Of a DNA stretch of 64,000 bases, positions 1 through 64,000 are shown piece after piece (the first letter of the stretch is position 1; every line of letters begins with the position of its first letter). The DNA lies in assembly GCA_910589485.1 (NCBI GenBank), contig CAJUSW010000010.1, positions 10,479-74,478 on the forward strand, in the 5' to 3' direction. The translations under genes and the position numbers were made by a program. The notes below the pieces were generated by a model. It had not been told where the DNA came from and made no database searches. It saw nothing but the letters and a program-made list of their open reading frames with translations. This DNA is from an uncultured Duncaniella sp. GTDB taxonomy: Bacteria > Bacteroidota > Bacteroidia > Bacteroidales > Muribaculaceae.

Positions 1-213
1 TTCGATCCTTTCGTTTGGCGAGAACTGTGAGTTAGTCCACTTGTTGGAATTCACATATTCATTTATCGCATCCTGCAATGTCTCGAATACCGACTTGTTG
101 GTGCCTTCAAGCCGGGATGTATTCACCTCCACACGGCAATTCAGTTCCTGCCCGTTAAGGTCAAGGCTTGATATTGCCGCAATCGCCGTGATTATGTAGA
201 GGAGTCGAGTCAT
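1..213 (-). CDS. DUF4835-like protein, N-terminal 71 codons only (gene runs off the left edge)
   Basis: ATG at 213-211 on the minus strand, open to position 1. It translates to MTRLLYIITAIAAISSLDLNGQELNCRVEVNTSRLEGTNKSVFETLQDAINEYVNSNKWTNSQFSPNERIE: signal-like N-terminus plus an LNC.V.VN...WT pattern I associate with the Bacteroidota DUF4835 family often found next to coaBC. It has no in-window stop, so it is missing from the ORF track. Confidence 0.5.
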   Translation of the reverse strand, partial: MTRLLYIITAIAAISSLDLNGQELNCRVEVNTSRLEGTNKSVFETLQDAINEYVNSNKWTNSQFSPNERIE

Positions 214-253
214 GGGTAGGGTATGCCTGAGTGTAAAAGCCTGGGACGTGCGC

Positions 254-1459
254 CTAAAGTCTGCTCACGATTTCGTTGACGATATCGGTGGCCACATCTT
301 TCTTCGATTTCAACGGGAAGTCGATGCGGTTGCCGGAACGGTCGAATATCGACACCTTGTTGGTGTCGGTGCCGAATCCTGCCCCCTTGTCGCGCATGGA
401 ATTTAGCACGATCATGTCGAGATTCTTTCTCTGAAGTTTCTCGGTGGCGTTGGAGAACTCGTTGTCGGTCTCGAGGGCAAAACCTACGAGAATCTGGTAC
501 TGCTTTTTCTCTTTACCAAGTGTGGCTGCAATATCGGGATTCTTGATCAGTTCGATAGTCGGGACATCCTGATGCTCACGTTTGATCTTGTGATCCTGAG
601 GATGAGCCGGGGCATAATCGGCCACAGCGGCACACATCACGGCAACATCAACATCGGGAAATACCTCCTGGCAAGCTGAAAGCATTTCGCGAGCCGACTC
701 TACATTTACCGTGCGTATCGCGGGATTCTCGGCTCTCAGGTTTACGGGACCTGATACCAGTGTCACCTCTGCGCCACGATTCGCGCACTCTTCGGCCAAT
801 GCGTAGCCCATCTTTCCTGATGAGTAGTTGCCGATGAAACGCACCGGATCAATTTTTTCGTGAGTCGGGCCGGCAGTGATCAGAACCTTCTTCCCTTCCA
901 TGTCGCAACGTGATGAGAAATAGGCTTCGAGATATTCGACTATCTTTTCGGGCTCTTCCATGCGGCCCTTGCCTTCAAGCCCGCTTGCGAGATATCCGGT
1001 TTCGGGTTCGATGATATAGTTGCCATATGATGAGAGCAATTCCAGATTGGCTTGTGTCGATGGATGCTTCATCATGTCGAGATCCATGGCCGGAGCGACA
1101 AACACGGGGCTTTTGGCCGAAAGATAAGTGGTGACGAGCATATTGTCAGCGATGCCATGAGCCATCTTCCCTATTGTGGATGCTGTGGCGGGAGCTATCA
1201 CCATGCAATCGGCCCATAAGCCGAGATCGACATGAGAATGCCACTCTCCGGTATTGGCGGTGAAAAACTCACTGACCACGGGTTTATGGCTCAGAGCCGA
1301 GAGTGTCACCGGAGTGATGAACTCTTTGCCTGCCGGCGTGATCACCACCTGCACCTCGGCTCCGGCTTTTATGAAGAGCCTGAGCAACGACACACTCTTG
1401 TAAGCTGCGATGCCGCCACATATGCCGAGAATTATATGTTTACCTGACAGGATGCTCAT
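254..1459 (-). CDS. coaBC: bifunctional phosphopantothenoylcysteine decarboxylase / phosphopantothenate-cysteine ligase
   Basis: 401 aa. N-terminal flavoprotein motif ILGICGGIAAYKS and C-terminal CoaB-type ITAGPTHEKIDPVRFIGNYSSGKMG. 4-nt overlap with the upstream exonuclease gene. Confidence 0.95.
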   Translation of the reverse strand: MSILSGKHIILGICGGIAAYKSVSLLRLFIKAGAEVQVVITPAGKEFITPVTLSALSHKPVVSEFFTANTGEWHSHVDLGLWADCMVIAPATASTIGKMAHGIADNMLVTTYLSAKSPVFVAPAMDLDMMKHPSTQANLELLSSYGNYIIEPETGYLASGLEGKGRMEEPEKIVEYLEAYFSSRCDMEGKKVLITAGPTHEKIDPVRFIGNYSSGKMGYALAEECANRGAEVTLVSGPVNLRAENPAIRTVNVESAREMLSACQEVFPDVDVAVMCAAVADYAPAHPQDHKIKREHQDVPTIELIKNPDIAATLGKEKKQYQILVGFALETDNEFSNATEKLQRKNLDMIVLNSMRDKGAGFGTDTNKVSIFDRSGNRIDFPLKSKKDVATDIVNEIVSRL

Positions 1460-2223
1460 TTGGCTTTCATTCTCAATCGGATGCGTGTGAAGCAGTCCTT
1501 GGTGTTCTGAGCGAAATCGCTCTTCATGATCCAGTCGTAATATCCGGGCTCCTTGCTCAGTACCTCTTCGGCGATTTTTCCCTTATGTTTTCCGAAGTTG
1601 ATCACCTCCTTATCATCATCATTGTAGATGAGACGGCCCATGAAATCGACATTCCTGTTGATCTGCGAGAACTTGCTCAGTTCCTCTATGTCGTTAGGGA
1701 GATCGTCATACCGGTCGAGCTGGGCCTTCAGCACCTCGAGAGTGGCGCGGGTATCGGCATTAGCTGAATGGGCCTCATTTAATTCCTGCCCGCAATAGAA
1801 GCGGTAGGCGGCCACAAGCGTGCGTTGTTCTTTCTTATGGAATATGGTCTGCACGTCCACAAACCGGGCCTTGGAGAAATCAAACTTCACCCCGGCACGC
1901 TGAAATTCCTGATCGAGCATAGGGATATCAAACCGGTTGGAGTTATATCCGGCTATGTCACATCCGGTCAGCTCATTGGCAAGCGAGCGGGCAATCTGCT
2001 TGAAATATGGCTCGTTGGCCACATCCTCATCAGTGATGTGGTGTACGGCAGTAGCCTCCGCCGGGATGGGGATTCCGGGATTGACCCTGCGGGTCTTCTC
2101 GATCTCCTCTCCCGAGGGTAACACTTTTATTATTGATATCTCCACTATACGGTCGTGGGTGACATCAATGCCGGTAGTCTCGAGATCGAAGAATACTATC
2201 GGCTTCTTGAGATTCAACTGCAT
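1456..2223 (-). CDS. DEDDh 3'-5' exonuclease, DNA polymerase III epsilon-like
   Basis: 255 aa. ExoI motif FFDLETTG, ExoII-like GYNSNRFDIPML, ExoIII HSANADT. Confidence 0.85.
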   Translation of the reverse strand: MQLNLKKPIVFFDLETTGIDVTHDRIVEISIIKVLPSGEEIEKTRRVNPGIPIPAEATAVHHITDEDVANEPYFKQIARSLANELTGCDIAGYNSNRFDIPMLDQEFQRAGVKFDFSKARFVDVQTIFHKKEQRTLVAAYRFYCGQELNEAHSANADTRATLEVLKAQLDRYDDLPNDIEELSKFSQINRNVDFMGRLIYNDDDKEVINFGKHKGKIAEEVLSKEPGYYDWIMKSDFAQNTKDCFTRIRLRMKAK

Positions 2224-2233
2224 GACTTACTTA

Positions 2234-3364
2234 TCAGAATTCCTGAACATTCATCGGCATGAGGAGCATGGTGAGCTTGGTCTCGGCCCTGTCCTCGGTG
2301 GGTACTATCACTGCCGGGCGGGAGGGATCGGCAAGACGGAATATTATGTCGTCGGTCCACAGCACCGAGGCAAGCTCGGTGAGATAGCTTGAGCTGAAAC
2401 CGATTATCATCTCACTGCCGTTGAAATCGGCTACAAGTGTCTCGAATCCCGAAGTGTTGTACTCATTGTCAGATGCCTTGATTGTGAGCTTCTCGGGGGT
2501 GACACGGAATTTAATCAGACCATGGCCCTCGTCCACAAACAGGCTGACACGACGCACAGCCGTGGTGAACTCATGACGGTTGACGGTGAGTGTGTAAGGA
2601 TTATTCTCGGGGATAACACGGGTATAATCGGGGAAACGGCCTTTGACGAGGCGGCTGTCGAATGTGAATGTCTCGGTCTCGAATGTTATGCCACGCTCGG
2701 GATCAAGAGTAACCGAAACTTCCTCCTCCTTGTTGAATACGGAGCGGAACACATTGGTTGATTTGTTGGGGAGAATGAACGATCCTGTGATACCCGACTG
2801 GATGCTTCCGTCCTCAAACTTCACGAGCTTGTGGGTATCGGTGGCAACGAAAATCAATCGGTCGGGCTTTATGTCCCAGTACACTCCGGTCATCTGTGGA
2901 CGAAGCATATCGGTTCCGGCGGCGAAAGAGGTGTACTCCAGTCCACGAAGCAAAGCCGAACCCGGAGCCTTGAAAGAAAGTGCATTTTCCTGGGCCGGAC
3001 GCTTGATGGCAGGATATTCCTTGCCGGGAAGTCCCATGAACTTGTATGTTCCGTTGGGGTGGGTCATCTCCACTGCCAGGGTCTTGTCATCGACATCAAA
3101 ATGGAGTTCCTGCTCGGGCATAACCCTAAGGAGCTCGACCAATCGGCGGGCGTCGATACAGAAGTCGCCCTCCCCTTCGATATCCATGATGAGGATGCGG
3201 GCACACAGAGTATTCTCGCCGTCACAGGCTGTGATGGTGAGGGTGTTTCCTTTTATGGAGAAGAGGAAATTGTTGAGAATGGTGATGGCGTTTTTGGCAT
3301 TGATCACCTTGCTCACGGCCGAAGCGAATGAGTGGAGCGTTTTGCTGGGAACTGTAAATTTCAT
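2234..3364 (-). CDS. dnaN: DNA polymerase III beta sliding clamp
   Basis: 376 aa, typical clamp length. N-terminus MKFTVPSKTLHSFASAVSKVINAKNAITILNNFLF and C-terminus AVIVPTE....MLLMPM resemble DnaN. Confidence 0.93.
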   Translation of the reverse strand: MKFTVPSKTLHSFASAVSKVINAKNAITILNNFLFSIKGNTLTITACDGENTLCARILIMDIEGEGDFCIDARRLVELLRVMPEQELHFDVDDKTLAVEMTHPNGTYKFMGLPGKEYPAIKRPAQENALSFKAPGSALLRGLEYTSFAAGTDMLRPQMTGVYWDIKPDRLIFVATDTHKLVKFEDGSIQSGITGSFILPNKSTNVFRSVFNKEEEVSVTLDPERGITFETETFTFDSRLVKGRFPDYTRVIPENNPYTLTVNRHEFTTAVRRVSLFVDEGHGLIKFRVTPEKLTIKASDNEYNTSGFETLVADFNGSEMIIGFSSSYLTELASVLWTDDIIFRLADPSRPAVIVPTEDRAETKLTMLLMPMNVQEF

Positions 3365-3658
3365 ATCGTAGTATTATAAATTCAGCTTTCGGGAGCGGAG
3401 GAGCACCGCTCTTTTAACTCGCAAAGATAATAAATTTCCATAAACTCTGCAACTGTATCATGTCCGTGTTGCATGCGGATGATCAAATCATGTATGCTTT
3501 GAGTTTTTGGCTGTACGTGAATTGTACGGAAGCGAAATTTTCACTAATTTTGACGAACGAACCGCGCAAAGTGCAAATAATGTGAACGTATAGGCCCAAT
3601 GGAACGCCGTTATTGTTTTTATATGTAATACAGCATATACAGCGGTACTTGTGAAGTC

Positions 3659-6529
3659 ATGAAACATTATCTTACTCTCATTATAATAATTCTCGTTGCT
3701 GCAATCACTGCATCGGGAGCCACCCGCAAACCTAAACGGAGAAGCAAAAAGAGCGCCAAGGTGACTAAAGTTGTCAAGGCTGAACCTCGCACATCAGGAC
3801 CCTTTGTTGTAAGGCTCGATGCGCCCGAGGCCCCCGACGGTCTCGACGGTAAGAATATCGCGCTTTGGCCAAGCCATGGCAGATATTATGATGCCAAGGA
3901 GGATCGCTGGATGTGGCAGCGCGGTCGATTGCTCGGAACGGTCGAGGATCTTTATTCCCAGAGTTATGTCTATCCCTTCCTGGTTCCTATGCTCGAGAAT
4001 GCGGGCGCGTATGTGATGATGCCGAGAGAGCGCGACACTTCCACTGTAGAGGTGATCGTGGATGCCGACGGCGGACTTGCCCAAGGAGGCTATACCGAGA
4101 AGAACGGTGCCAAAAACTGGGAAGACGCTGTGGGGCAGAGAGGATTTGCATATACAACCGAGATATTGTCGGGGACTCAGAATCCGTTCACGCAAGGCTC
4201 GTTGAGGAAAGTGCCCACTGTAAATGACACCGATAAGGCTTCATCGGCCACATGGACTGCCGATATTCCCGAGACGGGAGAATATGCGCTGTACGTAAGT
4301 TATGCGTCGCTCCCTGAAAGCGCTCGTGACGCCCGGTATCGCGTCAAGTCGATGAGAGGGGTCGAGGAGTTTCAGGTCAACCAGACCATGGGAGGAGGCA
4401 CATGGGTGTATCTCGGCACTTTTCCGTTTGAAAAGGGCAAAGCTCCTGTAGTGGAACTGCTCAATGTTTCGGAAGGGGACGGTAAAGTAGTCACCGCCGA
4501 TGCCATAAAAATAGGTGGTGGAATGGGCAATGTGAAGCGTGGCCCGCAGTCTACGGCCGAGACGAGCGGATATCCGCGCTTTACCGAAGGCGCCCGCTAC
4601 TGGTTGCAGTGGGCCGGCATACCATCGAGCGTATATTCCGTTGCCGATACATCGGGGGATTACGAGGACGACTACAAGTCGAGAGGTATGTGGGTCAACT
4701 ATCTTGCCGGAGGCTCGAAATCTATCCCGGGACAGAAAGGCCTGGGCATACCCGTGGACCTGTCGTTTGCCCTGCATACCGATGCCGGGACCACTGGTGA
4801 TGATGTGACCAGTGTTGGCACACTCCCCATCGTCTCCACATCGGGAGGCGCTCTCGGTAACGGGAAAAGCAGAAAGACCTCAGTGACTTATGCCAATAAA
4901 GTCACTGACCAGATAATCGATGACATATGGCAATTGTATGATCCGCAATGGACCCGCAGGAAACTCAGGGACAAGCAGTATCATGAGGCGCGCGAGCCTC
5001 AGGTGCCGGCGATGCTTCTTGAATTGCTCAGCCACCAGAACTATGCCGATATGAGATTGGGCCTTGATCCTAATTTCAGATTTGATGTGAGCAGGGCAAT
5101 ATACAAAGGAATGCTCAAGTATCTTCATGAGACTGAGGGCACGCCTTATGTTGTGGAGCCACTTCCGGTAAAGGATTTCGCGATAACAGGATCGGCAGGG
5201 GAATACACATTGAAATGGGTACCTACCGATGATCCACTGGAGCCTACGGCCAAGGCTAAGTATTATATTGTGTATGAGCGTGTGGACGACGGAGCATTTG
5301 TCGAGCTTGCCATTACCGATGATACTTATCTGACAGTGACGCCTCAGGATTCCCGCATATACAGCTATCGAATCGTGGCTGCTAATGACGGTGGACGCAG
5401 TTTCCCCTCGGAGGTACTCGCTTTGTGCGACATGACCGATGGAAAGGAGCAGGTGACTGTGGTGAACGGTTTCACCCGAGTCTCCGGTCCGGCCGAGGTG
5501 TATCGCGACGGCCACATAGGTTTTGATTATGAGGAGGATTATGGCGTGCCTTATGTGAGCGACATAATGTTTACAGGTGTACAGACCGAGTTCCGCCCAT
5601 CCGAGCCATGGAAATCCAATGATGCTCCGGGACATGGCGCAAGCCGTGCTACGCACGAGACGGAGATTATTGCAGGAAACACATTCGACTTCGTGTACGT
5701 TCACGGCAAAGCCATCAGGAATGCCGGGCATCCTTTCATATCAACCAGCCTCAGCGCATTTGTGAACGGAACGGAGACACCCCGCATCATTGACCTGATA
5801 CTCGGTAAACAAAAAGAGATAACAAAGGGACGCGCAGGTGACACCAGGTATAAGCCTTTCCCCGAAGAGCTGAGAAACCGTCTGTCTCATCTGGCTGCGG
5901 GAGGCACCGCGCTGATGGTGAGCGGAAGCTATGTGGGCAGTGATCTGTTCGATAATAGTTTCAGCGACTCTGACGAGGCTCAGGCCGACCGCGAGTTTGG
6001 CCATAATGTACTCGGCATAGACTGGAAACAGGCAAAAGCCACCGTGACAGGTGAAGTGAAGGAAGTGCCGTCGGCCTATCAGCAGTTCAACGGTCGCTTA
6101 AAGTTCAGCTTCAACCAGCAGCTGTCATCCGATTGTTATGCAGTCCAATCACCGGAGTCTTTTACCCCCTACTCGGCCGGCAAAGGCGCAGTGGTACTCA
6201 GGTATGTTGAGAATGACTACGCAGCAGGAACCGCCTACTCCGACAAAAGTCATAGGGCCGTGGTGATCGGTTTCCCGTTCGAGACCATAAAGGGTGAGGA
6301 TTCCCGTGACAGGCTGATGAAGCAGATAATGCAATTCCTCAGTATTGCTCCATCGTCCTTGGCCGCAAACCAGTCATTCAGGGTGGTGGCCGGATCGATA
6401 ATTGCGCCATCCGAGGACTCCTTGTTGCCGAGCGCTCTCGGAGGCGGTGACTGGACGGCTTATCTCAGGGATCCGGCTGAAGCCGCCCAAAGGTCCGAGC
6501 CTCGTAGGCCAAGGAAAAGAAAATCTTAA
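3659..6529 (+). CDS. large secreted MurNAc-L-alanine-amidase-like protein with an inserted golvesin-C-like/carbohydrate-binding region
   Basis: 956 aa with an N-terminal hydrophobic signal/anchor. Amidase_3-like elements WPSHGRYY, FALHTDAG and MLLELLSHQN. The inserted segment GEYALYVSYASLPESARDARYRV...GTWVYLGTF resembles golvesin C-terminal-like domains. First gene of a tightly packed operon. Confidence 0.55.
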   Translation: MKHYLTLIIIILVAAITASGATRKPKRRSKKSAKVTKVVKAEPRTSGPFVVRLDAPEAPDGLDGKNIALWPSHGRYYDAKEDRWMWQRGRLLGTVEDLYSQSYVYPFLVPMLENAGAYVMMPRERDTSTVEVIVDADGGLAQGGYTEKNGAKNWEDAVGQRGFAYTTEILSGTQNPFTQGSLRKVPTVNDTDKASSATWTADIPETGEYALYVSYASLPESARDARYRVKSMRGVEEFQVNQTMGGGTWVYLGTFPFEKGKAPVVELLNVSEGDGKVVTADAIKIGGGMGNVKRGPQSTAETSGYPRFTEGARYWLQWAGIPSSVYSVADTSGDYEDDYKSRGMWVNYLAGGSKSIPGQKGLGIPVDLSFALHTDAGTTGDDVTSVGTLPIVSTSGGALGNGKSRKTSVTYANKVTDQIIDDIWQLYDPQWTRRKLRDKQYHEAREPQVPAMLLELLSHQNYADMRLGLDPNFRFDVSRAIYKGMLKYLHETEGTPYVVEPLPVKDFAITGSAGEYTLKWVPTDDPLEPTAKAKYYIVYERVDDGAFVELAITDDTYLTVTPQDSRIYSYRIVAANDGGRSFPSEVLALCDMTDGKEQVTVVNGFTRVSGPAEVYRDGHIGFDYEEDYGVPYVSDIMFTGVQTEFRPSEPWKSNDAPGHGASRATHETEIIAGNTFDFVYVHGKAIRNAGHPFISTSLSAFVNGTETPRIIDLILGKQKEITKGRAGDTRYKPFPEELRNRLSHLAAGGTALMVSGSYVGSDLFDNSFSDSDEAQADREFGHNVLGIDWKQAKATVTGEVKEVPSAYQQFNGRLKFSFNQQLSSDCYAVQSPESFTPYSAGKGAVVLRYVENDYAAGTAYSDKSHRAVVIGFPFETIKGEDSRDRLMKQIMQFLSIAPSSLAANQSFRVVAGSIIAPSEDSLLPSALGGGDWTAYLRDPAEAAQRSEPRRPRKRKS

Positions 6530-6568
6530 AATTAACAACTATCACCAATCAATATTACATATTCTGCA

Positions 6569-7894
6569 ATGGGAAAAGTAGAAACTTGCCATCCGAGACT
6601 TTCAACTGAAGCGATGATCGCATTGGCTGAAACCGATGAGCAATTCGTGATAATACCGCTCACCGACGATGCCGTTGAGTTCAATCATCGTGGGCAGGAA
6701 AGAATGAAACAGGTGCTTGAGCTCACCGGAGCGCCGTTTGTCTACAGTGACTATCACGAAGACGGAGTGACACAGAAACTCATACCTTACCAGGCCGGCT
6801 CATTGAGAGATGATTTTGATTTCGGCAAGATAGTGATGGTGAGGGCTGACAGGATGAGAGCGGCTTTGGCAGAGTCTGCCGTGCGCTATCGTGCGGCAGG
6901 ATGGTATGACCTGAGGCTGAGGCTTACTCGCGATCATCTCCCGGCCTATTGCCCGGAGCCTCTGTATTATTGCATGGGAAAGACAGATGAATATGACGAG
7001 AAACAGCATTTTGCCTATGTCGATCCCCGAAACCGTGAATCTCAGATTGAAATGGAGAAAGCTGTTACAGCCTATCTGGAGGCAATTGGCGCTAAGGTGT
7101 CGGCATGCGACCGAAAGAACTTGGACGTTTCGGACGGGGATTTTCCTGTAGAAGCAAGCGTTATAATCCCTGTTAGAAACCGCCGTCGCACTATAGGTGA
7201 TGCTGTGGAGTCGGCATTATCACAGGTGACAGATTTCAATTATAAGGTGATCGTGGTTGACAACCGGAGCGACGACGGCACTTCCGATATTCTAAGAGAG
7301 TTTTCCAACAGGGATTCACGACTGAAAGTAATCGATACGGCAAAGTTGCCTTACAGATCTATCGGGATAGGTGGTTGCTGGAACATTGCTGTGGGAGATG
7401 CTGATTGCGGGCGCTTTGCCGTTCAGCTCGATAGTGATGATGTGTACAGTTCCCCCCACACTCTTCAGAAAATCGTTGACAAATTCCGAAGCGAGAACTG
7501 TGCCATGGTGATCGGATCATACACACTCACCGATTTTGACCGCAATCTGCTCCCTCCCGGATTGATTGACCATGCCGAATGGACCGATGAGAATGGCGCT
7601 AACAATGCGTTGCGCATCAACGGGCTCGGAGCGCCGAGAGCTTTCTATACGCCGGTGGCCAGGGCTATCGGCTTCCCCGATGTGTGCTATGGCGAGGACT
7701 ATGCCATGGGCTTGGCCATAAGCCGGGAATACCATATCGGCAGGATATACGAATCGCTTTATTTGTGTCGCAGATGGGAGGATAATACCGATCACGGCCT
7801 GTCACGCGAACGGGTCAATGCGAACAACTATTACAAAGACTCGATAAGAACCATGGAACTAATCCGACGCAGGAATGGCAAAGGAAAGCAATAA
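6569..7894 (+). CDS. family 2 glycosyltransferase with about 190-aa N-terminal extension
   Basis: 441 aa. GT-A signature [23 protein letters not shown]...[12 protein letters not shown]...QLDSDD (DxD). Confidence 0.8.
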
Positions 7895-8828
7895 AAATAT
7901 CACGGCAACCGATGTAGGCATGCTGATGGAAAGACAGCGTAAGGAATGGCTGTTGCTGAGGCGTAATCTCGAGACATTGCGTAATGCAAAAAAGGAGGAG
8001 ATACCCTTGAATGTCTCCGCGGGAGTGGTGTCCAAGAGGTTGCTGAATTACCGCAAAGGATCACTCTCAGCCAATCTCACGGCGATTGCCAATGGCGAAA
8101 GGCCCTGTTTCCTGTGCCATAAAGCACGTCCTGAGGAGCAGGAGTATTTGGAGTGGGGAGATTATGAAATCCTCGTTAACCCCTACCCTGCTGATGAATA
8201 CCACTATACCATAGTCAACCGGGATCATGTGCCACAAAGCATCGTCGGACGAGTAGCGGATATGGTTGAGCTTGCCCGGATGTTGAAGGATGAATGTATA
8301 TTCTACAATGGCGCGAAATGCGGAGCGTCGGCCCCCGACCATATGCATTTTCAGGCAATAACGGCAAATGCTGTCAGGAATTTCATAAGCAAGAGTGAGG
8401 ACCGCGATAAGCTCATTGAGACGGAGGCCGGTAGTGTCTCTGTCCCCAAGGCGGGAGCCTCTCCATTCGGATATTTTATTATAGATATCAAAGGCTCCAA
8501 TGATGTGAATGATCTGTTCAACCGTGTTGTCGATAGTCTGCCGGCACATTATGGCGAGGAGCCGATGATGAATGTGCTCGCGTTCAATGCCGGAGAGAGC
8601 GTGCGTGTAGTTGTAATTCCCCGCCGTAAGCATCGGCCTGATATATATGGGGCTGATGATGGCAAGATGCTCGTGAGTCCGGCCTCTCTTGAGATGGCGG
8701 GGATGTTCCTGACCTCAAGGGATAGCGATTTCATGCGGCTCGACGGAGATATGGCGTGTGAAATATATAGAGAAGTTGCTTATAGCGATCAGGAATTTAA
8801 CGAATTTATCAGCCGACTGACCAGATGA
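7875..8828 (+). CDS. DUF4922-like protein, GalT/Apa-type HIT-superfamily nucleotidyltransferase or phosphorylase
   Basis: 317 aa. HxHxQ motif APDHMHFQA, typical of the GalT branch of HIT enzymes. 20-nt overlap with the GT2 gene and 4-nt overlap with the next gene. An alternative start at Met16 is possible. Confidence 0.6.
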
Positions 8829-10150
8829 AACAACCACAAGTAACTGTGGGAATATTATCCCGCGATGTAATAAAGTTCAGGTTCGACGGTGTGTTTTCGA
8901 CCGGAGACACGAGTGTCGTGACAGGGCCTCAGGAGGCACGGTTGTCCGATTCAGGACTTGCGATAGTATGGAATGGCAAGAGTTACAACTCCCTGGATTT
9001 TGAGCCGGCTTCATACGATGGCAATTCATTTGAGATCGAGGGCGTGACCATCGGGGTGGATTTCCACTGGGAACGGGAAGAAAACCAGAGATTCAAGGGT
9101 GCGTTGCGGTTGATCATATCGGACGGAAAAATTACTGCGATCAACCTGATCGGAGTGGAGGATTATCTCGTGTCGGTGATATCAAGTGAGATGAAATCGA
9201 CCAGCTCATTACCACTGCTGAGAGCTCACTCAGTGATATCGCGGTCATGGTTGCTTGCCCAGATGGAATCAAGGAACGAAAAAGTCTCTAAAAAATATCG
9301 GGCCGGCTCCGACAAGGCTGGCAATGGAGAAATAATCAGATGGTGGGATCATGAAGACCACAAGGATTTTGATGTGTGTGCTGATGATCACTGCCAACGG
9401 TATCAGGGAATCTCGCGCATCGACACCCATGTGGCAGCCGGGGCGGTCAGTGACACACGTGGCCAGGTGCTGATGTATGAAGGCAAATTGTGCGACGCTC
9501 GCTTTTCAAAGTGTTGCGGAGGAGTATTTGAACTATTTGAATCATGCTGGGACGACACCCCGCATCCTTATCTCACAGTTCGCAGGGATGACGTCGATTC
9601 GTCAACTTACCCCGATTTGACGAAAGAGGAGAATGTGAGAGAGTGGATTTTGTCGAGACCGACGTCATTCTGCAGCACTACCGACGGACGGATACTGAAT
9701 CAGGTGCTGAACAACTATGACCTGGAGCGACGGGACTTTTATCGCTGGACCGAAGAGATATCTCAGGATAAAATTGTAGATCTCCTCAAGAGCCGTAGTG
9801 ACATATCCGTAGGGAAAGTGATTGACCTTCAGCCGGTGGAGCGAGGCACATCAGGCCGCATTGTACGGTTACGGGTTGTGGGAACTCTCGGTGAAGTTGT
9901 GATAGGCAAGGAACTTATGATACGGCGCTCGTTGTCGGAGTCTCATCTGCTGAGCTCAGCTTTTGTGGTTGAGCGTCATTATGGGGAGAGTGACGTGATA
10001 CCCACCTCATTCACTCTTCATGGCGCCGGCTGGGGACATGGCGTAGGCTTATGCCAGATCGGAGCAGCCGTGATGGGCGAACGCGGATACGGATATGAGG
10101 AGATACTCAGCCACTATTACCCGGGAGCCAAACTACAGAAAATGTATTGA
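8825..10150 (+). CDS. SpoIID/LytB-domain protein (lytic transglycosylase / amidase-enhancer family)
   Basis: 441 aa. Motifs LRAHSVISRSWLL, DDHCQRYQG and HGVGLCQIGAAVMGERGY are characteristic of SpoIID/LytB domains. Confidence 0.85.
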   Translation: MKQPQVTVGILSRDVIKFRFDGVFSTGDTSVVTGPQEARLSDSGLAIVWNGKSYNSLDFEPASYDGNSFEIEGVTIGVDFHWEREENQRFKGALRLIISDGKITAINLIGVEDYLVSVISSEMKSTSSLPLLRAHSVISRSWLLAQMESRNEKVSKKYRAGSDKAGNGEIIRWWDHEDHKDFDVCADDHCQRYQGISRIDTHVAAGAVSDTRGQVLMYEGKLCDARFSKCCGGVFELFESCWDDTPHPYLTVRRDDVDSSTYPDLTKEENVREWILSRPTSFCSTTDGRILNQVLNNYDLERRDFYRWTEEISQDKIVDLLKSRSDISVGKVIDLQPVERGTSGRIVRLRVVGTLGEVVIGKELMIRRSLSESHLLSSAFVVERHYGESDVIPTSFTLHGAGWGHGVGLCQIGAAVMGERGYGYEEILSHYYPGAKLQKMY

Positions 10151-10163
10151 CCGAAGAATAATC

Positions 10164-11453
10164 ATGTCGACATCACTTAATAAGAAAACATCCCGCTCTC
10201 CATGGGCATGGGTTCCCACTCTATATTTCGCGCAAGGGTTGCCTTACATCGCCGTAATGACATTGTCGGTGATAATGTACAAACGACTCGGCATCTCCAA
10301 CACCGATATCGCGCTTTACACCGGGTGGCTGTATCTGCCATGGGTGATCAAGCCATTCTGGAGTCCCATTGTGGATATATTTTCCACCAAAAGGCATTGG
10401 ATCATACTCATGCAATGGCTTGTGGCCATCGCATTTGCCGGTATAGCTTTCACGCTGCCCACAACATTCTTTTTCAGTATGACGTTGGCCGTGTTCTGGA
10501 TGGTGGCATTCGTGTCGGCCACACACGACATTGCCGCCGATGGCTTCTACATGCTCGCCCTGTCGGAGCACGAGCAATCGTTCTATGTGGGAATACGTTC
10601 TACTTTCTACCGTATAGCATCAATTGCCGGACAAGGGGCGCTTGTGGTAGTGGCCGGGTATATCGAAGATCACACGGGTAATATCGCGGGCGCATGGAGT
10701 GCGGTATTCTTTATACTTTCAGCTCTGTTCCTTGTATTTGCCATATATCATTCGTGGTCGCTCCCTAAGGTGGAAGCGCGCAAGGATGATGAAAAGTCGG
10801 GAAATATCGCAGATGTATGGCGGGAATTCGGAAATGTATTTGCCGCTTTCTTCAGAAAAAAGCAGGTGGGAATAGCGATATTGTTCATGCTCCTGTACCG
10901 TTTGCCCGAAGCTCAGTTGGTTAAACTCATCAATCCGTTCCTGCTTGATCCGGTCGAGGCCGGCGGACTTGGCCTCTCAACTTCCGATGTGGGAATAGTG
11001 TACGGCACGGTAGGAATAATAGGCCTGACGTTGGGCGGTATAATTGGTGGAGTGTTCGCTGCAAGGCAGGGCTTGAGATTCTGGTTGAAGCCTATGGCCT
11101 GGAGCATGTCTCTCACCTGTCTGACATTCGTGTATCTGAGCTATGCTTCCGATCCGAGCCTGTTGGCGATAAAGGCATGCGTGTTCATTGAGCAATTTGG
11201 CTACGGATTTGGGTTCACGGCCTATATGCTCTATCTTATATACTTTTCCGAGGGCGAGTTCTCGACTGCTCATTACAGCATCTGTACAGGTTTCATGGCT
11301 CTTGGCATGATGTTGCCTGGCATGGCCGCCGGCTGGATTGAGGATACTATAGGATACAGAATGTTTTTCATCTGGACCATGGTGTGCTGTATAGCTACTA
11401 TCGGGGTCACATATTTATTGAATATTAACCCTGAATTCGGTAAAAAGCGCTGA
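10164..11453 (+). CDS. ampG: AmpG-family muropeptide MFS permease
   Basis: The ORF track starts at 10095, but Met at 10164 (MSTSLNKKTSRSPWAWVPTLYFAQGLPY) matches the AmpG-type N-terminus. Multi-TM MFS profile throughout. Confidence 0.85.
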   Translation: MSTSLNKKTSRSPWAWVPTLYFAQGLPYIAVMTLSVIMYKRLGISNTDIALYTGWLYLPWVIKPFWSPIVDIFSTKRHWIILMQWLVAIAFAGIAFTLPTTFFFSMTLAVFWMVAFVSATHDIAADGFYMLALSEHEQSFYVGIRSTFYRIASIAGQGALVVVAGYIEDHTGNIAGAWSAVFFILSALFLVFAIYHSWSLPKVEARKDDEKSGNIADVWREFGNVFAAFFRKKQVGIAILFMLLYRLPEAQLVKLINPFLLDPVEAGGLGLSTSDVGIVYGTVGIIGLTLGGIIGGVFAARQGLRFWLKPMAWSMSLTCLTFVYLSYASDPSLLAIKACVFIEQFGYGFGFTAYMLYLIYFSEGEFSTAHYSICTGFMALGMMLPGMAAGWIEDTIGYRMFFIWTMVCCIATIGVTYLLNINPEFGKKR

Positions 11454-11508
11454 ACACTGAACAATACGTCGTGGTTATAACCTAAATAACCATGACACAA
11501 ACTATAAC

Positions 11509-12819
11509 ATGAAAATTATGTCATTTTTATTGAGTGTGGCAGCTGTGGTGGCAATGACCGGTTGCTCGCAATCATCCGGAACTGCCGAAAGAGTGTCGGA
11601 GACCGGTATCGAGAATCGTAACACACAGGAGGAGGTATGCCAATCGGTTGTCACTCCCGGTATTGAAGTGTTGAAAGCCTCAGGCTTTGAACAACTGCAA
11701 GGTAAGCGCGTCGGACTGATTACAAATCCTACCGGCGTTGACAACGATCTCCGCTCCACAATAGATATCCTTGCAGAAGCTCCGGGTGTTAAGTTGACCG
11801 CATTGTTCGCGCCTGAACATGGAGTGAGAGGCGATTACGTGGCCGGAGCATCGGTGGCAAACAGTGTGGACAAGAAGACCGGTGTGCCGGTGTATTCATT
11901 GCATGGTCGCACACGCAAACCAACACCCGATATGCTTAAGGATGTGGATGTGCTGGTCTATGATATCCAGGATATAGGATGCCGCAGCTATACATTCATT
12001 TCCACCATGGGACTTGCCATGGAAGCCGCCGCCCGTGACGGCAAGGAGTTCATGGTGCTTGATAGGCCTAATCCATTGGGCGGATATAAGGTTGAGGGTA
12101 ACATTGTGGAAAAGGGACGCGAGTCATTCGTTGGCCAATATCCGATACCTTATATATATGGTCTCACTCCCGGAGAGCTTGCGGAGTATCTGAATGAGGA
12201 GGGATTGCTTGGCACAGGAACGAAAGTCAACCTCACGGTCATTCCTATGAAAGGGTGGCGTAGAGATATGACATTTGCCGAAACCGGGATGCCATGGGTG
12301 CTCCCCTCTCCCCATATACCCACCCCCGATGCCGCCTTGCTTTATCCCGCAACAGGAATCATGGGAGAGCTGAGCTATGTATCAATTGGCGTAGGATATA
12401 CATTGCCATTCAGCATTGCCGCCGCGCCGTGGATTGATGCACAGAAATTAACCGACAGACTCAACACGCTTGACATCCCCGGGGTTGAGTTCCGCCCGAT
12501 ATTCTATAAGCCGTTCTACGGACAAAACAGCGGGACCAATGTCGCCGGAGTGCAGATATATGTGCGTGATGAGAGGAAAGCGCCACTGTCGCTGATTCAG
12601 TTCTATATAATGCAGGAACTTGCCGAGATGTATCCTCAGCACAAGGCCTTCGCTTCGGCCACGCAAGCACGTGTGAAGATGTTTGATCAAGTGTGTGGTT
12701 CTGCCAAAGTCCGTCAACTGTTCACTAAACGTTACAAGGTGGCCGATATGCTGGATTTCTGGAATGGTGAAGCTGATTCGTTCAAGCAACATTCGTCAAA
12801 ATATTATATCTATAAATGA
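11509..12819 (+). CDS. namZ: DUF1343 / NamZ-like exo-beta-N-acetylmuramidase, lipoprotein
   Basis: 436 aa. Lipobox VAMTGCS. DUF1343 hallmarks GKRVGLITNPTGVD, LFAPEHG and DIQDIGCRSYTFIST. Confidence 0.8.
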   Translation: MKIMSFLLSVAAVVAMTGCSQSSGTAERVSETGIENRNTQEEVCQSVVTPGIEVLKASGFEQLQGKRVGLITNPTGVDNDLRSTIDILAEAPGVKLTALFAPEHGVRGDYVAGASVANSVDKKTGVPVYSLHGRTRKPTPDMLKDVDVLVYDIQDIGCRSYTFISTMGLAMEAAARDGKEFMVLDRPNPLGGYKVEGNIVEKGRESFVGQYPIPYIYGLTPGELAEYLNEEGLLGTGTKVNLTVIPMKGWRRDMTFAETGMPWVLPSPHIPTPDAALLYPATGIMGELSYVSIGVGYTLPFSIAAAPWIDAQKLTDRLNTLDIPGVEFRPIFYKPFYGQNSGTNVAGVQIYVRDERKAPLSLIQFYIMQELAEMYPQHKAFASATQARVKMFDQVCGSAKVRQLFTKRYKVADMLDFWNGEADSFKQHSSKYYIYK

Positions 12820-13685
12820 TACTTGTATTCGACAGCGGCAGCACTAAAACATCTGTCGCATTGGTCAAGGATAAGACGCAACCGGCCGTTATCGTGGAAT
12901 TGTCGTCGGGCCATAACGCCATAAGTGCGCCTCGGGGTGTGCTTAGCGACATGGTATCTCAGTCGGATGAAATTATGAGTGCGGCAGACTCGGTGACACA
13001 CATATATTATTATGGTGCAGGATGTGCCACTGCCGAGGCATGTGAGAATGTGAGGAAAGAGCTTGCCGGCCTATTCTCACGTAGCGAAATCGCCGTAGCA
13101 TCCGACATGCTCGGCGCGGCACGGGCCGTCTGCGGAAATTCGCCAGGTATAGTTGGGATCTTGGGCACCGGATCCAATTCATGCCTGTATGACGGAAGCG
13201 GTATCACAGCCAATGTGCCACCTCTGGGTTATATACTTGGAGATGAGGGAAGTGGAGCCGTGATCGGGAAAAGATTTCTTGGATTGCTGTTCAAGGGACA
13301 ATTCCCTGAAGAAATCCGCCGGGAGTTTGACAGCATGTATGGACTCAATGTGGCCGATGTGTTGACCAAGGTTTATCGCGAACCGAAGGCTAACGCTTTC
13401 CTCGCGTCATTTGCACCTTTTGTGGCCAAGATGTGTGTCCATGTGGAGGTTAACCAATTCGTAATCGGGGAATTCCTCAGATACATACGGTATAACCTGA
13501 AAGGATATGACGGCTTTGGCGATATCCCGGTTCACTTCATCGGATCGATAGCCGATAACTTCCGTGAACAACTGAAGTGTGCATTGGAGACGGAAGGTGG
13601 AATAATAGGAGAAATAATACGTTCTCCCATAGGCTTTATGGCTGATTTTCATAGATGTTCTGCCGAGGAAGACCAATGGCTATAA
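12816..13685 (+). CDS. BadF/BadG/BcrA/BcrD-type ATPase, GlcNAc/MurNAc kinase-like (MurK-like)
   Basis: 289 aa. ASKHA phosphate-1 motif ILVFDSGSTKT, then GILGTGSNS and LGDEGSGAV. 4-nt overlap with namZ. Confidence 0.75.
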   Translation: MILVFDSGSTKTSVALVKDKTQPAVIVELSSGHNAISAPRGVLSDMVSQSDEIMSAADSVTHIYYYGAGCATAEACENVRKELAGLFSRSEIAVASDMLGAARAVCGNSPGIVGILGTGSNSCLYDGSGITANVPPLGYILGDEGSGAVIGKRFLGLLFKGQFPEEIRREFDSMYGLNVADVLTKVYREPKANAFLASFAPFVAKMCVHVEVNQFVIGEFLRYIRYNLKGYDGFGDIPVHFIGSIADNFREQLKCALETEGGIIGEIIRSPIGFMADFHRCSAEEDQWL

Positions 13686-13738
13686 CATATTTTCATTAAA
13701 AGATACATAAATGGCTTGAAAACTAAGCGGAAAAACAT

Positions 13739-13746
13739 TATCTTTG
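13739..13746 (+). promoter_or_regulatory. candidate Bacteroides-type -7 promoter box (TAnnTTTG) for ppdK
   Basis: TATCTTTG about 80 nt upstream of the ppdK ATG, in an AT-rich intergenic region. Confidence 0.35.
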
Positions 13747-13827
13747 CATATGATTTAAAAATGCCATCTAAAACACAGGATAATTTAAATTATAATATCA
13801 ATATCTAATATATTACTAACCAACACA

Positions 13828-16542
13828 ATGAAAAGAGTTTATACGTTTGGAGACGGTAAAGCCGAGGGTAATGCCTCAATGCGCAATCTCCTTGGTGGCA
13901 AAGGTGCCAACCTTGCCGAGATGAACCTGCTAGGAATGCCTGTTCCTCCCGGTTTCACCATCACAACCGAAGTATGTACCGAATACACCCAGTATGGTCG
14001 CGATGAGGTGGTAAAGCGCCTCACCAAGGACGTGGAGGCTGCTATTGCACACGTTGAAGGCCTTACCGGCAAGAAATTCAATGATCCCGCCAATCCCCTT
14101 CTCGTTTCTGTACGCTCCGGAGCCCGCGCTTCAATGCCCGGCATGATGGATACCGTGCTCAACCTGGGTATGAATGACGCTACTGTAGCTTCACTCGCTG
14201 AGAAGAGCGGCAACCCCCGTTTTGCTTGGGATAGCTACCGTCGTTTCGTACAGATGTACGGTGACGTTGTTCTCGGCATGAAGCCCAAGAGCAAGACCGA
14301 CATTGATCCCTTCGAGGAGATCATGGATAAGAAGAAGGAGGAGAAGGGTGTCAAGCTCGATACCGAGCTCGATGTCGAGGATCTGAAAGAACTCGTCAAG
14401 CTCTTCAAGGCTGCTGTTAAGGAGTACACCGGCAAGGACTTCCCCGACAATGCTTGGGAACAGCTTTGGGGTGGTATCTGCGCTGTATTTGACAGCTGGA
14501 TGAACGAGCGCGCTATCCTCTACCGTCGCATGAACCAGATTCCTGAAGAGTGGGGAACCGCTGTAAACGTTCAGGCTATGGTGTATGGCAACATGGGTAA
14601 CAACTCAGCTACTGGCGTGGCATTCAGCCGTGACGCCGCTACTGGCGAGAATATGTTTAACGGCGAGTACCTCATCAACGCTCAGGGCGAGGACGTGGTA
14701 GCCGGTATCCGCACTCCCCAGCAGATCACAGTAGAGGGATCTCGTCGTTGGGCTGCCCTCCAGGGCATCAGCGAGGAGGAGCGTGCCTCCAAGTATCCCT
14801 CACTTGAGGAGTCTATGCCTACTTGCGCTGCCGAGCTCATCGCTATCGCAAATAAGCTTGAGGATTATTACAAAGACATGCAGGACATGGAGTTCACTAT
14901 CCAGGACGGCAAGCTCTGGATGCTCCAGACTCGTAACGGCAAGCGTACAGGTGCCGCTATGGTTAAGATCGCCATGGACCTTTTCCGTGAAGGCGAGATT
15001 GATGAGAAGACCGTGCTCATGCGCATGGAGCCTCAGAAACTTGATGAGCTTCTCCACCCCGTATTCGACAAGGCTGCTCTTAAGCGTGCCGACGTTGTAG
15101 CCAAGGGTCTTCCCGCATCTCCCGGTGCCGCTACCGGCCAGATCGTATTCTCAGCCGAGGAGGCCGAGGCTTGGTCAGAGAAGAAGCGCAAAGTTGTGCT
15201 TGTCCGCATCGAGACCTCTCCCGAGGACCTTCGCGGTATGGCAGTTGCCCAGGGTATCCTCACAATGCGTGGCGGTATGACCTCTCACGCTGCTGTGGTA
15301 GCCCGTGGTATGGGTAAGTGCTGTGTTTCAGGCGCCGGTGAAATCCGTGTTGACTACAAGGCCAAGACCGTAGAAATGGGTGGTAAGACATATAACGAAG
15401 GTGACTGGATCTCGCTCAACGGTTCTACCGGTGAGGTTTACGATGGCCAGGTGCCCACTGTAATGCCCGAGCTCGGTGGTGATTTCGGTCAGGTGATGAA
15501 CTTTGCCGCCAAGTACACCAAGACTCTCGTCCGCACTAACGCTGATACCCCCCGCGATGCTAAGCAGGCCCGTCACTTCGGTGCCCAAGGTATTGGTCTC
15601 TGCCGTACAGAGCACATGTTCTTCGAGGGTGACCGCATCAAGGCTGTACGCGAGATGATCCTCGCAAGCGATGTAGAAGGCCGTCGTGCTGCTCTCGCTA
15701 AACTTCTTCCCATGCAGCGTGGCGACTTCGAGGGTATCTTCGAGGCTATGGACGGCTATGGCGTGACCATCCGTCTTCTCGATCCCCCGTTGCACGAGTT
15801 CGTACCTCACCAGACTGCTACCCAGAAGGAGCTCGCCGAGCAGATGGGTATTACTCTCGAGGAGGTTAAGGCTAAGGTTGATTCTCTCGAGGAGTTCAAC
15901 CCCATGCTCGGACACCGTGGTTGCCGTCTGGGTATCACCTATCCCGAGATCACCGAAATGCAGGCTCGTGCCATCATCGAGGCCGCTCTCGCAGTTAAGG
16001 CCCGTGGTATCGACGTTCACCCCGAGATCATGATTCCCCTTGTTGGTTCACTCAAGGAGATCCAGAATCAGGCAAACATAATCCACGCTACCGCTACCAA
16101 GGTGTTCGAGGAGACCGGCAATTCTGTTGCTTACAAGGTAGGTACCATGATTGAGGTTCCCCGCGCCGCTCTCGTAGCCAACCAGATCGCTGAGGTTGCC
16201 GAGTTCTTCTCATTCGGCACCAATGACCTCACTCAGATGACCTTCGGATTCTCTCGTGATGACGCTCCCAAGTTCCTCAAGTTCTACAAGGAGCACGGCA
16301 TCATCAAGACCGATCCTTTCGAAGTTCTCGATCAGGAAGGCGTAGGTCAGCTCGTTGAAATGGGCGTTAAGAAAGGCCGTGCCACTAACCCCGACCTCAA
16401 GGTTGGTATTTGTGGCGAGCACGGTGGCGAGCCTTCTTCTGTGAAGTTCTGTGCTAAGCTCGGTATGAATTACGTATCCTGCTCACCGTTCCGCGTGCCC
16501 ATCGCCCGCGTAGCTGCGGCGCAGGCTGCCATCGAGGAGTAA
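13828..16542 (+). CDS. ppdK: pyruvate, phosphate dikinase
   Basis: 904 aa. MKRVYTFGDGKAEGNASMRNLLGGKGANLAEM, phosphohistidine region GGMTSHAAVVARGMG, PEP-utilizer C-terminal CGEHGGEP. Confidence 0.97.
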   Translation: MKRVYTFGDGKAEGNASMRNLLGGKGANLAEMNLLGMPVPPGFTITTEVCTEYTQYGRDEVVKRLTKDVEAAIAHVEGLTGKKFNDPANPLLVSVRSGARASMPGMMDTVLNLGMNDATVASLAEKSGNPRFAWDSYRRFVQMYGDVVLGMKPKSKTDIDPFEEIMDKKKEEKGVKLDTELDVEDLKELVKLFKAAVKEYTGKDFPDNAWEQLWGGICAVFDSWMNERAILYRRMNQIPEEWGTAVNVQAMVYGNMGNNSATGVAFSRDAATGENMFNGEYLINAQGEDVVAGIRTPQQITVEGSRRWAALQGISEEERASKYPSLEESMPTCAAELIAIANKLEDYYKDMQDMEFTIQDGKLWMLQTRNGKRTGAAMVKIAMDLFREGEIDEKTVLMRMEPQKLDELLHPVFDKAALKRADVVAKGLPASPGAATGQIVFSAEEAEAWSEKKRKVVLVRIETSPEDLRGMAVAQGILTMRGGMTSHAAVVARGMGKCCVSGAGEIRVDYKAKTVEMGGKTYNEGDWISLNGSTGEVYDGQVPTVMPELGGDFGQVMNFAAKYTKTLVRTNADTPRDAKQARHFGAQGIGLCRTEHMFFEGDRIKAVREMILASDVEGRRAALAKLLPMQRGDFEGIFEAMDGYGVTIRLLDPPLHEFVPHQTATQKELAEQMGITLEEVKAKVDSLEEFNPMLGHRGCRLGITYPEITEMQARAIIEAALAVKARGIDVHPEIMIPLVGSLKEIQNQANIIHATATKVFEETGNSVAYKVGTMIEVPRAALVANQIAEVAEFFSFGTNDLTQMTFGFSRDDAPKFLKFYKEHGIIKTDPFEVLDQEGVGQLVEMGVKKGRATNPDLKVGICGEHGGEPSSVKFCAKLGMNYVSCSPFRVPIARVAAAQAAIEE

Positions 16543-16576
16543 TAGTCCGCTTCAGTACATACTGAATAAATAACCA

Positions 16577-16618
16577 GTTAGGCTGTAATCCCCTATCCAA
16601 TGGGCATTACAGCCTAAC
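16577..16618 (+). terminator. hairpin terminator after ppdK
   Basis: Perfect 13-bp stem GTTAGGCTGTAAT / ATTACAGCCTAAC with a 16-nt loop, 35 nt after the ppdK stop. Confidence 0.5.
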
Positions 16619-16687
16619 TTGCGCTTAGACAGTTGTCCTATTGACAACATAATATGCCAAGCTATTGCCTTGATTTATGGAAAGTAT

Positions 16688-16695
16688 TATATTTG
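16688..16695 (+). promoter_or_regulatory. candidate -7 promoter box (TAnnTTTG) for the GH20 gene
   Basis: TATATTTG 77 nt upstream of the ATG at 16772. Confidence 0.35.
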
Positions 16696-16771
16696 CAGTG
16701 GCTAACGGCTTGATGCTATCAGCCGGGGCTATGAGTTGTCCACTACATATATCAATCAATTAATCATTATC

Positions 16772-18397
16772 ATGAAAATTCCCTCCCCATTATTATGCTT
16801 TGCCGCCATTGCATTATCATCTTGCAGTGAACGGCCGGCCGTAGAGGCGTCATATGACGTGATTCCCCTACCCCAGAAGGTGGCTCTCGATTCTGCAGAG
16901 AAAGCCTTCAAACTTAATCCTCGCACCCGCATAGTCGCTACCGATAGTGCGCAACAGATCAACGCCCGGCTTTTCGCAGAATATATTTCCTCGCTCACTG
17001 GTTTTACCCCCAAGATAGTTTCCAACACTCCGGCTTCTGACTACATACATCTGACAACCGATCCGGCTGAATCAGCCGACGCTTACACCATCAATGTGAC
17101 CGCCGATAGTGTAGTGGTTAGAGGTGGCAGTGCGTCTGGAACTTTTTATGGCCTTCAGACCCTGCGCAAAGCGATCCCCGGTAAGGCAGAAGCCGACGTG
17201 CTTTATCCTGCCGGAAAAATATCGGATGTCCCTCGTTTCGCCTATCGTGGGGCACATTTCGATACATCGAGGCATTTCTTCTCTCCCGACTCGGTAAAAA
17301 TATTCATCGATATGCTTGCACTCCATAATATGAACCGTTTTCATTGGCATCTCACCGACGATCAGGGCTGGCGAATCGAGATGAAAAGTCTGCCTGAGCT
17401 TGCCAAAATTGGATCCAAACGGGCTGGTACAGTGATAGGTAATAATACGGGAGAATACGACAACATTCCATATGGTGGCTATTACACCCAGGATGAAGTT
17501 AAAGAGATCATAAAATATGCCTCCGATCGTCACATCACAATCATACCTGAGATCGACCTGCCCGGACATATGCAGGCCGCTCTTGCAGCTTATCCCGAGC
17601 TGGGATGTACCGGTGGCCCATACGAGGTGTGGCAACGCTGGGGTGTCAGTGATGATGTGCTCTGTGCGGGAAATGACAGTGTGTATGTCTTCCTTGATAA
17701 AGTGCTTGATGAAATCACCGGGATATTCCCATCGGAATACATTCATATCGGTGGCGACGAGTGCCCAAAGGTTAGATGGAAAGAATGTGCCCGATGCCAG
17801 GCTAAGATAAAAGCCCTCGGACTCAGGGATGATAAGCACAGTACTGCCGAGGACAAACTGCAAAGCCATGTGATGAAACACGCCGCTGACCGCCTCGCCT
17901 CCAAGGGTCGTAAAGCCATAGGATGGGATGAGATACTCGAAGGAGGATGCGACACCACCACTGTGATTATGTCGTGGCGTGGAGTGCAAGGAGGAATAAA
18001 GGCAGCGCAAGCCGGCCACGATGCTATCATGACCCCGGCCACTTATCTGTATTTCGATTATAAGCAAAGTCATGACGAAGGGGAACCGGGAGCTTTCTAT
18101 GCTGCGCCACTTCTTCTCGATAAAGTATATGGATATGAACCGATCCCCGAGGACTTTACGGACGAACAGGCGGCTCACATCATTGGCGTGCAGGGCAACA
18201 CCTGGTGCGAATATATCCCTAATTTCCGTCATGCCCAATATATGACGTTGCCACGCTTTGCCGCGCTCTCGGAATTGCAATGGAGCAGCGCTCCTAAGGA
18301 TTTTGATGCGTTTCTTGTACGCCTGTCCCAGCTGCGCAAGATATACGATGCTGAAGGATACAACTATAACGCCAAGGCTTTCGAGAGACAGGAATGA
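16772..18397 (+). CDS. GH20 beta-N-acetylhexosaminidase, lipoprotein
   Basis: Start moved to MKIPSPLLCFAAIALSSCSE (lipobox). GH20 catalytic region HWHLTDDQGWR and IHIGGDE. Confidence 0.9.
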   Translation: MKIPSPLLCFAAIALSSCSERPAVEASYDVIPLPQKVALDSAEKAFKLNPRTRIVATDSAQQINARLFAEYISSLTGFTPKIVSNTPASDYIHLTTDPAESADAYTINVTADSVVVRGGSASGTFYGLQTLRKAIPGKAEADVLYPAGKISDVPRFAYRGAHFDTSRHFFSPDSVKIFIDMLALHNMNRFHWHLTDDQGWRIEMKSLPELAKIGSKRAGTVIGNNTGEYDNIPYGGYYTQDEVKEIIKYASDRHITIIPEIDLPGHMQAALAAYPELGCTGGPYEVWQRWGVSDDVLCAGNDSVYVFLDKVLDEITGIFPSEYIHIGGDECPKVRWKECARCQAKIKALGLRDDKHSTAEDKLQSHVMKHAADRLASKGRKAIGWDEILEGGCDTTTVIMSWRGVQGGIKAAQAGHDAIMTPATYLYFDYKQSHDEGEPGAFYAAPLLLDKVYGYEPIPEDFTDEQAAHIIGVQGNTWCEYIPNFRHAQYMTLPRFAALSELQWSSAPKDFDAFLVRLSQLRKIYDAEGYNYNAKAFERQE

Positions 18398-18442
18398 TGA
18401 AATATGAAAATAGTTGTAACATCTTGAATATATTTTGAAACT

Positions 18443-18480
18443 ACCCTCCCGAAAATCCCTACAATGGATCTCGGGAGGGT
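18443..18480. terminator. bidirectional hairpin terminator between convergent genes
   Basis: 10-bp stem ACCCTCCCGA / TCGGGAGGGT followed by GGATTTTTA. It sits between the GH20 stop and the WYL remnant stop. Confidence 0.55.
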
Positions 18481-18642
18481 GGATTTTTATACATGATCTC
18501 GTATCAGTCTTTCATATTTTTGATGCGACCCGACATATATGATTTTCAGAAAAGCAGAGAAAGTTGAGAGATATTATCCGAGTCTCATCTCGATATGGTT
18601 ATGCCAAACATATTAAGGCTTGATCGGTGATTTCAAGCAGAT

Positions 18643-19463
18643 CTAAGATTCGTACAATCTCCGTGCTTCGTTTAGGCGCTCCTTTATCCGTGATACCAGA
18701 TCGGCAGGAGCCATAACCCTTACACCCTCACAGAATGACAGAAGGAGTTGCTCCAGTTCATAGTTGGGATACACCTCAAATCATTAGGAATATACTTGAT
18801 ATCAGGACAGGAGTCGATTGAATCAATTCTGTCGAAGGCATAATTGGACAAATCTTCCCGTCCTTCGGTTCTCGCAATCAGAAACCATCTGTTGTTATAT
18901 TCTTTAAGGTAATAAGGATGTACCGAAAATAATCCGGGCGTACTGTTGTGAAACGGAGTATAGGTGAGCCTCAGGACTTCTCGATTGGTTATGGCAGAGA
19001 GCAATCTGCCGAAATAATGAAGTCCTTGCAGATACTTATTCTCATCAAGTCCTACCACTCTCTCGACATCTGTATTAATATCAAGAGACAGTTTAAACCT
19101 GTCCACGAATGAGCTGATCCACTCCATTTGTGGCATCCCCTCGAATCGTGAAAGCATGGCCACACATTGCATCATCTGGCCGATCTCATCCTCGTTCAAC
19201 TGGAGCCGATACATTGACATCTCCCGATTAGCATATCCATAGGTCACAAATTTACCTTTCCTGACACTCTCAATCTCGATTCCGGGTTGCGAGCCGATAA
19301 AATCCATATCGCCACGTATCGTGTTTTTGCACACCTTAGGAAATCCCAACATCTCCAATTCCCTATTGATCTCACAGTGTAAATCATCGGTTGAGTATCC
19401 TCCACGACGTAGGTATCGGTCAAGTATTCTGTATCGGATTTCTGAGTTCTTTGTGTTCGGCAT
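18643..19463 (-). pseudogene. WYL-domain transcriptional regulator, internally deleted and frameshifted
   Basis: Met at 19463 (MPNTKNSEIRYRILDRYLRRGG...). The WYL core YYLKEYNNRWFLIA is present. The reading frame ends at 18720 after ...CPDIKYIPNDL. The -1 frame then continues as EVYPNYELEQLLLSFCEGVRVMAPADLVSRIKERLNEARRLYES* to 18643, which aligns with the C-terminus of the intact paralog at 55887-56897. About 55 residues between the two parts are missing. Confidence 0.6.
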
Positions 19464-19556
19464 GGCATTGATCGTTATACTGTTGCAAATGTAGCAATAA
19501 TATTTTATGGGAATGGACATAAGGTGAATAATTTTGCATAAGGATTAAATTCCTAC

Positions 19557-19564
19557 TATCTTTG
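19557..19564 (+). promoter_or_regulatory. candidate -7 promoter box (TAnnTTTG) upstream of the structured leader
   Basis: TATCTTTG. A second match, TAATTTTG, lies about 25 nt further upstream. Confidence 0.3.
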
Positions 19565-19606
19565 TAACCGATAATCATGATATCGGCTACGATATTTCAA
19601 TCCACA

Positions 19607-19792
19607 TAAGTAAGTCGTAAAAATTAATGCACATATAAATCGCAGTTATTTTGTGGTATTTTGGCTGCGGAATGAAGGAGCATAGCGAGCTATGCGACTG
19701 AGTGACAAGGCCAAAATAGCTAAAAAGAACAAGATTTTTTGGGCAAGCTCTTTAGGACTTACATATAGCGGTTAATTTTTAAGACTTACTTA
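19607..19792. repeat. nested inverted-repeat element (candidate structured RNA leader or MITE)
   Basis: Outer arms 19607-19627 and 19772-19792 pair at 20 of 21 positions. Inner 9-bp stem TATTTTGGC (19657-19665) / GCCAAAATA (19710-19718). Central hairpin GCATA-GCGAGC-TATGC (19680-19695). Confidence 0.4.
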
Positions 19793-19818
19793 AATCAATG
19801 CGTTAATCCTCGCTAATA

Positions 19819-20625
19819 ATGAAAACATCCTCGGCTTTAATAACCGTCATCCTTTCCCTCGCTATTGCTTCATGCTCCGCCGGAGGCAACCGTTCAGTAT
19901 CATCTTACGAGCAACTTCCGGACGATGACTACCGTCGTCTCATCGCCAAGGCCATTATGAATGACGATCCCGGGATGTTCGCATCATTGTGCCGGTATCC
20001 TATAGAACGCGAATACCCGCTTCACGATATCGAAGATTCCGCCATGATGGTGAAGTATTTCCCTACACTCGTGGATGATTCCCTCAAGCGTGTCATATCG
20101 GAATCTACCCCTGATGATTGGGGAGAATTTGGATGGCGTGGATCATCGCTCGCCGATGGTGAATACATATGGTGTGACGAGGGTGTGATATATTCTATTC
20201 CTTATCAATCAGCACAGGAGAAATCCATGCTCGATAGCCTCATGCGTTCTTACTATGCCTTCATGCCGTCCCGATATGCCTCGGGTTGGAAACCTGAAAC
20301 ATGTTATACCGACAGTATCGGCACAGTATATCGCATTGACCGAAAAGAAAACGGTGAGGAATACCTGCTGACCACAATCAGGCAAAAAGATGGTGCCATC
20401 GACCTGTCGACTGCGAGGAGCCTGCCCGGAACACTCGAGATCCAGGGTTCGGCAGCTACTCATGTATATTCTTTCAGCGATAACGATTCCACAATATGGA
20501 TGATAATGTACTTCCCCTATGAGGAGGTTACAGTCCTGAGTCGTGAGGGGGACGGACAATCGGATACATCCATTCCGCTGACCAAAGCTTATTGGCATGA
20601 TCTGATCCGCAACAACCCTTCCTGA
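19819..20625 (+). CDS. hypothetical lipoprotein
   Basis: 268 aa. Lipobox LAIASCS. No recognisable domain. Confidence 0.6.
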   Translation: MKTSSALITVILSLAIASCSAGGNRSVSSYEQLPDDDYRRLIAKAIMNDDPGMFASLCRYPIEREYPLHDIEDSAMMVKYFPTLVDDSLKRVISESTPDDWGEFGWRGSSLADGEYIWCDEGVIYSIPYQSAQEKSMLDSLMRSYYAFMPSRYASGWKPETCYTDSIGTVYRIDRKENGEEYLLTTIRQKDGAIDLSTARSLPGTLEIQGSAATHVYSFSDNDSTIWMIMYFPYEEVTVLSREGDGQSDTSIPLTKAYWHDLIRNNPS

Positions 20626-20707
20626 CCGGGATTATATTTGTAGAAACGCTATAGCATTGGGCATAAAAATTAGATGCTGAAACGTCGCATTGTACAATAA
20701 AAATTTG

Positions 20708-20715
20708 TAAATTTG
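20708..20715 (+). promoter_or_regulatory. candidate -7 promoter box (TAnnTTTG) for riboswitch 1
   Basis: TAAATTTG immediately upstream of the riboswitch. Confidence 0.4.
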
Positions 20716-20890
20716 CACCGCATTTAGGTGAATCGGCAACACATATGCCGGTGAGAGGGAATCCGGTGAGAATCCGGGACAGTGCCAGCTACTGTAATGC
20801 CCCTAAGTATCTGTCATAAATTATGCCACTTCCATAACGGAGGGAAGGCCGACATGATATGGGCTAAGTCAGGAAACCTGCCTTGATGCG
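20716..20890 (+). promoter_or_regulatory. cobalamin riboswitch (copy 1)
   Basis: Core GAGGGAATCCGGTGAGAATCCGGGACAGTGCC...GCCACT...GGGAAGGC and B12 box AAGTCAGGAAACCTGCC at 20866-20882. It lies upstream of the PepSY-cobUTSC operon. Confidence 0.85.
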
Positions 20891-20928
20891 ATTTGAACGT
20901 GATTATTTCTGGAACAAAATAATTAGTT

Positions 20929-22020
20929 GTGAATAAAAAAATATTCAGACTTTTACATCTGTGGCTATCGGTCCCATTGGGATTGATAATAGTTTTATTG
21001 TGTCTATCAGGGGCTGTTTTGCTTTTTGAACGGGATTTTGGCCATCTCGGACAGGCAAATGTGAATAGCAACGGGCATCAACCGCTCCCGCTTGATTCCA
21101 TTCTTTCATGCGCTGATAATTACTTGGCAGGGAAGAATAAGATTGTCGGTGTAACCATATATCCCGATTCGGAGCACGCATATAAAGTAATGTTGGCAAA
21201 ACCTGCCATGGCCGCCCTATGGGTAGATCAATATACCGGAGAAGTATTAGGCAAATATGACCGGGCAAAGATATTCAAACTTGCCAGTGCCGCTCACCGT
21301 CGCCTTTTCGGCAAGTCAAAAGCTGAGGGTGCCTATGGTGCAAAATTGGGAATACTTATATTAGGTATATCGACGGTCGGATTATTCTTTATCATTATCT
21401 CAGGCTTCATAGTCTGGTGGCCGGCTAAAGGTGGATGGCATGACAAACTCAGGATCTCATCTAAGCACGGTTCCTACAGGTTATGGTATGACATTCATTG
21501 CATCGGCGGTGTCGCGAGTTCTCTCATACTCGTTGTGTGCATCCTCACCGGATTAAATTGGTCGTTCGGATGGTATAAAAGTGCTTTCTATACAACTTTA
21601 GGCAGCGAAGTGGCCCGGACATCAAGCCATAAGACTCCGGCCGAAAATTTCACGGCATGGGAAAATGCCTACCGAAACATCGTGGCTACCAATCGTGACA
21701 AAGAAATCAGGGTCTATCAAGGCGAGATTGATATTGTGGTAGGTGGAATCGGAAATCAGCAAGCACTCGATACATATGTGTATGATGCCTCAACAGGTGA
21801 CATTGACAATGTCCTGACCTATTCCGACAAGGAACGGTCCGGCCATATCAAAGGTTGGATATACACTCTCCATGTCGGATCATGGATGGGATGGCTGTCC
21901 CGGATAATTTATCTGATATGTGTTCTGATTGGTGCCACACTCCCCGTCACCGGATATTACCTTTGGTATAAGAGAGTGTCCATGAGTTCATCTAAACGAT
22001 CATGCGTGAAGAAAAAATGA
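20929..22020 (+). CDS. PepSY-associated TM-helix protein (PiuB/FoxB/XusC-like)
   Basis: 363 aa with an apparent GTG start. N-terminus (M)NKKIFRLLHLWLSVPLGLIIVLLCLSGAVLLFE is paralogous to the protein at 62069-63319. The C-terminal motif IKGWIYTLHVGSW is shared as well. The stop overlaps the cobU start (ATGA). Confidence 0.8.
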   Translation: MNKKIFRLLHLWLSVPLGLIIVLLCLSGAVLLFERDFGHLGQANVNSNGHQPLPLDSILSCADNYLAGKNKIVGVTIYPDSEHAYKVMLAKPAMAALWVDQYTGEVLGKYDRAKIFKLASAAHRRLFGKSKAEGAYGAKLGILILGISTVGLFFIIISGFIVWWPAKGGWHDKLRISSKHGSYRLWYDIHCIGGVASSLILVVCILTGLNWSFGWYKSAFYTTLGSEVARTSSHKTPAENFTAWENAYRNIVATNRDKEIRVYQGEIDIVVGGIGNQQALDTYVYDASTGDIDNVLTYSDKERSGHIKGWIYTLHVGSWMGWLSRIIYLICVLIGATLPVTGYYLWYKRVSMSSSKRSCVKKK

Positions 22021-22535
22021 AGGCCCGTTTTATCATGGTGACTGGAGGCCAACGGAGCGGAAAAAGTGTTTTTGCCGAAACTCTGGCCCTTCAGATGTCA
22101 CCTCACCCCACATATCTTGCCACGGCCAAGGTCATGGATGAGGAAATGGCCCGACGGGTGGCTATCCATAAGGACAGACGTAAAGAGATTTGGCGGAATA
22201 TTGAATCTCCACTTGAGGTGAAAGGAATCGATTTCACTGACAATGAAGTGGTGTTGATCGACTGCCTCACACTCTGGGCCACCAACTGGTTCTTTGAACG
22301 TAATGAGAATGTGGAAGATTCTTTAACCGCTCTCCGGGATCAGATTGAATGGCTGATGACCTGCAACACGACTTTTATAGTTGTGACAAACGAAGTAGGA
22401 CTCGGCGGAGTGAGTTGCAATAGCATGCAACGTAGATTCGCCGATCTTCAAGGCTATATAAACCAGCTTGTCGCATCGATTGCTGAAGAAGTATATCTAA
22501 TAGTATCCGGTATTCCGGTTAAAATCAAAGGATGA
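22017..22535 (+). CDS. cobU: adenosylcobinamide kinase / adenosylcobinamide-phosphate guanylyltransferase
   Basis: Start at [21 protein letters not shown] (P-loop), about 172 aa. Confidence 0.9.
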
Positions 22536-22542
22536 TAAAATC

Positions 22543-23580
22543 ATGAAAACATTTGCCATCAAGCCGATTGATCGCTCAATCGAGGATGAGATAATCAATA
22601 AGATCGACAACCTGACCAAGCCGAAAGGTTCTTTGGGCCGTCTGGAGGAATTAGCGTTACGGATATGTCTGATCCAGCATACTTCCACCCCTGAGCTAAA
22701 GAACCCTCATAACGTCTTGTTTGCAGGTGATCATGGTATTCTTGATGAGGGTGTGAGTGTTTCTCCCAAGGAGGTGACATGGCAACAACTCAGTCATTTC
22801 TCAAAAGGTGGGGCCGGAATCAACTTCCTGTGTAATCAGCATGGATTTAGGCTTGTGCTTGTGGATGCCGGAGTTGACTACGATATCCCGGCCGGACACG
22901 GTATTATCGACATGAAAGTGCGCCGTGGCACCCGCAATTTCCTACACGGTCCGGCAATGACTCTCGAAGAGTTCGATCAATGCGTGGAGAGAGGGGCACA
23001 GGTCGTCAGGGAGATTCATTCCGAGGGTTGCAATGTGATAAGTTTCGGTGAGATGGGCAGTGGCAACACGTCACCGTCAGCAATGTGGATGTACTGTTTC
23101 ACAGGTATTGACCTGAAAAGATGTATCGGAGCCGGCGCCGGTCTCGACAACGCCGGGATTCGCCATAAATATGAAGTGCTGTCGCAAGCCGCGGCCAATT
23201 ATAGTGGCGACGATATCCCCGAATCCAAAATAGCCTGGTTCGGTGGACTTGAGATGGCCATGGCACTGGGCGGAATGTTGCAGGCAGCCGAGCTCGGGAT
23301 GCTTATTATTGTCGATGGGTTTATCATGACAAGCGTAATCCTCGCCGCGTCTCAACTTTACCCGGCCGTGATGGAGTATGCGGTATTCGGCCATCAGGGG
23401 GATGAATCGGGTCACAAACTCATGCTCGAAGCCATGAATGTCAAAGCCATTCTCCACCTCGATCTCAGACTTGGAGAGGGTTCCGGAGCTGTGTGCGCCT
23501 ACCCTATCCTCGAATCGGCAGTGAGAATGATCAATCACATGGACAGCTTTCAATCGGTCAATGTGACCAAATACTTCTGA
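22543..23580 (+). CDS. cobT: nicotinate-nucleotide--dimethylbenzimidazole phosphoribosyltransferase
   Basis: 345 aa. [15 protein letters not shown] and GEMGSGNTS motifs. Confidence 0.93.
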
Positions 23581-24341
23581 TGAAACATATCGCAGCCGCA
23601 TTTACATTATTTACCCGCATCCCAGTGTGGAAATGGGTAAATATTCCGGCGTCGGCATATTCCACAACAGTAGTTTTCTGGCCGTTGACCGGCTGGGTTA
23701 CAGGAGGCTTCACCGCTCTGGTAATGTATTCGCTCGCCACGCTGATGCCGATGTTCCCGGCAGTCGTGACATCGTTGCTGTTCAAATTACTGCTTACCGG
23801 AGCTTTGCATGAGGACGGGCTCGCCGACTTCTGTGATGGATTTGGCGGTGGACGTGACAAGGAGAGCATTCTCCGCATAATGAAAGACTCGCATATCGGC
23901 ACCTATGGTGTGATCGGATTGATATGCTATTTCCTATTGATTGTAGGGTTGCTCACATCGTTACCGCCGGTTTTGGCAGCCACAGTAATTTTCTCCGCCG
24001 ATCCATTCTCTAAATTATGTGCCTCTCAACTGACCAATAGTCTTCCCTATGCGCGTCCCGAAGGAGCAAAGAATAAGATCTCTTACGCCAGGATGTCATG
24101 GCGACAGATAATCTTGAACCTGACGTTCGGCATATTACCTGTAACATTGCTTGGCGTTATCATGCCTTGTGCATTATCAGGACTGTTATTCCCGTTGTTG
24201 AGTTGTTATGCCCTCAGCCTTTTGATGAAGAGGCGCATTGGTGGCTATACGGGCGATTGTTGCGGGGCCACCTATCTTATATGTGAGGTGTCAATGATAT
24301 TCGGCATTGTTTTGATAAATGGGATATGCGCCTTGTTCTGA
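23580..24341 (+). CDS. cobS: adenosylcobinamide-GDP ribazoletransferase (cobalamin synthase)
   Basis: Start at [16 protein letters not shown], overlapping the cobT stop by 1 nt. Multi-TM protein with the motif HEDGLADFCDG. Confidence 0.9.
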   Translation: MKHIAAAFTLFTRIPVWKWVNIPASAYSTTVVFWPLTGWVTGGFTALVMYSLATLMPMFPAVVTSLLFKLLLTGALHEDGLADFCDGFGGGRDKESILRIMKDSHIGTYGVIGLICYFLLIVGLLTSLPPVLAATVIFSADPFSKLCASQLTNSLPYARPEGAKNKISYARMSWRQIILNLTFGILPVTLLGVIMPCALSGLLFPLLSCYALSLLMKRRIGGYTGDCCGATYLICEVSMIFGIVLINGICALF

Positions 24342-24856
24342 TACGACATACTTCAGTGGCTGTGCCTCGTGGCATCTGCTACGGGCAAACCGATGTGCCA
24401 CTTGCCGACAGTTTCCCCGATGAAGCAACTATGGTGAAACAGCGATTGTCGAGATATCACTTTGACTGTGTGTACAGCAGTCCCCTTTCCCGCTGTGTGA
24501 AGCTCGCACGTTTCTGTGGCTACAGCAATCCGGTTACTGATCCAAGACTCCTGGAGATTAACTTTGGAGAATGGGAAATGAAACGTTATGACGAAATAAC
24601 CGATCCGAAATTACAACAATGGTATGATGACTACATCAATGTAGCTCCCCCCGGAGGCGAATCTGTCATGGATCAGCGAAAACGTTTCCTGGCATTTATC
24701 GATGATATGAAAAGAGTGCCGGGCAATGAGTGTATCGGCATATTCACGCATGGAGGAATCCTTATAAATGCGCTTGTTGCTTTAGGTGGCAAGTCTTATG
24801 CGCAAGTATATGAGGATATTCCTCCATACGGATCTATAATAGAGATAGATATTTGA
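24326..24856 (+). CDS. cobC: alpha-ribazole phosphatase (histidine phosphatase family)
   Basis: 176 aa. LIRHT catalytic motif, YGQTDVPL, and the position after cobS. Confidence 0.8.
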   Translation: MRLVLIRHTSVAVPRGICYGQTDVPLADSFPDEATMVKQRLSRYHFDCVYSSPLSRCVKLARFCGYSNPVTDPRLLEINFGEWEMKRYDEITDPKLQQWYDDYINVAPPGGESVMDQRKRFLAFIDDMKRVPGNECIGIFTHGGILINALVALGGKSYAQVYEDIPPYGSIIEIDI

Positions 24857-25766
24857 TTGCGACAATTATAATAATTGCCGCAATCTCAACCTTTCGGTTA
24901 ATTGCTGTGGCTTTTAACACATCAGCATAGTTGAAATCACGTTCCGTCTCGCCGATAAAAGGCTTGTACACACATTCCCCGAAATAGTCGTGCGGACCTC
25001 CGAAACGACAATCAAGTATTCCGGCCAAAGCCGCTTCAGGATAACCGCTGTTGGGGCTCGCGTGCTGTGACCCATAACGTCTCACAAAACTTAACAGATT
25101 CATTCTTCCCGATACAAGTATCATGAGCAGAGCTGTCAGTCGTGCCGGAATGTAGTTGGCCGCATCGTCAATACGCGCGGCTACCATCCCGAAATCACGG
25201 TAACGGTCGTTCTTATAACCTATCATCGAATCGAGAGTGTTCACCATCTTGTAGGCCATCATGCCGGGGATACCGAGGACGGCATACCAGAACAACGGTG
25301 CTATAACTCCGTCGCTCAAATTTTCGGCAAGAGTCTCAAGTGCGGCTGTACGGATTTCATTTGCTGACAAACTACCCGTGTCGCGCCCTACGATACGCCC
25401 TACTTGAATCCGTCCGTTCTCAATGGATATATCAACAGCCTTGAACACCATTATCACTTCATGTATAAGCGTGGTTCCGGCGAGGCAGAAAAATATCATA
25501 ACAGTACTGACTATGATATCAAGCCAAGCGTATGGCGAGACCAATCTTATGATCCACCATGTGAGCAGATACGTCAACGCTATAAGCACCACGGCTGTGA
25601 CTCCCCCTTTGTAGCGTCGCCGGCTTCCTCTATTGAATTTATGCTCACATATGCTGATTGCCCGGCCAAACCAAATGACCGGATGCGACAGCCATGCGGG
25701 ATCGCCGAGTAGGATATCGAGTCCCCATGCAACAAGCAAGGGAACTATCGAGATAATAAAGTCCAT
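24834..25766 (-). CDS. cbiB: adenosylcobinamide-phosphate synthase
   Basis: 310 aa membrane protein. GDPAWLSHPVIWFGR and SPNSGYPEAA motifs. Confidence 0.9.
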   Translation of the reverse strand: MDFIISIVPLLVAWGLDILLGDPAWLSHPVIWFGRAISICEHKFNRGSRRRYKGGVTAVVLIALTYLLTWWIIRLVSPYAWLDIIVSTVMIFFCLAGTTLIHEVIMVFKAVDISIENGRIQVGRIVGRDTGSLSANEIRTAALETLAENLSDGVIAPLFWYAVLGIPGMMAYKMVNTLDSMIGYKNDRYRDFGMVAARIDDAANYIPARLTALLMILVSGRMNLLSFVRRYGSQHASPNSGYPEAALAGILDCRFGGPHDYFGECVYKPFIGETERDFNYADVLKATAINRKVEIAAIIIIVAIKYLSLL

Positions 25767-26761
25767 TCTTTAAGAGCATTAATGAGGTTGATGTTCTCGT
25801 TCCGGCTTTGAGCTGCGACACGAAAATGTCGGGATGTCAGCCCCTCAAAATTCGACGCATCACGAATAAGGATTCCATGATTGTCAATGAGCCAATCCTT
25901 AAGTTCTGCGGCTGTTCTGTCAGGCAATTGCGCGAGGATAAAATTACAATCCGTATCACACACCTTGAGCCCTATACTGCGCATCATCTCGGCGAGGCGC
26001 GTGGCCTCGGCATGAAGCTCACACGCATCAATCCGGTAATGAGATGCATTATCAATAAGATATAACGCGGATTCGATTGCGACTGTATTAACTGACCATG
26101 GTATGCGCATTGATCGCACCCGGCTTATTACCGCTTCATCACCGATGGCATAGCCAATGCGAAGACCGGGCACGATAAATCGTTTTGTAAGCGAATGAAG
26201 CATTACTATATTCTTTCGGGCCATTACGTCCGATACCGATAGCACATCCTTGACCGAATATGCCATATATGCCTGGTCTATGATAAACAGTATATCGGGA
26301 TTATTGTCAATAACTCTCAGTAGCTCAGATCGGTCATATACAATACCGGTGGGATTGTTGGGATTACATAGCCAAACCATATCAAATCCTTTCCGGATCT
26401 CATTGATTGTCGCGATGAATCCCACCGAGTGATTAAACAGTCCGCAAGCATCCTGATATTCCCGAAACGTGGGTGAGATTATTGCCGAACGACTGCCGGC
26501 GAAAGCATGAGCCAACAGGTAGATAGCTTCAGTAGCTCCATTGGTCACAATGACATTCTCTGCCTCTACACCATGCACATCCGCGAGTTTCTGCTCCACT
26601 CTCCGAGGCTCAGGCTCCGGATAATTCCTGAATATATCTCCTTGTTTGGAAAGATGCTCCAATAGGCCCGAATGATCAACACTCTGGGGTATGTTCGTAC
26701 TGAAATTGATCCTTATCTTTCCGCCGTAGCGAAATATATCGTCTCCGTGTCCGTCAATCAT
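25745..26761 (-). CDS. cobD: threonine-phosphate decarboxylase (class I/II aminotransferase fold)
   Basis: 338 aa. N-terminus HGDDIFRYGG, PLP-lysine region SLTKRF, and the position between cobQ and cbiB. Confidence 0.8.
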   Translation of the reverse strand: MIDGHGDDIFRYGGKIRINFSTNIPQSVDHSGLLEHLSKQGDIFRNYPEPEPRRVEQKLADVHGVEAENVIVTNGATEAIYLLAHAFAGSRSAIISPTFREYQDACGLFNHSVGFIATINEIRKGFDMVWLCNPNNPTGIVYDRSELLRVIDNNPDILFIIDQAYMAYSVKDVLSVSDVMARKNIVMLHSLTKRFIVPGLRIGYAIGDEAVISRVRSMRIPWSVNTVAIESALYLIDNASHYRIDACELHAEATRLAEMMRSIGLKVCDTDCNFILAQLPDRTAAELKDWLIDNHGILIRDASNFEGLTSRHFRVAAQSRNENINLINALKEWTLLSR

Positions 26762-28223
26762 TGCGTCCCATTATTTTGTATAGTTCCGGAATATCGATAT
26801 ACTGGCGCAACCATTGTGCCAGGAGGTCATACTGCTCATTCTTGAATGATTCGGCATCAAAATCTACCATATCGCCCCTATCCTCAAACGGACTCAATAT
26901 GAAGTCTATCACAGCCGGATTGTCAAGAATACCATGTACATAACTGCCAAAACATTTCCCGTCAACCATGCACCCCTCACGCGTTCCGTCGGGAAATGCG
27001 ATAAACGGATGAGCGGTCACTGTCCTGCCCATATGGATTTCGTAGCCTCGACAGGTCCGGTTATCGTCCATAAACCGGAAATCGATCTGTCGCGTAGTTT
27101 TCTCCCCCGACATTTCAGTGTCGACAGGGAGCAAACCGAGACCGGGCAAACGATCGATCGATCCCTCCACTCCGTGGGGATCACTCACCCACTCCCCCAT
27201 CATCTGATATCCGCCACAAATTCCTATGATAGTCTTCCCATCCTTTCTGGCCTGACATATGGCATTGGCAAGACCGCGTTTCCTAATGTCAAGCAGATCA
27301 TCAAGAGTGTTCTTGCTTCCGGGCAGAATCACAATATCAGCGTCGGTCAGATCTTCAGGCGTATCCGCGTAGAACAGATTTACTTGTGGATAGCGTTCGA
27401 GTATATTGAAATCGGTGAAATTGGATATGTGTTTCAACAACACCACGGCGACATTGATCTTGTCGTGCATGGCATGGCGGTCTTTTTGTCCGAGCGCAAC
27501 AGAATCCTCCTCATCAATATGTATATGCGTAGCCATCGGGACTACTCCAAGTACAGGAACTCCACATATGTTTTCCAATATCTTCCGCCCTTCCTCAAAT
27601 AAGCGCAGATCCCCGCGAAATTTATTTATGATTATACCTTTGATCCTTTTTTTGTCCTCCGGTTCCTGTAACATGATCGAGCCATATGCGCTTGCAAATA
27701 CTCCCCCACGGTCAATGTCGGCAACCAGTATGACCTTGGCATTGGCATAACGAGCCATCGACATATTCACAATGTCACCGTCGCGTAAATTCAATTCCGA
27801 GATGCTTCCGGCTCCTTCCATTACTACAGGATTGAACCGTGAGGCAAGACGGTCGAAGGCCTGATGAGCGATCACCCGCAATTCATTCTTACCTTCCTTA
27901 CGAAAATAGCTGTAAGCATCCCGGTTGCCACACGGCTTTCCGTTCAACACCACTTGCGATGTATGCTCCCCCGATGGCTTCAACAATATCGGATTCATGT
28001 CAACTGAACATGGGATTCCCGCCGCCTCAGCTTGTACAGCCTGTGCTCTGCCTATCTCCAGGCCATCAGGGGTTGCATATGAATTGAGTGCCATATTCTG
28101 TGCCTTGAATGGAGCAGGGTGATAGCCGTCGTGCAGGAAAATACGGCACAGTCCGGTGGCGATCAGGCTTTTGCCTACATCGCTTCCGGTTCCGGCCAAC
28201 ATTATAGGTGATAATTCTCTCAT
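26754..28223 (-). CDS. cobQ: cobyric acid synthase
   Basis: 489 aa. GTGSDVGKS P-loop, FKAQNMALNS, and C-terminal GATase ICGGYQMMG. Confidence 0.93.
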   Translation of the reverse strand: MRELSPIMLAGTGSDVGKSLIATGLCRIFLHDGYHPAPFKAQNMALNSYATPDGLEIGRAQAVQAEAAGIPCSVDMNPILLKPSGEHTSQVVLNGKPCGNRDAYSYFRKEGKNELRVIAHQAFDRLASRFNPVVMEGAGSISELNLRDGDIVNMSMARYANAKVILVADIDRGGVFASAYGSIMLQEPEDKKRIKGIIINKFRGDLRLFEEGRKILENICGVPVLGVVPMATHIHIDEEDSVALGQKDRHAMHDKINVAVVLLKHISNFTDFNILERYPQVNLFYADTPEDLTDADIVILPGSKNTLDDLLDIRKRGLANAICQARKDGKTIIGICGGYQMMGEWVSDPHGVEGSIDRLPGLGLLPVDTEMSGEKTTRQIDFRFMDDNRTCRGYEIHMGRTVTAHPFIAFPDGTREGCMVDGKCFGSYVHGILDNPAVIDFILSPFEDRGDMVDFDAESFKNEQYDLLAQWLRQYIDIPELYKIMGRND

Positions 28224-28789
28224 TTCAGTTTTCTTTTATATCCAAATTCTCTCCATATCTCTTCCCGGCACCCTGAATGTTGAAGTTCCCATCTTGCCAT
28301 GATGAAAAAGAGATCCGAAAGCCGATTGAAGTAACACAATATGATTTCGGGCACTTCGTCCTGATCGTGCAGACTCCATAACCGACGTTCAGCCCTGCGT
28401 GCGAGTACCCGGCATTGATGCAATTGTGCTGCGACAGGAGTCCCGCCGGGTAGAATAAAACTATCTGGTGGCGTACATTCACTATTCAGATCGTCAATCA
28501 GTTTCTCCATTCGTTCCACGGCATCAGGAGCAATACTGTTGGGATTGCTGTGGCGCATTTCACTTTTGGTAGCCACGATACTCATTATTGCCATGAGCTC
28601 CAACTGGATCCCCCTCAATGCAGATTGCCACAGATGCTTTGGCTCTAAAATCGTGCGAAGTATCCCTATGGCCACATTGAGCTCATCGATACATCCGTTT
28701 GCTTCGATCCTTATATCGGTTTTTGCCACCCTATGTCCTCCGTGTATGGCGGTGGTACCCTTGTCTCCGGTTCGTGTATATATTCTCAT
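28220..28789 (-). CDS. PduO-type ATP:cob(I)alamin adenosyltransferase
   Basis: Start moved to MRIYTRTGDKGTT, which gives an ATGA overlap with the cbiA stop. About 189 aa. Confidence 0.88.
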   Translation of the reverse strand: MRIYTRTGDKGTTAIHGGHRVAKTDIRIEANGCIDELNVAIGILRTILEPKHLWQSALRGIQLELMAIMSIVATKSEMRHSNPNSIAPDAVERMEKLIDDLNSECTPPDSFILPGGTPVAAQLHQCRVLARRAERRLWSLHDQDEVPEIILCYFNRLSDLFFIMARWELQHSGCREEIWREFGYKRKLK

Positions 28790-30054
28790 TGCTCCCAAAG
28801 TTTTAAAATGTCGGACTCTGCCCAATAAAGGTGCGTGTATCCTGCTATTGTGTTCTTATATCTGTAAACCGGAGTATTGACCTTACGCATTTTAACGTTC
28901 GACTGCGTGGCGATACTTCTCTCCGGCTGAGGATCGATGATATGGGAATAGTGGAATTCGTGGCCCCTTAATGTGATACCCGGAAATTTAACCGTCCGGT
29001 ATCCCAGTGATAATGAACTATCCTTCATAGTTGCTTTCAAGGGGAAAACTCCACACATCTCATATCCGTCAATCTCATCACATAGATAAATCAGTCCGCC
29101 ACATTCTCCCAAAATCCGGCCTCCCCTCTCGGCAAACTCCTTTATCTCACGCTTTAGAGAATGATTCAAGGCGAGTTTGTCGGCATAAAGTTCCGGATAT
29201 CCCCCCGGGAGATACACCATATCAGCCTCCGGGAGATGCTCATCATGCAAGGGGGAGAAATACCGGATTTCTCCAAACGCCTTTAGATTGACCGGATAGA
29301 TAAAGCTGAATGCCTCGTCGCGTGCCACGGCCACAGTAATATCATGAGGCTTGGGTAGATATAATTCTTCCGGCACATTTGTCAAACGGGTTGACGACAA
29401 TAATCGGTCAATCTCCACCGTATTCTGAACTTCATCGGCCGCAAGATCAATAAACTGGTTCATCTCTTGGCGTGAAGATAATGTTAGCCCCAGATGTCGT
29501 GATGGTGTCTGAAGCTTTTCATTCTTTCTTATATAGCCGAAACACTCTACCCCGACATCCTCACACGCTTTCCTCAGATACGAATAATGATTCTCCGATG
29601 CAACACGATTGAATATCACTCCTGCTACTTTGACGTCGGGACAGAAATGTGTGAATCCGAAAATAGTGGCTGCTACCGAATAAGCTGTAGAGGCGGCATT
29701 TATGAGCAATATCACCGGTATATCAAGAACACGTGCAACATCGGCGCTACTCCCCTTCATCTTATCAAACCCGTCAAACATCCCCATCACTCCCTCTACG
29801 ATACTCACGTCTGCTTCACAGGAATAATGACCGAATAGGGACCGCACATGCGACTCAGAAGCCATGAACAAGTCAAGATTGATCGCCTCGTTATCAGCCG
29901 CTATAGTCTGGAATTGTGTGTCAATATAATCGGGCCCACATTTGAACGGTCGCACATGCTTCCCCGTGCGGACAAGTGCACGCATCAAGCCGAGCGATAA
30001 TGTGGTCTTTCCACACCCCGAGGATGTGGCTGCTATTAGAAACGCTGATTTCAT
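28786..30054 (-). CDS. cbiA: cobyrinate a,c-diamide synthase
   Basis: 422 aa. SSGCGKTT P-loop, FKCGPDYID, and C-terminal GATase ECGGLIYL. Confidence 0.9.
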   Translation of the reverse strand: MKSAFLIAATSSGCGKTTLSLGLMRALVRTGKHVRPFKCGPDYIDTQFQTIAADNEAINLDLFMASESHVRSLFGHYSCEADVSIVEGVMGMFDGFDKMKGSSADVARVLDIPVILLINAASTAYSVAATIFGFTHFCPDVKVAGVIFNRVASENHYSYLRKACEDVGVECFGYIRKNEKLQTPSRHLGLTLSSRQEMNQFIDLAADEVQNTVEIDRLLSSTRLTNVPEELYLPKPHDITVAVARDEAFSFIYPVNLKAFGEIRYFSPLHDEHLPEADMVYLPGGYPELYADKLALNHSLKREIKEFAERGGRILGECGGLIYLCDEIDGYEMCGVFPLKATMKDSSLSLGYRTVKFPGITLRGHEFHYSHIIDPQPERSIATQSNVKMRKVNTPVYRYKNTIAGYTHLYWAESDILKLWEQ

Positions 30055-31841
30055 ATCCTGTATCTTATTATCCCGTCATCATCAATCAACACAGCTTCGA
30101 ACTCGCCATGATATATGCGGGAACAATGATTATAACATAGCTTCAACAACGCAGGGAAAAAGCGACAGGCATCCTCAAGGGGGAGTCCCTTCCATAACTC
30201 CCTCGACATATTCATTTTTGCAATCAATTCCAAAGCAGTGGCAGAACAATTGTTATCCCTGGCAACTTGGCTTAGGAATGCCCGGTTGAGTGTTATTTTA
30301 TGACTGTGTGTGTCGAGATGCCCCTCGGCAAGTTTAACGGCCTTGCCCAGCATCAAACCAATAGTCAGTCTCGGGACATTGAGGTCCTCAGCCAATTGCA
30401 TTGTATCGCCTATAGCATTTCCATAATGGATGAACGCTTGCGATGGTAACTCAGGGTATATTCCCTTCATATACCGCTCACTTTTTCCTCCTGAATTTAC
30501 TACTATACGTTGTGACCCTATCGCCAATGCCACCTCCATTTCCCGTCTGATCGCCTCAATAAAAGCCTCATGGGAGAACGGCCTGACTATCCCGGTGGTT
30601 CCGATTATTGATATTCCGCCCGTCACGCCGATGCGCGGATTAAATGTCTTGACAGCCAGTTCCTCCCCACCTTCAACCGACACGGTCACATAAATTCCTC
30701 CGGAGTATAATTCCGAGAGTTCACGCTCCATCATTGATCGTGGAACAGGGTTGATGGCAGGTTCTCCTACAGCAACGCCCACACCCGGCAGAGTCACTGT
30801 CCCTACTCCGGCTCCTCCTTTGAAAATGATACCTTCATGATCGGCAAAAGCCACATTCACTGTGATACGGCTCTTATCTGTCACATCGGGATCATCTCCG
30901 GCATCCTTGATTACCGTTGCCGAAGCTGAGGAGTCTGAGACTTCCACACTTTCTATCTTCATTCTCATAGTCTCACCTTCGGGAATCCTGAAACTGATTT
31001 CATCCGGTGTTTCCCCCTTGATAAGACTCCATAATGCAGCCTTGGCCGCGGCTGTGGCACATGATCCGGTCGTAAAACCTGTGTGCAACGGATAAAACTC
31101 AGGCAAATGGCGCTCAACCGCCATGCGCAGGCCATGACGTCCATCCACTGTTATGAACGAATCAGGCAACTCCGGCCGTCGCACTACGAATACCTTCACA
31201 TTCTTCGCCAGAGCTGTTGTGACCTTCTCTTCAAACCCGCCACTCCGGCCACTCTCCTTGGTGATTATGGCATCGGGCTTCAGCTCATCGATAAGCCTGT
31301 CCGTATCACCTTCCTCATAGAATGACAACCGATCAAAGGGAAAGCCAAATTTCTCTGCCTTTTCGACGGATTCATTCCTGTCAAGAACCCGGAACCATGT
31401 GTCGTGTATCTCCCAAAAACCTCTCAGCTTTGGGATGGTCTGTACACCTGTAAGGGCTAAAAGTCTCGTCACATTAGCCATTGCCATTGCGTTGACGGCA
31501 CTTTCATAGTCGTCACACCATATGATTCCCGGGTTATTTATCTCTGGGTAAGAGCGTTCAAGCCGGATCACCGGTAATCCCAGTTTCTGAGCGACGGCAT
31601 GAATGGTACGATGCAGATTGATGGCAAATGGATGTGCGGCATCAACAATAAGCCTGATTCCGTTGTCACGGCACACGTCCATCATCACGCTCTCGGTCAT
31701 GGCGCCGGAAATGTGGACACCATGTCCACATTCCACCTGCTGACTGTTGCCTAAGGTTGAGTAAATGTATTTCCCCTCCCCTTCATCAAGAGTCTTTATT
31801 GCCAAGCGACCTTCCGTCGTACCGCCGAATACAAGTATCAT
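30051..31841 (-). CDS. cbiJ-cbiD: fusion: cobalt-precorrin-6A reductase (CbiJ, N-terminal) + cobalt-precorrin-5B C1-methyltransferase (CbiD, C-terminal)
   Basis: 596 aa. N-terminus MILVFGGTTEGR...DAAHPFA...ITKESGRSGG (CbiJ). From about residue 250, LHTGFTTGSCATAAAKAA...GGISIIGTTGIV (CbiD). Confidence 0.85.
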   Translation of the reverse strand: MILVFGGTTEGRLAIKTLDEGEGKYIYSTLGNSQQVECGHGVHISGAMTESVMMDVCRDNGIRLIVDAAHPFAINLHRTIHAVAQKLGLPVIRLERSYPEINNPGIIWCDDYESAVNAMAMANVTRLLALTGVQTIPKLRGFWEIHDTWFRVLDRNESVEKAEKFGFPFDRLSFYEEGDTDRLIDELKPDAIITKESGRSGGFEEKVTTALAKNVKVFVVRRPELPDSFITVDGRHGLRMAVERHLPEFYPLHTGFTTGSCATAAAKAALWSLIKGETPDEISFRIPEGETMRMKIESVEVSDSSASATVIKDAGDDPDVTDKSRITVNVAFADHEGIIFKGGAGVGTVTLPGVGVAVGEPAINPVPRSMMERELSELYSGGIYVTVSVEGGEELAVKTFNPRIGVTGGISIIGTTGIVRPFSHEAFIEAIRREMEVALAIGSQRIVVNSGGKSERYMKGIYPELPSQAFIHYGNAIGDTMQLAEDLNVPRLTIGLMLGKAVKLAEGHLDTHSHKITLNRAFLSQVARDNNCSATALELIAKMNMSRELWKGLPLEDACRFFPALLKLCYNHCSRIYHGEFEAVLIDDDGIIRYRI

Positions 31842-33607
31842 TGCCGGAACATATGAGTGAAACTCTCACTATACAGTCTCGATAATCCCTCACGGTTATC
31901 AATAGCCTCACCCACTACCAAAAGAGTCGTGAGTGTGAGGTTGTTTTCGTGAACAATGCGGGCAAGATCCTTGAGTACGCCACGATATATCTTCTCCTCT
32001 TTCCACGTCAGTTTATAGCACGCGGCCACAGGGGTTTCGGGAGGATATGCCATGAGTAGTTCACGCTGGACTTCATCAACAATGCCGGCGCTCAGATAGA
32101 TACACATGGTACTCTGCGAGGCGGCTAATTTGTGTAGCTGTTCCTTTTCCGGCATAGGTGTACATCCCTCGCCTCGGGTGAGTATGATGGTCTGTACCTT
32201 TTCAGGGATTGTAAATTGCGACCTTAATGCCGCTGCCGCCGCTTGGAATGATGATATCCCCGGTGTGATGTGGTAGCGCATGCCATAACGGTCGAAGAAA
32301 GCCATCTGTTCCTGAATAGCCCCATATATGCAGGGATCACCGGTGTGCAGACGCACCACGAGCTTATCCCGGTCGTAGAATTCCTTCATCAGCGCGAATT
32401 GTTCTTCCAGATTCATTGATGCGGAACTTCTCACCACACATCCGGCTTTGGCATAGTGTGTCAACTCTTTCGGCACAAGGCTCCCCGCATATAGGATGAG
32501 ATCGGCTTGCTGAAGGAACAGTTTTCCGCGCACCGATACGAGTTCCGGGTCGCCCGGCCCCGCTCCTACAATCTCTATATGCCCTCCACGTGTGGCACTC
32601 TTATCAATAGCCACTGCAAACGTGAAATCAGAATCTTCGTTTATCTTCCCTTTCTGTTTTTCTAAGATCAGGTTCCCTCCGTTCGATGCTTTGATTGCAC
32701 AGCTCTCGGCCACTCCGGCCACACCTGTCACTTGCATCACCTTTTCCGAGGGGTTGGGAACTGTGATATCCTCTAACTGGCCGGGACTATATATATTACA
32801 TTCATGGATATTATGCCATTTTGCCAATTCCGCAATGAGGCGCTCATCCTTTTTCAGATCTATTGTGGATACTGACTTTAGAGCCAAGGGGCTGATACGG
32901 TTTTTGACCAACTCATTCCCGATATGATCGGCCACACCCTCGGTGTTACAATCGCGTCGGCACCCTACACCAATATTTAGTACTTGCGGACGGTAGTAAA
33001 GGATCTGATTGGCTGAACTGTATATGTATGGAGTTACTGCAATTACAAGTTTATATTTGGAAAAATCATCCTGACCGCTAATCCGCGTGACGTTATGTGG
33101 CAAGGATGCTTCCATATAATCGGTGCCACGGTCACGTATATCGAGTAGCAACCCTACCGGTTCCCCGTTGACGAGCGTGGAGATCGCCTGATTCATTTCG
33201 GCACGTGTCGTTTCAGCATACCATCCGAATCGTTTCGCGATCGTGTCCAGAGCCCACAATCCGGCATTATCACTTTGTGTCGTAATCACAGGATTGGCCC
33301 CGATGATATGGGCCACATCCTCACACAAGCGGTTCGCACCTCCCACATGCCCTGAAAGCACCGAGATAACGTTATGTCCGGCGCTATCCACGCACACCAC
33401 TGCAGGATCCGAATACTTATCATTGACCATCGGGGCAATCATTCTCACACATATCCCCAGTGCGCCAATGAATATTATAGCCTCGGTGTCCTGTGAGGCC
33501 ATCGTCATGAAATCTTTCTGACTCATGAGCGTAAAATCCGGGGCCTCCTTCTGAATTATTTCACCAAGCCTGCGCCCGGTTTCATTTATATAGATTATAT
33601 ATTTCAT
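31838..33607 (-). CDS. cbiG-cbiF: fusion: CbiG (N-terminal) + cobalt-precorrin-4 C11-methyltransferase (CbiF, C-terminal)
   Basis: 589 aa. The C-terminal half IVGAGPGDPELVSVRG...YAGSLV...RLHTGDPCIYGAIQEQM...ITPGISSF is CbiF/CobM-like. The N-terminal 330 aa is CbiG-like. Confidence 0.82.
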   Translation of the reverse strand: MKYIIYINETGRRLGEIIQKEAPDFTLMSQKDFMTMASQDTEAIIFIGALGICVRMIAPMVNDKYSDPAVVCVDSAGHNVISVLSGHVGGANRLCEDVAHIIGANPVITTQSDNAGLWALDTIAKRFGWYAETTRAEMNQAISTLVNGEPVGLLLDIRDRGTDYMEASLPHNVTRISGQDDFSKYKLVIAVTPYIYSSANQILYYRPQVLNIGVGCRRDCNTEGVADHIGNELVKNRISPLALKSVSTIDLKKDERLIAELAKWHNIHECNIYSPGQLEDITVPNPSEKVMQVTGVAGVAESCAIKASNGGNLILEKQKGKINEDSDFTFAVAIDKSATRGGHIEIVGAGPGDPELVSVRGKLFLQQADLILYAGSLVPKELTHYAKAGCVVRSSASMNLEEQFALMKEFYDRDKLVVRLHTGDPCIYGAIQEQMAFFDRYGMRYHITPGISSFQAAAAALRSQFTIPEKVQTIILTRGEGCTPMPEKEQLHKLAASQSTMCIYLSAGIVDEVQRELLMAYPPETPVAACYKLTWKEEKIYRGVLKDLARIVHENNLTLTTLLVVGEAIDNREGLSRLYSESFTHMFRQ

Positions 33608-34788
33608 TTTGCTTTCAATATAGTTACGGGATTATGATTGTCCAGAATCATGATGTGTTCCGATTCTATAACTCCTCCACACTTGCCGACAGCATTCTTG
33701 AAGGCCCGGCAACTTTCCTGACTCACAGAATTGAATACTATCACACCATCCTTGTTGATCACACTGTATATCCGCTCGACCATCTCGTCCAGCCGGCCGC
33801 CATGGCCGCCGATAAACACCGCGTCAGGAGCAGGATAACTACCCGGGTCGCAATCCATAAAATCAGCGATAACTCCATTTATCCCGGGCACACCGAATCT
33901 CCGGCAATTCTCATCCAAAAGGCTTTTAGATTCCGATCTCCGCTCAAACGCCACAACGTCGAGTTCCGGAAACTGCAGTTTTGCCTCTATCGAGACTGAG
34001 CCTGTACAGAATCCCACATCCCACATCACTGAACGCCCATAAAGGTCGAGCATTGACAGTGTGAGTAATCTCACCGGCATCTTTGTGATCATATTGCTGC
34101 GACCATCGAGATGAGCAAATTCACTTTCCGGTATTCCGAAGAATCGTTTACGGGGCGCTGTCATCCGGATTATCACACAGTTGGGATTTGAAAATGATTT
34201 CCCCGTCACTTCCCTTAGCGGCAATGTAGTGATGCGCTCCATTTCGTTGCCAAGACATTCCCCTATGGACATTACGTAATTGTCATAACCATAGTAAAGC
34301 ATCCTTTCGGCTATCTCAGCCGGACCCTTTTTATGGTCAGTGAGAATCCCTATGAGCGCCCTGTCCTCTAACAGGGCCGTATCCAATGCTTTCCATGGCC
34401 GTCCGGTGACCGACACATTTACCATTTCTGCGTAAGGAAGAAGCAACCTGTGTGCCAGCATCTGCAACGAATTGAACGCCGGATACACCTCTATCTCAGC
34501 ATCGGGGAATTCCCGGCGCAGAGTGGTAGCATATCCGTAGAAAAGCGGATCGCCCGATGCGAACACCACAACATCCTTGTGCTCGGCATATCGTTCAAAC
34601 ACCATTTCCAATGGCACAGTTACGTCAATCCATACGGCATCCGCCGGAAGCAACGATGATACAATCTCACGATGCCGCCTTCCTCCTGAGAAAACCGATC
34701 CCGAGGCAATGATCTCAAGTATTTCCGGCGCAAAAAACTGGTTGCGGTTGTCGGAAATACCTATCACAGTAAACTTTTTTTCAGACAT
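33604..34788 (-). CDS. cbiE-cbiT: fusion: precorrin-6Y C5,15-methyltransferase / decarboxylase (CbiE + CbiT)
   Basis: 394 aa. N-terminal VVFASGDPLFYG (CbiE). C-terminal SAM-methyltransferase WDVGFCTGSVSIE (CbiT). Confidence 0.85.
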   Translation of the reverse strand: MSEKKFTVIGISDNRNQFFAPEILEIIASGSVFSGGRRHREIVSSLLPADAVWIDVTVPLEMVFERYAEHKDVVVFASGDPLFYGYATTLRREFPDAEIEVYPAFNSLQMLAHRLLLPYAEMVNVSVTGRPWKALDTALLEDRALIGILTDHKKGPAEIAERMLYYGYDNYVMSIGECLGNEMERITTLPLREVTGKSFSNPNCVIIRMTAPRKRFFGIPESEFAHLDGRSNMITKMPVRLLTLSMLDLYGRSVMWDVGFCTGSVSIEAKLQFPELDVVAFERRSESKSLLDENCRRFGVPGINGVIADFMDCDPGSYPAPDAVFIGGHGGRLDEMVERIYSVINKDGVIVFNSVSQESCRAFKNAVGKCGGVIESEHIMILDNHNPVTILKAK

Positions 34789-36184
34789 CTCTACCGGGTT
34801 TTAAAAGTTGAGCATCCGGCCAGCAGAGGATTGCGTTTACCAATGTTGCGGCAAGATTGCTACCCCCCTTTCTCCCCTCGACTATCACTTTGGGGATATC
34901 GGTAAAGGGTTTGACCATATGCTTGCTTTCACATACATGCACAAATCCTACCGGTGCGGCAATTATACCGCAAGGGGTGGCTTTATGGTGCCTTATCAAC
35001 GAGCATAGCTCCATCAGGGCAGTAGGCGCATTGCCAAACACATACAATGCGTCAGGATGCTCCTCCACCGCAAGTCTGATTCCGGCTTGCGTCCTGGTTA
35101 TCCCCTTCTCTTTTGCCAACTCTATCGTGGCAGGGTCATTAAGATAGCACTTCACCTCTATGCCAAGTCTTTCCAAAGCACCCTTGCGTATGCCCGAAGC
35201 GGCCATGGTCACATCAGTAACAATAGTCCTGACACCTCCTTCGGTCAAGGCGCTGTATATACGTCCCATCGCACCACTATCAGCCTTGACCACATTCTCC
35301 ATGTCGAAATCGGCTGTAGTGTGTATGGCATGGAGCATAGGCCATTTCATATCGAGGGGAATATCCGGATTGGCCATTTCACGTTCTATTGTGCGGAAAC
35401 TCTCTATCATGATCGACTGACCGGGTGTGGCTCCATCATCCCTGTTTTCCCGGTAATACCCGCGGGGCGTCGTTATATGTCCACCCCATGAGTATGATTG
35501 CGAATTGCCTATGATCACAACTGTGAACATATCCACCTCCTCCGGGTCAAACTCCTTGAGAGTGGTCACTGTTACCTGTTGCTCATCTCGTCCCGCCTGA
35601 CGCACATATCCCACCGGAGTTTCATGCGACCGGCCAGCCATAAACAATTCTTTAAGCCGATACAGTTCCCAGTACCGTCCTGTGCTTTTAGGATTATACA
35701 CCGCTGTGACAAAATCAGCATCCACGGCCGCCTTGATTCTCCGTTCGATAACAGCCCATGGAGTCATCAAGTCGCTGAGCGAGATCACACAGAAATCATG
35801 TCCCATAGGTGCACCAAGCAACGAAGCCGCTTTCTGGAATGCACTTATGCCGGGAATCACCTCTACCTCGATATCCGATTCACGGTCACGAAGCATTTCA
35901 TACACCAGCGGTGCCATCCCGTATATCCCTGAATCTCCTGAGCTTATCACGCACACGTCCTGTCCGGACTCCGCTATTTCAAATGCTTTTTCAATGCGTT
36001 TCTGCTCCTGCTTCATTCCATTCTGCACTATCGTCGCATCCGGTTTTAGGAACGAGGTGATGAACGGAATATAATATTTGTAGCCGACAATGATATCTGC
36101 CCGCCTCAATGCCTCGATAGCTCCTGTTGTCATATCGCCGGCATTTCCGGGCCCGATACCTATAACTGTTATTTTAGATTTCAT
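34781..36184 (-). CDS. cbiH-cbiC: fusion: cobalt-factor III C17-methyltransferase (CbiH, N-terminal) + cobalt-precorrin-8 methylmutase (CbiC, C-terminal)
   Basis: 467 aa. N-terminal VIGIGPG...VISSGDSGIYGMA...HDFCVISLSDLMTPW...AVYNPKS (CbiH/CobJ signature). C-terminal HTTADFDM...FGNAPTAL (CbiC). Confidence 0.82.
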   Translation of the reverse strand: MKSKITVIGIGPGNAGDMTTGAIEALRRADIIVGYKYYIPFITSFLKPDATIVQNGMKQEQKRIEKAFEIAESGQDVCVISSGDSGIYGMAPLVYEMLRDRESDIEVEVIPGISAFQKAASLLGAPMGHDFCVISLSDLMTPWAVIERRIKAAVDADFVTAVYNPKSTGRYWELYRLKELFMAGRSHETPVGYVRQAGRDEQQVTVTTLKEFDPEEVDMFTVVIIGNSQSYSWGGHITTPRGYYRENRDDGATPGQSIMIESFRTIEREMANPDIPLDMKWPMLHAIHTTADFDMENVVKADSGAMGRIYSALTEGGVRTIVTDVTMAASGIRKGALERLGIEVKCYLNDPATIELAKEKGITRTQAGIRLAVEEHPDALYVFGNAPTALMELCSLIRHHKATPCGIIAAPVGFVHVCESKHMVKPFTDIPKVIVEGRKGGSNLAATLVNAILCWPDAQLLKPGRDV

Positions 36185-36199
36185 ATCGTAATTTCTTTG

Positions 36200-37204
36200 T
36201 TATATCTGTATATTCAAGGCGGTTGTCACTCTGTCGAGCAATTCCTCTATCGACCCCACCTTAAGGCCATTCACAGTCATGCCATCCTGCCGGGCCTCGA
36301 TAACTACAGGGATACTGTCGTCCGAGGATATGGCAATACCTCTTCGCGTCAATGCTTTTTTCACCATATTGTATTCCACGCCATCTCCTGTAAGACGCAC
36401 CGACTTGTCGAGCCTATGGCATATCCTGAACAATCCGCTCTCGATGTCAAATGCCACACCGTCCCGGTGAAAATACCGGCTCATCTGGCCATTCAATGCC
36501 AGATCCTCAGGTGTTCCTATAGCCACACCATGCTCCTTATCTATCAGCCACACCTTATCGGCAATCTGTAGCGCAAGTTCAAGGTCATGTGTCGACAGGA
36601 ACACGGTCTTTGATTGCTCCCGGGCGAGCCGTTGCAGAATCTGCATTATCTCCACTTTGCTCGGATAATCAAGAAAAGCTGTGGGCTCATCAAGAAAAAT
36701 TATAGGAGTCTCCTGTGCGAGGGCCTTTGCTATCATCACCTTCTGCCGTTCTCCGTCGCTAAGAGTCTGAACCATCCTCCCTCGTAATCCTTGAATACCC
36801 ACCAGGGCTATGGCATCTTCCACAATCCTGTGGTCATAATCGCTCATGTGCCCCCAGAATCCGGTATATGGACTTCGCCCCATACCTACAAGTTCATCAA
36901 CCGTCATATTGGTTATGGTGAGCTTCTCAGTCAGCACTACACCTATCACCTTGGCTAACTCCGAATCAGAATACTGTGCCAAAGGCTTCTTCCCGATATA
37001 TATTTCACCTTTTACGGGAGGGAGAAATGCTGTCAATGTTTTCAGTAGAGTCGATTTCCCGGCTCCGTTCGGGCCGAGCAGACAGGTCAGTTCCCCGTCA
37101 TTCAACGAGGCGTTTATATTGCGCGTTATGACGGTAGTCTCTTTTTTATTGTGATAGCCTGTTGAGAGATCTACCACCCGTATGGTCTCTTTCCTGTTCA
37201 TCAC
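36200..37204 (-). CDS. ABC transporter ATP-binding protein (BtuD/FepC type)
   Basis: 334 aa. Walker A GPNGAGKST, signature LSDGERQ, Walker B IIFLDEPT. Confidence 0.9.
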   Translation of the reverse strand: MMNRKETIRVVDLSTGYHNKKETTVITRNINASLNDGELTCLLGPNGAGKSTLLKTLTAFLPPVKGEIYIGKKPLAQYSDSELAKVIGVVLTEKLTITNMTVDELVGMGRSPYTGFWGHMSDYDHRIVEDAIALVGIQGLRGRMVQTLSDGERQKVMIAKALAQETPIIFLDEPTAFLDYPSKVEIMQILQRLAREQSKTVFLSTHDLELALQIADKVWLIDKEHGVAIGTPEDLALNGQMSRYFHRDGVAFDIESGLFRICHRLDKSVRLTGDGVEYNMVKKALTRRGIAISSDDSIPVVIEARQDGMTVNGLKVGSIEELLDRVTTALNIQI

Positions 37205-38235
37205 ACCTCGCTTTTACGTTTGTTGAACAATACCCACATCACCACAGGCGCTCCCACTAAAGCTGTCACCGAATTTACCGGCAACGCGCCCTCAAATCCC
37301 GGCATTCTTGCTATTAGATTGCACAACAATGCCAATGACGCACCTCCCAGAAGCGACGCCGGCAGGATGGTCACATGATTGGATGTGTGAAACAATCCCC
37401 TGCATATGTGTGGCACCGCAAGGCCGAGAAATACCACCGGCCCGCAATAGGCCGTGACTACAGCCACCAATATGCCCGAGCAACCTATCACGAGCAGTCG
37501 AGCCCTCTTGATGTTCAGACCTAAGTTTCTCGCATAGGCGTCCCCTAAGAGTAACAGGTTCAAAGTCTTTATGAGAAAGAATGAGGTGGGCAACAGCACT
37601 AACATAAGAATGATGAATACTGACGTCTGACCGCCCGACACTCGCGAGAAGCTGCCCAGGCCCCATATCACATATGCGCGTATATCCTCCTCGGCGCTGA
37701 AAAATTTAAGCACACCGATAATCGCATTGGCTATATACCCTATCATTACTCCCATGATCAGCAGAGTCACATTTCCTCTCACCTTCTGAGCCACAAAGGC
37801 GATCAAGGCCATTATCAGCAACGCTCCGATTACAGCCGACAGTGTTATGGTCACCTCACCGATCACACCTAATTTACTTAACGCCACGCCACCGATACTA
37901 CCCGACAGCAACACCACACATGCCACCCCGAGGCTTGCTCCCGAACTGATTCCCAACACCGATGGCCCTGCCAGCGGGTTGCGGAACACCGTTTGCATCA
38001 GCAGTCCGCTCACTGCCAATCCTGCTCCGGCCATAGCCGCGGTGAGCGATTGGGGCAATCGCGATTTCAATATGATATTTGTCCAGATGATATTATCGCA
38101 CTTCTGCCCCATGAGTATCTGTATGATACTCTCCATGGGGATGCTCACCGAGCCTAACAGCAGGTTCAGTATAAAGAATACTATGATGGAGAATCCCAAC
38201 ATTATCATCAGGACAGCAGTTCTGCTCTTGCTCAT
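37201..38235 (-). CDS. FecCD-family ABC permease (BtuC-like)
   Basis: 344 aa, about 9-10 TM segments. GPSVLGISSGASLG and PVNSVTALVGAPV motifs. Confidence 0.9.
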   Translation of the reverse strand: MSKSRTAVLMIMLGFSIIVFFILNLLLGSVSIPMESIIQILMGQKCDNIIWTNIILKSRLPQSLTAAMAGAGLAVSGLLMQTVFRNPLAGPSVLGISSGASLGVACVVLLSGSIGGVALSKLGVIGEVTITLSAVIGALLIMALIAFVAQKVRGNVTLLIMGVMIGYIANAIIGVLKFFSAEEDIRAYVIWGLGSFSRVSGGQTSVFIILMLVLLPTSFFLIKTLNLLLLGDAYARNLGLNIKRARLLVIGCSGILVAVVTAYCGPVVFLGLAVPHICRGLFHTSNHVTILPASLLGGASLALLCNLIARMPGFEGALPVNSVTALVGAPVVMWVLFNKRKSEV

Positions 38236-39386
38236 TTTTTCAACAGATGATAATAACTTGGCTTATGATCAGGAAGAATATCCGGGTGGAACACATGTAT
38301 GAAGTCTGAGAGCACCACTTCAGGTTCAACCGGCATTCTCTCATAGAACGGCACTTCTTTCATGTTGCAGTATATCACGCCCTGATTCTTCCATGCGTCA
38401 AAATCGGTATACCTATTATCCTGCTCTTTAAGCACATTATAGTTATATTCGCCGTCGAAACTGTTTACAATTCGCCAGTAATCGGCATGGGCCGCATTGG
38501 TGTACACAGTCTCATAGTCAAGCGTGACGCCCCCCGATTCATTATTATCCTTCAGGAAATAATCTCCTCCGGCATCCCTGAACAGTTGGGCGAGAAAACT
38601 CTTCCCTCCCACAGCATACCAGTTTCCACCCCGCATCTCTCCGCTGAACACCGTGGGACGGTGGGCCACAGTGTCGACCATTGCCTTTAGGTCGTTGTAA
38701 CGCTTCTCTATCCCGGCAAATTGCTGATTGGCTTCAACCGTTTTTCCCGTGAGCAATCCTATCACTTTTATCCATTCTGCTTGTCCTAACGGGGAAAGTT
38801 CCTTATATCCCAAGTGAGGTATCATGGGAATGTCCACGTTGCGTATGGCATCATATCCTCCGCGCTTGAACGGTGATATGAATATCACATCGGGATTGAT
38901 GGCCATTATCACTTCGTTGTCAAAATTCCCCTCGATACCAATCTTGTGTGTCGTCCCGGCTTTCAGTTGCTCGTTCATCTTTTCGTTATGCAGATGTCGT
39001 GTGCTTGTGATCCCCACCACCTTTTCAGGAATATCGAGTTTAAGGAAGTTGGATAGCTGAAGTGACGTCATGCAGATTGCTGACTCGATAGGAATATTGA
39101 TACGGGTATATCCTTCGGGTAAATCTCCCTCATAATCCTTACCCGTAAGTACGAAATGGAATTTCTCGGCCTCATTGTTCTCCGGATCGTTTATATCGAG
39201 GAGTATTGCATCACCCCGATAGCTCACCTTGAAGCCCTGGGCATATGTGGGCCGAATCATGTTCAATGAATCTTCAACAATCGACGTGGATTCTGTTGAA
39301 TTACTTGCGCTGTGTCCCCCGCCACAACCTGTAACGATCATGACCGAAGCGATAGGTAGTATATATTTCAAAAACTTCATTTTCAT
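38232..39386 (-). CDS. periplasmic-binding lipoprotein of the ABC importer (BtuF / iron-siderophore-cobalamin class)
   Basis: 384 aa. Lipobox IVTGCGG. Operon position ahead of the permease and ATPase. Confidence 0.8.
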   Translation of the reverse strand: MKMKFLKYILPIASVMIVTGCGGGHSASNSTESTSIVEDSLNMIRPTYAQGFKVSYRGDAILLDINDPENNEAEKFHFVLTGKDYEGDLPEGYTRINIPIESAICMTSLQLSNFLKLDIPEKVVGITSTRHLHNEKMNEQLKAGTTHKIGIEGNFDNEVIMAINPDVIFISPFKRGGYDAIRNVDIPMIPHLGYKELSPLGQAEWIKVIGLLTGKTVEANQQFAGIEKRYNDLKAMVDTVAHRPTVFSGEMRGGNWYAVGGKSFLAQLFRDAGGDYFLKDNNESGGVTLDYETVYTNAAHADYWRIVNSFDGEYNYNVLKEQDNRYTDFDAWKNQGVIYCNMKEVPFYERMPVEPEVVLSDFIHVFHPDILPDHKPSYYHLLKK

Positions 39387-39721
39387 CAGTTTTCAGGTAT
39401 GTATATTATTTCTCCATTCTCGAGTTGGTAGGCTGTCCCTACTCTTCGTCCTTTTGATCCGGATGTCGGAGTCTCGGAATCGGACGGAGTGTATTTCTTC
39501 ACCTCGTTTCCCTCTTTTGTTATTATCTCCATATTATCGGCACCTGGATTCTTCACTATGGTAAAATCCTCCTTCGAGAAAATCTCACTCATATTGAAAT
39601 GCGTGACCACAGCGACCATCAATGCCACAGCAAAAACCATCGCCACGTCAAACAGATTGGTCAACATGCCCATGGGATTATCCCCCTCATCAGGCTCTGT
39701 CAGTATTGGATTATGCTTCAT
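39386..39721 (-). CDS. DUF2149-like single-pass membrane protein (ExbD-analog partner of the MotA/ExbB-like protein; HmuV-like)
   Basis: 111 aa. NPMGMLTNLFDVAMVFAVALMVA TM helix followed by a soluble tail. 4-nt overlap with the upstream gene. Confidence 0.65.
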   Translation of the reverse strand: MKHNPILTEPDEGDNPMGMLTNLFDVAMVFAVALMVAVVTHFNMSEIFSKEDFTIVKNPGADNMEIITKEGNEVKKYTPSDSETPTSGSKGRRVGTAYQLENGEIIYIPEN

Positions 39722-40308
39722 CGGTCGGTCAATTTATGGAATATGAACTCTAAAGCGTTCAGTGAACGCGCATAGAAACGTTGCCTCACCTGCAAGGTGG
39801 CCAATCCTATGCCGGCGACAAGCATACCCACTACGGTAGTCGCAAATGCCACCTGCATATTATATGCCATTGAGGCAATGTCTCCTGTAGCAAGTCCTAC
39901 CAGTGCCGGGCCCATAGGGATAAGCGTACCCATAAGTCCGAGCATAGGCCCGAACTTTATAAGGATTCTATTCTTGGAAAGCTCCTTTTGCACATCCACC
40001 TGAAAGTCAGCCAACGAATGTTCGCAGTACACGCGGTCATCCCTGTGCTTCATCATGTCGCAAAAGCACTTGACTACCGGCGAGCTATCCATCCCGTTCC
40101 ATTCCGATTGGGTCTCCACGAGCCGTTTCTGCCCGTAATTCTCCACCAACTGTTGTAGACTTGCCATCAGCCGTCGTTGCGTCATGTATTCGTTATAGAA
40201 TCCTATCGCTGTCAATATGGCTTTTATGAGCAAAAACAGCAGCATCAACACCACCGGAATAAGGAGTCCGTTGGATATAATGAATAATATGTCGGAAATT
40301 ATATTCAT
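39718..40308 (-). CDS. MotA/TolQ/ExbB proton-channel family protein (HmuU-like)
   Basis: Start moved to MNIISDILF (ATGA overlap with the upstream stop). Channel motif FGPMLGLMGTLIPM...AFATTVVGMLVAG. Confidence 0.8.
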   Translation of the reverse strand: MNIISDILFIISNGLLIPVVLMLLFLLIKAILTAIGFYNEYMTQRRLMASLQQLVENYGQKRLVETQSEWNGMDSSPVVKCFCDMMKHRDDRVYCEHSLADFQVDVQKELSKNRILIKFGPMLGLMGTLIPMGPALVGLATGDIASMAYNMQVAFATTVVGMLVAGIGLATLQVRQRFYARSLNALEFIFHKLTDR

Positions 40309-40805
40309 ACTGTACCGTAAATTATGATATAAACGAGTAGACTTATCAGTGATAATGTGTAGAGCCACATTCTATCGCATTTCATCCATCTTAGCACTGA
40401 AACGCCTCCGGTTAAAGCGACAGCCGTCACACTTGCCGCGATAAAGCTCACTGCCATGAAGTCAAGCCCTGCGACCATTCGGCTCATGCCCAACGACAGT
40501 AGGGCTACCGGATATCCGAGCATCAGCCCCGGATAGAACATCAATACTTTTTTACCCCTGCCATTGTAAAATAGATAAGCCATGAAAACGAGAATCTCGA
40601 TGAATCCCATCACAAGGATATTCTTGTCTCCAAGATAACCGAGAACCTCAGGCATCGAAAGACCGGTCACCCACATGGTTATCGTGTATGTGACAACAGC
40701 CCATACAATTCCCCACACCAGCGCCACTTCCCGGGGCATCAGTGCCATCTTCACCATACCAGTCAGGACTATTACAATTCCCGGGACAATCATTATGGCC
40801 ATCAT
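40305..40805 (-). CDS. small polytopic membrane protein (HmuT-like position)
   Basis: 166 aa, about 5 TM helices. 4-nt overlaps on both sides. Confidence 0.55.
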   Translation of the reverse strand: MMAIMIVPGIVIVLTGMVKMALMPREVALVWGIVWAVVTYTITMWVTGLSMPEVLGYLGDKNILVMGFIEILVFMAYLFYNGRGKKVLMFYPGLMLGYPVALLSLGMSRMVAGLDFMAVSFIAASVTAVALTGGVSVLRWMKCDRMWLYTLSLISLLVYIIIYGTV

Positions 40806-43800
40806 GCGCTTTTCCTCCTCCTTCTTTTAGTGGCTATTGCGAATATCGCTATCAAAAGCACAAGTACACAACCGGCTGTCACGATATAGGAGGATCTCTC
40901 TGATGTCATTGCCGACATCCCGCTGTACCGCTCCTCTTTCAGCACTTTGGCATCCCCCCTCTGGGCCGTTGCCTTTGAGATATTTTCAATATACCTGTCA
41001 GCCTTATTTTTATCAAGTCGCGACGCTGTAAACTCCTGGAGTTTTGCATTAGCGCATACGAATTCCGTGCATGGCGCACCATGCCGTTCCGTAAGTCGGG
41101 CATGAAGTTCAGCAGTGGCGTTCACCTGCTCATCATCGGCTTGCCAAAATCCTTTGCGGGCACTCTCAAGCATGGTTGCCGTCATCTCCTGCATTGCTGC
41201 GGGATTCACCCGCTCGAAATACTCCTCTATTCCCAATCCATTTATATCCTTGACATATACATCATATAGATCATCATAGATATTATCGGAAAGGGCGCTC
41301 GGACGTGTGGCGCTCCAGCCGAATATATTTCGGAATATCTCTCCAAACATTTGGGCTGTGGTTGCTTCCCCTTTCATGCGTTGCTTTATATATTCCGGAT
41401 TCAGGATAGTGGCCCGTGTCTCTACGGCTACAGCCTCCTTCGTGTCCTGCAAGCGTGGCACATACATGTTGCGGTAATCTGCCATGACGGCATCCGGCTC
41501 CTTGCCGTTAATTGATGTTGCCGCGAGGGAGAGGGCTCCGGTGAATTCATACACGTGGTCAAGTGATATGGGCCCCCATGTATTGCTTTGGCGCGGTTGC
41601 ACTATCATATCGGTATTTGAGATGGCCGCCTTGAACAGGTTCTTGTCCATCGCTCCCCAATGATCATCGTCGCCATACATGGCACACATATTATTGAGAT
41701 AACCGTCCACGAGCTCCTGGCGGTCATCCCACTCCCCCGAGCTTTCGGTGTAGCGCAACATACCGGTGCTGTAACCTGAATTGACAGGCCCGAACACTCT
41801 CATATTGGAGAGTTCACGTGCCCGCTGAGGCGATTCCCCCTTTTCTACAAGCTCCTTTTCCTGGGTGAGCGATCCTTCAGCCACAAAATTAGGGTAGATA
41901 TCATCCTTGCTGTTTGCCGCGAGAGTCACCGCATCAGTCAGCATCTTCAACCGTGATCCGGCGATATCGCGCAATTGACCCGATACCTGGACCATTATAT
42001 TGATGCGAGGTCTGCCGAGCTCGGCACTTGGAGTCAGTTTCAAATCCATGACACGCCCTTGCTCATCACGCACCGGCTCAACTCCAAGCATTCTTAATGC
42101 CTGGGCCACCGTGGCTCCTTGCGATGAGATGAATTCCCCGGCCCAGAATGTATAACTTATCTTGCGCGGATATTCCCCGTGCTTTGCATGATAATTCTTC
42201 AATGATTGTTCCGCCAGAGCCACTCCGTCATTCCAAGCCTTCGGCCCGGGAGTTGCCTCAGCATTTATGCTGAACATATTGCGCCCCATCGGTAGTACAT
42301 TTGGGTTTAACACAGGATCTCCACCGGGTGCCGGTCTCACCGGCACTCCGCTCAGTGCTCCCACCATTGCATCAATCTCTGCCCCTGCTGATTCCAAGAG
42401 TAAACGCCGGTATTTAATAGCGTCAGCCAACTCTCCGGAAGCATCCTTCCGGCCCGACATTACGGCCGTGATATCATTTTTTGCTCGTGGCAGATAATTA
42501 TGCGAGATAAACGAGAAGTCCTGCAACTCCTCCTTTGATATTTTCCCTCTTTCATGGTCTGCCTTAGCCCGGCTGTAAGCCAACGGATCGGCGGCTATGG
42601 CGATTACGCTTGTGAGCATCTCTGCGTCGGAGTATGGCTGGCCCATCACGTAGTATGCTCCTGTAATTTTTTCATTGGCGAGCTCCTCGACAAATGTATC
42701 CACTTTTTTCAGCTCATCGGCTGTGTAAGTCCCTCCGGCAACGGAATCAAGACCCAGATCCTTGTGGAAACCATATTGTATGATTCTGTTTTTAAGAGCT
42801 GAGGTATTTCTTGCAGGATTGGCTATCCCTTCGTGCAATTCTTCTATCAGGCTCGCATATTTTTGACGCATACCGCTTTCAACATATGGTGGGGTAAGAT
42901 GTGTCACCATCACCGCGTGGCTACGTCTTTTTGCAATGATCGCTTCTCCCACATTGCCGGTAGTATAGAAATAGAAGTGTGGACGATTGCCTATCAGCAC
43001 TTCTGCCCAGTCGGCCTGTGATAGTCCGGCATTTTTGCCTGGGGTAAACTCAAGGTTGCCGTGAGTGCCGAAATGTATCAGCGCATCTGCATCAAACTCC
43101 TTCTGCATATACAGGTAAGGCGCGAGATATGAATGTGGAGGCACCACTTCCGCGCCGTGCACGAGCTTGAAGTCATCATCCCCCAATGCCGATCGGGGTT
43201 GCGGGAATATAAATATGTTGCCATACTGAACTGCCGCGACAGCCATGCTGTCACCTCTCGCAAGCAGATTGCCTGGAGCTTTCCCGTAACGCTGTTCCAC
43301 CTCGGCATATTTCTCGGGCAACAACACCGCCTTGGCCCATTTCTCATACTCCCCGGCATCGATCCACAGCGGATTACATTCATCCATGAAATGCTCCTGA
43401 GCCGACGGTGCGTATGATCCCATCACACTGCCTTGCTCCATTATCTGCCGTTCAAACTCACTGATTGTGCCTGGCAACCCTTCGACATCATATCCTTCCG
43501 CTTTCAGTCGGCGCAGGAAATTGTAAAGCGACGGCACTACCTCCATTCCCGACGCAAGAAGCGCATCCTTTCCGGGTGTTTTAAAATACCCTATCGCTAT
43601 CTTTTTGTCCGAATTAGGCTTGCTCTTCAGCGTCATGAATCGGTCAAATTGCTCCATGAACGCATCCACTCTTTCCTTTTCGGGGGTATATAGCAGAAAT
43701 CCCTCCTCATTAGGATTCTGAGTGGATATGCACAGCGGGGCCATCCCGCCATCGATCTCGGGCACCACGATTCTCGCATTAAGTGTCCCCCCTCCCATCG

Positions 43801-44695
43801 GTTTATTCACATCAAGCCATTCCTCGCGGGGCTGTATGAGCGGGAATGGCATGAACAATGGAATCTGATTGTCATACGCCCAATTAATGAGCGAGTCGTT
43901 CCCCAGCCGACCCATGGGCAGATACACTATTGCATCCGGTTCAAGTGATCTGATCATCCGTGCACGCTGGCGTCCTGTAGCCGTCAATGGATACACGTTA
44001 TAACCCTTTTGGGTCAATCGTGAGATAAGTGTGTCGATATGCGCGCGGTTGTTCTCGACTGGGAATGTCACTCCCGATGCAAAAGCCACTCGCTTCCCGT
44101 CAGGATTATAAAGACCTTTCTTTTTCAGATATTCCGTAAGCTCCTCATGCTTTTTAAAATACTTCCCGGCCTCAAGATGATAATACATGTCGGAAGGCAT
44201 ATCCTTGGGCATATCATAACCGTTATCACCCATCAGTCGGGGTGTGGCTATGCTTCGCACGTATCGCAACAGATTGCGGTAATTGTCACGGCAAGGATTT
44301 GAGAAGTAGCGTTGCAGTACATCCGTCTGGACAGAATCGAGATTGTGGTTGACTACAAAACTGAAATTGCGCAGCGTGTTGGTGAATATCGCCACCCCCT
44401 TCTGTGCCGCTTTGTCAAGTGATTGTAACTGCACAGAGTCAAGATACAGGCCACGTCCGTACATCAGCACGGCATCATAATCCTCGAAACCGCCCGCTTC
44501 TTCCATTGATGCACACTCCACATCAATATGCCGGCTGTCATTATTGAGAACTATCTCAGCCGCCTGTGCCGGAAGTGGATTCACTACCAGTATCCTTGTC
44601 GGGCGGAACCATGTGTTGTACACTGCATATACACCGCATCCGACAGCCAATATTAGTATTATTGCCGGTATTAATTTCCTGACTCTTGACATCAC
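40802..44695 (-). CDS. membrane-anchored CobN/Mg-chelatase-family large subunit (HmuS-like)
   Basis: 1297 aa. N-terminal TM LIPAIILILAVGCGVYAV and C-terminal TM YIVTAGCVLVLLIAIFAIA followed by KRRRRK. CobN hallmark IHFGTHGNLEFTPGK. No AAA+ or vWA (CobS/CobT, ChlI/ChlD) partner is present in the window. Confidence 0.88.
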   Translation of the reverse strand: MMSRVRKLIPAIILILAVGCGVYAVYNTWFRPTRILVVNPLPAQAAEIVLNNDSRHIDVECASMEEAGGFEDYDAVLMYGRGLYLDSVQLQSLDKAAQKGVAIFTNTLRNFSFVVNHNLDSVQTDVLQRYFSNPCRDNYRNLLRYVRSIATPRLMGDNGYDMPKDMPSDMYYHLEAGKYFKKHEELTEYLKKKGLYNPDGKRVAFASGVTFPVENNRAHIDTLISRLTQKGYNVYPLTATGRQRARMIRSLEPDAIVYLPMGRLGNDSLINWAYDNQIPLFMPFPLIQPREEWLDVNKPMGGGTLNARIVVPEIDGGMAPLCISTQNPNEEGFLLYTPEKERVDAFMEQFDRFMTLKSKPNSDKKIAIGYFKTPGKDALLASGMEVVPSLYNFLRRLKAEGYDVEGLPGTISEFERQIMEQGSVMGSYAPSAQEHFMDECNPLWIDAGEYEKWAKAVLLPEKYAEVEQRYGKAPGNLLARGDSMAVAAVQYGNIFIFPQPRSALGDDDFKLVHGAEVVPPHSYLAPYLYMQKEFDADALIHFGTHGNLEFTPGKNAGLSQADWAEVLIGNRPHFYFYTTGNVGEAIIAKRRSHAVMVTHLTPPYVESGMRQKYASLIEELHEGIANPARNTSALKNRIIQYGFHKDLGLDSVAGGTYTADELKKVDTFVEELANEKITGAYYVMGQPYSDAEMLTSVIAIAADPLAYSRAKADHERGKISKEELQDFSFISHNYLPRAKNDITAVMSGRKDASGELADAIKYRRLLLESAGAEIDAMVGALSGVPVRPAPGGDPVLNPNVLPMGRNMFSINAEATPGPKAWNDGVALAEQSLKNYHAKHGEYPRKISYTFWAGEFISSQGATVAQALRMLGVEPVRDEQGRVMDLKLTPSAELGRPRINIMVQVSGQLRDIAGSRLKMLTDAVTLAANSKDDIYPNFVAEGSLTQEKELVEKGESPQRARELSNMRVFGPVNSGYSTGMLRYTESSGEWDDRQELVDGYLNNMCAMYGDDDHWGAMDKNLFKAAISNTDMIVQPRQSNTWGPISLDHVYEFTGALSLAATSINGKEPDAVMADYRNMYVPRLQDTKEAVAVETRATILNPEYIKQRMKGEATTAQMFGEIFRNIFGWSATRPSALSDNIYDDLYDVYVKDINGLGIEEYFERVNPAAMQEMTATMLESARKGFWQADDEQVNATAELHARLTERHGAPCTEFVCANAKLQEFTASRLDKNKADRYIENISKATAQRGDAKVLKEERYSGMSAMTSERSSYIVTAGCVLVLLIAIFAIATKRRRRKSA

Positions 44696-44760
44696 TTATA
44701 CAGTTTCTTAAGAGTGTGGTTGGATTCCTTAATATATAACATTTAGTGTGTTAACACACT

Positions 44761-45657
44761 CTAAGATTCACTTATAGCCGACGCTTTCTGCTTCGCGGCG
44801 TCTGTGACCGGAGCTTCCAAGGCTTCCTTGAGATGCTCGATATATATATCCTGGATTTCCGATACCTGGCCTAACCCTTCCATGACGGTTGACACTGTGA
44901 ATCCTGCTTTCTCAAACTCTTCACGCCATTCGCCGTCTATATCATTACGGGCATGGTCTCCGGCCACAAACATGAACGGCACGAGAGTGACCGATTTGTT
45001 CTTGTCGGCTTTCAGTCTGGCTAAAGTAGTCTCATATGTCGGATACCCTTCAACCGTGGCCACATGAAATGCCGGATTTCCATTGGCGGTGAACATATAA
45101 TCCATCTGTGAGTATATGGCATTTGCCGGTGTGGATGTTCCATGCCCTATCAATACCACTGCACCTTTCTTCTCGGTGGCTTTATTGTATCGGGCTGAAA
45201 GTATCCCGGCAACTTTTTCACAATCCTCTACTGAATACAGCAACGGACGGCCCACTCTGATCTCCTTAAAGAAGGGAGCCATCAGCTTGGCCTCACCCCT
45301 GAGCACCTCAGCCTCTATTCCGTCTATCACATTTGTGCTTTGCACCACCACGTGTGTGTATCCGTCGGCAGCCAAGCGGAGCAGAGCTTCCTGAGGCGTG
45401 GGTTTGGAAACACCCCTCTTTTTCATCCGGTTTATAATTATGCGTGACGTATAGGCTTCCTCCACCTTTATATCAGGAAATTTCTGGCGGACCTTTTCAT
45501 TTATTGCATCTATCGTGAGTGCACGTGTGTCATCGAATGTTGTCCCGAAATGCACCATCAATATGGCTGTCTTGTTCCCCGGGAGTTTACTTAAGTCCTG
45601 AGCCGAAATATTCATTATGCAAGCTAAGGCAAAGAGTAACGATATGATTCTTTTCAT
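44761..45657 (-). CDS. cbiK: CbiK-type sirohydrochlorin cobaltochelatase homolog with a cleavable signal peptide (periplasmic)
   Basis: 298 aa. MKRIISLLFALACIMNISAQD signal peptide. CbiK core AILMVHFGTT...LIGHGTS...VPFMFVAGDHA. Confidence 0.82.
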   Translation of the reverse strand: MKRIISLLFALACIMNISAQDLSKLPGNKTAILMVHFGTTFDDTRALTIDAINEKVRQKFPDIKVEEAYTSRIIINRMKKRGVSKPTPQEALLRLAADGYTHVVVQSTNVIDGIEAEVLRGEAKLMAPFFKEIRVGRPLLYSVEDCEKVAGILSARYNKATEKKGAVVLIGHGTSTPANAIYSQMDYMFTANGNPAFHVATVEGYPTYETTLARLKADKNKSVTLVPFMFVAGDHARNDIDGEWREEFEKAGFTVSTVMEGLGQVSEIQDIYIEHLKEALEAPVTDAAKQKASAISES

Positions 45658-45678
45658 GATAGTTAAAAGGAGAAATCC

Positions 45679-45702
45679 CCCGGGACACTGACTTGTCCCG
45701 GG
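45679..45702 (-). terminator. GC-rich intra-operon hairpin (attenuator or processing site candidate)
   Basis: 9-bp stem CCCGGGACA / TGTCCCGGG with a 6-nt loop, in the 73-nt gap between the DUF4374 gene and cbiK. Confidence 0.35.
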
Positions 45703-45730
45703 AGAATAATAATTTATACTGAGGTATTAC

Positions 45731-46999
45731 TTATTTCACGTCCTCCACTACTCTGATCTGCTCAAAATAGTAGCCGGAAGCCATTGTCGCGCCGAGAGAG
45801 GTCTGCCCGGTCTGAACATCATAAATGTATATCTGAGGTTTCTTGCCCTCTGCATCTACTCCGATATAGGCTTTGTGGTTGACATATGCCATTCGCGAAG
45901 AGAAACGGCCGCTGCTGTAAGCCAGTCGCTCGCCATTATACTTTATAGGTGAGCTTGTGGCCGCATTCAGGTCAAGCAAGGCATAGTAATGGCTGAAAGA
46001 ATCAATGCCGGTACCATACTGGTCGTCACGGGCATATCCTACGGCCTTGTTGCCACCTACATACATCACTGAAATCAGCTTGCCGTCCACCTTGAAGCCG
46101 TCATAGTTCTTATCAAATGTGGTCTGCCCGGCCGGAATCTTCAGCAGATGGCTGTGCTCGGTGCCATCTGCATCATCGGTCACACATGCGATATACAGGT
46201 TATTGTTGTCGTCAATGATAGTTGTGGTCTGGAGCAGTTCTCCGTAAGCTGTACCCACCATCTCGCAGTCAAGGAAGCAGGGAGTTGCGCTTTCCACATT
46301 CATTGTCGAGGGATCGATCACGGCTGTCATCATCGGAGTCACGCGCTTGCCACGTGCACCGCCTTTCTTGGCATAGTAGAAGTAGAACAGTTTGTTGTCC
46401 GATTTACGGTAGGTAAGGATACCCGATGTGGTGTATATCTCCGCACCCTCAGGCATGGTGAGACCGAGCGTACCCTCCGAGATTATAGTCATGTCATCAG
46501 CGTTGAGTTTGGTCCAGATGATTTTGGTGGCATCACCATTGGCTGCCATGATCAGGAGAGTTTTATCATCTATCCATGCGTGGGTGTACTTACGGGTCGC
46601 GAAGGTATTTGTCTGGAAACGGCGTTCCTTTATGACCTCGATCTGATTATTGGTGATCTTATACTTGGCGAAGCGGTCACCCGACACCGGCACCTGATAA
46701 TAGTAGGCGCCCTTGAGTATTGTCTCCAGCGAGAGTCTCGAGTTGACCTCGGTACCTACTCCTTGGAATGTGATTTCCGGTTGGTCAGCTTCGAGTGAGT
46801 TTACACTGCGCACAAGAGTCTTCACGTCGCGGCCCATGCCTCCGTGACGGTCGAGAGCAACCCACAGGTCAAAATGATAATCCTGGATAATGGAGGGATC
46901 CTCGGGTACGTTAGGTTCATCATCGTCCGAGCAACTTGTCATGCCGAAAGCAAGAAAGAGCGCCATGAAGGACGAGAGAAGAAATTTTACTTTTCTCAT
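45731..46999 (-). CDS. DUF4374-like beta-propeller surface lipoprotein (XusB-like, partner of the upstream TonB receptor)
   Basis: 422 aa. Lipobox AFGMTSCSDDDE. It shares motifs with the DUF4374-like fragment at 63327-64000 (IPAG.T.FD..Y, and P.IY near the C-terminus). Confidence 0.65.
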   Translation of the reverse strand: MRKVKFLLSSFMALFLAFGMTSCSDDDEPNVPEDPSIIQDYHFDLWVALDRHGGMGRDVKTLVRSVNSLEADQPEITFQGVGTEVNSRLSLETILKGAYYYQVPVSGDRFAKYKITNNQIEVIKERRFQTNTFATRKYTHAWIDDKTLLIMAANGDATKIIWTKLNADDMTIISEGTLGLTMPEGAEIYTTSGILTYRKSDNKLFYFYYAKKGGARGKRVTPMMTAVIDPSTMNVESATPCFLDCEMVGTAYGELLQTTTIIDDNNNLYIACVTDDADGTEHSHLLKIPAGQTTFDKNYDGFKVDGKLISVMYVGGNKAVGYARDDQYGTGIDSFSHYYALLDLNAATSSPIKYNGERLAYSSGRFSSRMAYVNHKAYIGVDAEGKKPQIYIYDVQTGQTSLGATMASGYYFEQIRVVEDVK

Positions 47000-47024
47000 T
47001 GTTGGTTGATGTTAGATATTATGG

Positions 47025-49376
47025 TTAGTTTATGAAAAGTCTGAACTTGGCGGCAAAACTCCGTCCCGGCTTCTGAAGCATATAATTATCATATGCGAGC
47101 CTGTCGAAGATATTGTTGCACTCAAGCGACACATTATATCGGTCGCTATGCCACGAATATGTCAATGACACGTCTGTGATATTCTGTGTCGGGATTTTAG
47201 CTTTGGTCGAGGCTGCCCCGAAGGCCTCCCAGTTAAGATAATACCAGTGTATATACTGATACGCCGCCCCCAGCCTCAGTACATCCGTCTTATCAAGCAG
47301 ATTACGGAATGTGTAGGATGCTTCCACGTTGCCGAACATCCATGGTCTGTTTGGCACACGGTTCTTGTACGTTGCCGATGGATTACCGTCGCTCTTATAC
47401 TTTTTCAGGTCGCGTGCGTCGCTCCAACTTCCGTTTACCGAGACCTGAAACCGGTTGCGCCAGAAATACGACAACTCAAAATCAAATCCCTTCACATCTA
47501 TTGCCGGCTCGTTGACATACTGCATCATCCCCTCGCGCTCCGACACCGTGGCGCGGATATAGTTCTGCACATGACGGATAAAGCCGTTCACCTCATAGCT
47601 TAACTGATGCATGCCTTCTCCGAAAAACCATGTTCCGAACACCCCCGCATTGTAATTGTTGCTTGTCTCAGGGCTGAGAGTAAGATTGGGATATACCGTG
47701 GTCCCGTTGCCAAGCAGCTCCCTCGATAACGGAAGTCTCACACTATGTTCATAGGATGCTTTTACTGCCACAGGATCACAGAATATATAACGGCTTCCCA
47801 CGCCTGCTCCCCAATAACTTTTGGTCGACTCGGCGTCGATCTTGTCCGAGCCGGTTATTGTAATGTCATCGCTCTGCTTTATGGAGAGCGTATTGATATA
47901 ATCCTTTATGAAATAGGATGTCTGCCACCGCTGGTTGAAGAACGATTGCGAATATGTTGCCGACACTATATGCTTTGTCACCACATCATTTGACGGCTCG
48001 AAGTACTGGTCTATTTCATCATGGCGGTCATTGCCTCGGCGGTTAAGCATATAATTCAGCGCAAACGTATGATGCTCGTTCAGTTCATAGTCCACTCCTG
48101 CATTCACAATCGTGAGTGGCCGTTTATACACCCTGATTGTTCTCGATTTGTTATTTAGCTCGTTACCCGACGACGGCATCCATGTCCCGTCCCACGAATA
48201 CTTGCGGAACGCCGTGTCCACCGTCTCGCTATGATCCCAAGTATGCGACAGATTCATCCTGGTGGATATCTTATCCCATCTCTTACTGTATCGGGCCGAT
48301 ACGTTATATGAATGGGAGTTCCTGCTGGCCTCGCCATACACCTTGTTCTGCATCGCTCCGGTCTGTATATCCTTGTCGAGCTTATTGTATGAGAATCCCA
48401 CAAAGAATTGGTCGGCCCACTTCACGTCGGTTACTCCCGCCTCTATCTGTCCGAACAGGGAACGATAGTCGTCATGAAACCGTCGTTTGTCGGTAAAGAT
48501 GTATTTATCCTCCTCTTCGCTCCACACTTCCACTCCCTTCATCTTGTAGTCGTTCTTGGAGTAATTTACGCTGAACGTCGGACGTATGGCCACCGATGTG
48601 CCGGGAATATAATACTGTCCTGATATTTCTCCGGTGTGAGTGCTGAACGAACCTATGCCGTATGAAACATCCAGATAATTCTGGCGCTTCTTTTTGGTCA
48701 CGATATTCACAGCTCCGCCCAAGGCATCCGAGCTGAGATACGATGGCACCACGCCCTTATATAGCTCCACCCGTTCCACCATATTGAGCGGAACATTATC
48801 CAATGTGAGTCCCGATCCTTTGCTTTCCAACGGCACTCCGTCAATAAAATACCTTATCGAGTTGCCCGACATTCCGTTGATGGTCAGATCGAAATCGGAG
48901 CCGGCTCCACCCTCTCTGCGCACTTTCACTCCTGCTGTACGGTCAACTATATCATTAAGCGTCACCATCTTGTTGAGATTGGGTGAGATCTCCACGGCAT
49001 TCACCGAGAATGCGCCGTCCTCAAGTCGCTTGGCCGTGCTTTTCCCATACACGCTCACCCCCTTGAGCGCCACAGCATCCTCATCAAGAACTATCTTGAT
49101 GGATCTGTCCTGCGTGAGCTTTACCTCAAACGTTGCCGGTTTATACCCTGTTGCTGTCGCAACCCCCTTGTAATCCCCGGCCGGTAGCTTCAGTTCAAAC
49201 ACCCCCTCGGCATCACTCATTACGGGCACCTTGCCGTTGCCAATAGTTATCGTCGCATACGGGATGGACTCACCCGACCGGTCAGCCACATTTCCACTCA
49301 GTTTGTACGTAGGAACGGCCGCCTGTATGTACAGGTGGCCGAGAAGAATCAGAAATAATAGGAAGCAATGCCTCAT
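47025..49376 (-). CDS. TonB-dependent receptor with N-terminal carboxypeptidase-regulatory-like domain
   Basis: 783 aa with a signal peptide. CarbopepD_reg-like LSGNVADRSGESIPYATITI, a plug domain, and a C-terminal barrel ending in FRLFIN. Confidence 0.9.
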   Translation of the reverse strand: MRHCFLLFLILLGHLYIQAAVPTYKLSGNVADRSGESIPYATITIGNGKVPVMSDAEGVFELKLPAGDYKGVATATGYKPATFEVKLTQDRSIKIVLDEDAVALKGVSVYGKSTAKRLEDGAFSVNAVEISPNLNKMVTLNDIVDRTAGVKVRREGGAGSDFDLTINGMSGNSIRYFIDGVPLESKGSGLTLDNVPLNMVERVELYKGVVPSYLSSDALGGAVNIVTKKKRQNYLDVSYGIGSFSTHTGEISGQYYIPGTSVAIRPTFSVNYSKNDYKMKGVEVWSEEEDKYIFTDKRRFHDDYRSLFGQIEAGVTDVKWADQFFVGFSYNKLDKDIQTGAMQNKVYGEASRNSHSYNVSARYSKRWDKISTRMNLSHTWDHSETVDTAFRKYSWDGTWMPSSGNELNNKSRTIRVYKRPLTIVNAGVDYELNEHHTFALNYMLNRRGNDRHDEIDQYFEPSNDVVTKHIVSATYSQSFFNQRWQTSYFIKDYINTLSIKQSDDITITGSDKIDAESTKSYWGAGVGSRYIFCDPVAVKASYEHSVRLPLSRELLGNGTTVYPNLTLSPETSNNYNAGVFGTWFFGEGMHQLSYEVNGFIRHVQNYIRATVSEREGMMQYVNEPAIDVKGFDFELSYFWRNRFQVSVNGSWSDARDLKKYKSDGNPSATYKNRVPNRPWMFGNVEASYTFRNLLDKTDVLRLGAAYQYIHWYYLNWEAFGAASTKAKIPTQNITDVSLTYSWHSDRYNVSLECNNIFDRLAYDNYMLQKPGRSFAAKFRLFIN

Positions 49377-49504
49377 CTCGGTTTGCTGCTAAAGTTTAGA
49401 ACTGAGGCAATATCACACAGCAAACCATACGCGATCCCTCATACTACTGGAGATCCAACGGTTGTTTTGTGGTAATATAACCCGAAAACTACAAAACTAA
49501 TATG

Positions 49505-49668
49505 TTGTCTTGGCAGGTCTCCTGACTTATCCTGCTCATCGGCGCCTTCCCATCGTTGTCGACAGTGGCATCTTGCCGGTGAGTTGTGGTAGGAATTACA
49601 GTAGCGGGTCTGTTCCGGATTCTCACCGGATTCCCTATTAATCGCGTCGCCGCGAACCAAAACGTGGC
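49505..49668 (-). promoter_or_regulatory. cobalamin riboswitch (copy 2, heads the 19-gene minus-strand train)
   Basis: The minus strand reads ...AATAGGGAATCCGGTGAGAATCCGGAACAGACCCGCTACTGTAA...GCCACTG...GGGAAGGCGCC...AAGTCAGGAGACCTGCCAA (B12 box). 163 of 164 nt are identical to copy 3. Confidence 0.9.
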
Positions 49669-49669
49669 G

Positions 49670-49677
49670 CAAAGATA
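49670..49677 (-). promoter_or_regulatory. candidate -7 promoter box (TAnnTTTG) for riboswitch 2
   Basis: The minus strand reads TATCTTTG directly upstream of the riboswitch. Confidence 0.45.
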
Positions 49678-49750
49678 AGACATTTTTCCTTCACCGACAA
49701 CTTATTTCAGAATTATATGGCCAATCACCCATTAACAGTGTTATAATATC

Positions 49751-49785
49751 AATCCCCGGATAAGTCATATCCTTATCCGGGGATT
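49751..49785 (-). terminator. hairpin terminator after the second TonB receptor gene
   Basis: Perfect 14-bp stem AATCCCCGGATAAG / CTTATCCGGGGATT with a 7-nt loop, 37 nt after the stop at 49822. It separates that operon from the riboswitch-2 promoter. Confidence 0.7.
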
Positions 49786-49821
49786 TCTTCACGTAGTTTT
49801 TTACTCTCAGGAACGCTTTCC

Positions 49822-52179
49822 TTAGAAATTATATGACACTGTTGCCATGAAATTTCGTGGTTTACCAAGTTTTGTCGCTGAGATAAAATAATGCTTGTTG
49901 AATATATTATTCACCACCACCGAAAGTGTCACATGAGACTTGATGGTATAATAAACACCTCCATCCACTATAAATCGGGCTGGATCATATACATTATTTA
50001 CAACACTGCTATATATTTTATCGGTGTAGTTACCGCTAAGATGAACTGATAGATCCTTCAACACTCCTCTGGGGACAGTGTAATCGGCATATAGATAGAA
50101 TGTTGTTCGGGGCACGCCTGTTGCTCGAAGATTTATCTGGCCATTCTCATCAAGAGTCACCCACGGCAAGCCTACTGCCCAATCCATATTGCTGGCCCTG
50201 CGACGGTAGTCCGACCATCCTACACCACCGGTCACCTTAAGGGTTGACCATGGATGGATTGTCACATCCATATCGAAGCCACGGGAATCATATTGGCCCA
50301 CTTGAGCCTGCACCGTCTTCTCGACCTGTTCACCATCCACATCTACCGGCATTTTGCCAAGATTCATCACCACATTTCTCTTCTTGATGAGAAACGCACT
50401 CGCATTAAAATCAAACAGGCGGTGCTCATAGCGCACTCCTACTTCAAACTGATCGCCACGTTCCGGACGATACACTTCACCGCCATCCATGTCGGGCATG
50501 AACTCCTTGCCGTTTCGGTCATAATATATATAGTTGGCATTATAGAACGTATTGTAAGGCTTAAAGAAGGAGGCGGCTGAAGCATATATCGACACTGACG
50601 GAATCGGTAGATACACCACTCCTGCTCGGTAGGTCAACGCGCTTGTCGAAACCTTGTTCCAGTCCGTGCGGGTTGCTTTGTCATAATGTTGTGTGCCGTC
50701 AGGAGTTTGGGCGGTGGCCCTGCGGTAAGTATAGGTGTCGAAACGTAAGCTGAGCATACCTTTCCAATGCTCATTTACATCTACTACATCTGTCACATAA
50801 AATCCATTGTTGAAGTTGCGTGAGATATTGGCGGCCGATACCTTGCAGTCCCACCAGTCCCGCACGTAATGAGGATCCTCTACCGGAATAATCTCATTCT
50901 TGCCCGGTCCCCACACATCTTCGTTGGCATAGCCGTTATATTGCACGAAATCAAAATATGTGGCAACCCATCCGGCCTTATATTTATGATTTATTCCATA
51001 CCATCCGTCAATGGATCCTGTCAGCTCAAGAGTATTACTCAGCGTCTTATGATCCGGATTGAAATTCAGAGGAGTCCCGCTCTTAAGTTCATCCAGGTTA
51101 GTGTAATACGTCTTTCCGCTACGGGTGTACTGATATTTGTAATCACCGGGTTCGGTGGATGTTACATAAGTCAATCCCTCTACGCAGCAATAGTCCAGAT
51201 CACTATGGCTGTACGAAATATGCTCCCGCAGTTTGAATTTCTCGTTAAACGTATGAGTATAAGTTGTAGCCACCTCCATCAGGCGTCTGCGCATACGGTT
51301 ATTGGCTATGTCGTTATAGACTGACTCATAATTGCATAGAGGATTTCTGGATCCGCTTGGGAGATAGATCTTGTCGGTACCCGCATAATAGATGTCTGCC
51401 GGCATTGTGGGAGCACCACCTATATCTGTTGTATATGAATCATCTGCACCGTTGATGCTTGCTTCCCAATAGCCATGATTTCCTATCTGCGAACTGAGCG
51501 CGAATAATCCCGACAGTCGGTTGGCATTCACCATGCGATATCCGTCGCCGTTGCTTGTATAGACATGCGCACGGTAATGCACCGGTCCGATAAGCTTACC
51601 GCCGAATCCGAATGAGGCATCCTTCTGCTTCCAGCTTCCATAGCTCACACTTCCGTTGGCCGTGAATTTATCTGTCGGTTTCTTGCGGATAATATTTATA
51701 ACACCGCCCATCACTGAATGGCCGGCAAGTACCGATGCCGGACCTTTGATGACCTCGATCGATTCAACTCCCGAGAGATCGCCGTAGGGAACAGTATTCC
51801 ACACTCGCTCATCTCTCACACCATCGTAGGCGATACCTACGTCATTTGATCCGCGGATGCTGAAACGCTGGAACTGGCCCAACTGATTTCCCGACATCAC
51901 TACTCCGGGGAGAAACTTCACGGCATCTTCCATGTTCACGATATGTTTTCTCCCCAATGTCTTTTCATCAATACGGCTGACGGTCATAGGTAGATATTTT
52001 AGAGGCATATCTATCCCCAGCAGTCCTACTGAATGTTCCTGTAGTGGTTTGACATTTGACACTGTTGTGACCACTTCTCCAAGCGAAATGGTATCCGACA
52101 TGGCATCAAGGCTGTCGGCCCGGCATGGGACGACAATCGCCACCGCCGTTAGGGCGGGCAATACAAATCTGACTTTCAT
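49822..52179 (-). CDS. TonB-dependent siderophore-type receptor
   Basis: 785 aa with a signal peptide. Plug motifs FLPGVVMSGN, IRGSNDVGIAYDGV and IEVIKGPASVLAG. C-terminal ATVSYNF. Confidence 0.9.
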   Translation of the reverse strand: MKVRFVLPALTAVAIVVPCRADSLDAMSDTISLGEVVTTVSNVKPLQEHSVGLLGIDMPLKYLPMTVSRIDEKTLGRKHIVNMEDAVKFLPGVVMSGNQLGQFQRFSIRGSNDVGIAYDGVRDERVWNTVPYGDLSGVESIEVIKGPASVLAGHSVMGGVINIIRKKPTDKFTANGSVSYGSWKQKDASFGFGGKLIGPVHYRAHVYTSNGDGYRMVNANRLSGLFALSSQIGNHGYWEASINGADDSYTTDIGGAPTMPADIYYAGTDKIYLPSGSRNPLCNYESVYNDIANNRMRRRLMEVATTYTHTFNEKFKLREHISYSHSDLDYCCVEGLTYVTSTEPGDYKYQYTRSGKTYYTNLDELKSGTPLNFNPDHKTLSNTLELTGSIDGWYGINHKYKAGWVATYFDFVQYNGYANEDVWGPGKNEIIPVEDPHYVRDWWDCKVSAANISRNFNNGFYVTDVVDVNEHWKGMLSLRFDTYTYRRATAQTPDGTQHYDKATRTDWNKVSTSALTYRAGVVYLPIPSVSIYASAASFFKPYNTFYNANYIYYDRNGKEFMPDMDGGEVYRPERGDQFEVGVRYEHRLFDFNASAFLIKKRNVVMNLGKMPVDVDGEQVEKTVQAQVGQYDSRGFDMDVTIHPWSTLKVTGGVGWSDYRRRASNMDWAVGLPWVTLDENGQINLRATGVPRTTFYLYADYTVPRGVLKDLSVHLSGNYTDKIYSSVVNNVYDPARFIVDGGVYYTIKSHVTLSVVVNNIFNKHYFISATKLGKPRNFMATVSYNF

Positions 52180-52226
52180 TTGAAAATTAAGTAGTAAAAA
52201 ACAATGATTGGTATATTTGGTATATA

Positions 52227-53726
52227 TTATTCGCGTCTAAGCCGTCTCACAGTTCTCCACAGCCATTGCAACGCAAGTACAAGGCCTGTCACCGAAAGCA
52301 TGCTTCCTCCGGTCAGAAGAATAAACATTACGACATACCACACAGTCGGATGATCCGTAAGAGCCTTTATGTGAAGTGCATGTAGGCCCTTGTACAGAAA
52401 CCTCCGGCTCCGGCCATCATCATCAACACGATGAGTGGACAAGGTTAATGGATCGTAATATATCACAGTATTCATATAATCATCTGCCACCACCTTGTAC
52501 ACAGGCAGAGGGTTCCTATCCTTATCCCGGCCGTAATAATCATCATCGTATTCTGATATATATGACACTGTTATGCCCACACTGTCATGAAACTGTTTAC
52601 GGGCATCTCGCTCAACCATTTCGGCCGAGAGCTTAAAGTCCTGGATATTACCAGCGACCGAAGCGTCGATATTGCGTCGCGAGTTATGGTAAGCTACCTG
52701 ATAATAGGGATGATCATTCCATGAAGCCCACTGTATGCTCACTATCGAATCACCTCCTTCGGCCACAACTTTTGCAATCGGCAGGAGATACCGGTCTGGA
52801 TTGACCACCATCCTGCCGCGCCCTCCACGACGTCGGTCACGCTTACGCTGATCTCGGTTTTTGGAGTCAGGATCTTTCTGCTCCTGCTTTTCTTTTTTCA
52901 GGAACGATGGCATTCCGCCCATCGACATATATCCGCTGAATGAGAATGTGATTGCACACCACCCGAACAGCATACCAAGAATAAAATGCCATCGCCACCA
53001 AGGTTTACGGTATGGGCAATGCCACAGACCATAAACCTTACGTTGGTGCCACCACACCATAATAGCAACAATTATGCCCGACAGGCACATGACACATCCG
53101 AGCAGGGCTGACCACACAACCACGTCGGTCCACAACTCCTGGTGCTTGCGCAAGGGCGTGAAGTATAGCCAATGCGGAATACCCGCCAACCATGCCAACC
53201 GGCGATCCTTTGCCGTAGTAAACTGTACCACGTCCCCCTCTGTAGTCATGTATAACTGATGTCCCTCCTTATCATCAAAATAATACTTAAAAATAGGCAT
53301 CTTATCATTCCATCGTTCAAATGGAATCCACTGGTCTACAGCTTCAAGAGTGTCAATCCGGGCTATCCTGGCATCACACCAGTTGTTCACAACCACCTCT
53401 CGGAATTCTTCCGAAAAAGCCGGCACCGGCTCCAGGTTATTGGCATATACCTCAATGGTAGAGTCATTGGTGGAGAGCTTCATCACATCCCGGCCATATT
53501 TCCGATACACCGACAGTGAACGTATCGATCCACTGTCAGGCATTATGCTTAGAAGCGTGTCCATAGGTAGAATCTCCGCCGACAGGGCATCAGTCGGGAC
53601 AGGCTGCTTTGCTCGAGGAAATGAGTACCATATCATCGCAAACCCTGATAAAAACCACAATACAAAAATAATGGAAAGAGGGATTCCAAGAATCTTATGG
53701 ATTAAACTGAAAACTTTACGGAACAT
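52227..53726 (-). CDS. PepSY-associated TM-helix protein
   Basis: Start moved to MFRKVFSLIHKILGIPLSIIFVLWFLSGFAMIW (about 499 aa). Four or more TM helices, a basic RGG-rich loop (DRRRGGRGR), and C-terminal LYKGLHALHI. Confidence 0.72.
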   Translation of the reverse strand: MFRKVFSLIHKILGIPLSIIFVLWFLSGFAMIWYSFPRAKQPVPTDALSAEILPMDTLLSIMPDSGSIRSLSVYRKYGRDVMKLSTNDSTIEVYANNLEPVPAFSEEFREVVVNNWCDARIARIDTLEAVDQWIPFERWNDKMPIFKYYFDDKEGHQLYMTTEGDVVQFTTAKDRRLAWLAGIPHWLYFTPLRKHQELWTDVVVWSALLGCVMCLSGIIVAIMVWWHQRKVYGLWHCPYRKPWWRWHFILGMLFGWCAITFSFSGYMSMGGMPSFLKKEKQEQKDPDSKNRDQRKRDRRRGGRGRMVVNPDRYLLPIAKVVAEGGDSIVSIQWASWNDHPYYQVAYHNSRRNIDASVAGNIQDFKLSAEMVERDARKQFHDSVGITVSYISEYDDDYYGRDKDRNPLPVYKVVADDYMNTVIYYDPLTLSTHRVDDDGRSRRFLYKGLHALHIKALTDHPTVWYVVMFILLTGGSMLSVTGLVLALQWLWRTVRRLRRE

Positions 53727-54200
53727 TTTATACTCGTGCTTTGGATTAATGCAAATCGCAGTTATTTTTCTACGGCACATGAAACCCTTACGGGCAAACA
53801 ATCAGTGCCGGAATGGCCTTATCGGCCTTCCCGAATTATCTTAAAGTGTGTTTGTGCCGTGGCACCCATTAAATTGTTGAGAGAAACACGTAGTCATGCC
53901 TCCATCCCACTCCAACCGGTTGTCCCCTCGTTCGTTATCAAGAAACTCATTCATGAATTCCTTTCCGCTCCTTGAACATTCCATAATTAGATAATGCTGT
54001 TTTAAGGGGGAAAAGATTTGATACCGGAAGATTTAACACGCCGATCCTCATGACACGACACAGTAACCGCGACAATATGCCGTAGCTACCGTATTCGATG
54101 CCGGATGTTGTTCCTCTAAGGCATCCCGACAAATTGGATCTTATGTCAATGTTAATTCTCCTCACTTCAAAATCTAATCCTCGAGATTATTGAAATAAAA

Positions 54201-54365
54201 TCCGTTTGGCAGGTCTCCTGACTTATCCTGCTCATCGGCACCTTCCCATCGTTGTCGACAGTGGCATCTTGCCGGTGAGTTGTGGTAGGAATTACAGTAG
54301 CGGGTCTGTTCCGGATTCTCACCGGATTCCCTATTAATCGCGTCGCCGCGAACCAAAACGTGGCG
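54201..54365 (-). promoter_or_regulatory. cobalamin riboswitch (copy 3)
   Basis: Same aptamer sequence as copy 2 with one G/A difference (54206-54369 versus 49510-49673). B12 box AAGTCAGGAGACCTGCCAA. Confidence 0.9.
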
Positions 54366-54373
54366 CAAAATTA
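54366..54373 (-). promoter_or_regulatory. candidate -7 promoter box (TAnnTTTG) for riboswitch 3
   Basis: The minus strand reads TAATTTTG directly upstream of the riboswitch. Confidence 0.45.
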
Positions 54374-54584
54374 ACTATTATTCTGAAATTGGCAAAATAT
54401 TTTTTTCAGAGTGTGTTTTCTTAGAAACTGTTTAAATTTATTTGATGCAGATTTTGATAAGTATTATCGAATGGCATTTTGTTTGTGATAAAGGAGTGTA
54501 GCTGTAGCTACATGACTGAAGAACGAGCAAAATGACAACGATAAGACTCTCAAAAGCAAAGTGAAATGAATTTTAAACAGTTCC

Positions 54585-55759
54585 TTAGCCCTTTATCACC
54601 GCCACCGGGCTGAGGCGGGTCCTGATGCGCACCAGATCAGCCTGTGCCGCCATCACCTCGTCAATATTCTTATAGGCACCCGCGGCTTCATCCAAATCCT
54701 CCTTATAGCGTATGGCATGGATCACTCCGGCCTTTTCCAGTCGGGCTACCTCCTCCTCCAACGAGAGCTCCGCCCTTGCTGCCGTGCGCGAAAGCCTGCG
54801 TCCCGCGCCGTGCGAGCACGACATGAACGACTCCTCGTTGCCGAGTCCCTCCGTGATGTATGAGCAAGTGCCCTGTGAACCGGGGATAATCCCTACCTCT
54901 CCTTCGCGGGCCGAAGTCGCCCCCTTGCGGTGAACTATGCAATTCTCCCCGTAATGATTCTCCCACTGGGCATAATTGTGGGCTATGTTTATCATCGGGT
55001 CAAACTCAGCTCCGGCCACAGCGTCCCCTATCACCTGGCATATACGCTCCATCATCAGCGAGCGGTTGCACAGAGCGAATGCCACGCAGTACTCCATCTC
55101 CGCCCAGTATTTGCCGAACTCCTCTGTGCGCAGTGGCAGGAAGGGCAGATTTATCTCCTTGGGAACTGACGAGAACCAGCGACGGTTCAGCGCATCCGCC
55201 TTTTCATTGTAATAGTCACCCACCTGCTTGCCCAGGTTGCGCGACCCTGAGTGAATCATTATCCACAACCACCCTTCGTCGTCGCGCTGAAGCTCTATGA
55301 AGTGGTTGCCACCGCCCAGCGTCCCCACCTGCTTCATAGCCGATGAGAGTTCGCGCGACACCACACTCATGGAATCCGTGTCAAATCCCTGAGGCATATA
55401 TACTTCTCCTCCTGCTTTTGCTTATGGTGGGCGCGTCCTAAAGGTATCTGCTTGCGTATCCCTCTCAGTATCTTCTTGCGCAGCACCACCTCTTCGATCT
55501 CTGCTACTTTCAGATTGGTCTTCACGGCACACATTCCGCACCCTATGTCCACCCCCACAGCATTGGGCACTACCACCCCTTTTGTGGCAAGCACACCACC
55601 GATTGGCATCCCCTTTCCGCCGTGGGCATCGGGCATCAGCGCCAAATGATGGTGGATGAACGGCAGCATGCACAGGTTTTCCACCTCCTGCTTCCCATGC
55701 TCATCCAGATCTCTTACCCAGCTCTTCACTAAAACATTGTTGATGACTTTTTCTTCCAT
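54585..55759 (-). pseudogene. rtcB: RtcB-family RNA ligase split by a 1-nt frameshift
   Basis: N-terminal ORF 55367-55759 (...LMPDAHGGKGMPIGGV...GVDIGCGM...) and C-terminal ORF 54585-55397 (...GGGNHFIEL...HSGSRNLG...HNYA...HRKGAT...SCSHGAGR) together make a complete RtcB of about 395 aa. The frames switch in the KQKQEE / VYMPQGFD region around 55398-55425. Confidence 0.8.
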
Positions 55760-55813
55760 GATTACCTGATTTTAAGACTTAATTATGTTTTATGCCACAA
55801 AGTTCCGCCCCTC

Positions 55814-55833
55814 TTGCGCAATGATTTTGCGCA
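55814..55833. promoter_or_regulatory. candidate operator: two TTGCGCA half-sites 13 bp apart in the rtcB / WYL divergent intergenic region
   Basis: TTGCGCAA (a palindrome, 55814-55821) and TTGCGCA (55827-55833), upstream of the -7 box TATTTTTG at 55850-55857. Confidence 0.35.
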
Positions 55834-55849
55834 GTTCACAAAAAAATAA

Positions 55850-55857
55850 TATTTTTG
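55850..55857 (+). promoter_or_regulatory. candidate -7 promoter box (TAnnTTTG) for the WYL gene
   Basis: TATTTTTG 30 nt upstream of the ATG at 55887. Confidence 0.4.
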
Positions 55858-55886
55858 CAATACAATAGAACTGTCCCCCCCTCTCT

Positions 55887-56897
55887 ATGGCACTTAACAA
55901 AAACGCACTGTTGAGATATCGCACCATCGACCGCTGTCTGCGCAACACTGGCCGGCGATGGACCCTGCAGGATCTTGTTGATGCATGCAGCGATGCGCTG
56001 TATGAATATGAAGGCAAACAGGACCTCGTGAGCAAGCGCACAGTCCAGCTCGACCTCCAGATGATGCGCTCCGACCGTCTCGGATACGAAGCCCCCATCG
56101 AAGTGTACGACCGGAAATATTACCGGTACTCCGATCCTGAATACTCAATCAGCAACCTTCCCTTGTCGCGACACGACATCGAAATGCTCAACAGCACCAT
56201 CGACCTCCTGCGCCAGTTCGATGAATTCGACCGTTTCCATGACATGGCCGATGTTGTGAGCCGATTGCAGGACAAAGTAGCCTCAGCCTCCAAGCGTCGT
56301 CCCATAGTGGATTTCGAGCGCAACCCCAATCTCCGGGGCCTGCAGCATCTCAATCCCCTTTACGACATTATCGCATCCCGTCAGACCGTCTACGTAAACT
56401 ATCGCTCATTCAATTCCCGCACCCCTCGACCCTTCATCCTCTTCCCCTACCTTCTGAAAGAATATCGCAACCGCTGGTTCCTTTTCGGATCAAGGGCCGG
56501 CGACATGAAGCTGTTCAACCTCGCCCTCGACCGTATCGTTGACTTCCACGTGTGCCCCGACATCCCCTATAAGGAAAACCCCGAGTTTGGCGAAGACTTT
56601 TTTGATGATGTAGTCGGAGTAACCAAACACTCCCGATTGAAAAAAGAACTCATACTCCTTCGTGCCGACAATCATCAGGCAAGCTACATCCTCACCAAAC
56701 CCATCCACAGCTCACAGCGGCTCATCGAGAAAAACCACGCTGACGGCTCCATGACATTCGAGCTCAACGTAATAATCAACAACGAACTCATCGCCCAGCT
56801 CCTCAGCTTCGGCGCCGGCATCCGCGTCCTCTCCCCCCAATCCCTCGCCACCCAACTCCGCGACATCCACCACCAAGCCACCTCCAACTACCCCTAA
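55887..56897 (+). CDS. HTH + WYL-domain transcriptional regulator
   Basis: 336 aa. N-terminus MALNKNALLRYRTIDRCLRN (winged-helix type) and WYL core YLLKEYRNRWFLFG. It is divergent from rtcB. Confidence 0.85.
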   Translation: MALNKNALLRYRTIDRCLRNTGRRWTLQDLVDACSDALYEYEGKQDLVSKRTVQLDLQMMRSDRLGYEAPIEVYDRKYYRYSDPEYSISNLPLSRHDIEMLNSTIDLLRQFDEFDRFHDMADVVSRLQDKVASASKRRPIVDFERNPNLRGLQHLNPLYDIIASRQTVYVNYRSFNSRTPRPFILFPYLLKEYRNRWFLFGSRAGDMKLFNLALDRIVDFHVCPDIPYKENPEFGEDFFDDVVGVTKHSRLKKELILLRADNHQASYILTKPIHSSQRLIEKNHADGSMTFELNVIINNELIAQLLSFGAGIRVLSPQSLATQLRDIHHQATSNYP

Positions 56898-56987
56898 CCC
56901 CGACTCGTAAACCGTCCGCAGGTCATTGTCCACTCGTCTCTGACGTAGCTACGAAATCATACCCACCACAAACCGAGCATGCAACTC

Positions 56988-57115
56988 CCCGCAGGCCACC
57001 TACCCAATAAGCCGCGAAGCGGCGATGTACTCGTAGCCCCTCAGAACCCGGCCACAAATTTCCCGCAGGCTACACCGCCCACTAAGCCCCGAAGGGGCGA
57101 TGTACTCGTAGCCCC
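56988..57115. repeat. two-copy tandem repeat (period about 74-75 nt), each unit carrying a small GAA-loop hairpin
   Basis: Units 56988-57040 and 57062-57115 share CCCGCAGGC...TAAGCC(G/C)CGAAG(C/G)GGCGATGTACTCGTAGCCCC. The hairpins GCCGCGAAGCGGC and GCCCCGAAGGGGC differ by a compensatory G:C to C:G swap. Confidence 0.7.
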
Positions 57116-57126
57116 ACCACGAGGGA

Positions 57127-57162
57127 ACGTGCAAATCGCCCGCGAGGGCAAGATTTGCGCGT
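57127..57162. other. extended hairpin with GCGA tetraloop
   Basis: ACGTGCAAATC-GCCC-GCGA-GGGC-AA-GATTTGCGCGT. Outer and inner stems with a 2-nt bulge, immediately after the tandem repeats. Confidence 0.5.
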
Positions 57163-57426
57163 TGCCGAGGCGTGGGGAAAACGAAACCCACACCAAAACG
57201 GGCGTCGAAGACGTCCTATAATTCCCCGCGTCCACCCTCTTTAATACTCTGTACTCCACCAATATACCCTTAAAATCCCCACACCTAATAATCTAATCCC
57301 TATACTCTATACTTTCCCCTCTATACTTAAAAATAAAAAACTCTGGCCCTCTGGTCTTAAAATTCGTGCCAACGCGACATTATCGCACCATATCCCCGGT
57401 AAAACCAACTTACCTTTGCCGTTGAT

Positions 57427-58191
57427 ATGAAACCAACGAGCCACAAGGTCACACACCTAACCAAACGAATCCGGCGACCCGACATATGGTGTCACCAATT
57501 CTCACGCTTTCTCGGCCGGGAACTAACCCCCGTCGAGAAAAACGTCATATCCCGGCTCGAACGCGCACGCCGGCTCTCCCGCCCGCGTCCCATCGTCATC
57601 GTCGACCCCAAAGGCTACGACTCAACCGAACTATTGAGATCATATCTCGACTACCGCCTCGCCACCTCCCCCGAAGGCGCAACCGCACTCCTCTATCTCT
57701 CCAAAGAAGGAAAAGATAGAGAATTCGGCAAAATGTATCCTGAATACACCGGCTACACCCGCCGTCAGGTAAAAACCCTGCACAAACGCATCCGTTACGC
57801 CTCCTATTCCCGTCCCGACAGCGTCCGCGGCACCTCCCCCGCCTTCATGCTCCTGCTCAACGCACAGGAATACAAAGGCTACTCCCCAATGCAACCCGAC
57901 CCCGGGAAATTCCTCAGCCTCTGCTCCGCACTATTCCCATTATTGTGCGGCATAGGCTTCCTTGTCATACACATAAACGTCGACAGGGAACAGATCCCCG
58001 CCTTCTTCTACCTCGGCATGCAGGGCCACACCACACAGAGGCCCCCGAAACCCGAGCCCCCGGTCGAGACCGCCATACTCGTCCTCACCGACCCAACGTC
58101 CATCCTCCGCTGGAGCCTGCCCACCCGCGAGGGCCCGCAAGGCCATCCCGCAGACGATGCACCAATCCCCCGACCACCCATACCCATCTAA
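57427..58191 (+). CDS. orphan hypothetical protein (uncertain gene)
   Basis: 254-aa ORF with C-ending codon preference like its neighbours. TACCTTTG (-7-like box) at 57411-57418 and a GCGGAG/CTCCGC hairpin at 58193-58211 just after the stop. However, several other frames are also open here because the region is C-rich, and no domain is recognisable. Confidence 0.35.
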   Translation: MKPTSHKVTHLTKRIRRPDIWCHQFSRFLGRELTPVEKNVISRLERARRLSRPRPIVIVDPKGYDSTELLRSYLDYRLATSPEGATALLYLSKEGKDREFGKMYPEYTGYTRRQVKTLHKRIRYASYSRPDSVRGTSPAFMLLLNAQEYKGYSPMQPDPGKFLSLCSALFPLLCGIGFLVIHINVDREQIPAFFYLGMQGHTTQRPPKPEPPVETAILVLTDPTSILRWSLPTREGPQGHPADDAPIPRPPIPI

Positions 58192-58433
58192 GCGGAGAGC
58201 CGACCTCCGCCGTTCCCACAAGGAACCAGCAATAAGGTTACAGAAAATAGCAGAGCACAAAATTGATAGCTCATAAACCTATAAACTTCTAAACCTATAA
58301 ACTCCCCTCTGATCGGCAAGAGCCCCTTGACATACTGATACAACACTAAAAAACGAATGACTCCCACCCGTGACGGGCAGGAGCCATTACCTATTATCCT
58401 CTCCATAACATTGCTAAAATCATCCCAAATTCG

Positions 58434-58441
58434 TAATTTTG
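58434..58441 (+). promoter_or_regulatory. candidate -7 promoter box (TAnnTTTG) for the patatin-like gene
   Basis: TAATTTTG 26 nt upstream of the ATG at 58467. Confidence 0.4.
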
Positions 58442-58466
58442 GAGAGAATTTATCATCCTCATTATT

Positions 58467-59318
58467 ATGAGAACTGGACTTGTACTTGAAGGAGGAGCCA
58501 TGCGCGGACTGTTCAGCGCAGGCGTGATCGACGTGATGATGGAGCAAGGCATCGATTTTGACGGACTGATAGGCGTATCAGCCGGCTCAAGTTTCGGATG
58601 CAACTTCAAATCCCGCCAACCCGGGCGCGTAATTCGTTACAACCTCCGGTTCCACAACGATCCACGATACATGGGGCTACGGTCACTCCTCACGACAGGT
58701 GATCTCGTAGGAGCCGAATTTGCCTATCACACCCTCCCCCTTGAGCTCGACATATTCGACTCCGAAACATTCGAGAACAACCCCATGGAGTTTCACCTCG
58801 TATGCACCGACGTAATCACCGGCCAACCGGTCTATTACCGCATGGATCGTGTGGATTACGATTCGCTCGAATGGCTCCGGGCCTCAGCCTCAATGCCCAT
58901 AGTCACCCGCCCCGTAAAAGTCAACGACGGTCACCTTCTCCTTGATGGTGGCATCAGCGACTCCATCCCCCTGAAATATTTCCAGAGCCAAGGTTTTGAA
59001 CGCAACATCGTAGTACTCACCCAGCCCCTCGACTACCGCAAGCAACCTACTGCAAAATGGGTATTCAGCCTCCTCATGCGTAAGTATCCCGCGATAGTCC
59101 AAGCCATGGGCCGACGGCACGAGATGTACAATGCCCAACTTGATTACATCCATCAGCAGGCAACCCTCGGAAACACCATGATTATAGCACCCTCCGAACC
59201 GCTACCCATTGGCCGTGTGGAGATGAATCCCACCAAGATGCAGAAAGTATATTTCCGTGGTCGGGCCACATGCGACAAACTCATCCCTGCGATAAAAGAA
59301 TTCCTCTCCGGCAACTGA
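58467..59318 (+). CDS. patatin-like phospholipase
   Basis: 283 aa. Oxyanion GGAMRG, nucleophile GVSAGS (GxSxG), catalytic DGG. Confidence 0.85.
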   Translation: MRTGLVLEGGAMRGLFSAGVIDVMMEQGIDFDGLIGVSAGSSFGCNFKSRQPGRVIRYNLRFHNDPRYMGLRSLLTTGDLVGAEFAYHTLPLELDIFDSETFENNPMEFHLVCTDVITGQPVYYRMDRVDYDSLEWLRASASMPIVTRPVKVNDGHLLLDGGISDSIPLKYFQSQGFERNIVVLTQPLDYRKQPTAKWVFSLLMRKYPAIVQAMGRRHEMYNAQLDYIHQQATLGNTMIIAPSEPLPIGRVEMNPTKMQKVYFRGRATCDKLIPAIKEFLSGN

Positions 59319-59451
59319 TCCTCCATCGTTCGCCATCCGGTAAGTGTCGTTCACCCATATGATTAAACTTTCTTGACATAGAATGTCTTATTAAGAAAGG
59401 TATATAGAATAACTATATACTTTACTCATCGACATTCAAATAATTATACAT

Positions 59452-60498
59452 ATGGAGATTAAGCGACTCACGTTCAACACGATTCTTTCACTTACTGTGG
59501 CATGCTCACTTCCTGTTATGGCTTCATGCGGAAGCCGACAGCAATCAATCGACAACGGTCAGCAATCCGAAAAGCGCGACCACAAAGGCGGTAAGGCCGG
59601 TGGCCCCCAGCTCGGCACTCCGGGCGGAGGTCCGGTCATCGATAAGACCGGCGATCCTGTATTGCAGGCTATGATAAAAGCCGAAGTTCCTGAGTTCCGT
59701 CAGCTCGAGTACACCGACACCGTTTCCGGCACCACCATGCGCTACAATCTATTCACCCCTCGTAACACCACCGGCGGAAAGCAATATCCCCTCGTCCTGT
59801 TCATGGCCGATGCAAGCACTCCCGGCAAGGACTACACCACTCCCCTCACCCAAGGTTACGGAGCACTGGTATGGGCTACCGATCAATGGCAATCCAAGAA
59901 TCCATGCTACGTTCTTGTCCCTCAGTTCTCAGGCGTTGCTGTCAACGATGCTTACGAACACACCGATGAAGTAGACATCGTGATCCGTATGCTTAAGAGC
60001 CTGACCGATGAAAATCCCATCGACAAGAACCGTCTTTACACTACTGGCCAATCCATGGGAGGCATGATATCCATGTACTACAATATCACTTACCCCGATG
60101 TTTTCGCCGCCTCGCTGTTTGTCGACTGCCATTGGGACACTGCCAAATTCGGCGAACTTGCCACTCACACCTTCACCTATGTCACTGCGGGCAATACCGG
60201 CAAATCCTTCAGCAATATCCAGGTGCTTGAAGAAGCAGCCAAAGCCGACGGGACAAGATATGAATACGAGTCTTGGAGCGCAAAATTGCCTCAGGCTCAA
60301 CAGGACTCATTGGCCTCAGCAATGCTTGCCAAGGGTGCTCCCATCAATATAATCAACTTCACCCCCAAATCAGTCCTCCCCGACGATGGCAAGGGCAGTG
60401 AGCACATGTACTCATTCGACTACGCCTATAAGCTCACCCCGGTTCTCGAGTGGATGTTTAAGCAAAGTAAATCCGGCACACTCACTCCCGAGCACTGA
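59452..60498 (+). CDS. alpha/beta-hydrolase (esterase) lipoprotein
   Basis: 348 aa. Lipobox VMASCGS. Nucleophile elbow GQSMGG. Confidence 0.7.
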   Translation: MEIKRLTFNTILSLTVACSLPVMASCGSRQQSIDNGQQSEKRDHKGGKAGGPQLGTPGGGPVIDKTGDPVLQAMIKAEVPEFRQLEYTDTVSGTTMRYNLFTPRNTTGGKQYPLVLFMADASTPGKDYTTPLTQGYGALVWATDQWQSKNPCYVLVPQFSGVAVNDAYEHTDEVDIVIRMLKSLTDENPIDKNRLYTTGQSMGGMISMYYNITYPDVFAASLFVDCHWDTAKFGELATHTFTYVTAGNTGKSFSNIQVLEEAAKADGTRYEYESWSAKLPQAQQDSLASAMLAKGAPINIINFTPKSVLPDDGKGSEHMYSFDYAYKLTPVLEWMFKQSKSGTLTPEH

Positions 60499-60576
60499 TA
60501 CACCTCCGCCCCGCCCCGACTGTCACATGAGGAGTACAGCCATCGCTCCATCAATCCTAAACACCGCTATTGATGT

Positions 60577-61959
60577 ATGAATGACACGAATGAAATAAAA
60601 TTCTCGCTCCGCAACTACATAGCCGTCATAGCAATCCTGATAGTATTGATTATGACCGTGCTTGACGTGACTGTCGTCAACGTAGCTCTTCCGGTAATGG
60701 CCGACAAATTCGGCATCTCTGATTCAAATGCCGTATGGATCGTCACCGTCTACCAGCTCGTAATCACCATGCTGCTTTTGCCGATGTCCTCCTTTGGCGA
60801 CCGATACAGCTATAGGAAATGTTTCCTGTCAGGCGTCACCATATTCACATTGTCATCAGCTTTATGCGCCGCCTCTCAATCCTATGGCATGATAATCGCA
60901 TCCAGGGCATTGCAGGGGATCGGCGCGGCATGCGTGATGGGCGTCAATATCGCACTGACCCGCCTCATATATCCCCGCAACGTCCTCGGTCGCGGACTCG
61001 CTCTCAACGCGATGGTGATAGCCATCGCCACGGCAGCCGGCCCTACCATTGCCGGTGGCATACTGTCCGTGGCATCATGGCATTGGCTGTTCCTCATAAA
61101 TGTCCCCTTCGGAATCCTTGCATTCATCCTCGGTAAAAGGCTGTTGCCACAGAACCCCGCAAAGACCCATCCGGGAAAGTATGATTGGACAAGCGCTATC
61201 ATGAATATCGTGACGTTTGGACTGATATTCCTTTCCATCGGAAACATCGCCCGTAAAGGCGACCTCGCCATTAATATCGGTCTCCTCACTGTTGGCCTCG
61301 CCATAGGCTTCTTCTATGTGCGTCGACAATTCAGCCACGAATCCCCCATGCTTCCTGTCGATCTGTTCAGGATCAGGCTCTATTCGCTGAGCATATCCAC
61401 TTCGGTATGCTCATTTATCGCTCAGAATGTAGCCATGATCTCCCTCCCGTTCCTGTTCCTGAACAATTATCATTTTTCCGAGATCGCCACCGGACTGCTT
61501 ATGACCCCATGGCCACTTGCCACAATGGTTGTATCCCCCATAGCCGCCCGCTATGTCGAGCGTCACAATCCGGGCCTCACTGCTGCCGTTGGCATGGCGG
61601 TATATGCTATCGGCATTATAACCCTCCTCTTGGCACCCGCCTCCGGAATGACCGGATTGGACATCGCATGGCGCATGGCTATATGTGGCATAGGATTCGG
61701 CTTATTCCAGACCCCCAATAATATCGTGATGGTAATGGCTACGCCCGTCCATCGCACCGGAGGCGCCGGCGGTATGCAGAGCACCGCACGCCTTGTGGGA
61801 CAGACCCTCGGCGCTACATTGGTGAGCATCCTGTTCTCATTGCCTTTCTCATCATCCCGTCCCGTTCATTCTTGTCTTTACATCGCCTTGACATTTGCTG
61901 TCATAGCCGGACTCTTCAGTCTGAGCCGGGCTAAAAAAGTAAGCAGAGTACCAAAATAA
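60577..61959 (+). CDS. MFS transporter, DHA2 (EmrB/QacA, 14-TM) type
   Basis: 460 aa. LDVTVVNVALP near the N-terminus, the motif-A-like GDRYSYRK, and about 14 hydrophobic segments. Confidence 0.85.
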   Translation: MNDTNEIKFSLRNYIAVIAILIVLIMTVLDVTVVNVALPVMADKFGISDSNAVWIVTVYQLVITMLLLPMSSFGDRYSYRKCFLSGVTIFTLSSALCAASQSYGMIIASRALQGIGAACVMGVNIALTRLIYPRNVLGRGLALNAMVIAIATAAGPTIAGGILSVASWHWLFLINVPFGILAFILGKRLLPQNPAKTHPGKYDWTSAIMNIVTFGLIFLSIGNIARKGDLAINIGLLTVGLAIGFFYVRRQFSHESPMLPVDLFRIRLYSLSISTSVCSFIAQNVAMISLPFLFLNNYHFSEIATGLLMTPWPLATMVVSPIAARYVERHNPGLTAAVGMAVYAIGIITLLLAPASGMTGLDIAWRMAICGIGFGLFQTPNNIVMVMATPVHRTGGAGGMQSTARLVGQTLGATLVSILFSLPFSSSRPVHSCLYIALTFAVIAGLFSLSRAKKVSRVPK

Positions 61960-62000
61960 ACGTCCAAGACATCCTATATCTCCTTAGCTTTGATAATACT

Positions 62001-62034
62001 ACGGCAGCCGCTTCATTATTGAAACGGCTGCCGT
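62001..62034. terminator. bidirectional hairpin terminator between convergent genes
   Basis: Perfect 10-bp stem ACGGCAGCCG / CGGCTGCCGT with a 14-nt loop. Confidence 0.6.
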
Positions 62035-62068
62035 TATAAGGATGGTATTCATCCCGGATTTATTCGGA

Positions 62069-63319
62069 TCAATGCGATTTCTTTTTCTTAAAGAGATGCT
62101 TTATCCATATGTAATATCCGGTGAGCGGAAGGGATGCTCCAAGCAATGCCCCGAGAAGCCACAGGATACGGGTCAACATTCCACCTAAGCTTCCGGTATG
62201 GATCGAATATATCCATCCGCGCAATTTGTCAGCACCTACAGCATCGGCATACATGGTCTGAGGAGTTATCTCTCCGCTGCGGCGGTTGAACTCATATTTG
62301 TCCGAAGCACGGCTGTTGCCCGAATTGCCAAGCGAAACCGATGCGCTCTCCTTGCCGATAGTTATCTGCGGAGCATCGGGATTGGCGGCCTTCAGTTCAT
62401 CATACACCTGTTGCCATCTGCCGAATTCCGACCGGCGATGTCCACCGCCATTGCGGTGACCGAATTCGCCGTTCTCATCACCGTGATGGCCACGGCCTTC
62501 ACCGCGGTAACCACCTTCGCCACGATTACCACGTCCGCCTCTACCTTCATGCTCTCCGCGTCCACCACGGCCACGACGTTCACCATCTTCGCCCGAACGG
62601 CTCTTTGCCTGTCCGAAGTTGCGGGGAGTATGCTCCACGCCACACACGGCATAGAATGCCGAACGATACCAGTTAAACGACCATGTGAGACCTGTCAACG
62701 ACATTGCAAGTACAAATACCAGTGCATACATGCCTCCCGCTACGTGTAGACCTTTCCAGAATCCCTTCCAGCCTTTCTCGAAAGATATGCTCAGGCTGTG
62801 GCGCAGATTCTTCTTTGCCCTGGGAAACCAGATTACCACGCCGCTGATGAGAGCGATCACAAACACAAGCGTGGAGACACCCACAAGCATCTTGCCTACC
62901 TTTACGCCTTCGCCATGAGGATTGGCGCTGTCCAAAAGCCAGCGGTGAAGTTTGAACATCACCGAGAAGAAACCTATACGCTCATATCGGCCGGTGATCT
63001 CTCCCGAGTATTGATCGATGAACAATGAGGCTCGGCGCGGTTTCGACAGATTCACCTGGTAAGTCCTTTCGGGATCGCTGAACACTGTCACTCCGGTGAT
63101 CGACACCGAGTCGGGCAGTGTAGCCTTCACCGTCTCCATCAGTTCGCCCATCTGCATGGGTTCACCATCCGCCGATGCTACATAATACACGTCACTCTTG
63201 ACTGCCCGTGTCACCTCAGGCTCGAATATGAGCATCGCACCTGAAAAACACACGAGCGTGATTATGATGCCGAATGGCACTGACAGCCACAGGTGTATCT
63301 TTCTGAAAAATTTCATCAT
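62069..63319 (-). CDS. PepSY-associated TM-helix protein (XusC-like) with an Arg/Gly/His/Glu-rich loop
   Basis: 416 aa. N-terminus MMKFFRKIHLWLSVPFGIIITLVCFSGAMLIFE, C-terminal LRGWIYSIHTGSLGG. A low-complexity loop spans residues about 239-301. Confidence 0.85.
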   Translation of the reverse strand: MMKFFRKIHLWLSVPFGIIITLVCFSGAMLIFEPEVTRAVKSDVYYVASADGEPMQMGELMETVKATLPDSVSITGVTVFSDPERTYQVNLSKPRRASLFIDQYSGEITGRYERIGFFSVMFKLHRWLLDSANPHGEGVKVGKMLVGVSTLVFVIALISGVVIWFPRAKKNLRHSLSISFEKGWKGFWKGLHVAGGMYALVFVLAMSLTGLTWSFNWYRSAFYAVCGVEHTPRNFGQAKSRSGEDGERRGRGGRGEHEGRGGRGNRGEGGYRGEGRGHHGDENGEFGHRNGGGHRRSEFGRWQQVYDELKAANPDAPQITIGKESASVSLGNSGNSRASDKYEFNRRSGEITPQTMYADAVGADKLRGWIYSIHTGSLGGMLTRILWLLGALLGASLPLTGYYIWIKHLFKKKKSH

Positions 63320-63326
63320 GACTGTC

Positions 63327-64000
63327 TTACTTTTTAGGAGTCATGTATCCGAAACCGGTGATATCATTAGCCTCGATGGACACACCTCTTGAAGCCTGGG
63401 CGGTCGTCGTGTTGATGCCATAGATTGCCGGCTTCTCATTTTCCACGTTGACAGGAATATACACCTTACCGTTGCCCACGTACACTGTCTTGCCTACCGA
63501 CGATACGTTTGCGGGAAGGCCGGTCACATAGGTGAGCTTCTTGCTGTCGGCATTGAAGATGGCAAGCTCGGTGGCTGCGGGATTTTTCTCAGTCAGCGCA
63601 CGGTCATACATTACCATGAGGAAGCAATTGCCACCGGCAGGCCAGCAACGCATGAAGGAGCGGTTACCATTGGTGCTCTGCGCCTCGATATTGCAGTAAT
63701 AATCATCAAACTGTGTGCTTCCGGCAGGGATTCTGCATACACCGGCAGGAAGGGTGGTCTGCTGTTTGGGATCAGTCATTGTCTTGGCATAGCTTGCCGA
63801 AAATACATATATGTCACCGTTATCAGCCTTCCACACGGTCTGATAGTACTGTGAGCGGTATCGTCCGCAAGGAGTGCTTATCTTATCGGTTTTGGCGAGA
63901 GTGGGATTGAGCATATCCTCGTTATCATAGATAGCTACCCAGCACTCGTTGGGATACTGTGTGCCCACAAGCTCTCCCGCCTTATATGAACCGCCACCTG
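63327..64000 (-). CDS. DUF4374-like lipoprotein (XusB-like), C-terminal part; gene continues beyond the right edge
   Basis: The frame is open to position 64000 (upstream residues [10 protein letters not shown] precede the ORF-track start). It is homologous to the product of 45731-46999 and sits 8 nt upstream of the PepSY gene. Confidence 0.7.

Follow-up and report, generated by a model that had tools for sequence, protein, structure and literature searches.

Organization of the operon

The DNA analysed here is a 64,000 nt window from an uncultured Duncaniella sp. (Muribaculaceae; GCA_910589485.1, CAJUSW010000010.1, positions 10,479–74,478 of the forward strand); coordinates below are those of the window, and features are on the minus strand unless noted. 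Profile searches, together with signal and topology features, locate all of the genes reported by a first-pass annotation where it had placed them, on the minus strand, and the profiles for CobN (PF02514), CbiK (PF06180), MotA_ExbB (PF01618) and DUF2149 (PF09919) are all matched. The B12 riboswitch that had been proposed ahead of the module is a full-length cobalamin aptamer at 49495–49676 (RF00174, 117.5 bits), lying at the front of the operon 118 nt upstream of the start of a TonB-dependent outer-membrane receptor gene (47025–49376). The receptor has Pfam Plug and barrel domains and an N-terminal CarboxypepD_reg domain (CarbopepD_reg_2), and its nearest NCBIfam model is the catecholate-siderophore receptor MxcH (430 bits, under the cut-off of that model); hemin and B12 receptor models score far lower, at about 90 bits, and HmuR-type receptors only 38–63 bits.

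The receptor gene is followed by that of its partner, a 422-residue surface lipoprotein (45731–46999; lipobox ...GMTSC), whose earlier assignment to DUF4374 stands with one qualification. The family is not matched in a Pfam scan of the protein itself, even at E≤1, but its close homologues carry a precomputed PF14298 match and BLASTP aligns it with a genuine DUF4374 fragment of the same window (E=3e-7), so that we regard it as a divergent member. It has no PDB match by sequence and is unrelated to HmuY. Likeness to Hmu does not extend to the outer-membrane pair, the receptor and lipoprotein instead resembling the TBDR/DUF4374 pairs of Xus type.

Between the lipoprotein and CbiK genes there is a GC-rich stem-loop (CTCCCGGG...CCCGGGAG; 45676–45705) with a 12-bp stem that includes eight GC pairs, a T-rich tail and a minimum free energy of -24.3 kcal/mol. 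The stem is identical in sequence and sits at the same intergenic spot in most Muribaculaceae loci, while the loops vary, and the element may act in attenuation or in RNA stability. Since this strong conserved hairpin stands between the first two genes and all those that follow, the riboswitch can govern the latter only by read-through, which counts against the interpretation favored below.

The next gene (44761–45657) encodes an exported, predicted periplasmic, CbiK-type class II chelatase (PF06180, 265 bits; signal peptide ...NISA/QD), in agreement with the secreted CbiK and the similarity to the iht locus described previously. Its best PDB matches are the Desulfovibrio vulgaris periplasmic CbiKP (2xvx, 152 bits), Salmonella enterica CbiK (1qgo) and Porphyromonas gingivalis FetB/IhtB (9b86, 134 bits), and the GHG and GDHA motifs are retained in the alignment with 2xvx. 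It is followed by the gene for a 1297-residue CobN/HmuS-like protein of the BtuS1 type (40802–44695; PF02514, 910 bits) and by a trio of small membrane protein genes: an HmuT-like polytopic inner-membrane protein of 166 residues with 5–6 hydrophobic segments (40305–40805), an HmuU-like proton-channel subunit of the MotA/TolQ/ExbB family with three TM segments (39718–40308; PF01618), and an HmuV-like single-pass DUF2149 protein resembling ExbD/TolR (39386–39721; PF09919, 110.6 bits), which is identical to a database protein named DUF2149 from an uncultured Duncaniella sp. The listed open reading frame for the channel subunit is 39718–40368, with the true start likely at 40308, where an ATGA overlaps the upstream stop codon.

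A BtuFCD-like importer had been placed after the DUF2149 gene, and at 36200–39386 we find a type II ABC importer consisting of a lipoprotein binding protein (Peripla_BP_2), a permease (FecCD) and an ATPase (ABC_tran); these genes overlap each other and the DUF2149 gene by 1–4 nt, and a homology search with the binding protein gave no informative match. The same gene string continues into nine corrin genes (24834–36184; Pfam and NCBIfam) in the order CbiH-CbiC, CbiE-CbiT, CbiG-CbiF, CbiJ-CbiD, CbiA, a PduO-type adenosyltransferase, CobQ, CobD and CbiB. The module is thus in line with corrin biosynthesis, as had been noted, and every junction from the CobN-like gene to CbiB is either an overlap of 1–40 nt or a gap of no more than 15 nt. 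Neither CbiL, SUMT/CysG nor a cytoplasmic chelatase is present in the corrin string or in the rest of the 64-kb window.

Two further units are riboswitch-associated. Upstream lies a sister unit (49822–54372) with a second cobalamin riboswitch (54191–54372; RF00174, 110.8 bits), a PepSY_TM membrane protein (52227–53801) and a second TonB receptor with Plug and barrel domains (49822–52179); its aptamer and that at 49495–49676 are 98% identical copies. On the plus strand, a convergent third unit (20709–24856) for nucleotide-loop assembly contains an RF00174 riboswitch, PepSY_TM, CobU, CobT, CobS and CobC. A typical DUF4374 and PepSY_TM pair is also found in the window, at 62069–63968.

Distribution of the arrangement

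The arrangement is seen again in the majority of the 80 related genome loci, far beyond what is expected by chance. The shared order is riboswitch, TBDR, lipoprotein, CbiK, CobN-like protein, HmuT, MotA, DUF2149, (BtuFCD), CbiHC, CbiET, CbiGF and CbiJD, and it is common to Muribaculaceae, Bacteroides, Prevotella, Phocaeicola, Parabacteroides, Dysgonomonas and Tannerellaceae; BtuFCD is absent from the cluster in many Bacteroides loci, and in other loci the PepSY_TM gene is within the operon, between the lipoprotein gene and that for CbiK or the CobN-like protein. The survey of riboswitches upstream of HmuS-like genes found one in 55 of 63 evaluable BtuS1-type Bacteroidales loci and in none of about 51 evaluable canonical hmuYRSTUV loci; Rfam's own model confirms the riboswitch in six loci. 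The B12-riboswitch layout, earlier considered unusual, is therefore the rule for this clade, and earlier accounts of it exist: the BtuS family goes back to Rodionov 2003 (as cited in PMC6460266), a Bacteroides fragilis BtuS1 operon (BF638R_2501-2512) was reported by Rocha 2018 (PMC6460266), and riboswitch-preceded Hmu-like operons were noted by Meslé 2023 (PMC10100974). This operon type is common and already in the literature.

Among the features that appear to be new is the export of CbiK. Counting only copies with an intact N-terminus, all CbiK proteins in the 80 loci, second copies included, have a hydrophobic N-terminal extension predicted to be an export signal, with the single exception of locus L080. 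A cytoplasmic chelatase, CbiL and SUMT were not found in the clusters of the related loci.

Relationship of the CobN-like protein to HmuS

The description of a CobN-family protein anchored at both ends is borne out by TM helices at residues 8–26 and 1271–1289, which together with a KRRRRK tail indicate that the bulk of the protein is periplasmic. Its best PDB match is Bacteroides thetaiotaomicron HmuS (9d26, 1136 bits), an enzyme that removes iron from heme (PMC12583661), and it is about 42–43% identical to the HmuS-type representatives closest to it. The BtuS1-type clade is nested inside the HmuS radiation. The catalytic residues H545, E584, D1046, H1047 and E1050 are conserved, and the HmuS-type cleft is retained (H538, E577, S1067, Q1198, S1199, W1202, SLDH and E1212). 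That the clade lies within the HmuS radiation and has kept the HmuS catalytic cleft has, we believe, been recognized here for the first time. The near-identity of the cleft would suit a porphyrin substrate no less, and perhaps better, than a corrinoid or isobacteriochlorin, and in that respect argues against the interpretation we favor.

Two differences from HmuS are also seemingly new. The alignment with 9d26 falls into two stretches, showing that the Met-rich insertion is missing, and this absence is general to the BtuS1-type clade. At the head/neck heme site (site 1, as defined in PMC12583661) each of the three side chains is swapped, invariantly in the clade, with Met79, His254 and Gln299 replaced by R81, M261 and A307, whereas the Met and His are kept in 80/80 hmu-type controls. 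One clade (P0121) is intermediate, having a riboswitch and, at positions 254 and 299, Met and Ala, yet retaining HmuY and a Met-rich insert. Specificity of the BtuS1-type protein for cobalt or a corrinoid is plausible.

The membrane trio and possible energy coupling

The proposed correspondence with hmuSTUV holds for the inner-membrane genes, not only in the top PDB match of the CobN-like protein to HmuS. The HmuT position is occupied by an open reading frame of 160–236 residues in 61 loci, and a profile built from these recovers the canonical HmuT proteins encoded in hmu-type loci (E = 5e-51 to 4e-11) and does not match DUF2162. The CobN-like subunit had also been thought to lack AAA+/vWA partners, and profile searches detect none encoded across the 64-kb window.

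What the trio energizes can be read in two ways. Coupling of the proton-motive force to the chelatase is possible, and the same genes fit equally well with ordinary ExbBD-like energizing of the receptor. According to the second view, which bears on energy only and has in our estimation slightly less than an even chance, the MotA and DUF2149 proteins (HmuU/V) are ExbB/ExbD paralogues dedicated to powering the TonB receptor, and the CobN-like protein works without energy input. HmuU/V are interpreted in this way in the literature (PMC10100974); the view is consistent with the ExbD/TolR-type Asp25 in the single TM helix of the DUF2149 protein, with the presence of a TonB receptor in all four sampled loci that have the pair outside the Bacteroidales hmu/BtuS1 groups (L086, L087, L089, L090), and with the conversion of heme by purified HmuS plus NADH when the HmuU/V partners are absent (PMC12583661). 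However, the MotA/DUF2149 pair always adjoins the CobN-like gene, even in clades that are only about 30% identical, and stays there in L006, L086 and L090, where the receptor is located elsewhere. Moreover, the operon has no TonB gene, the two TM helices of the CobN-like protein could dock on a stator, and class I chelatases otherwise require an AAA+ motor, which is absent here.

A proposed role in periplasmic metal exchange

We consider the Duncaniella locus to carry, in a gut member of the Bacteroidales, an operon of the BtuS1 type known from this order, and give roughly even chances to its best reading, that it serves cobalt/tetrapyrrole metal exchange and salvage in the periplasm and thereby supplies the corrin pathway. 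The sequences show which genes are present, their topology signals, how the operon is built, its linkage to a riboswitch, the residue changes particular to the clade and the export signals on the CbiK copies; substrate, direction of catalysis and energy coupling are inferred. When B12 is scarce the riboswitch would permit expression of the gene string of about 24.5 kb. Judging from family membership, the Xus-like TonB receptor and DUF4374 lipoprotein would take a metal-tetrapyrrole or metal chelate to the periplasm, where the inner-membrane HmuS paralogue and the exported CbiK cobalt chelatase would handle the metal, most likely by metal removal and cobalt insertion, i.e. metal exchange on a salvaged tetrapyrrole. 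The product would enter the cytoplasm via the BtuFCD-type importer and be turned towards cobamide by the co-transcribed Cbi enzymes, from CbiH onward. The HmuT/MotA/DUF2149 trio would act as a proton-driven stator-like unit, energizing either the receptor or the CobN-like protein, which in the periplasm would have no access to ATP.

Clusters that are without a cytoplasmic chelatase, CbiL or SUMT are in keeping with this reading. [quoted passage not shown] Precorrin-2 synthesis steps are missing in P. gingivalis, and a complete cobamide pathway is present in only 0.6% of Bacteroidetes (PMC6461909). Against it, CbiL is missing from the cluster, and entry at cobalt-sirohydrochlorin would require that gene elsewhere; in addition, the nearest named family of the receptor is one of siderophore receptors and not of tetrapyrrole receptors.

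An alternative, which we think unlikely, is that the operon scavenges cobalt. The receptor pair would bring in complexed cobalt, for instance as a chelate, as a porphyrin or within a corrinoid that the cell cannot use; PepSY_TM and BtuS1 would free the Co2+, CbiK would bind cobalt in the periplasm, and the BtuFCD-like transporter would be a CbtJKL-type cobalt importer supplying de novo corrin synthesis. The combination of TBDR, DUF4374 lipoprotein and PepSY_TM protein, which we take to be a Xus-type architecture for metal-chelate uptake, suits such scavenging, PepSY_TM being in or beside many BtuS1-type operons, as does the closeness of the receptor to siderophore receptors. Profile searches of the 64-kb window reveal no cobalt transporter other than the candidate importer, cobalt importers are typically under B12 riboswitches, and the BtuF-like CbtJKL moves Co2+ (PMC7689651). 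But no cytoplasmic cobaltochelatase that could use imported Co2+ was found in the window or the clusters, the periplasmic retention of a catalytically intact CbiK is left unexplained, the binding protein has no informative match, and many Bacteroides loci have no BtuFCD in the cluster.

That the operon is a second heme-iron system, with BtuS1 converting heme to protoporphyrin IX and Fe2+ as HmuS does and its proximity to B12 genes being incidental or reflecting a shared tetrapyrrole economy, is improbable: HmuS is the closest solved relative, its cleft residues are shared, the clade is nested in the HmuS radiation and loss of btuS1 and btuS2 together impairs growth of B. fragilis with heme as sole iron source (PMC6460266), which indicates some heme-iron role and also weighs against metal exchange, but the btuS1 single mutant has no clear phenotype or significant defect (PMC6460266), the riboswitch distribution, the missing HmuY, HmuR orthologue and Met-rich insertion and the swapped site-1 side chains all depart from hmu, and the loci always encode an exported cobalt-type chelatase as well, with translational coupling into the Cbi genes.

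Comparison with known systems

A close counterpart of the Duncaniella locus is the B. fragilis BtuS1 operon, with which it shares a periplasm-facing, membrane-anchored CobN-like protein, a B12-element-regulated cluster and TonB receptors. The two are likened by description and gene size, the cloned B. fragilis btuS1 fragment corresponding to about 1320 residues and a Bacteroides open reading frame (locus L030) to 1319; the Duncaniella locus differs in its Muribaculaceae host and in having BtuFCD inside the operon. The hmuYRSTUV loci of Bacteroidota, among them those of B. thetaiotaomicron and P. gingivalis, have a homologous S-T-U-V core in the same order, with the same membrane topology, catalytic His/carboxylate dyads and cleft residues. 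They differ from the Duncaniella operon in having HmuY, HmuR, the Met-rich insertion and the Met/His/Gln heme site, and in lacking the riboswitch; the exported CbiK, BtuFCD and Cbi genes attached here are attached in 0/80 hmu loci.

Exported chelatases of the CbiK family are also found in the P. gingivalis iht locus (TonB receptor, the CbiK-like lipoprotein FetB and an ABC importer) and in D. vulgaris CbiKP, and in iht, as here, a TonB receptor and a type II ABC importer accompany the chelatase. FetB is active as a chelatase with cobalt and manganese; in contrast to it, the Duncaniella CbiK has a plain signal peptide with no lipobox, and unlike both systems it occurs together with a CobN-like protein and Cbi genes. 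The class I chelatases CobNST and ChlHID share the large-subunit fold (PF02514), the HFGTHG motif and the His/Glu dyad, but the Duncaniella protein is periplasmic, has MotA/DUF2149 neighbours in place of AAA+/vWA partners, and falls under every NCBIfam cut-off for CobN/BchH (e.g. 577 vs 1248). Finally, xenosiderophore uptake by XusABC resembles this locus in its TBDR, DUF4374 lipoprotein and frequent PepSY_TM partner, from which the Duncaniella operon is set apart by its B12-riboswitch control, its highly divergent lipoprotein and its coupling to chelatases and corrin genes.

A conserved riboswitch-headed operon

An Rfam search identifies three cobalamin riboswitches in the window, and one of these, at 49495–49676 on the minus strand (117.5 bits), precedes a long string of minus-strand genes by 118 nt. 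The string begins with a TonB-dependent receptor (47025–49376, assigned from its Pfam domains), followed by a 422-residue lipoprotein (45731–46999), CbiK (44761–45657; PF06180, 265 bits), a 1297-residue CobN-family protein (40802–44695; PF02514, 910 bits), a polytopic HmuT-like protein of 166 residues recognized by hydropathy (40305–40805), a MotA_ExbB protein (39718–40308; PF01618, 39.6 bits), and a DUF2149 protein (39386–39721, Pfam). These are followed by the Peripla_BP_2, FecCD and ATPase components of a type II ABC importer (36200–39386, Pfam), and by CbiH-CbiC, CbiE-CbiT, CbiG-CbiF, CbiJ-CbiD, CbiA, a PduO-type adenosyltransferase, CobQ, CobD and CbiB (24834–36184, Pfam and NCBIfam). Lipoboxes are present in the N-terminal sequences of both the 422-residue lipoprotein and the ABC binding protein, the latter having no informative PDB match by sequence search. 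Rfam, Pfam, NCBIfam and hydropathy thus confirm the gene set and order of the first-pass annotation, which was correct in outline, and its observation that the CobN-like gene lacks AAA+/vWA chelatase partners nearby also holds, none being encoded in the 64-kb window. Nor does the window encode CbiL, a uroporphyrinogen methyltransferase, or a CbiK or CbiX without a signal peptide. All of the junctions from the CobN-like gene to CbiB are either overlaps of 1–40 nt or gaps of no more than 15 nt, and the chelatase, transport and corrin genes therefore constitute one translationally coupled string. The nearest proteins in the databases belong to an uncultured Duncaniella sp. of the Muribaculaceae.

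The lipoprotein and CbiK genes are separated by a strong, conserved GC-rich stem-loop (45676–45705, minus strand). Its stem, CTCCCGGG/CCCGGGAG, is kept with variable loops at the equivalent position in L001–L041, across the Muribaculaceae, and is followed by a T-run in some cases though not in every one. Attenuation is one possible role of this hairpin, and RNA stability or processing another; because it could attenuate transcription, the grip of the riboswitch on the genes from CbiK onward is a caveat for all of the readings considered below.

We note that the aptamers at 49510–49678 and 54206–54374, which are on the same strand and 4696 nt apart, are 98% identical over 169 nt; judged by this identity they are products of a recent duplication, and they head two consecutive receptor units. 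The stretch 54585–55759 (minus strand) contains a 270-residue ORF that matches only positions 132–426 of the RtcB profile and, overlapping it on the upstream side, a 130-residue ORF; the two may represent an RtcB gene that is split or frameshifted, and they adjoin a WYL/WCX-domain regulator (55887–56897).

Scanning one genome per species yielded 80 loci with CobN-like proteins 55–81% identical to that of the window, all from Bacteroidales or Bacteroidales-looking bins; these were annotated using a covariance model trained on the window's three riboswitches, together with tblastn of the window proteins. The order riboswitch, receptor, lipoprotein, CbiK, CobN-like protein, HmuT, MotA, DUF2149 is kept, and is followed by BtuFCD (in some loci), CbiHC, CbiET, CbiGF and CbiJD; it is common to Muribaculaceae, Bacteroides, Prevotella, Phocaeicola, Parabacteroides, Dysgonomonas and Tannerellaceae. 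A CbiL-like methyltransferase was found in none of the 80. The first-pass annotation regarded this layout as unusual and proposed a survey of how often HmuS-like genes lie downstream of cobalamin riboswitches. In that survey a same-strand riboswitch is present upstream of the CobN-like gene, typically by about 4.9 kb, in 55 of the 63 clade loci with enough upstream sequence (Rfam's own model agreed in six of six loci checked), and in none of the approximately 51 evaluable loci in a control set of 80 canonical loci of the HmuS type drawn from metagenomes. Linkage to the riboswitch thus characterizes the clade and is no peculiarity of the window, and the supposedly unusual layout is the rule. 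All 80 control loci have hmuY-R-S-T-U-V content, and CbiK, BtuFC and Cbi genes are absent from every one of them. The sole riboswitch hit among the controls (L121, 14159–14381) is about 1.8 kb downstream of hmuS, and presumably belongs to an unrelated B12-regulated gene nearby.

Operons of this type abound in the Bacteroidales of gut, rumen and mouth, and single 90%-identity clusters of the CobN-like protein contain thousands of sequences. Five Bacteroides operons (L030, 15828–18758; L031, L034, L069 and L071) contain one further TonB receptor and one further CbiK, the latter again with a signal peptide, located between DUF2149 and CbiH-CbiC, and have no BtuFCD at that position.

The CobN-like protein and HmuS

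Hydropathy predicts one transmembrane helix at each end of the CobN-like protein (residues 8–26 and 1271–1289), and both termini are positively charged, so the bulk of the protein should face the periplasm. Its best solved relative is Bacteroides thetaiotaomicron HmuS (PDB 9d26; 1136 bits), which aligns in two blocks separated by HmuS residues 754–919. This skipped region holds the methionine-rich insertion in domain IV of HmuS, which is absent from the window clade; the corresponding segment is 24–29 residues long with at most one methionine in the clade, and 54–397 residues long in most HmuS-type representatives.

When residues 1–1200 of the CobN-like protein are searched exhaustively against representatives at 50% identity, the window clade falls into a single cluster (P0116), surrounded by HmuS-like proteins of 1360–1640 residues with 38–43% identity. 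In a neighbour-joining tree without bootstrap, which gives a coarse placement only, the clade nests within the HmuS radiation beside Bacteroidales HmuS representatives. The first-pass annotation had proposed a phylogenetic check of whether the protein groups tightly with heme-specific HmuS; the nearest HmuS-type representatives are about 42–43% identical to the window protein.

Comparison with the reference residues defined for HmuS by Nath et al. (PMC12583661) locates the differences. The catalytic cleft of HmuS (site 2) includes an HFG(T/A)HG motif with His538, together with Glu577, and an LSLDHxxEFMGG motif with Asp1208, His1209 and Glu1212, and is lined by Ser1014, Ser1067, Gln1198, Ser1199 and Trp1202; a separate heme site (site 1) at the head/neck interface has Met79 and His254 as ligands, plus Gln299 (PMC12583661). 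In the window protein site 2 is kept (H545, E584, D1046, H1047, E1050, S905, Q1036, S1037 and W1040), and the cleft of the clade is of the HmuS type rather than the CobN/ChlH type, with two clade-specific changes, Ala in place of Ser1014 and Thr in place of Met1214. At site 1, Met79, His254 and Gln299 are replaced by Arg81, Met261 and Ala307, which are invariant in 11 clade members; the flanking Gly and Gly-Arg are kept, and all 80 control loci have Met and His at these positions. It is therefore at site 1 that membership of HmuS fails, and by these alignments the protein departs from HmuS in its heme-handling features with the catalytic machinery retained.

With the NCBIfam CobN models the window protein reaches 577 bits at best, where the cut-off is 1248, and the usual annotation of BtuS1-type proteins such as this one as 'cobaltochelatase CobN' is very likely wrong. 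Arg81/Met261/Ala307 together with the missing methionine-rich insertion provide a simple annotation split between heme-type HmuS and B12-type BtuS1; the residue signature also supplies point mutants and, with the contrast between hmu and BtuS1 loci, makes the question of function more testable.

Cluster P0121, which includes Parabacteroides segnis, has Met at position 254, Ala at 299, a methionine-rich insert, an HmuY-domain gene and an upstream riboswitch, and in evolution appears to stand between the hmu operons and those of BtuS1 type. In one such locus (L081, 1359–10399) RF00174 is followed by a receptor, an HmuY-domain protein, the CobN-like protein, HmuT, MotA and DUF2149; the CobN-like protein has 1418 residues, Pro/Met at site 1, and a 134-residue insert with 10 methionines. 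A basal CobN-like protein (P0186, 1289 residues) is encoded in L082 (1926–11957) in a very different setting for this fold: around it lie a PqqD-like gene and five radical-SAM/SPASM genes, of which one encodes a B12-binding domain, and MotA and DUF2149 are absent.

The outer-membrane pair and PepSY_TM proteins

The receptor matches HmuR-type receptors with only 38–63 bits and its Bacteroides counterpart with 951 bits, the nearest NCBIfam model being a catecholate-siderophore receptor; on these scores it is not an HmuR orthologue. The window operon contains no HmuY, and sequence comparison shows the lipoprotein to be unrelated to it. The first-pass description of the locus as Hmu-like therefore applies to the S-T-U-V core (the CobN-like, HmuT, MotA and DUF2149 genes) but not to the outer-membrane pair.

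The lipoprotein had been assigned to DUF4374, and a local Pfam scan finds no such domain in it even at E≤1; its close homologues nonetheless have precomputed PF14298 hits, and in pairwise comparison it aligns, with E=3e-7, to a true DUF4374 fragment encoded at the window's far end. The assignment is thus upheld, with the lipoprotein, by sequence, a divergent family member. It has no informative PDB match by sequence search, and the homologues obtained are all at least 80% identical to it.

This outer-membrane pair looks like the receptor/DUF4374 pair of Xus-type systems, in which the usual third component is a PepSY_TM protein, a member of a reductase-like family. A PepSY_TM gene is found at 52227–53801 (minus strand) in the adjacent riboswitch unit, and PepSY_TM lies within the operon itself in L003, L031, L036, L039, L040, L043 and L069. 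Two others are present in the window, at 20929–22020 (plus strand) and 62069–63319 (minus strand). In two of the three cases the gene comes first behind a cobalamin riboswitch, and one of these two heads a CobU-CobT-CobS-CobC unit; the third (62069–63319) forms a Xus-like pair with a typical DUF4374 protein (63327–63968).

Association with MotA and DUF2149

In all clade members for which sequence is available, as in HmuS-type loci, the HmuT-MotA-DUF2149 trio lies directly beside the CobN-like gene, and MotA and DUF2149 also flank the distant CobN-like proteins of P0202 (L089, about 30% identity) and P0223 (L090 and L091, about 30–34%). Hydropathy and sequence place Asp25 of DUF2149 within its transmembrane helix, and an aspartate so placed is a feature of ExbD and TolR. 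The adjacency of the trio, the persistence of the pair at about 30% identity and Asp25 together support the idea that a proton-driven stator may be functionally tied to CobN-like large subunits without AAA+ partners. A chelatase driven by the proton-motive force, as the first-pass annotation suggested, is possible, and if the proton-channel pair does drive a chelatase-like subunit, this would add a new mode of energization for class I chelatases. We note also that a TonB receptor is present in each distant locus obtained that has the MotA/DUF2149 pair, that no TonB is encoded in the operon, that HmuU and HmuV are regarded as ExbB/ExbD equivalents serving HmuR (PMC10100974), and that purified HmuS is active with NADH alone (PMC12583661). 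Sequence searches with MotA and DUF2149 return no informative PDB match, and only close Muribaculaceae relatives are among the matches listed for DUF2149.

Locus L090 (1–12138; L091 is alike) encodes a TonB receptor, DUF2162, MotA, DUF2149, a BtuF-CbiZ fusion, the CobN-like protein, CbiK, and a ThiC-like radical-SAM protein; from this content it is a different corrinoid-related cluster in which a CobN-like protein again accompanies MotA and DUF2149. DUF2162 fills the position equivalent to HmuT, and the HmuT profile finds no match in it. No riboswitch was found in the available sequence of L090 and L091, the former of which starts inside the receptor gene.

An exported CbiK

The best relatives of known structure for the window CbiK are the periplasmic CbiKP of D. 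vulgaris, CbiK of S. enterica, and FetB of P. gingivalis, and its metal-binding His/Glu/His motifs (GHG, VEG and GDHA) are conserved; its score against the NCBIfam CbiK equivalog is 200 bits, with a cut-off of 400. It has a classical signal peptide, and so differs from the canonical CbiK of the anaerobic pathway, which is cytoplasmic. A hydrophobic N-terminal extension is present on every CbiK ORF with an intact N-terminus in the 80 loci except one (L080), the second Bacteroides copies and some longer lipoprotein versions included. We considered whether the signal peptide is a start-codon artefact and rejected this, as almost all of roughly 70 copies have such extensions. Among the proteins of P. 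gingivalis the best homologue of CbiK is FetB, which resides outside the cytoplasm and acts as a chelatase for cobalt and manganese but not for iron; Mn-protoporphyrin formation requires it (PMC13065792). There is therefore experimental precedent in the Bacteroidales for extracytoplasmic metal exchange on a tetrapyrrole.

Proposed function

We favor, with about even confidence, a B12-repressed envelope system in which a metal-tetrapyrrole or metal chelate would enter the periplasm, BtuS1 and CbiK would exchange or insert metal there, and BtuFCD would carry the product inward for the Cbi enzymes. This reading draws on the clade-wide B12 riboswitch, the coupling to Cbi genes that start after cobalt insertion, the HmuS-type dechelatase cleft with its rebuilt second ligand site, and the export of the chelatases, the only ones present in the loci having export signals in nearly all copies (L080 excepted); beyond the identity of the genes, their topology and the signals of regulation, the steps are ones that we infer. 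An alternative is that the operon scavenges cobalt, its importer being CbtJKL-like; we regard this as unlikely.

A specific form of metal swap would have the HmuS-derived BtuS1 strip iron from an imported iron tetrapyrrole, among which siroheme is the most attractive candidate, CbiK insert cobalt, and BtuFCD import the resulting cobalt-tetrapyrrole, which would be the entry substrate of the Cbi pathway. A MotA/ExbD-like proton motor would power the process and replace the AAA+ ATPase for the class I chelatase-like subunit, since there is no ATP in the periplasm. We consider this scheme quite doubtful, and its siroheme version, which would yield Co-sirohydrochlorin, fits the parts list and needs a CbiL encoded elsewhere (none is in the clusters), is similarly improbable. 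If a metal swap does occur, tetrapyrrole-auxotrophic Bacteroidales could make corrinoids. Shelton et al. (PMC6461909) report a complete cobamide pathway in only 0.6% of Bacteroidetes, and no precorrin-2 synthesis in P. gingivalis; the function of the operon bears on the puzzle of why P. gingivalis-like Bacteroidales keep a corrin pathway with no means to make its tetrapyrrole precursor, and on cobalt and tetrapyrrole sharing in the gut.

A heme-iron role like that of HmuS, which would accord with the HmuS-type cleft and not with the altered site 1, is rather improbable.

Relationship to known systems

The core of the finding is already on record in the reports of Rocha et al., Rodionov et al. 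and Meslé et al.; the operon type is known and abundant, with a function that is predicted from sequence. Hmu-like operons headed by a riboswitch were noted by Meslé et al. (PMC10100974). B. fragilis BtuS1 and BtuS2 were described as members of a 'BtuS family' by Rocha et al. (PMC6460266), in whose account Rodionov et al. (2003) had proposed the family as the third kind of CobN-related protein, one under B12 control and with a part in salvaging metalloporphyrins. Of the two B. fragilis proteins, BtuS2 is orthologous to HmuS, and a btuS1 single mutant has no clear phenotype, whereas a btuS1 btuS2 double mutant grows poorly on heme iron (PMC6460266).

Compared with the aerobic cobaltochelatase CobN, which is cytoplasmic and acts with the AAA+/vWA subunits CobS and CobT, the window protein is predicted to be periplasmic and lacks such partners. 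With the HmuS family (Nath et al. 2025, PMC12583661) it shares the CobN/Mg-chelatase fold, the N- and C-terminal anchors and the periplasmic body, but it is not in an HmuY-bearing six-gene hmuYRSTUV operon and does not reach the identity of at least 50% to B. thetaiotaomicron HmuS that characterizes that family. In the Xus system a DUF4374 lipoprotein comes after a TonB receptor and has a PepSY_TM partner in the inner membrane, an architecture that is matched here. The likeness to B. fragilis BtuS1 (BF638R_2504) is one of gene size (approximately 1320 residues, from a cloned fragment) and operon description (PMC6460266), and the window operon has the BtuS/BtuS1 arrangement of a CobN-like protein and TonB receptors clustered behind a B12 element or riboswitch, as do its riboswitch-headed relatives.
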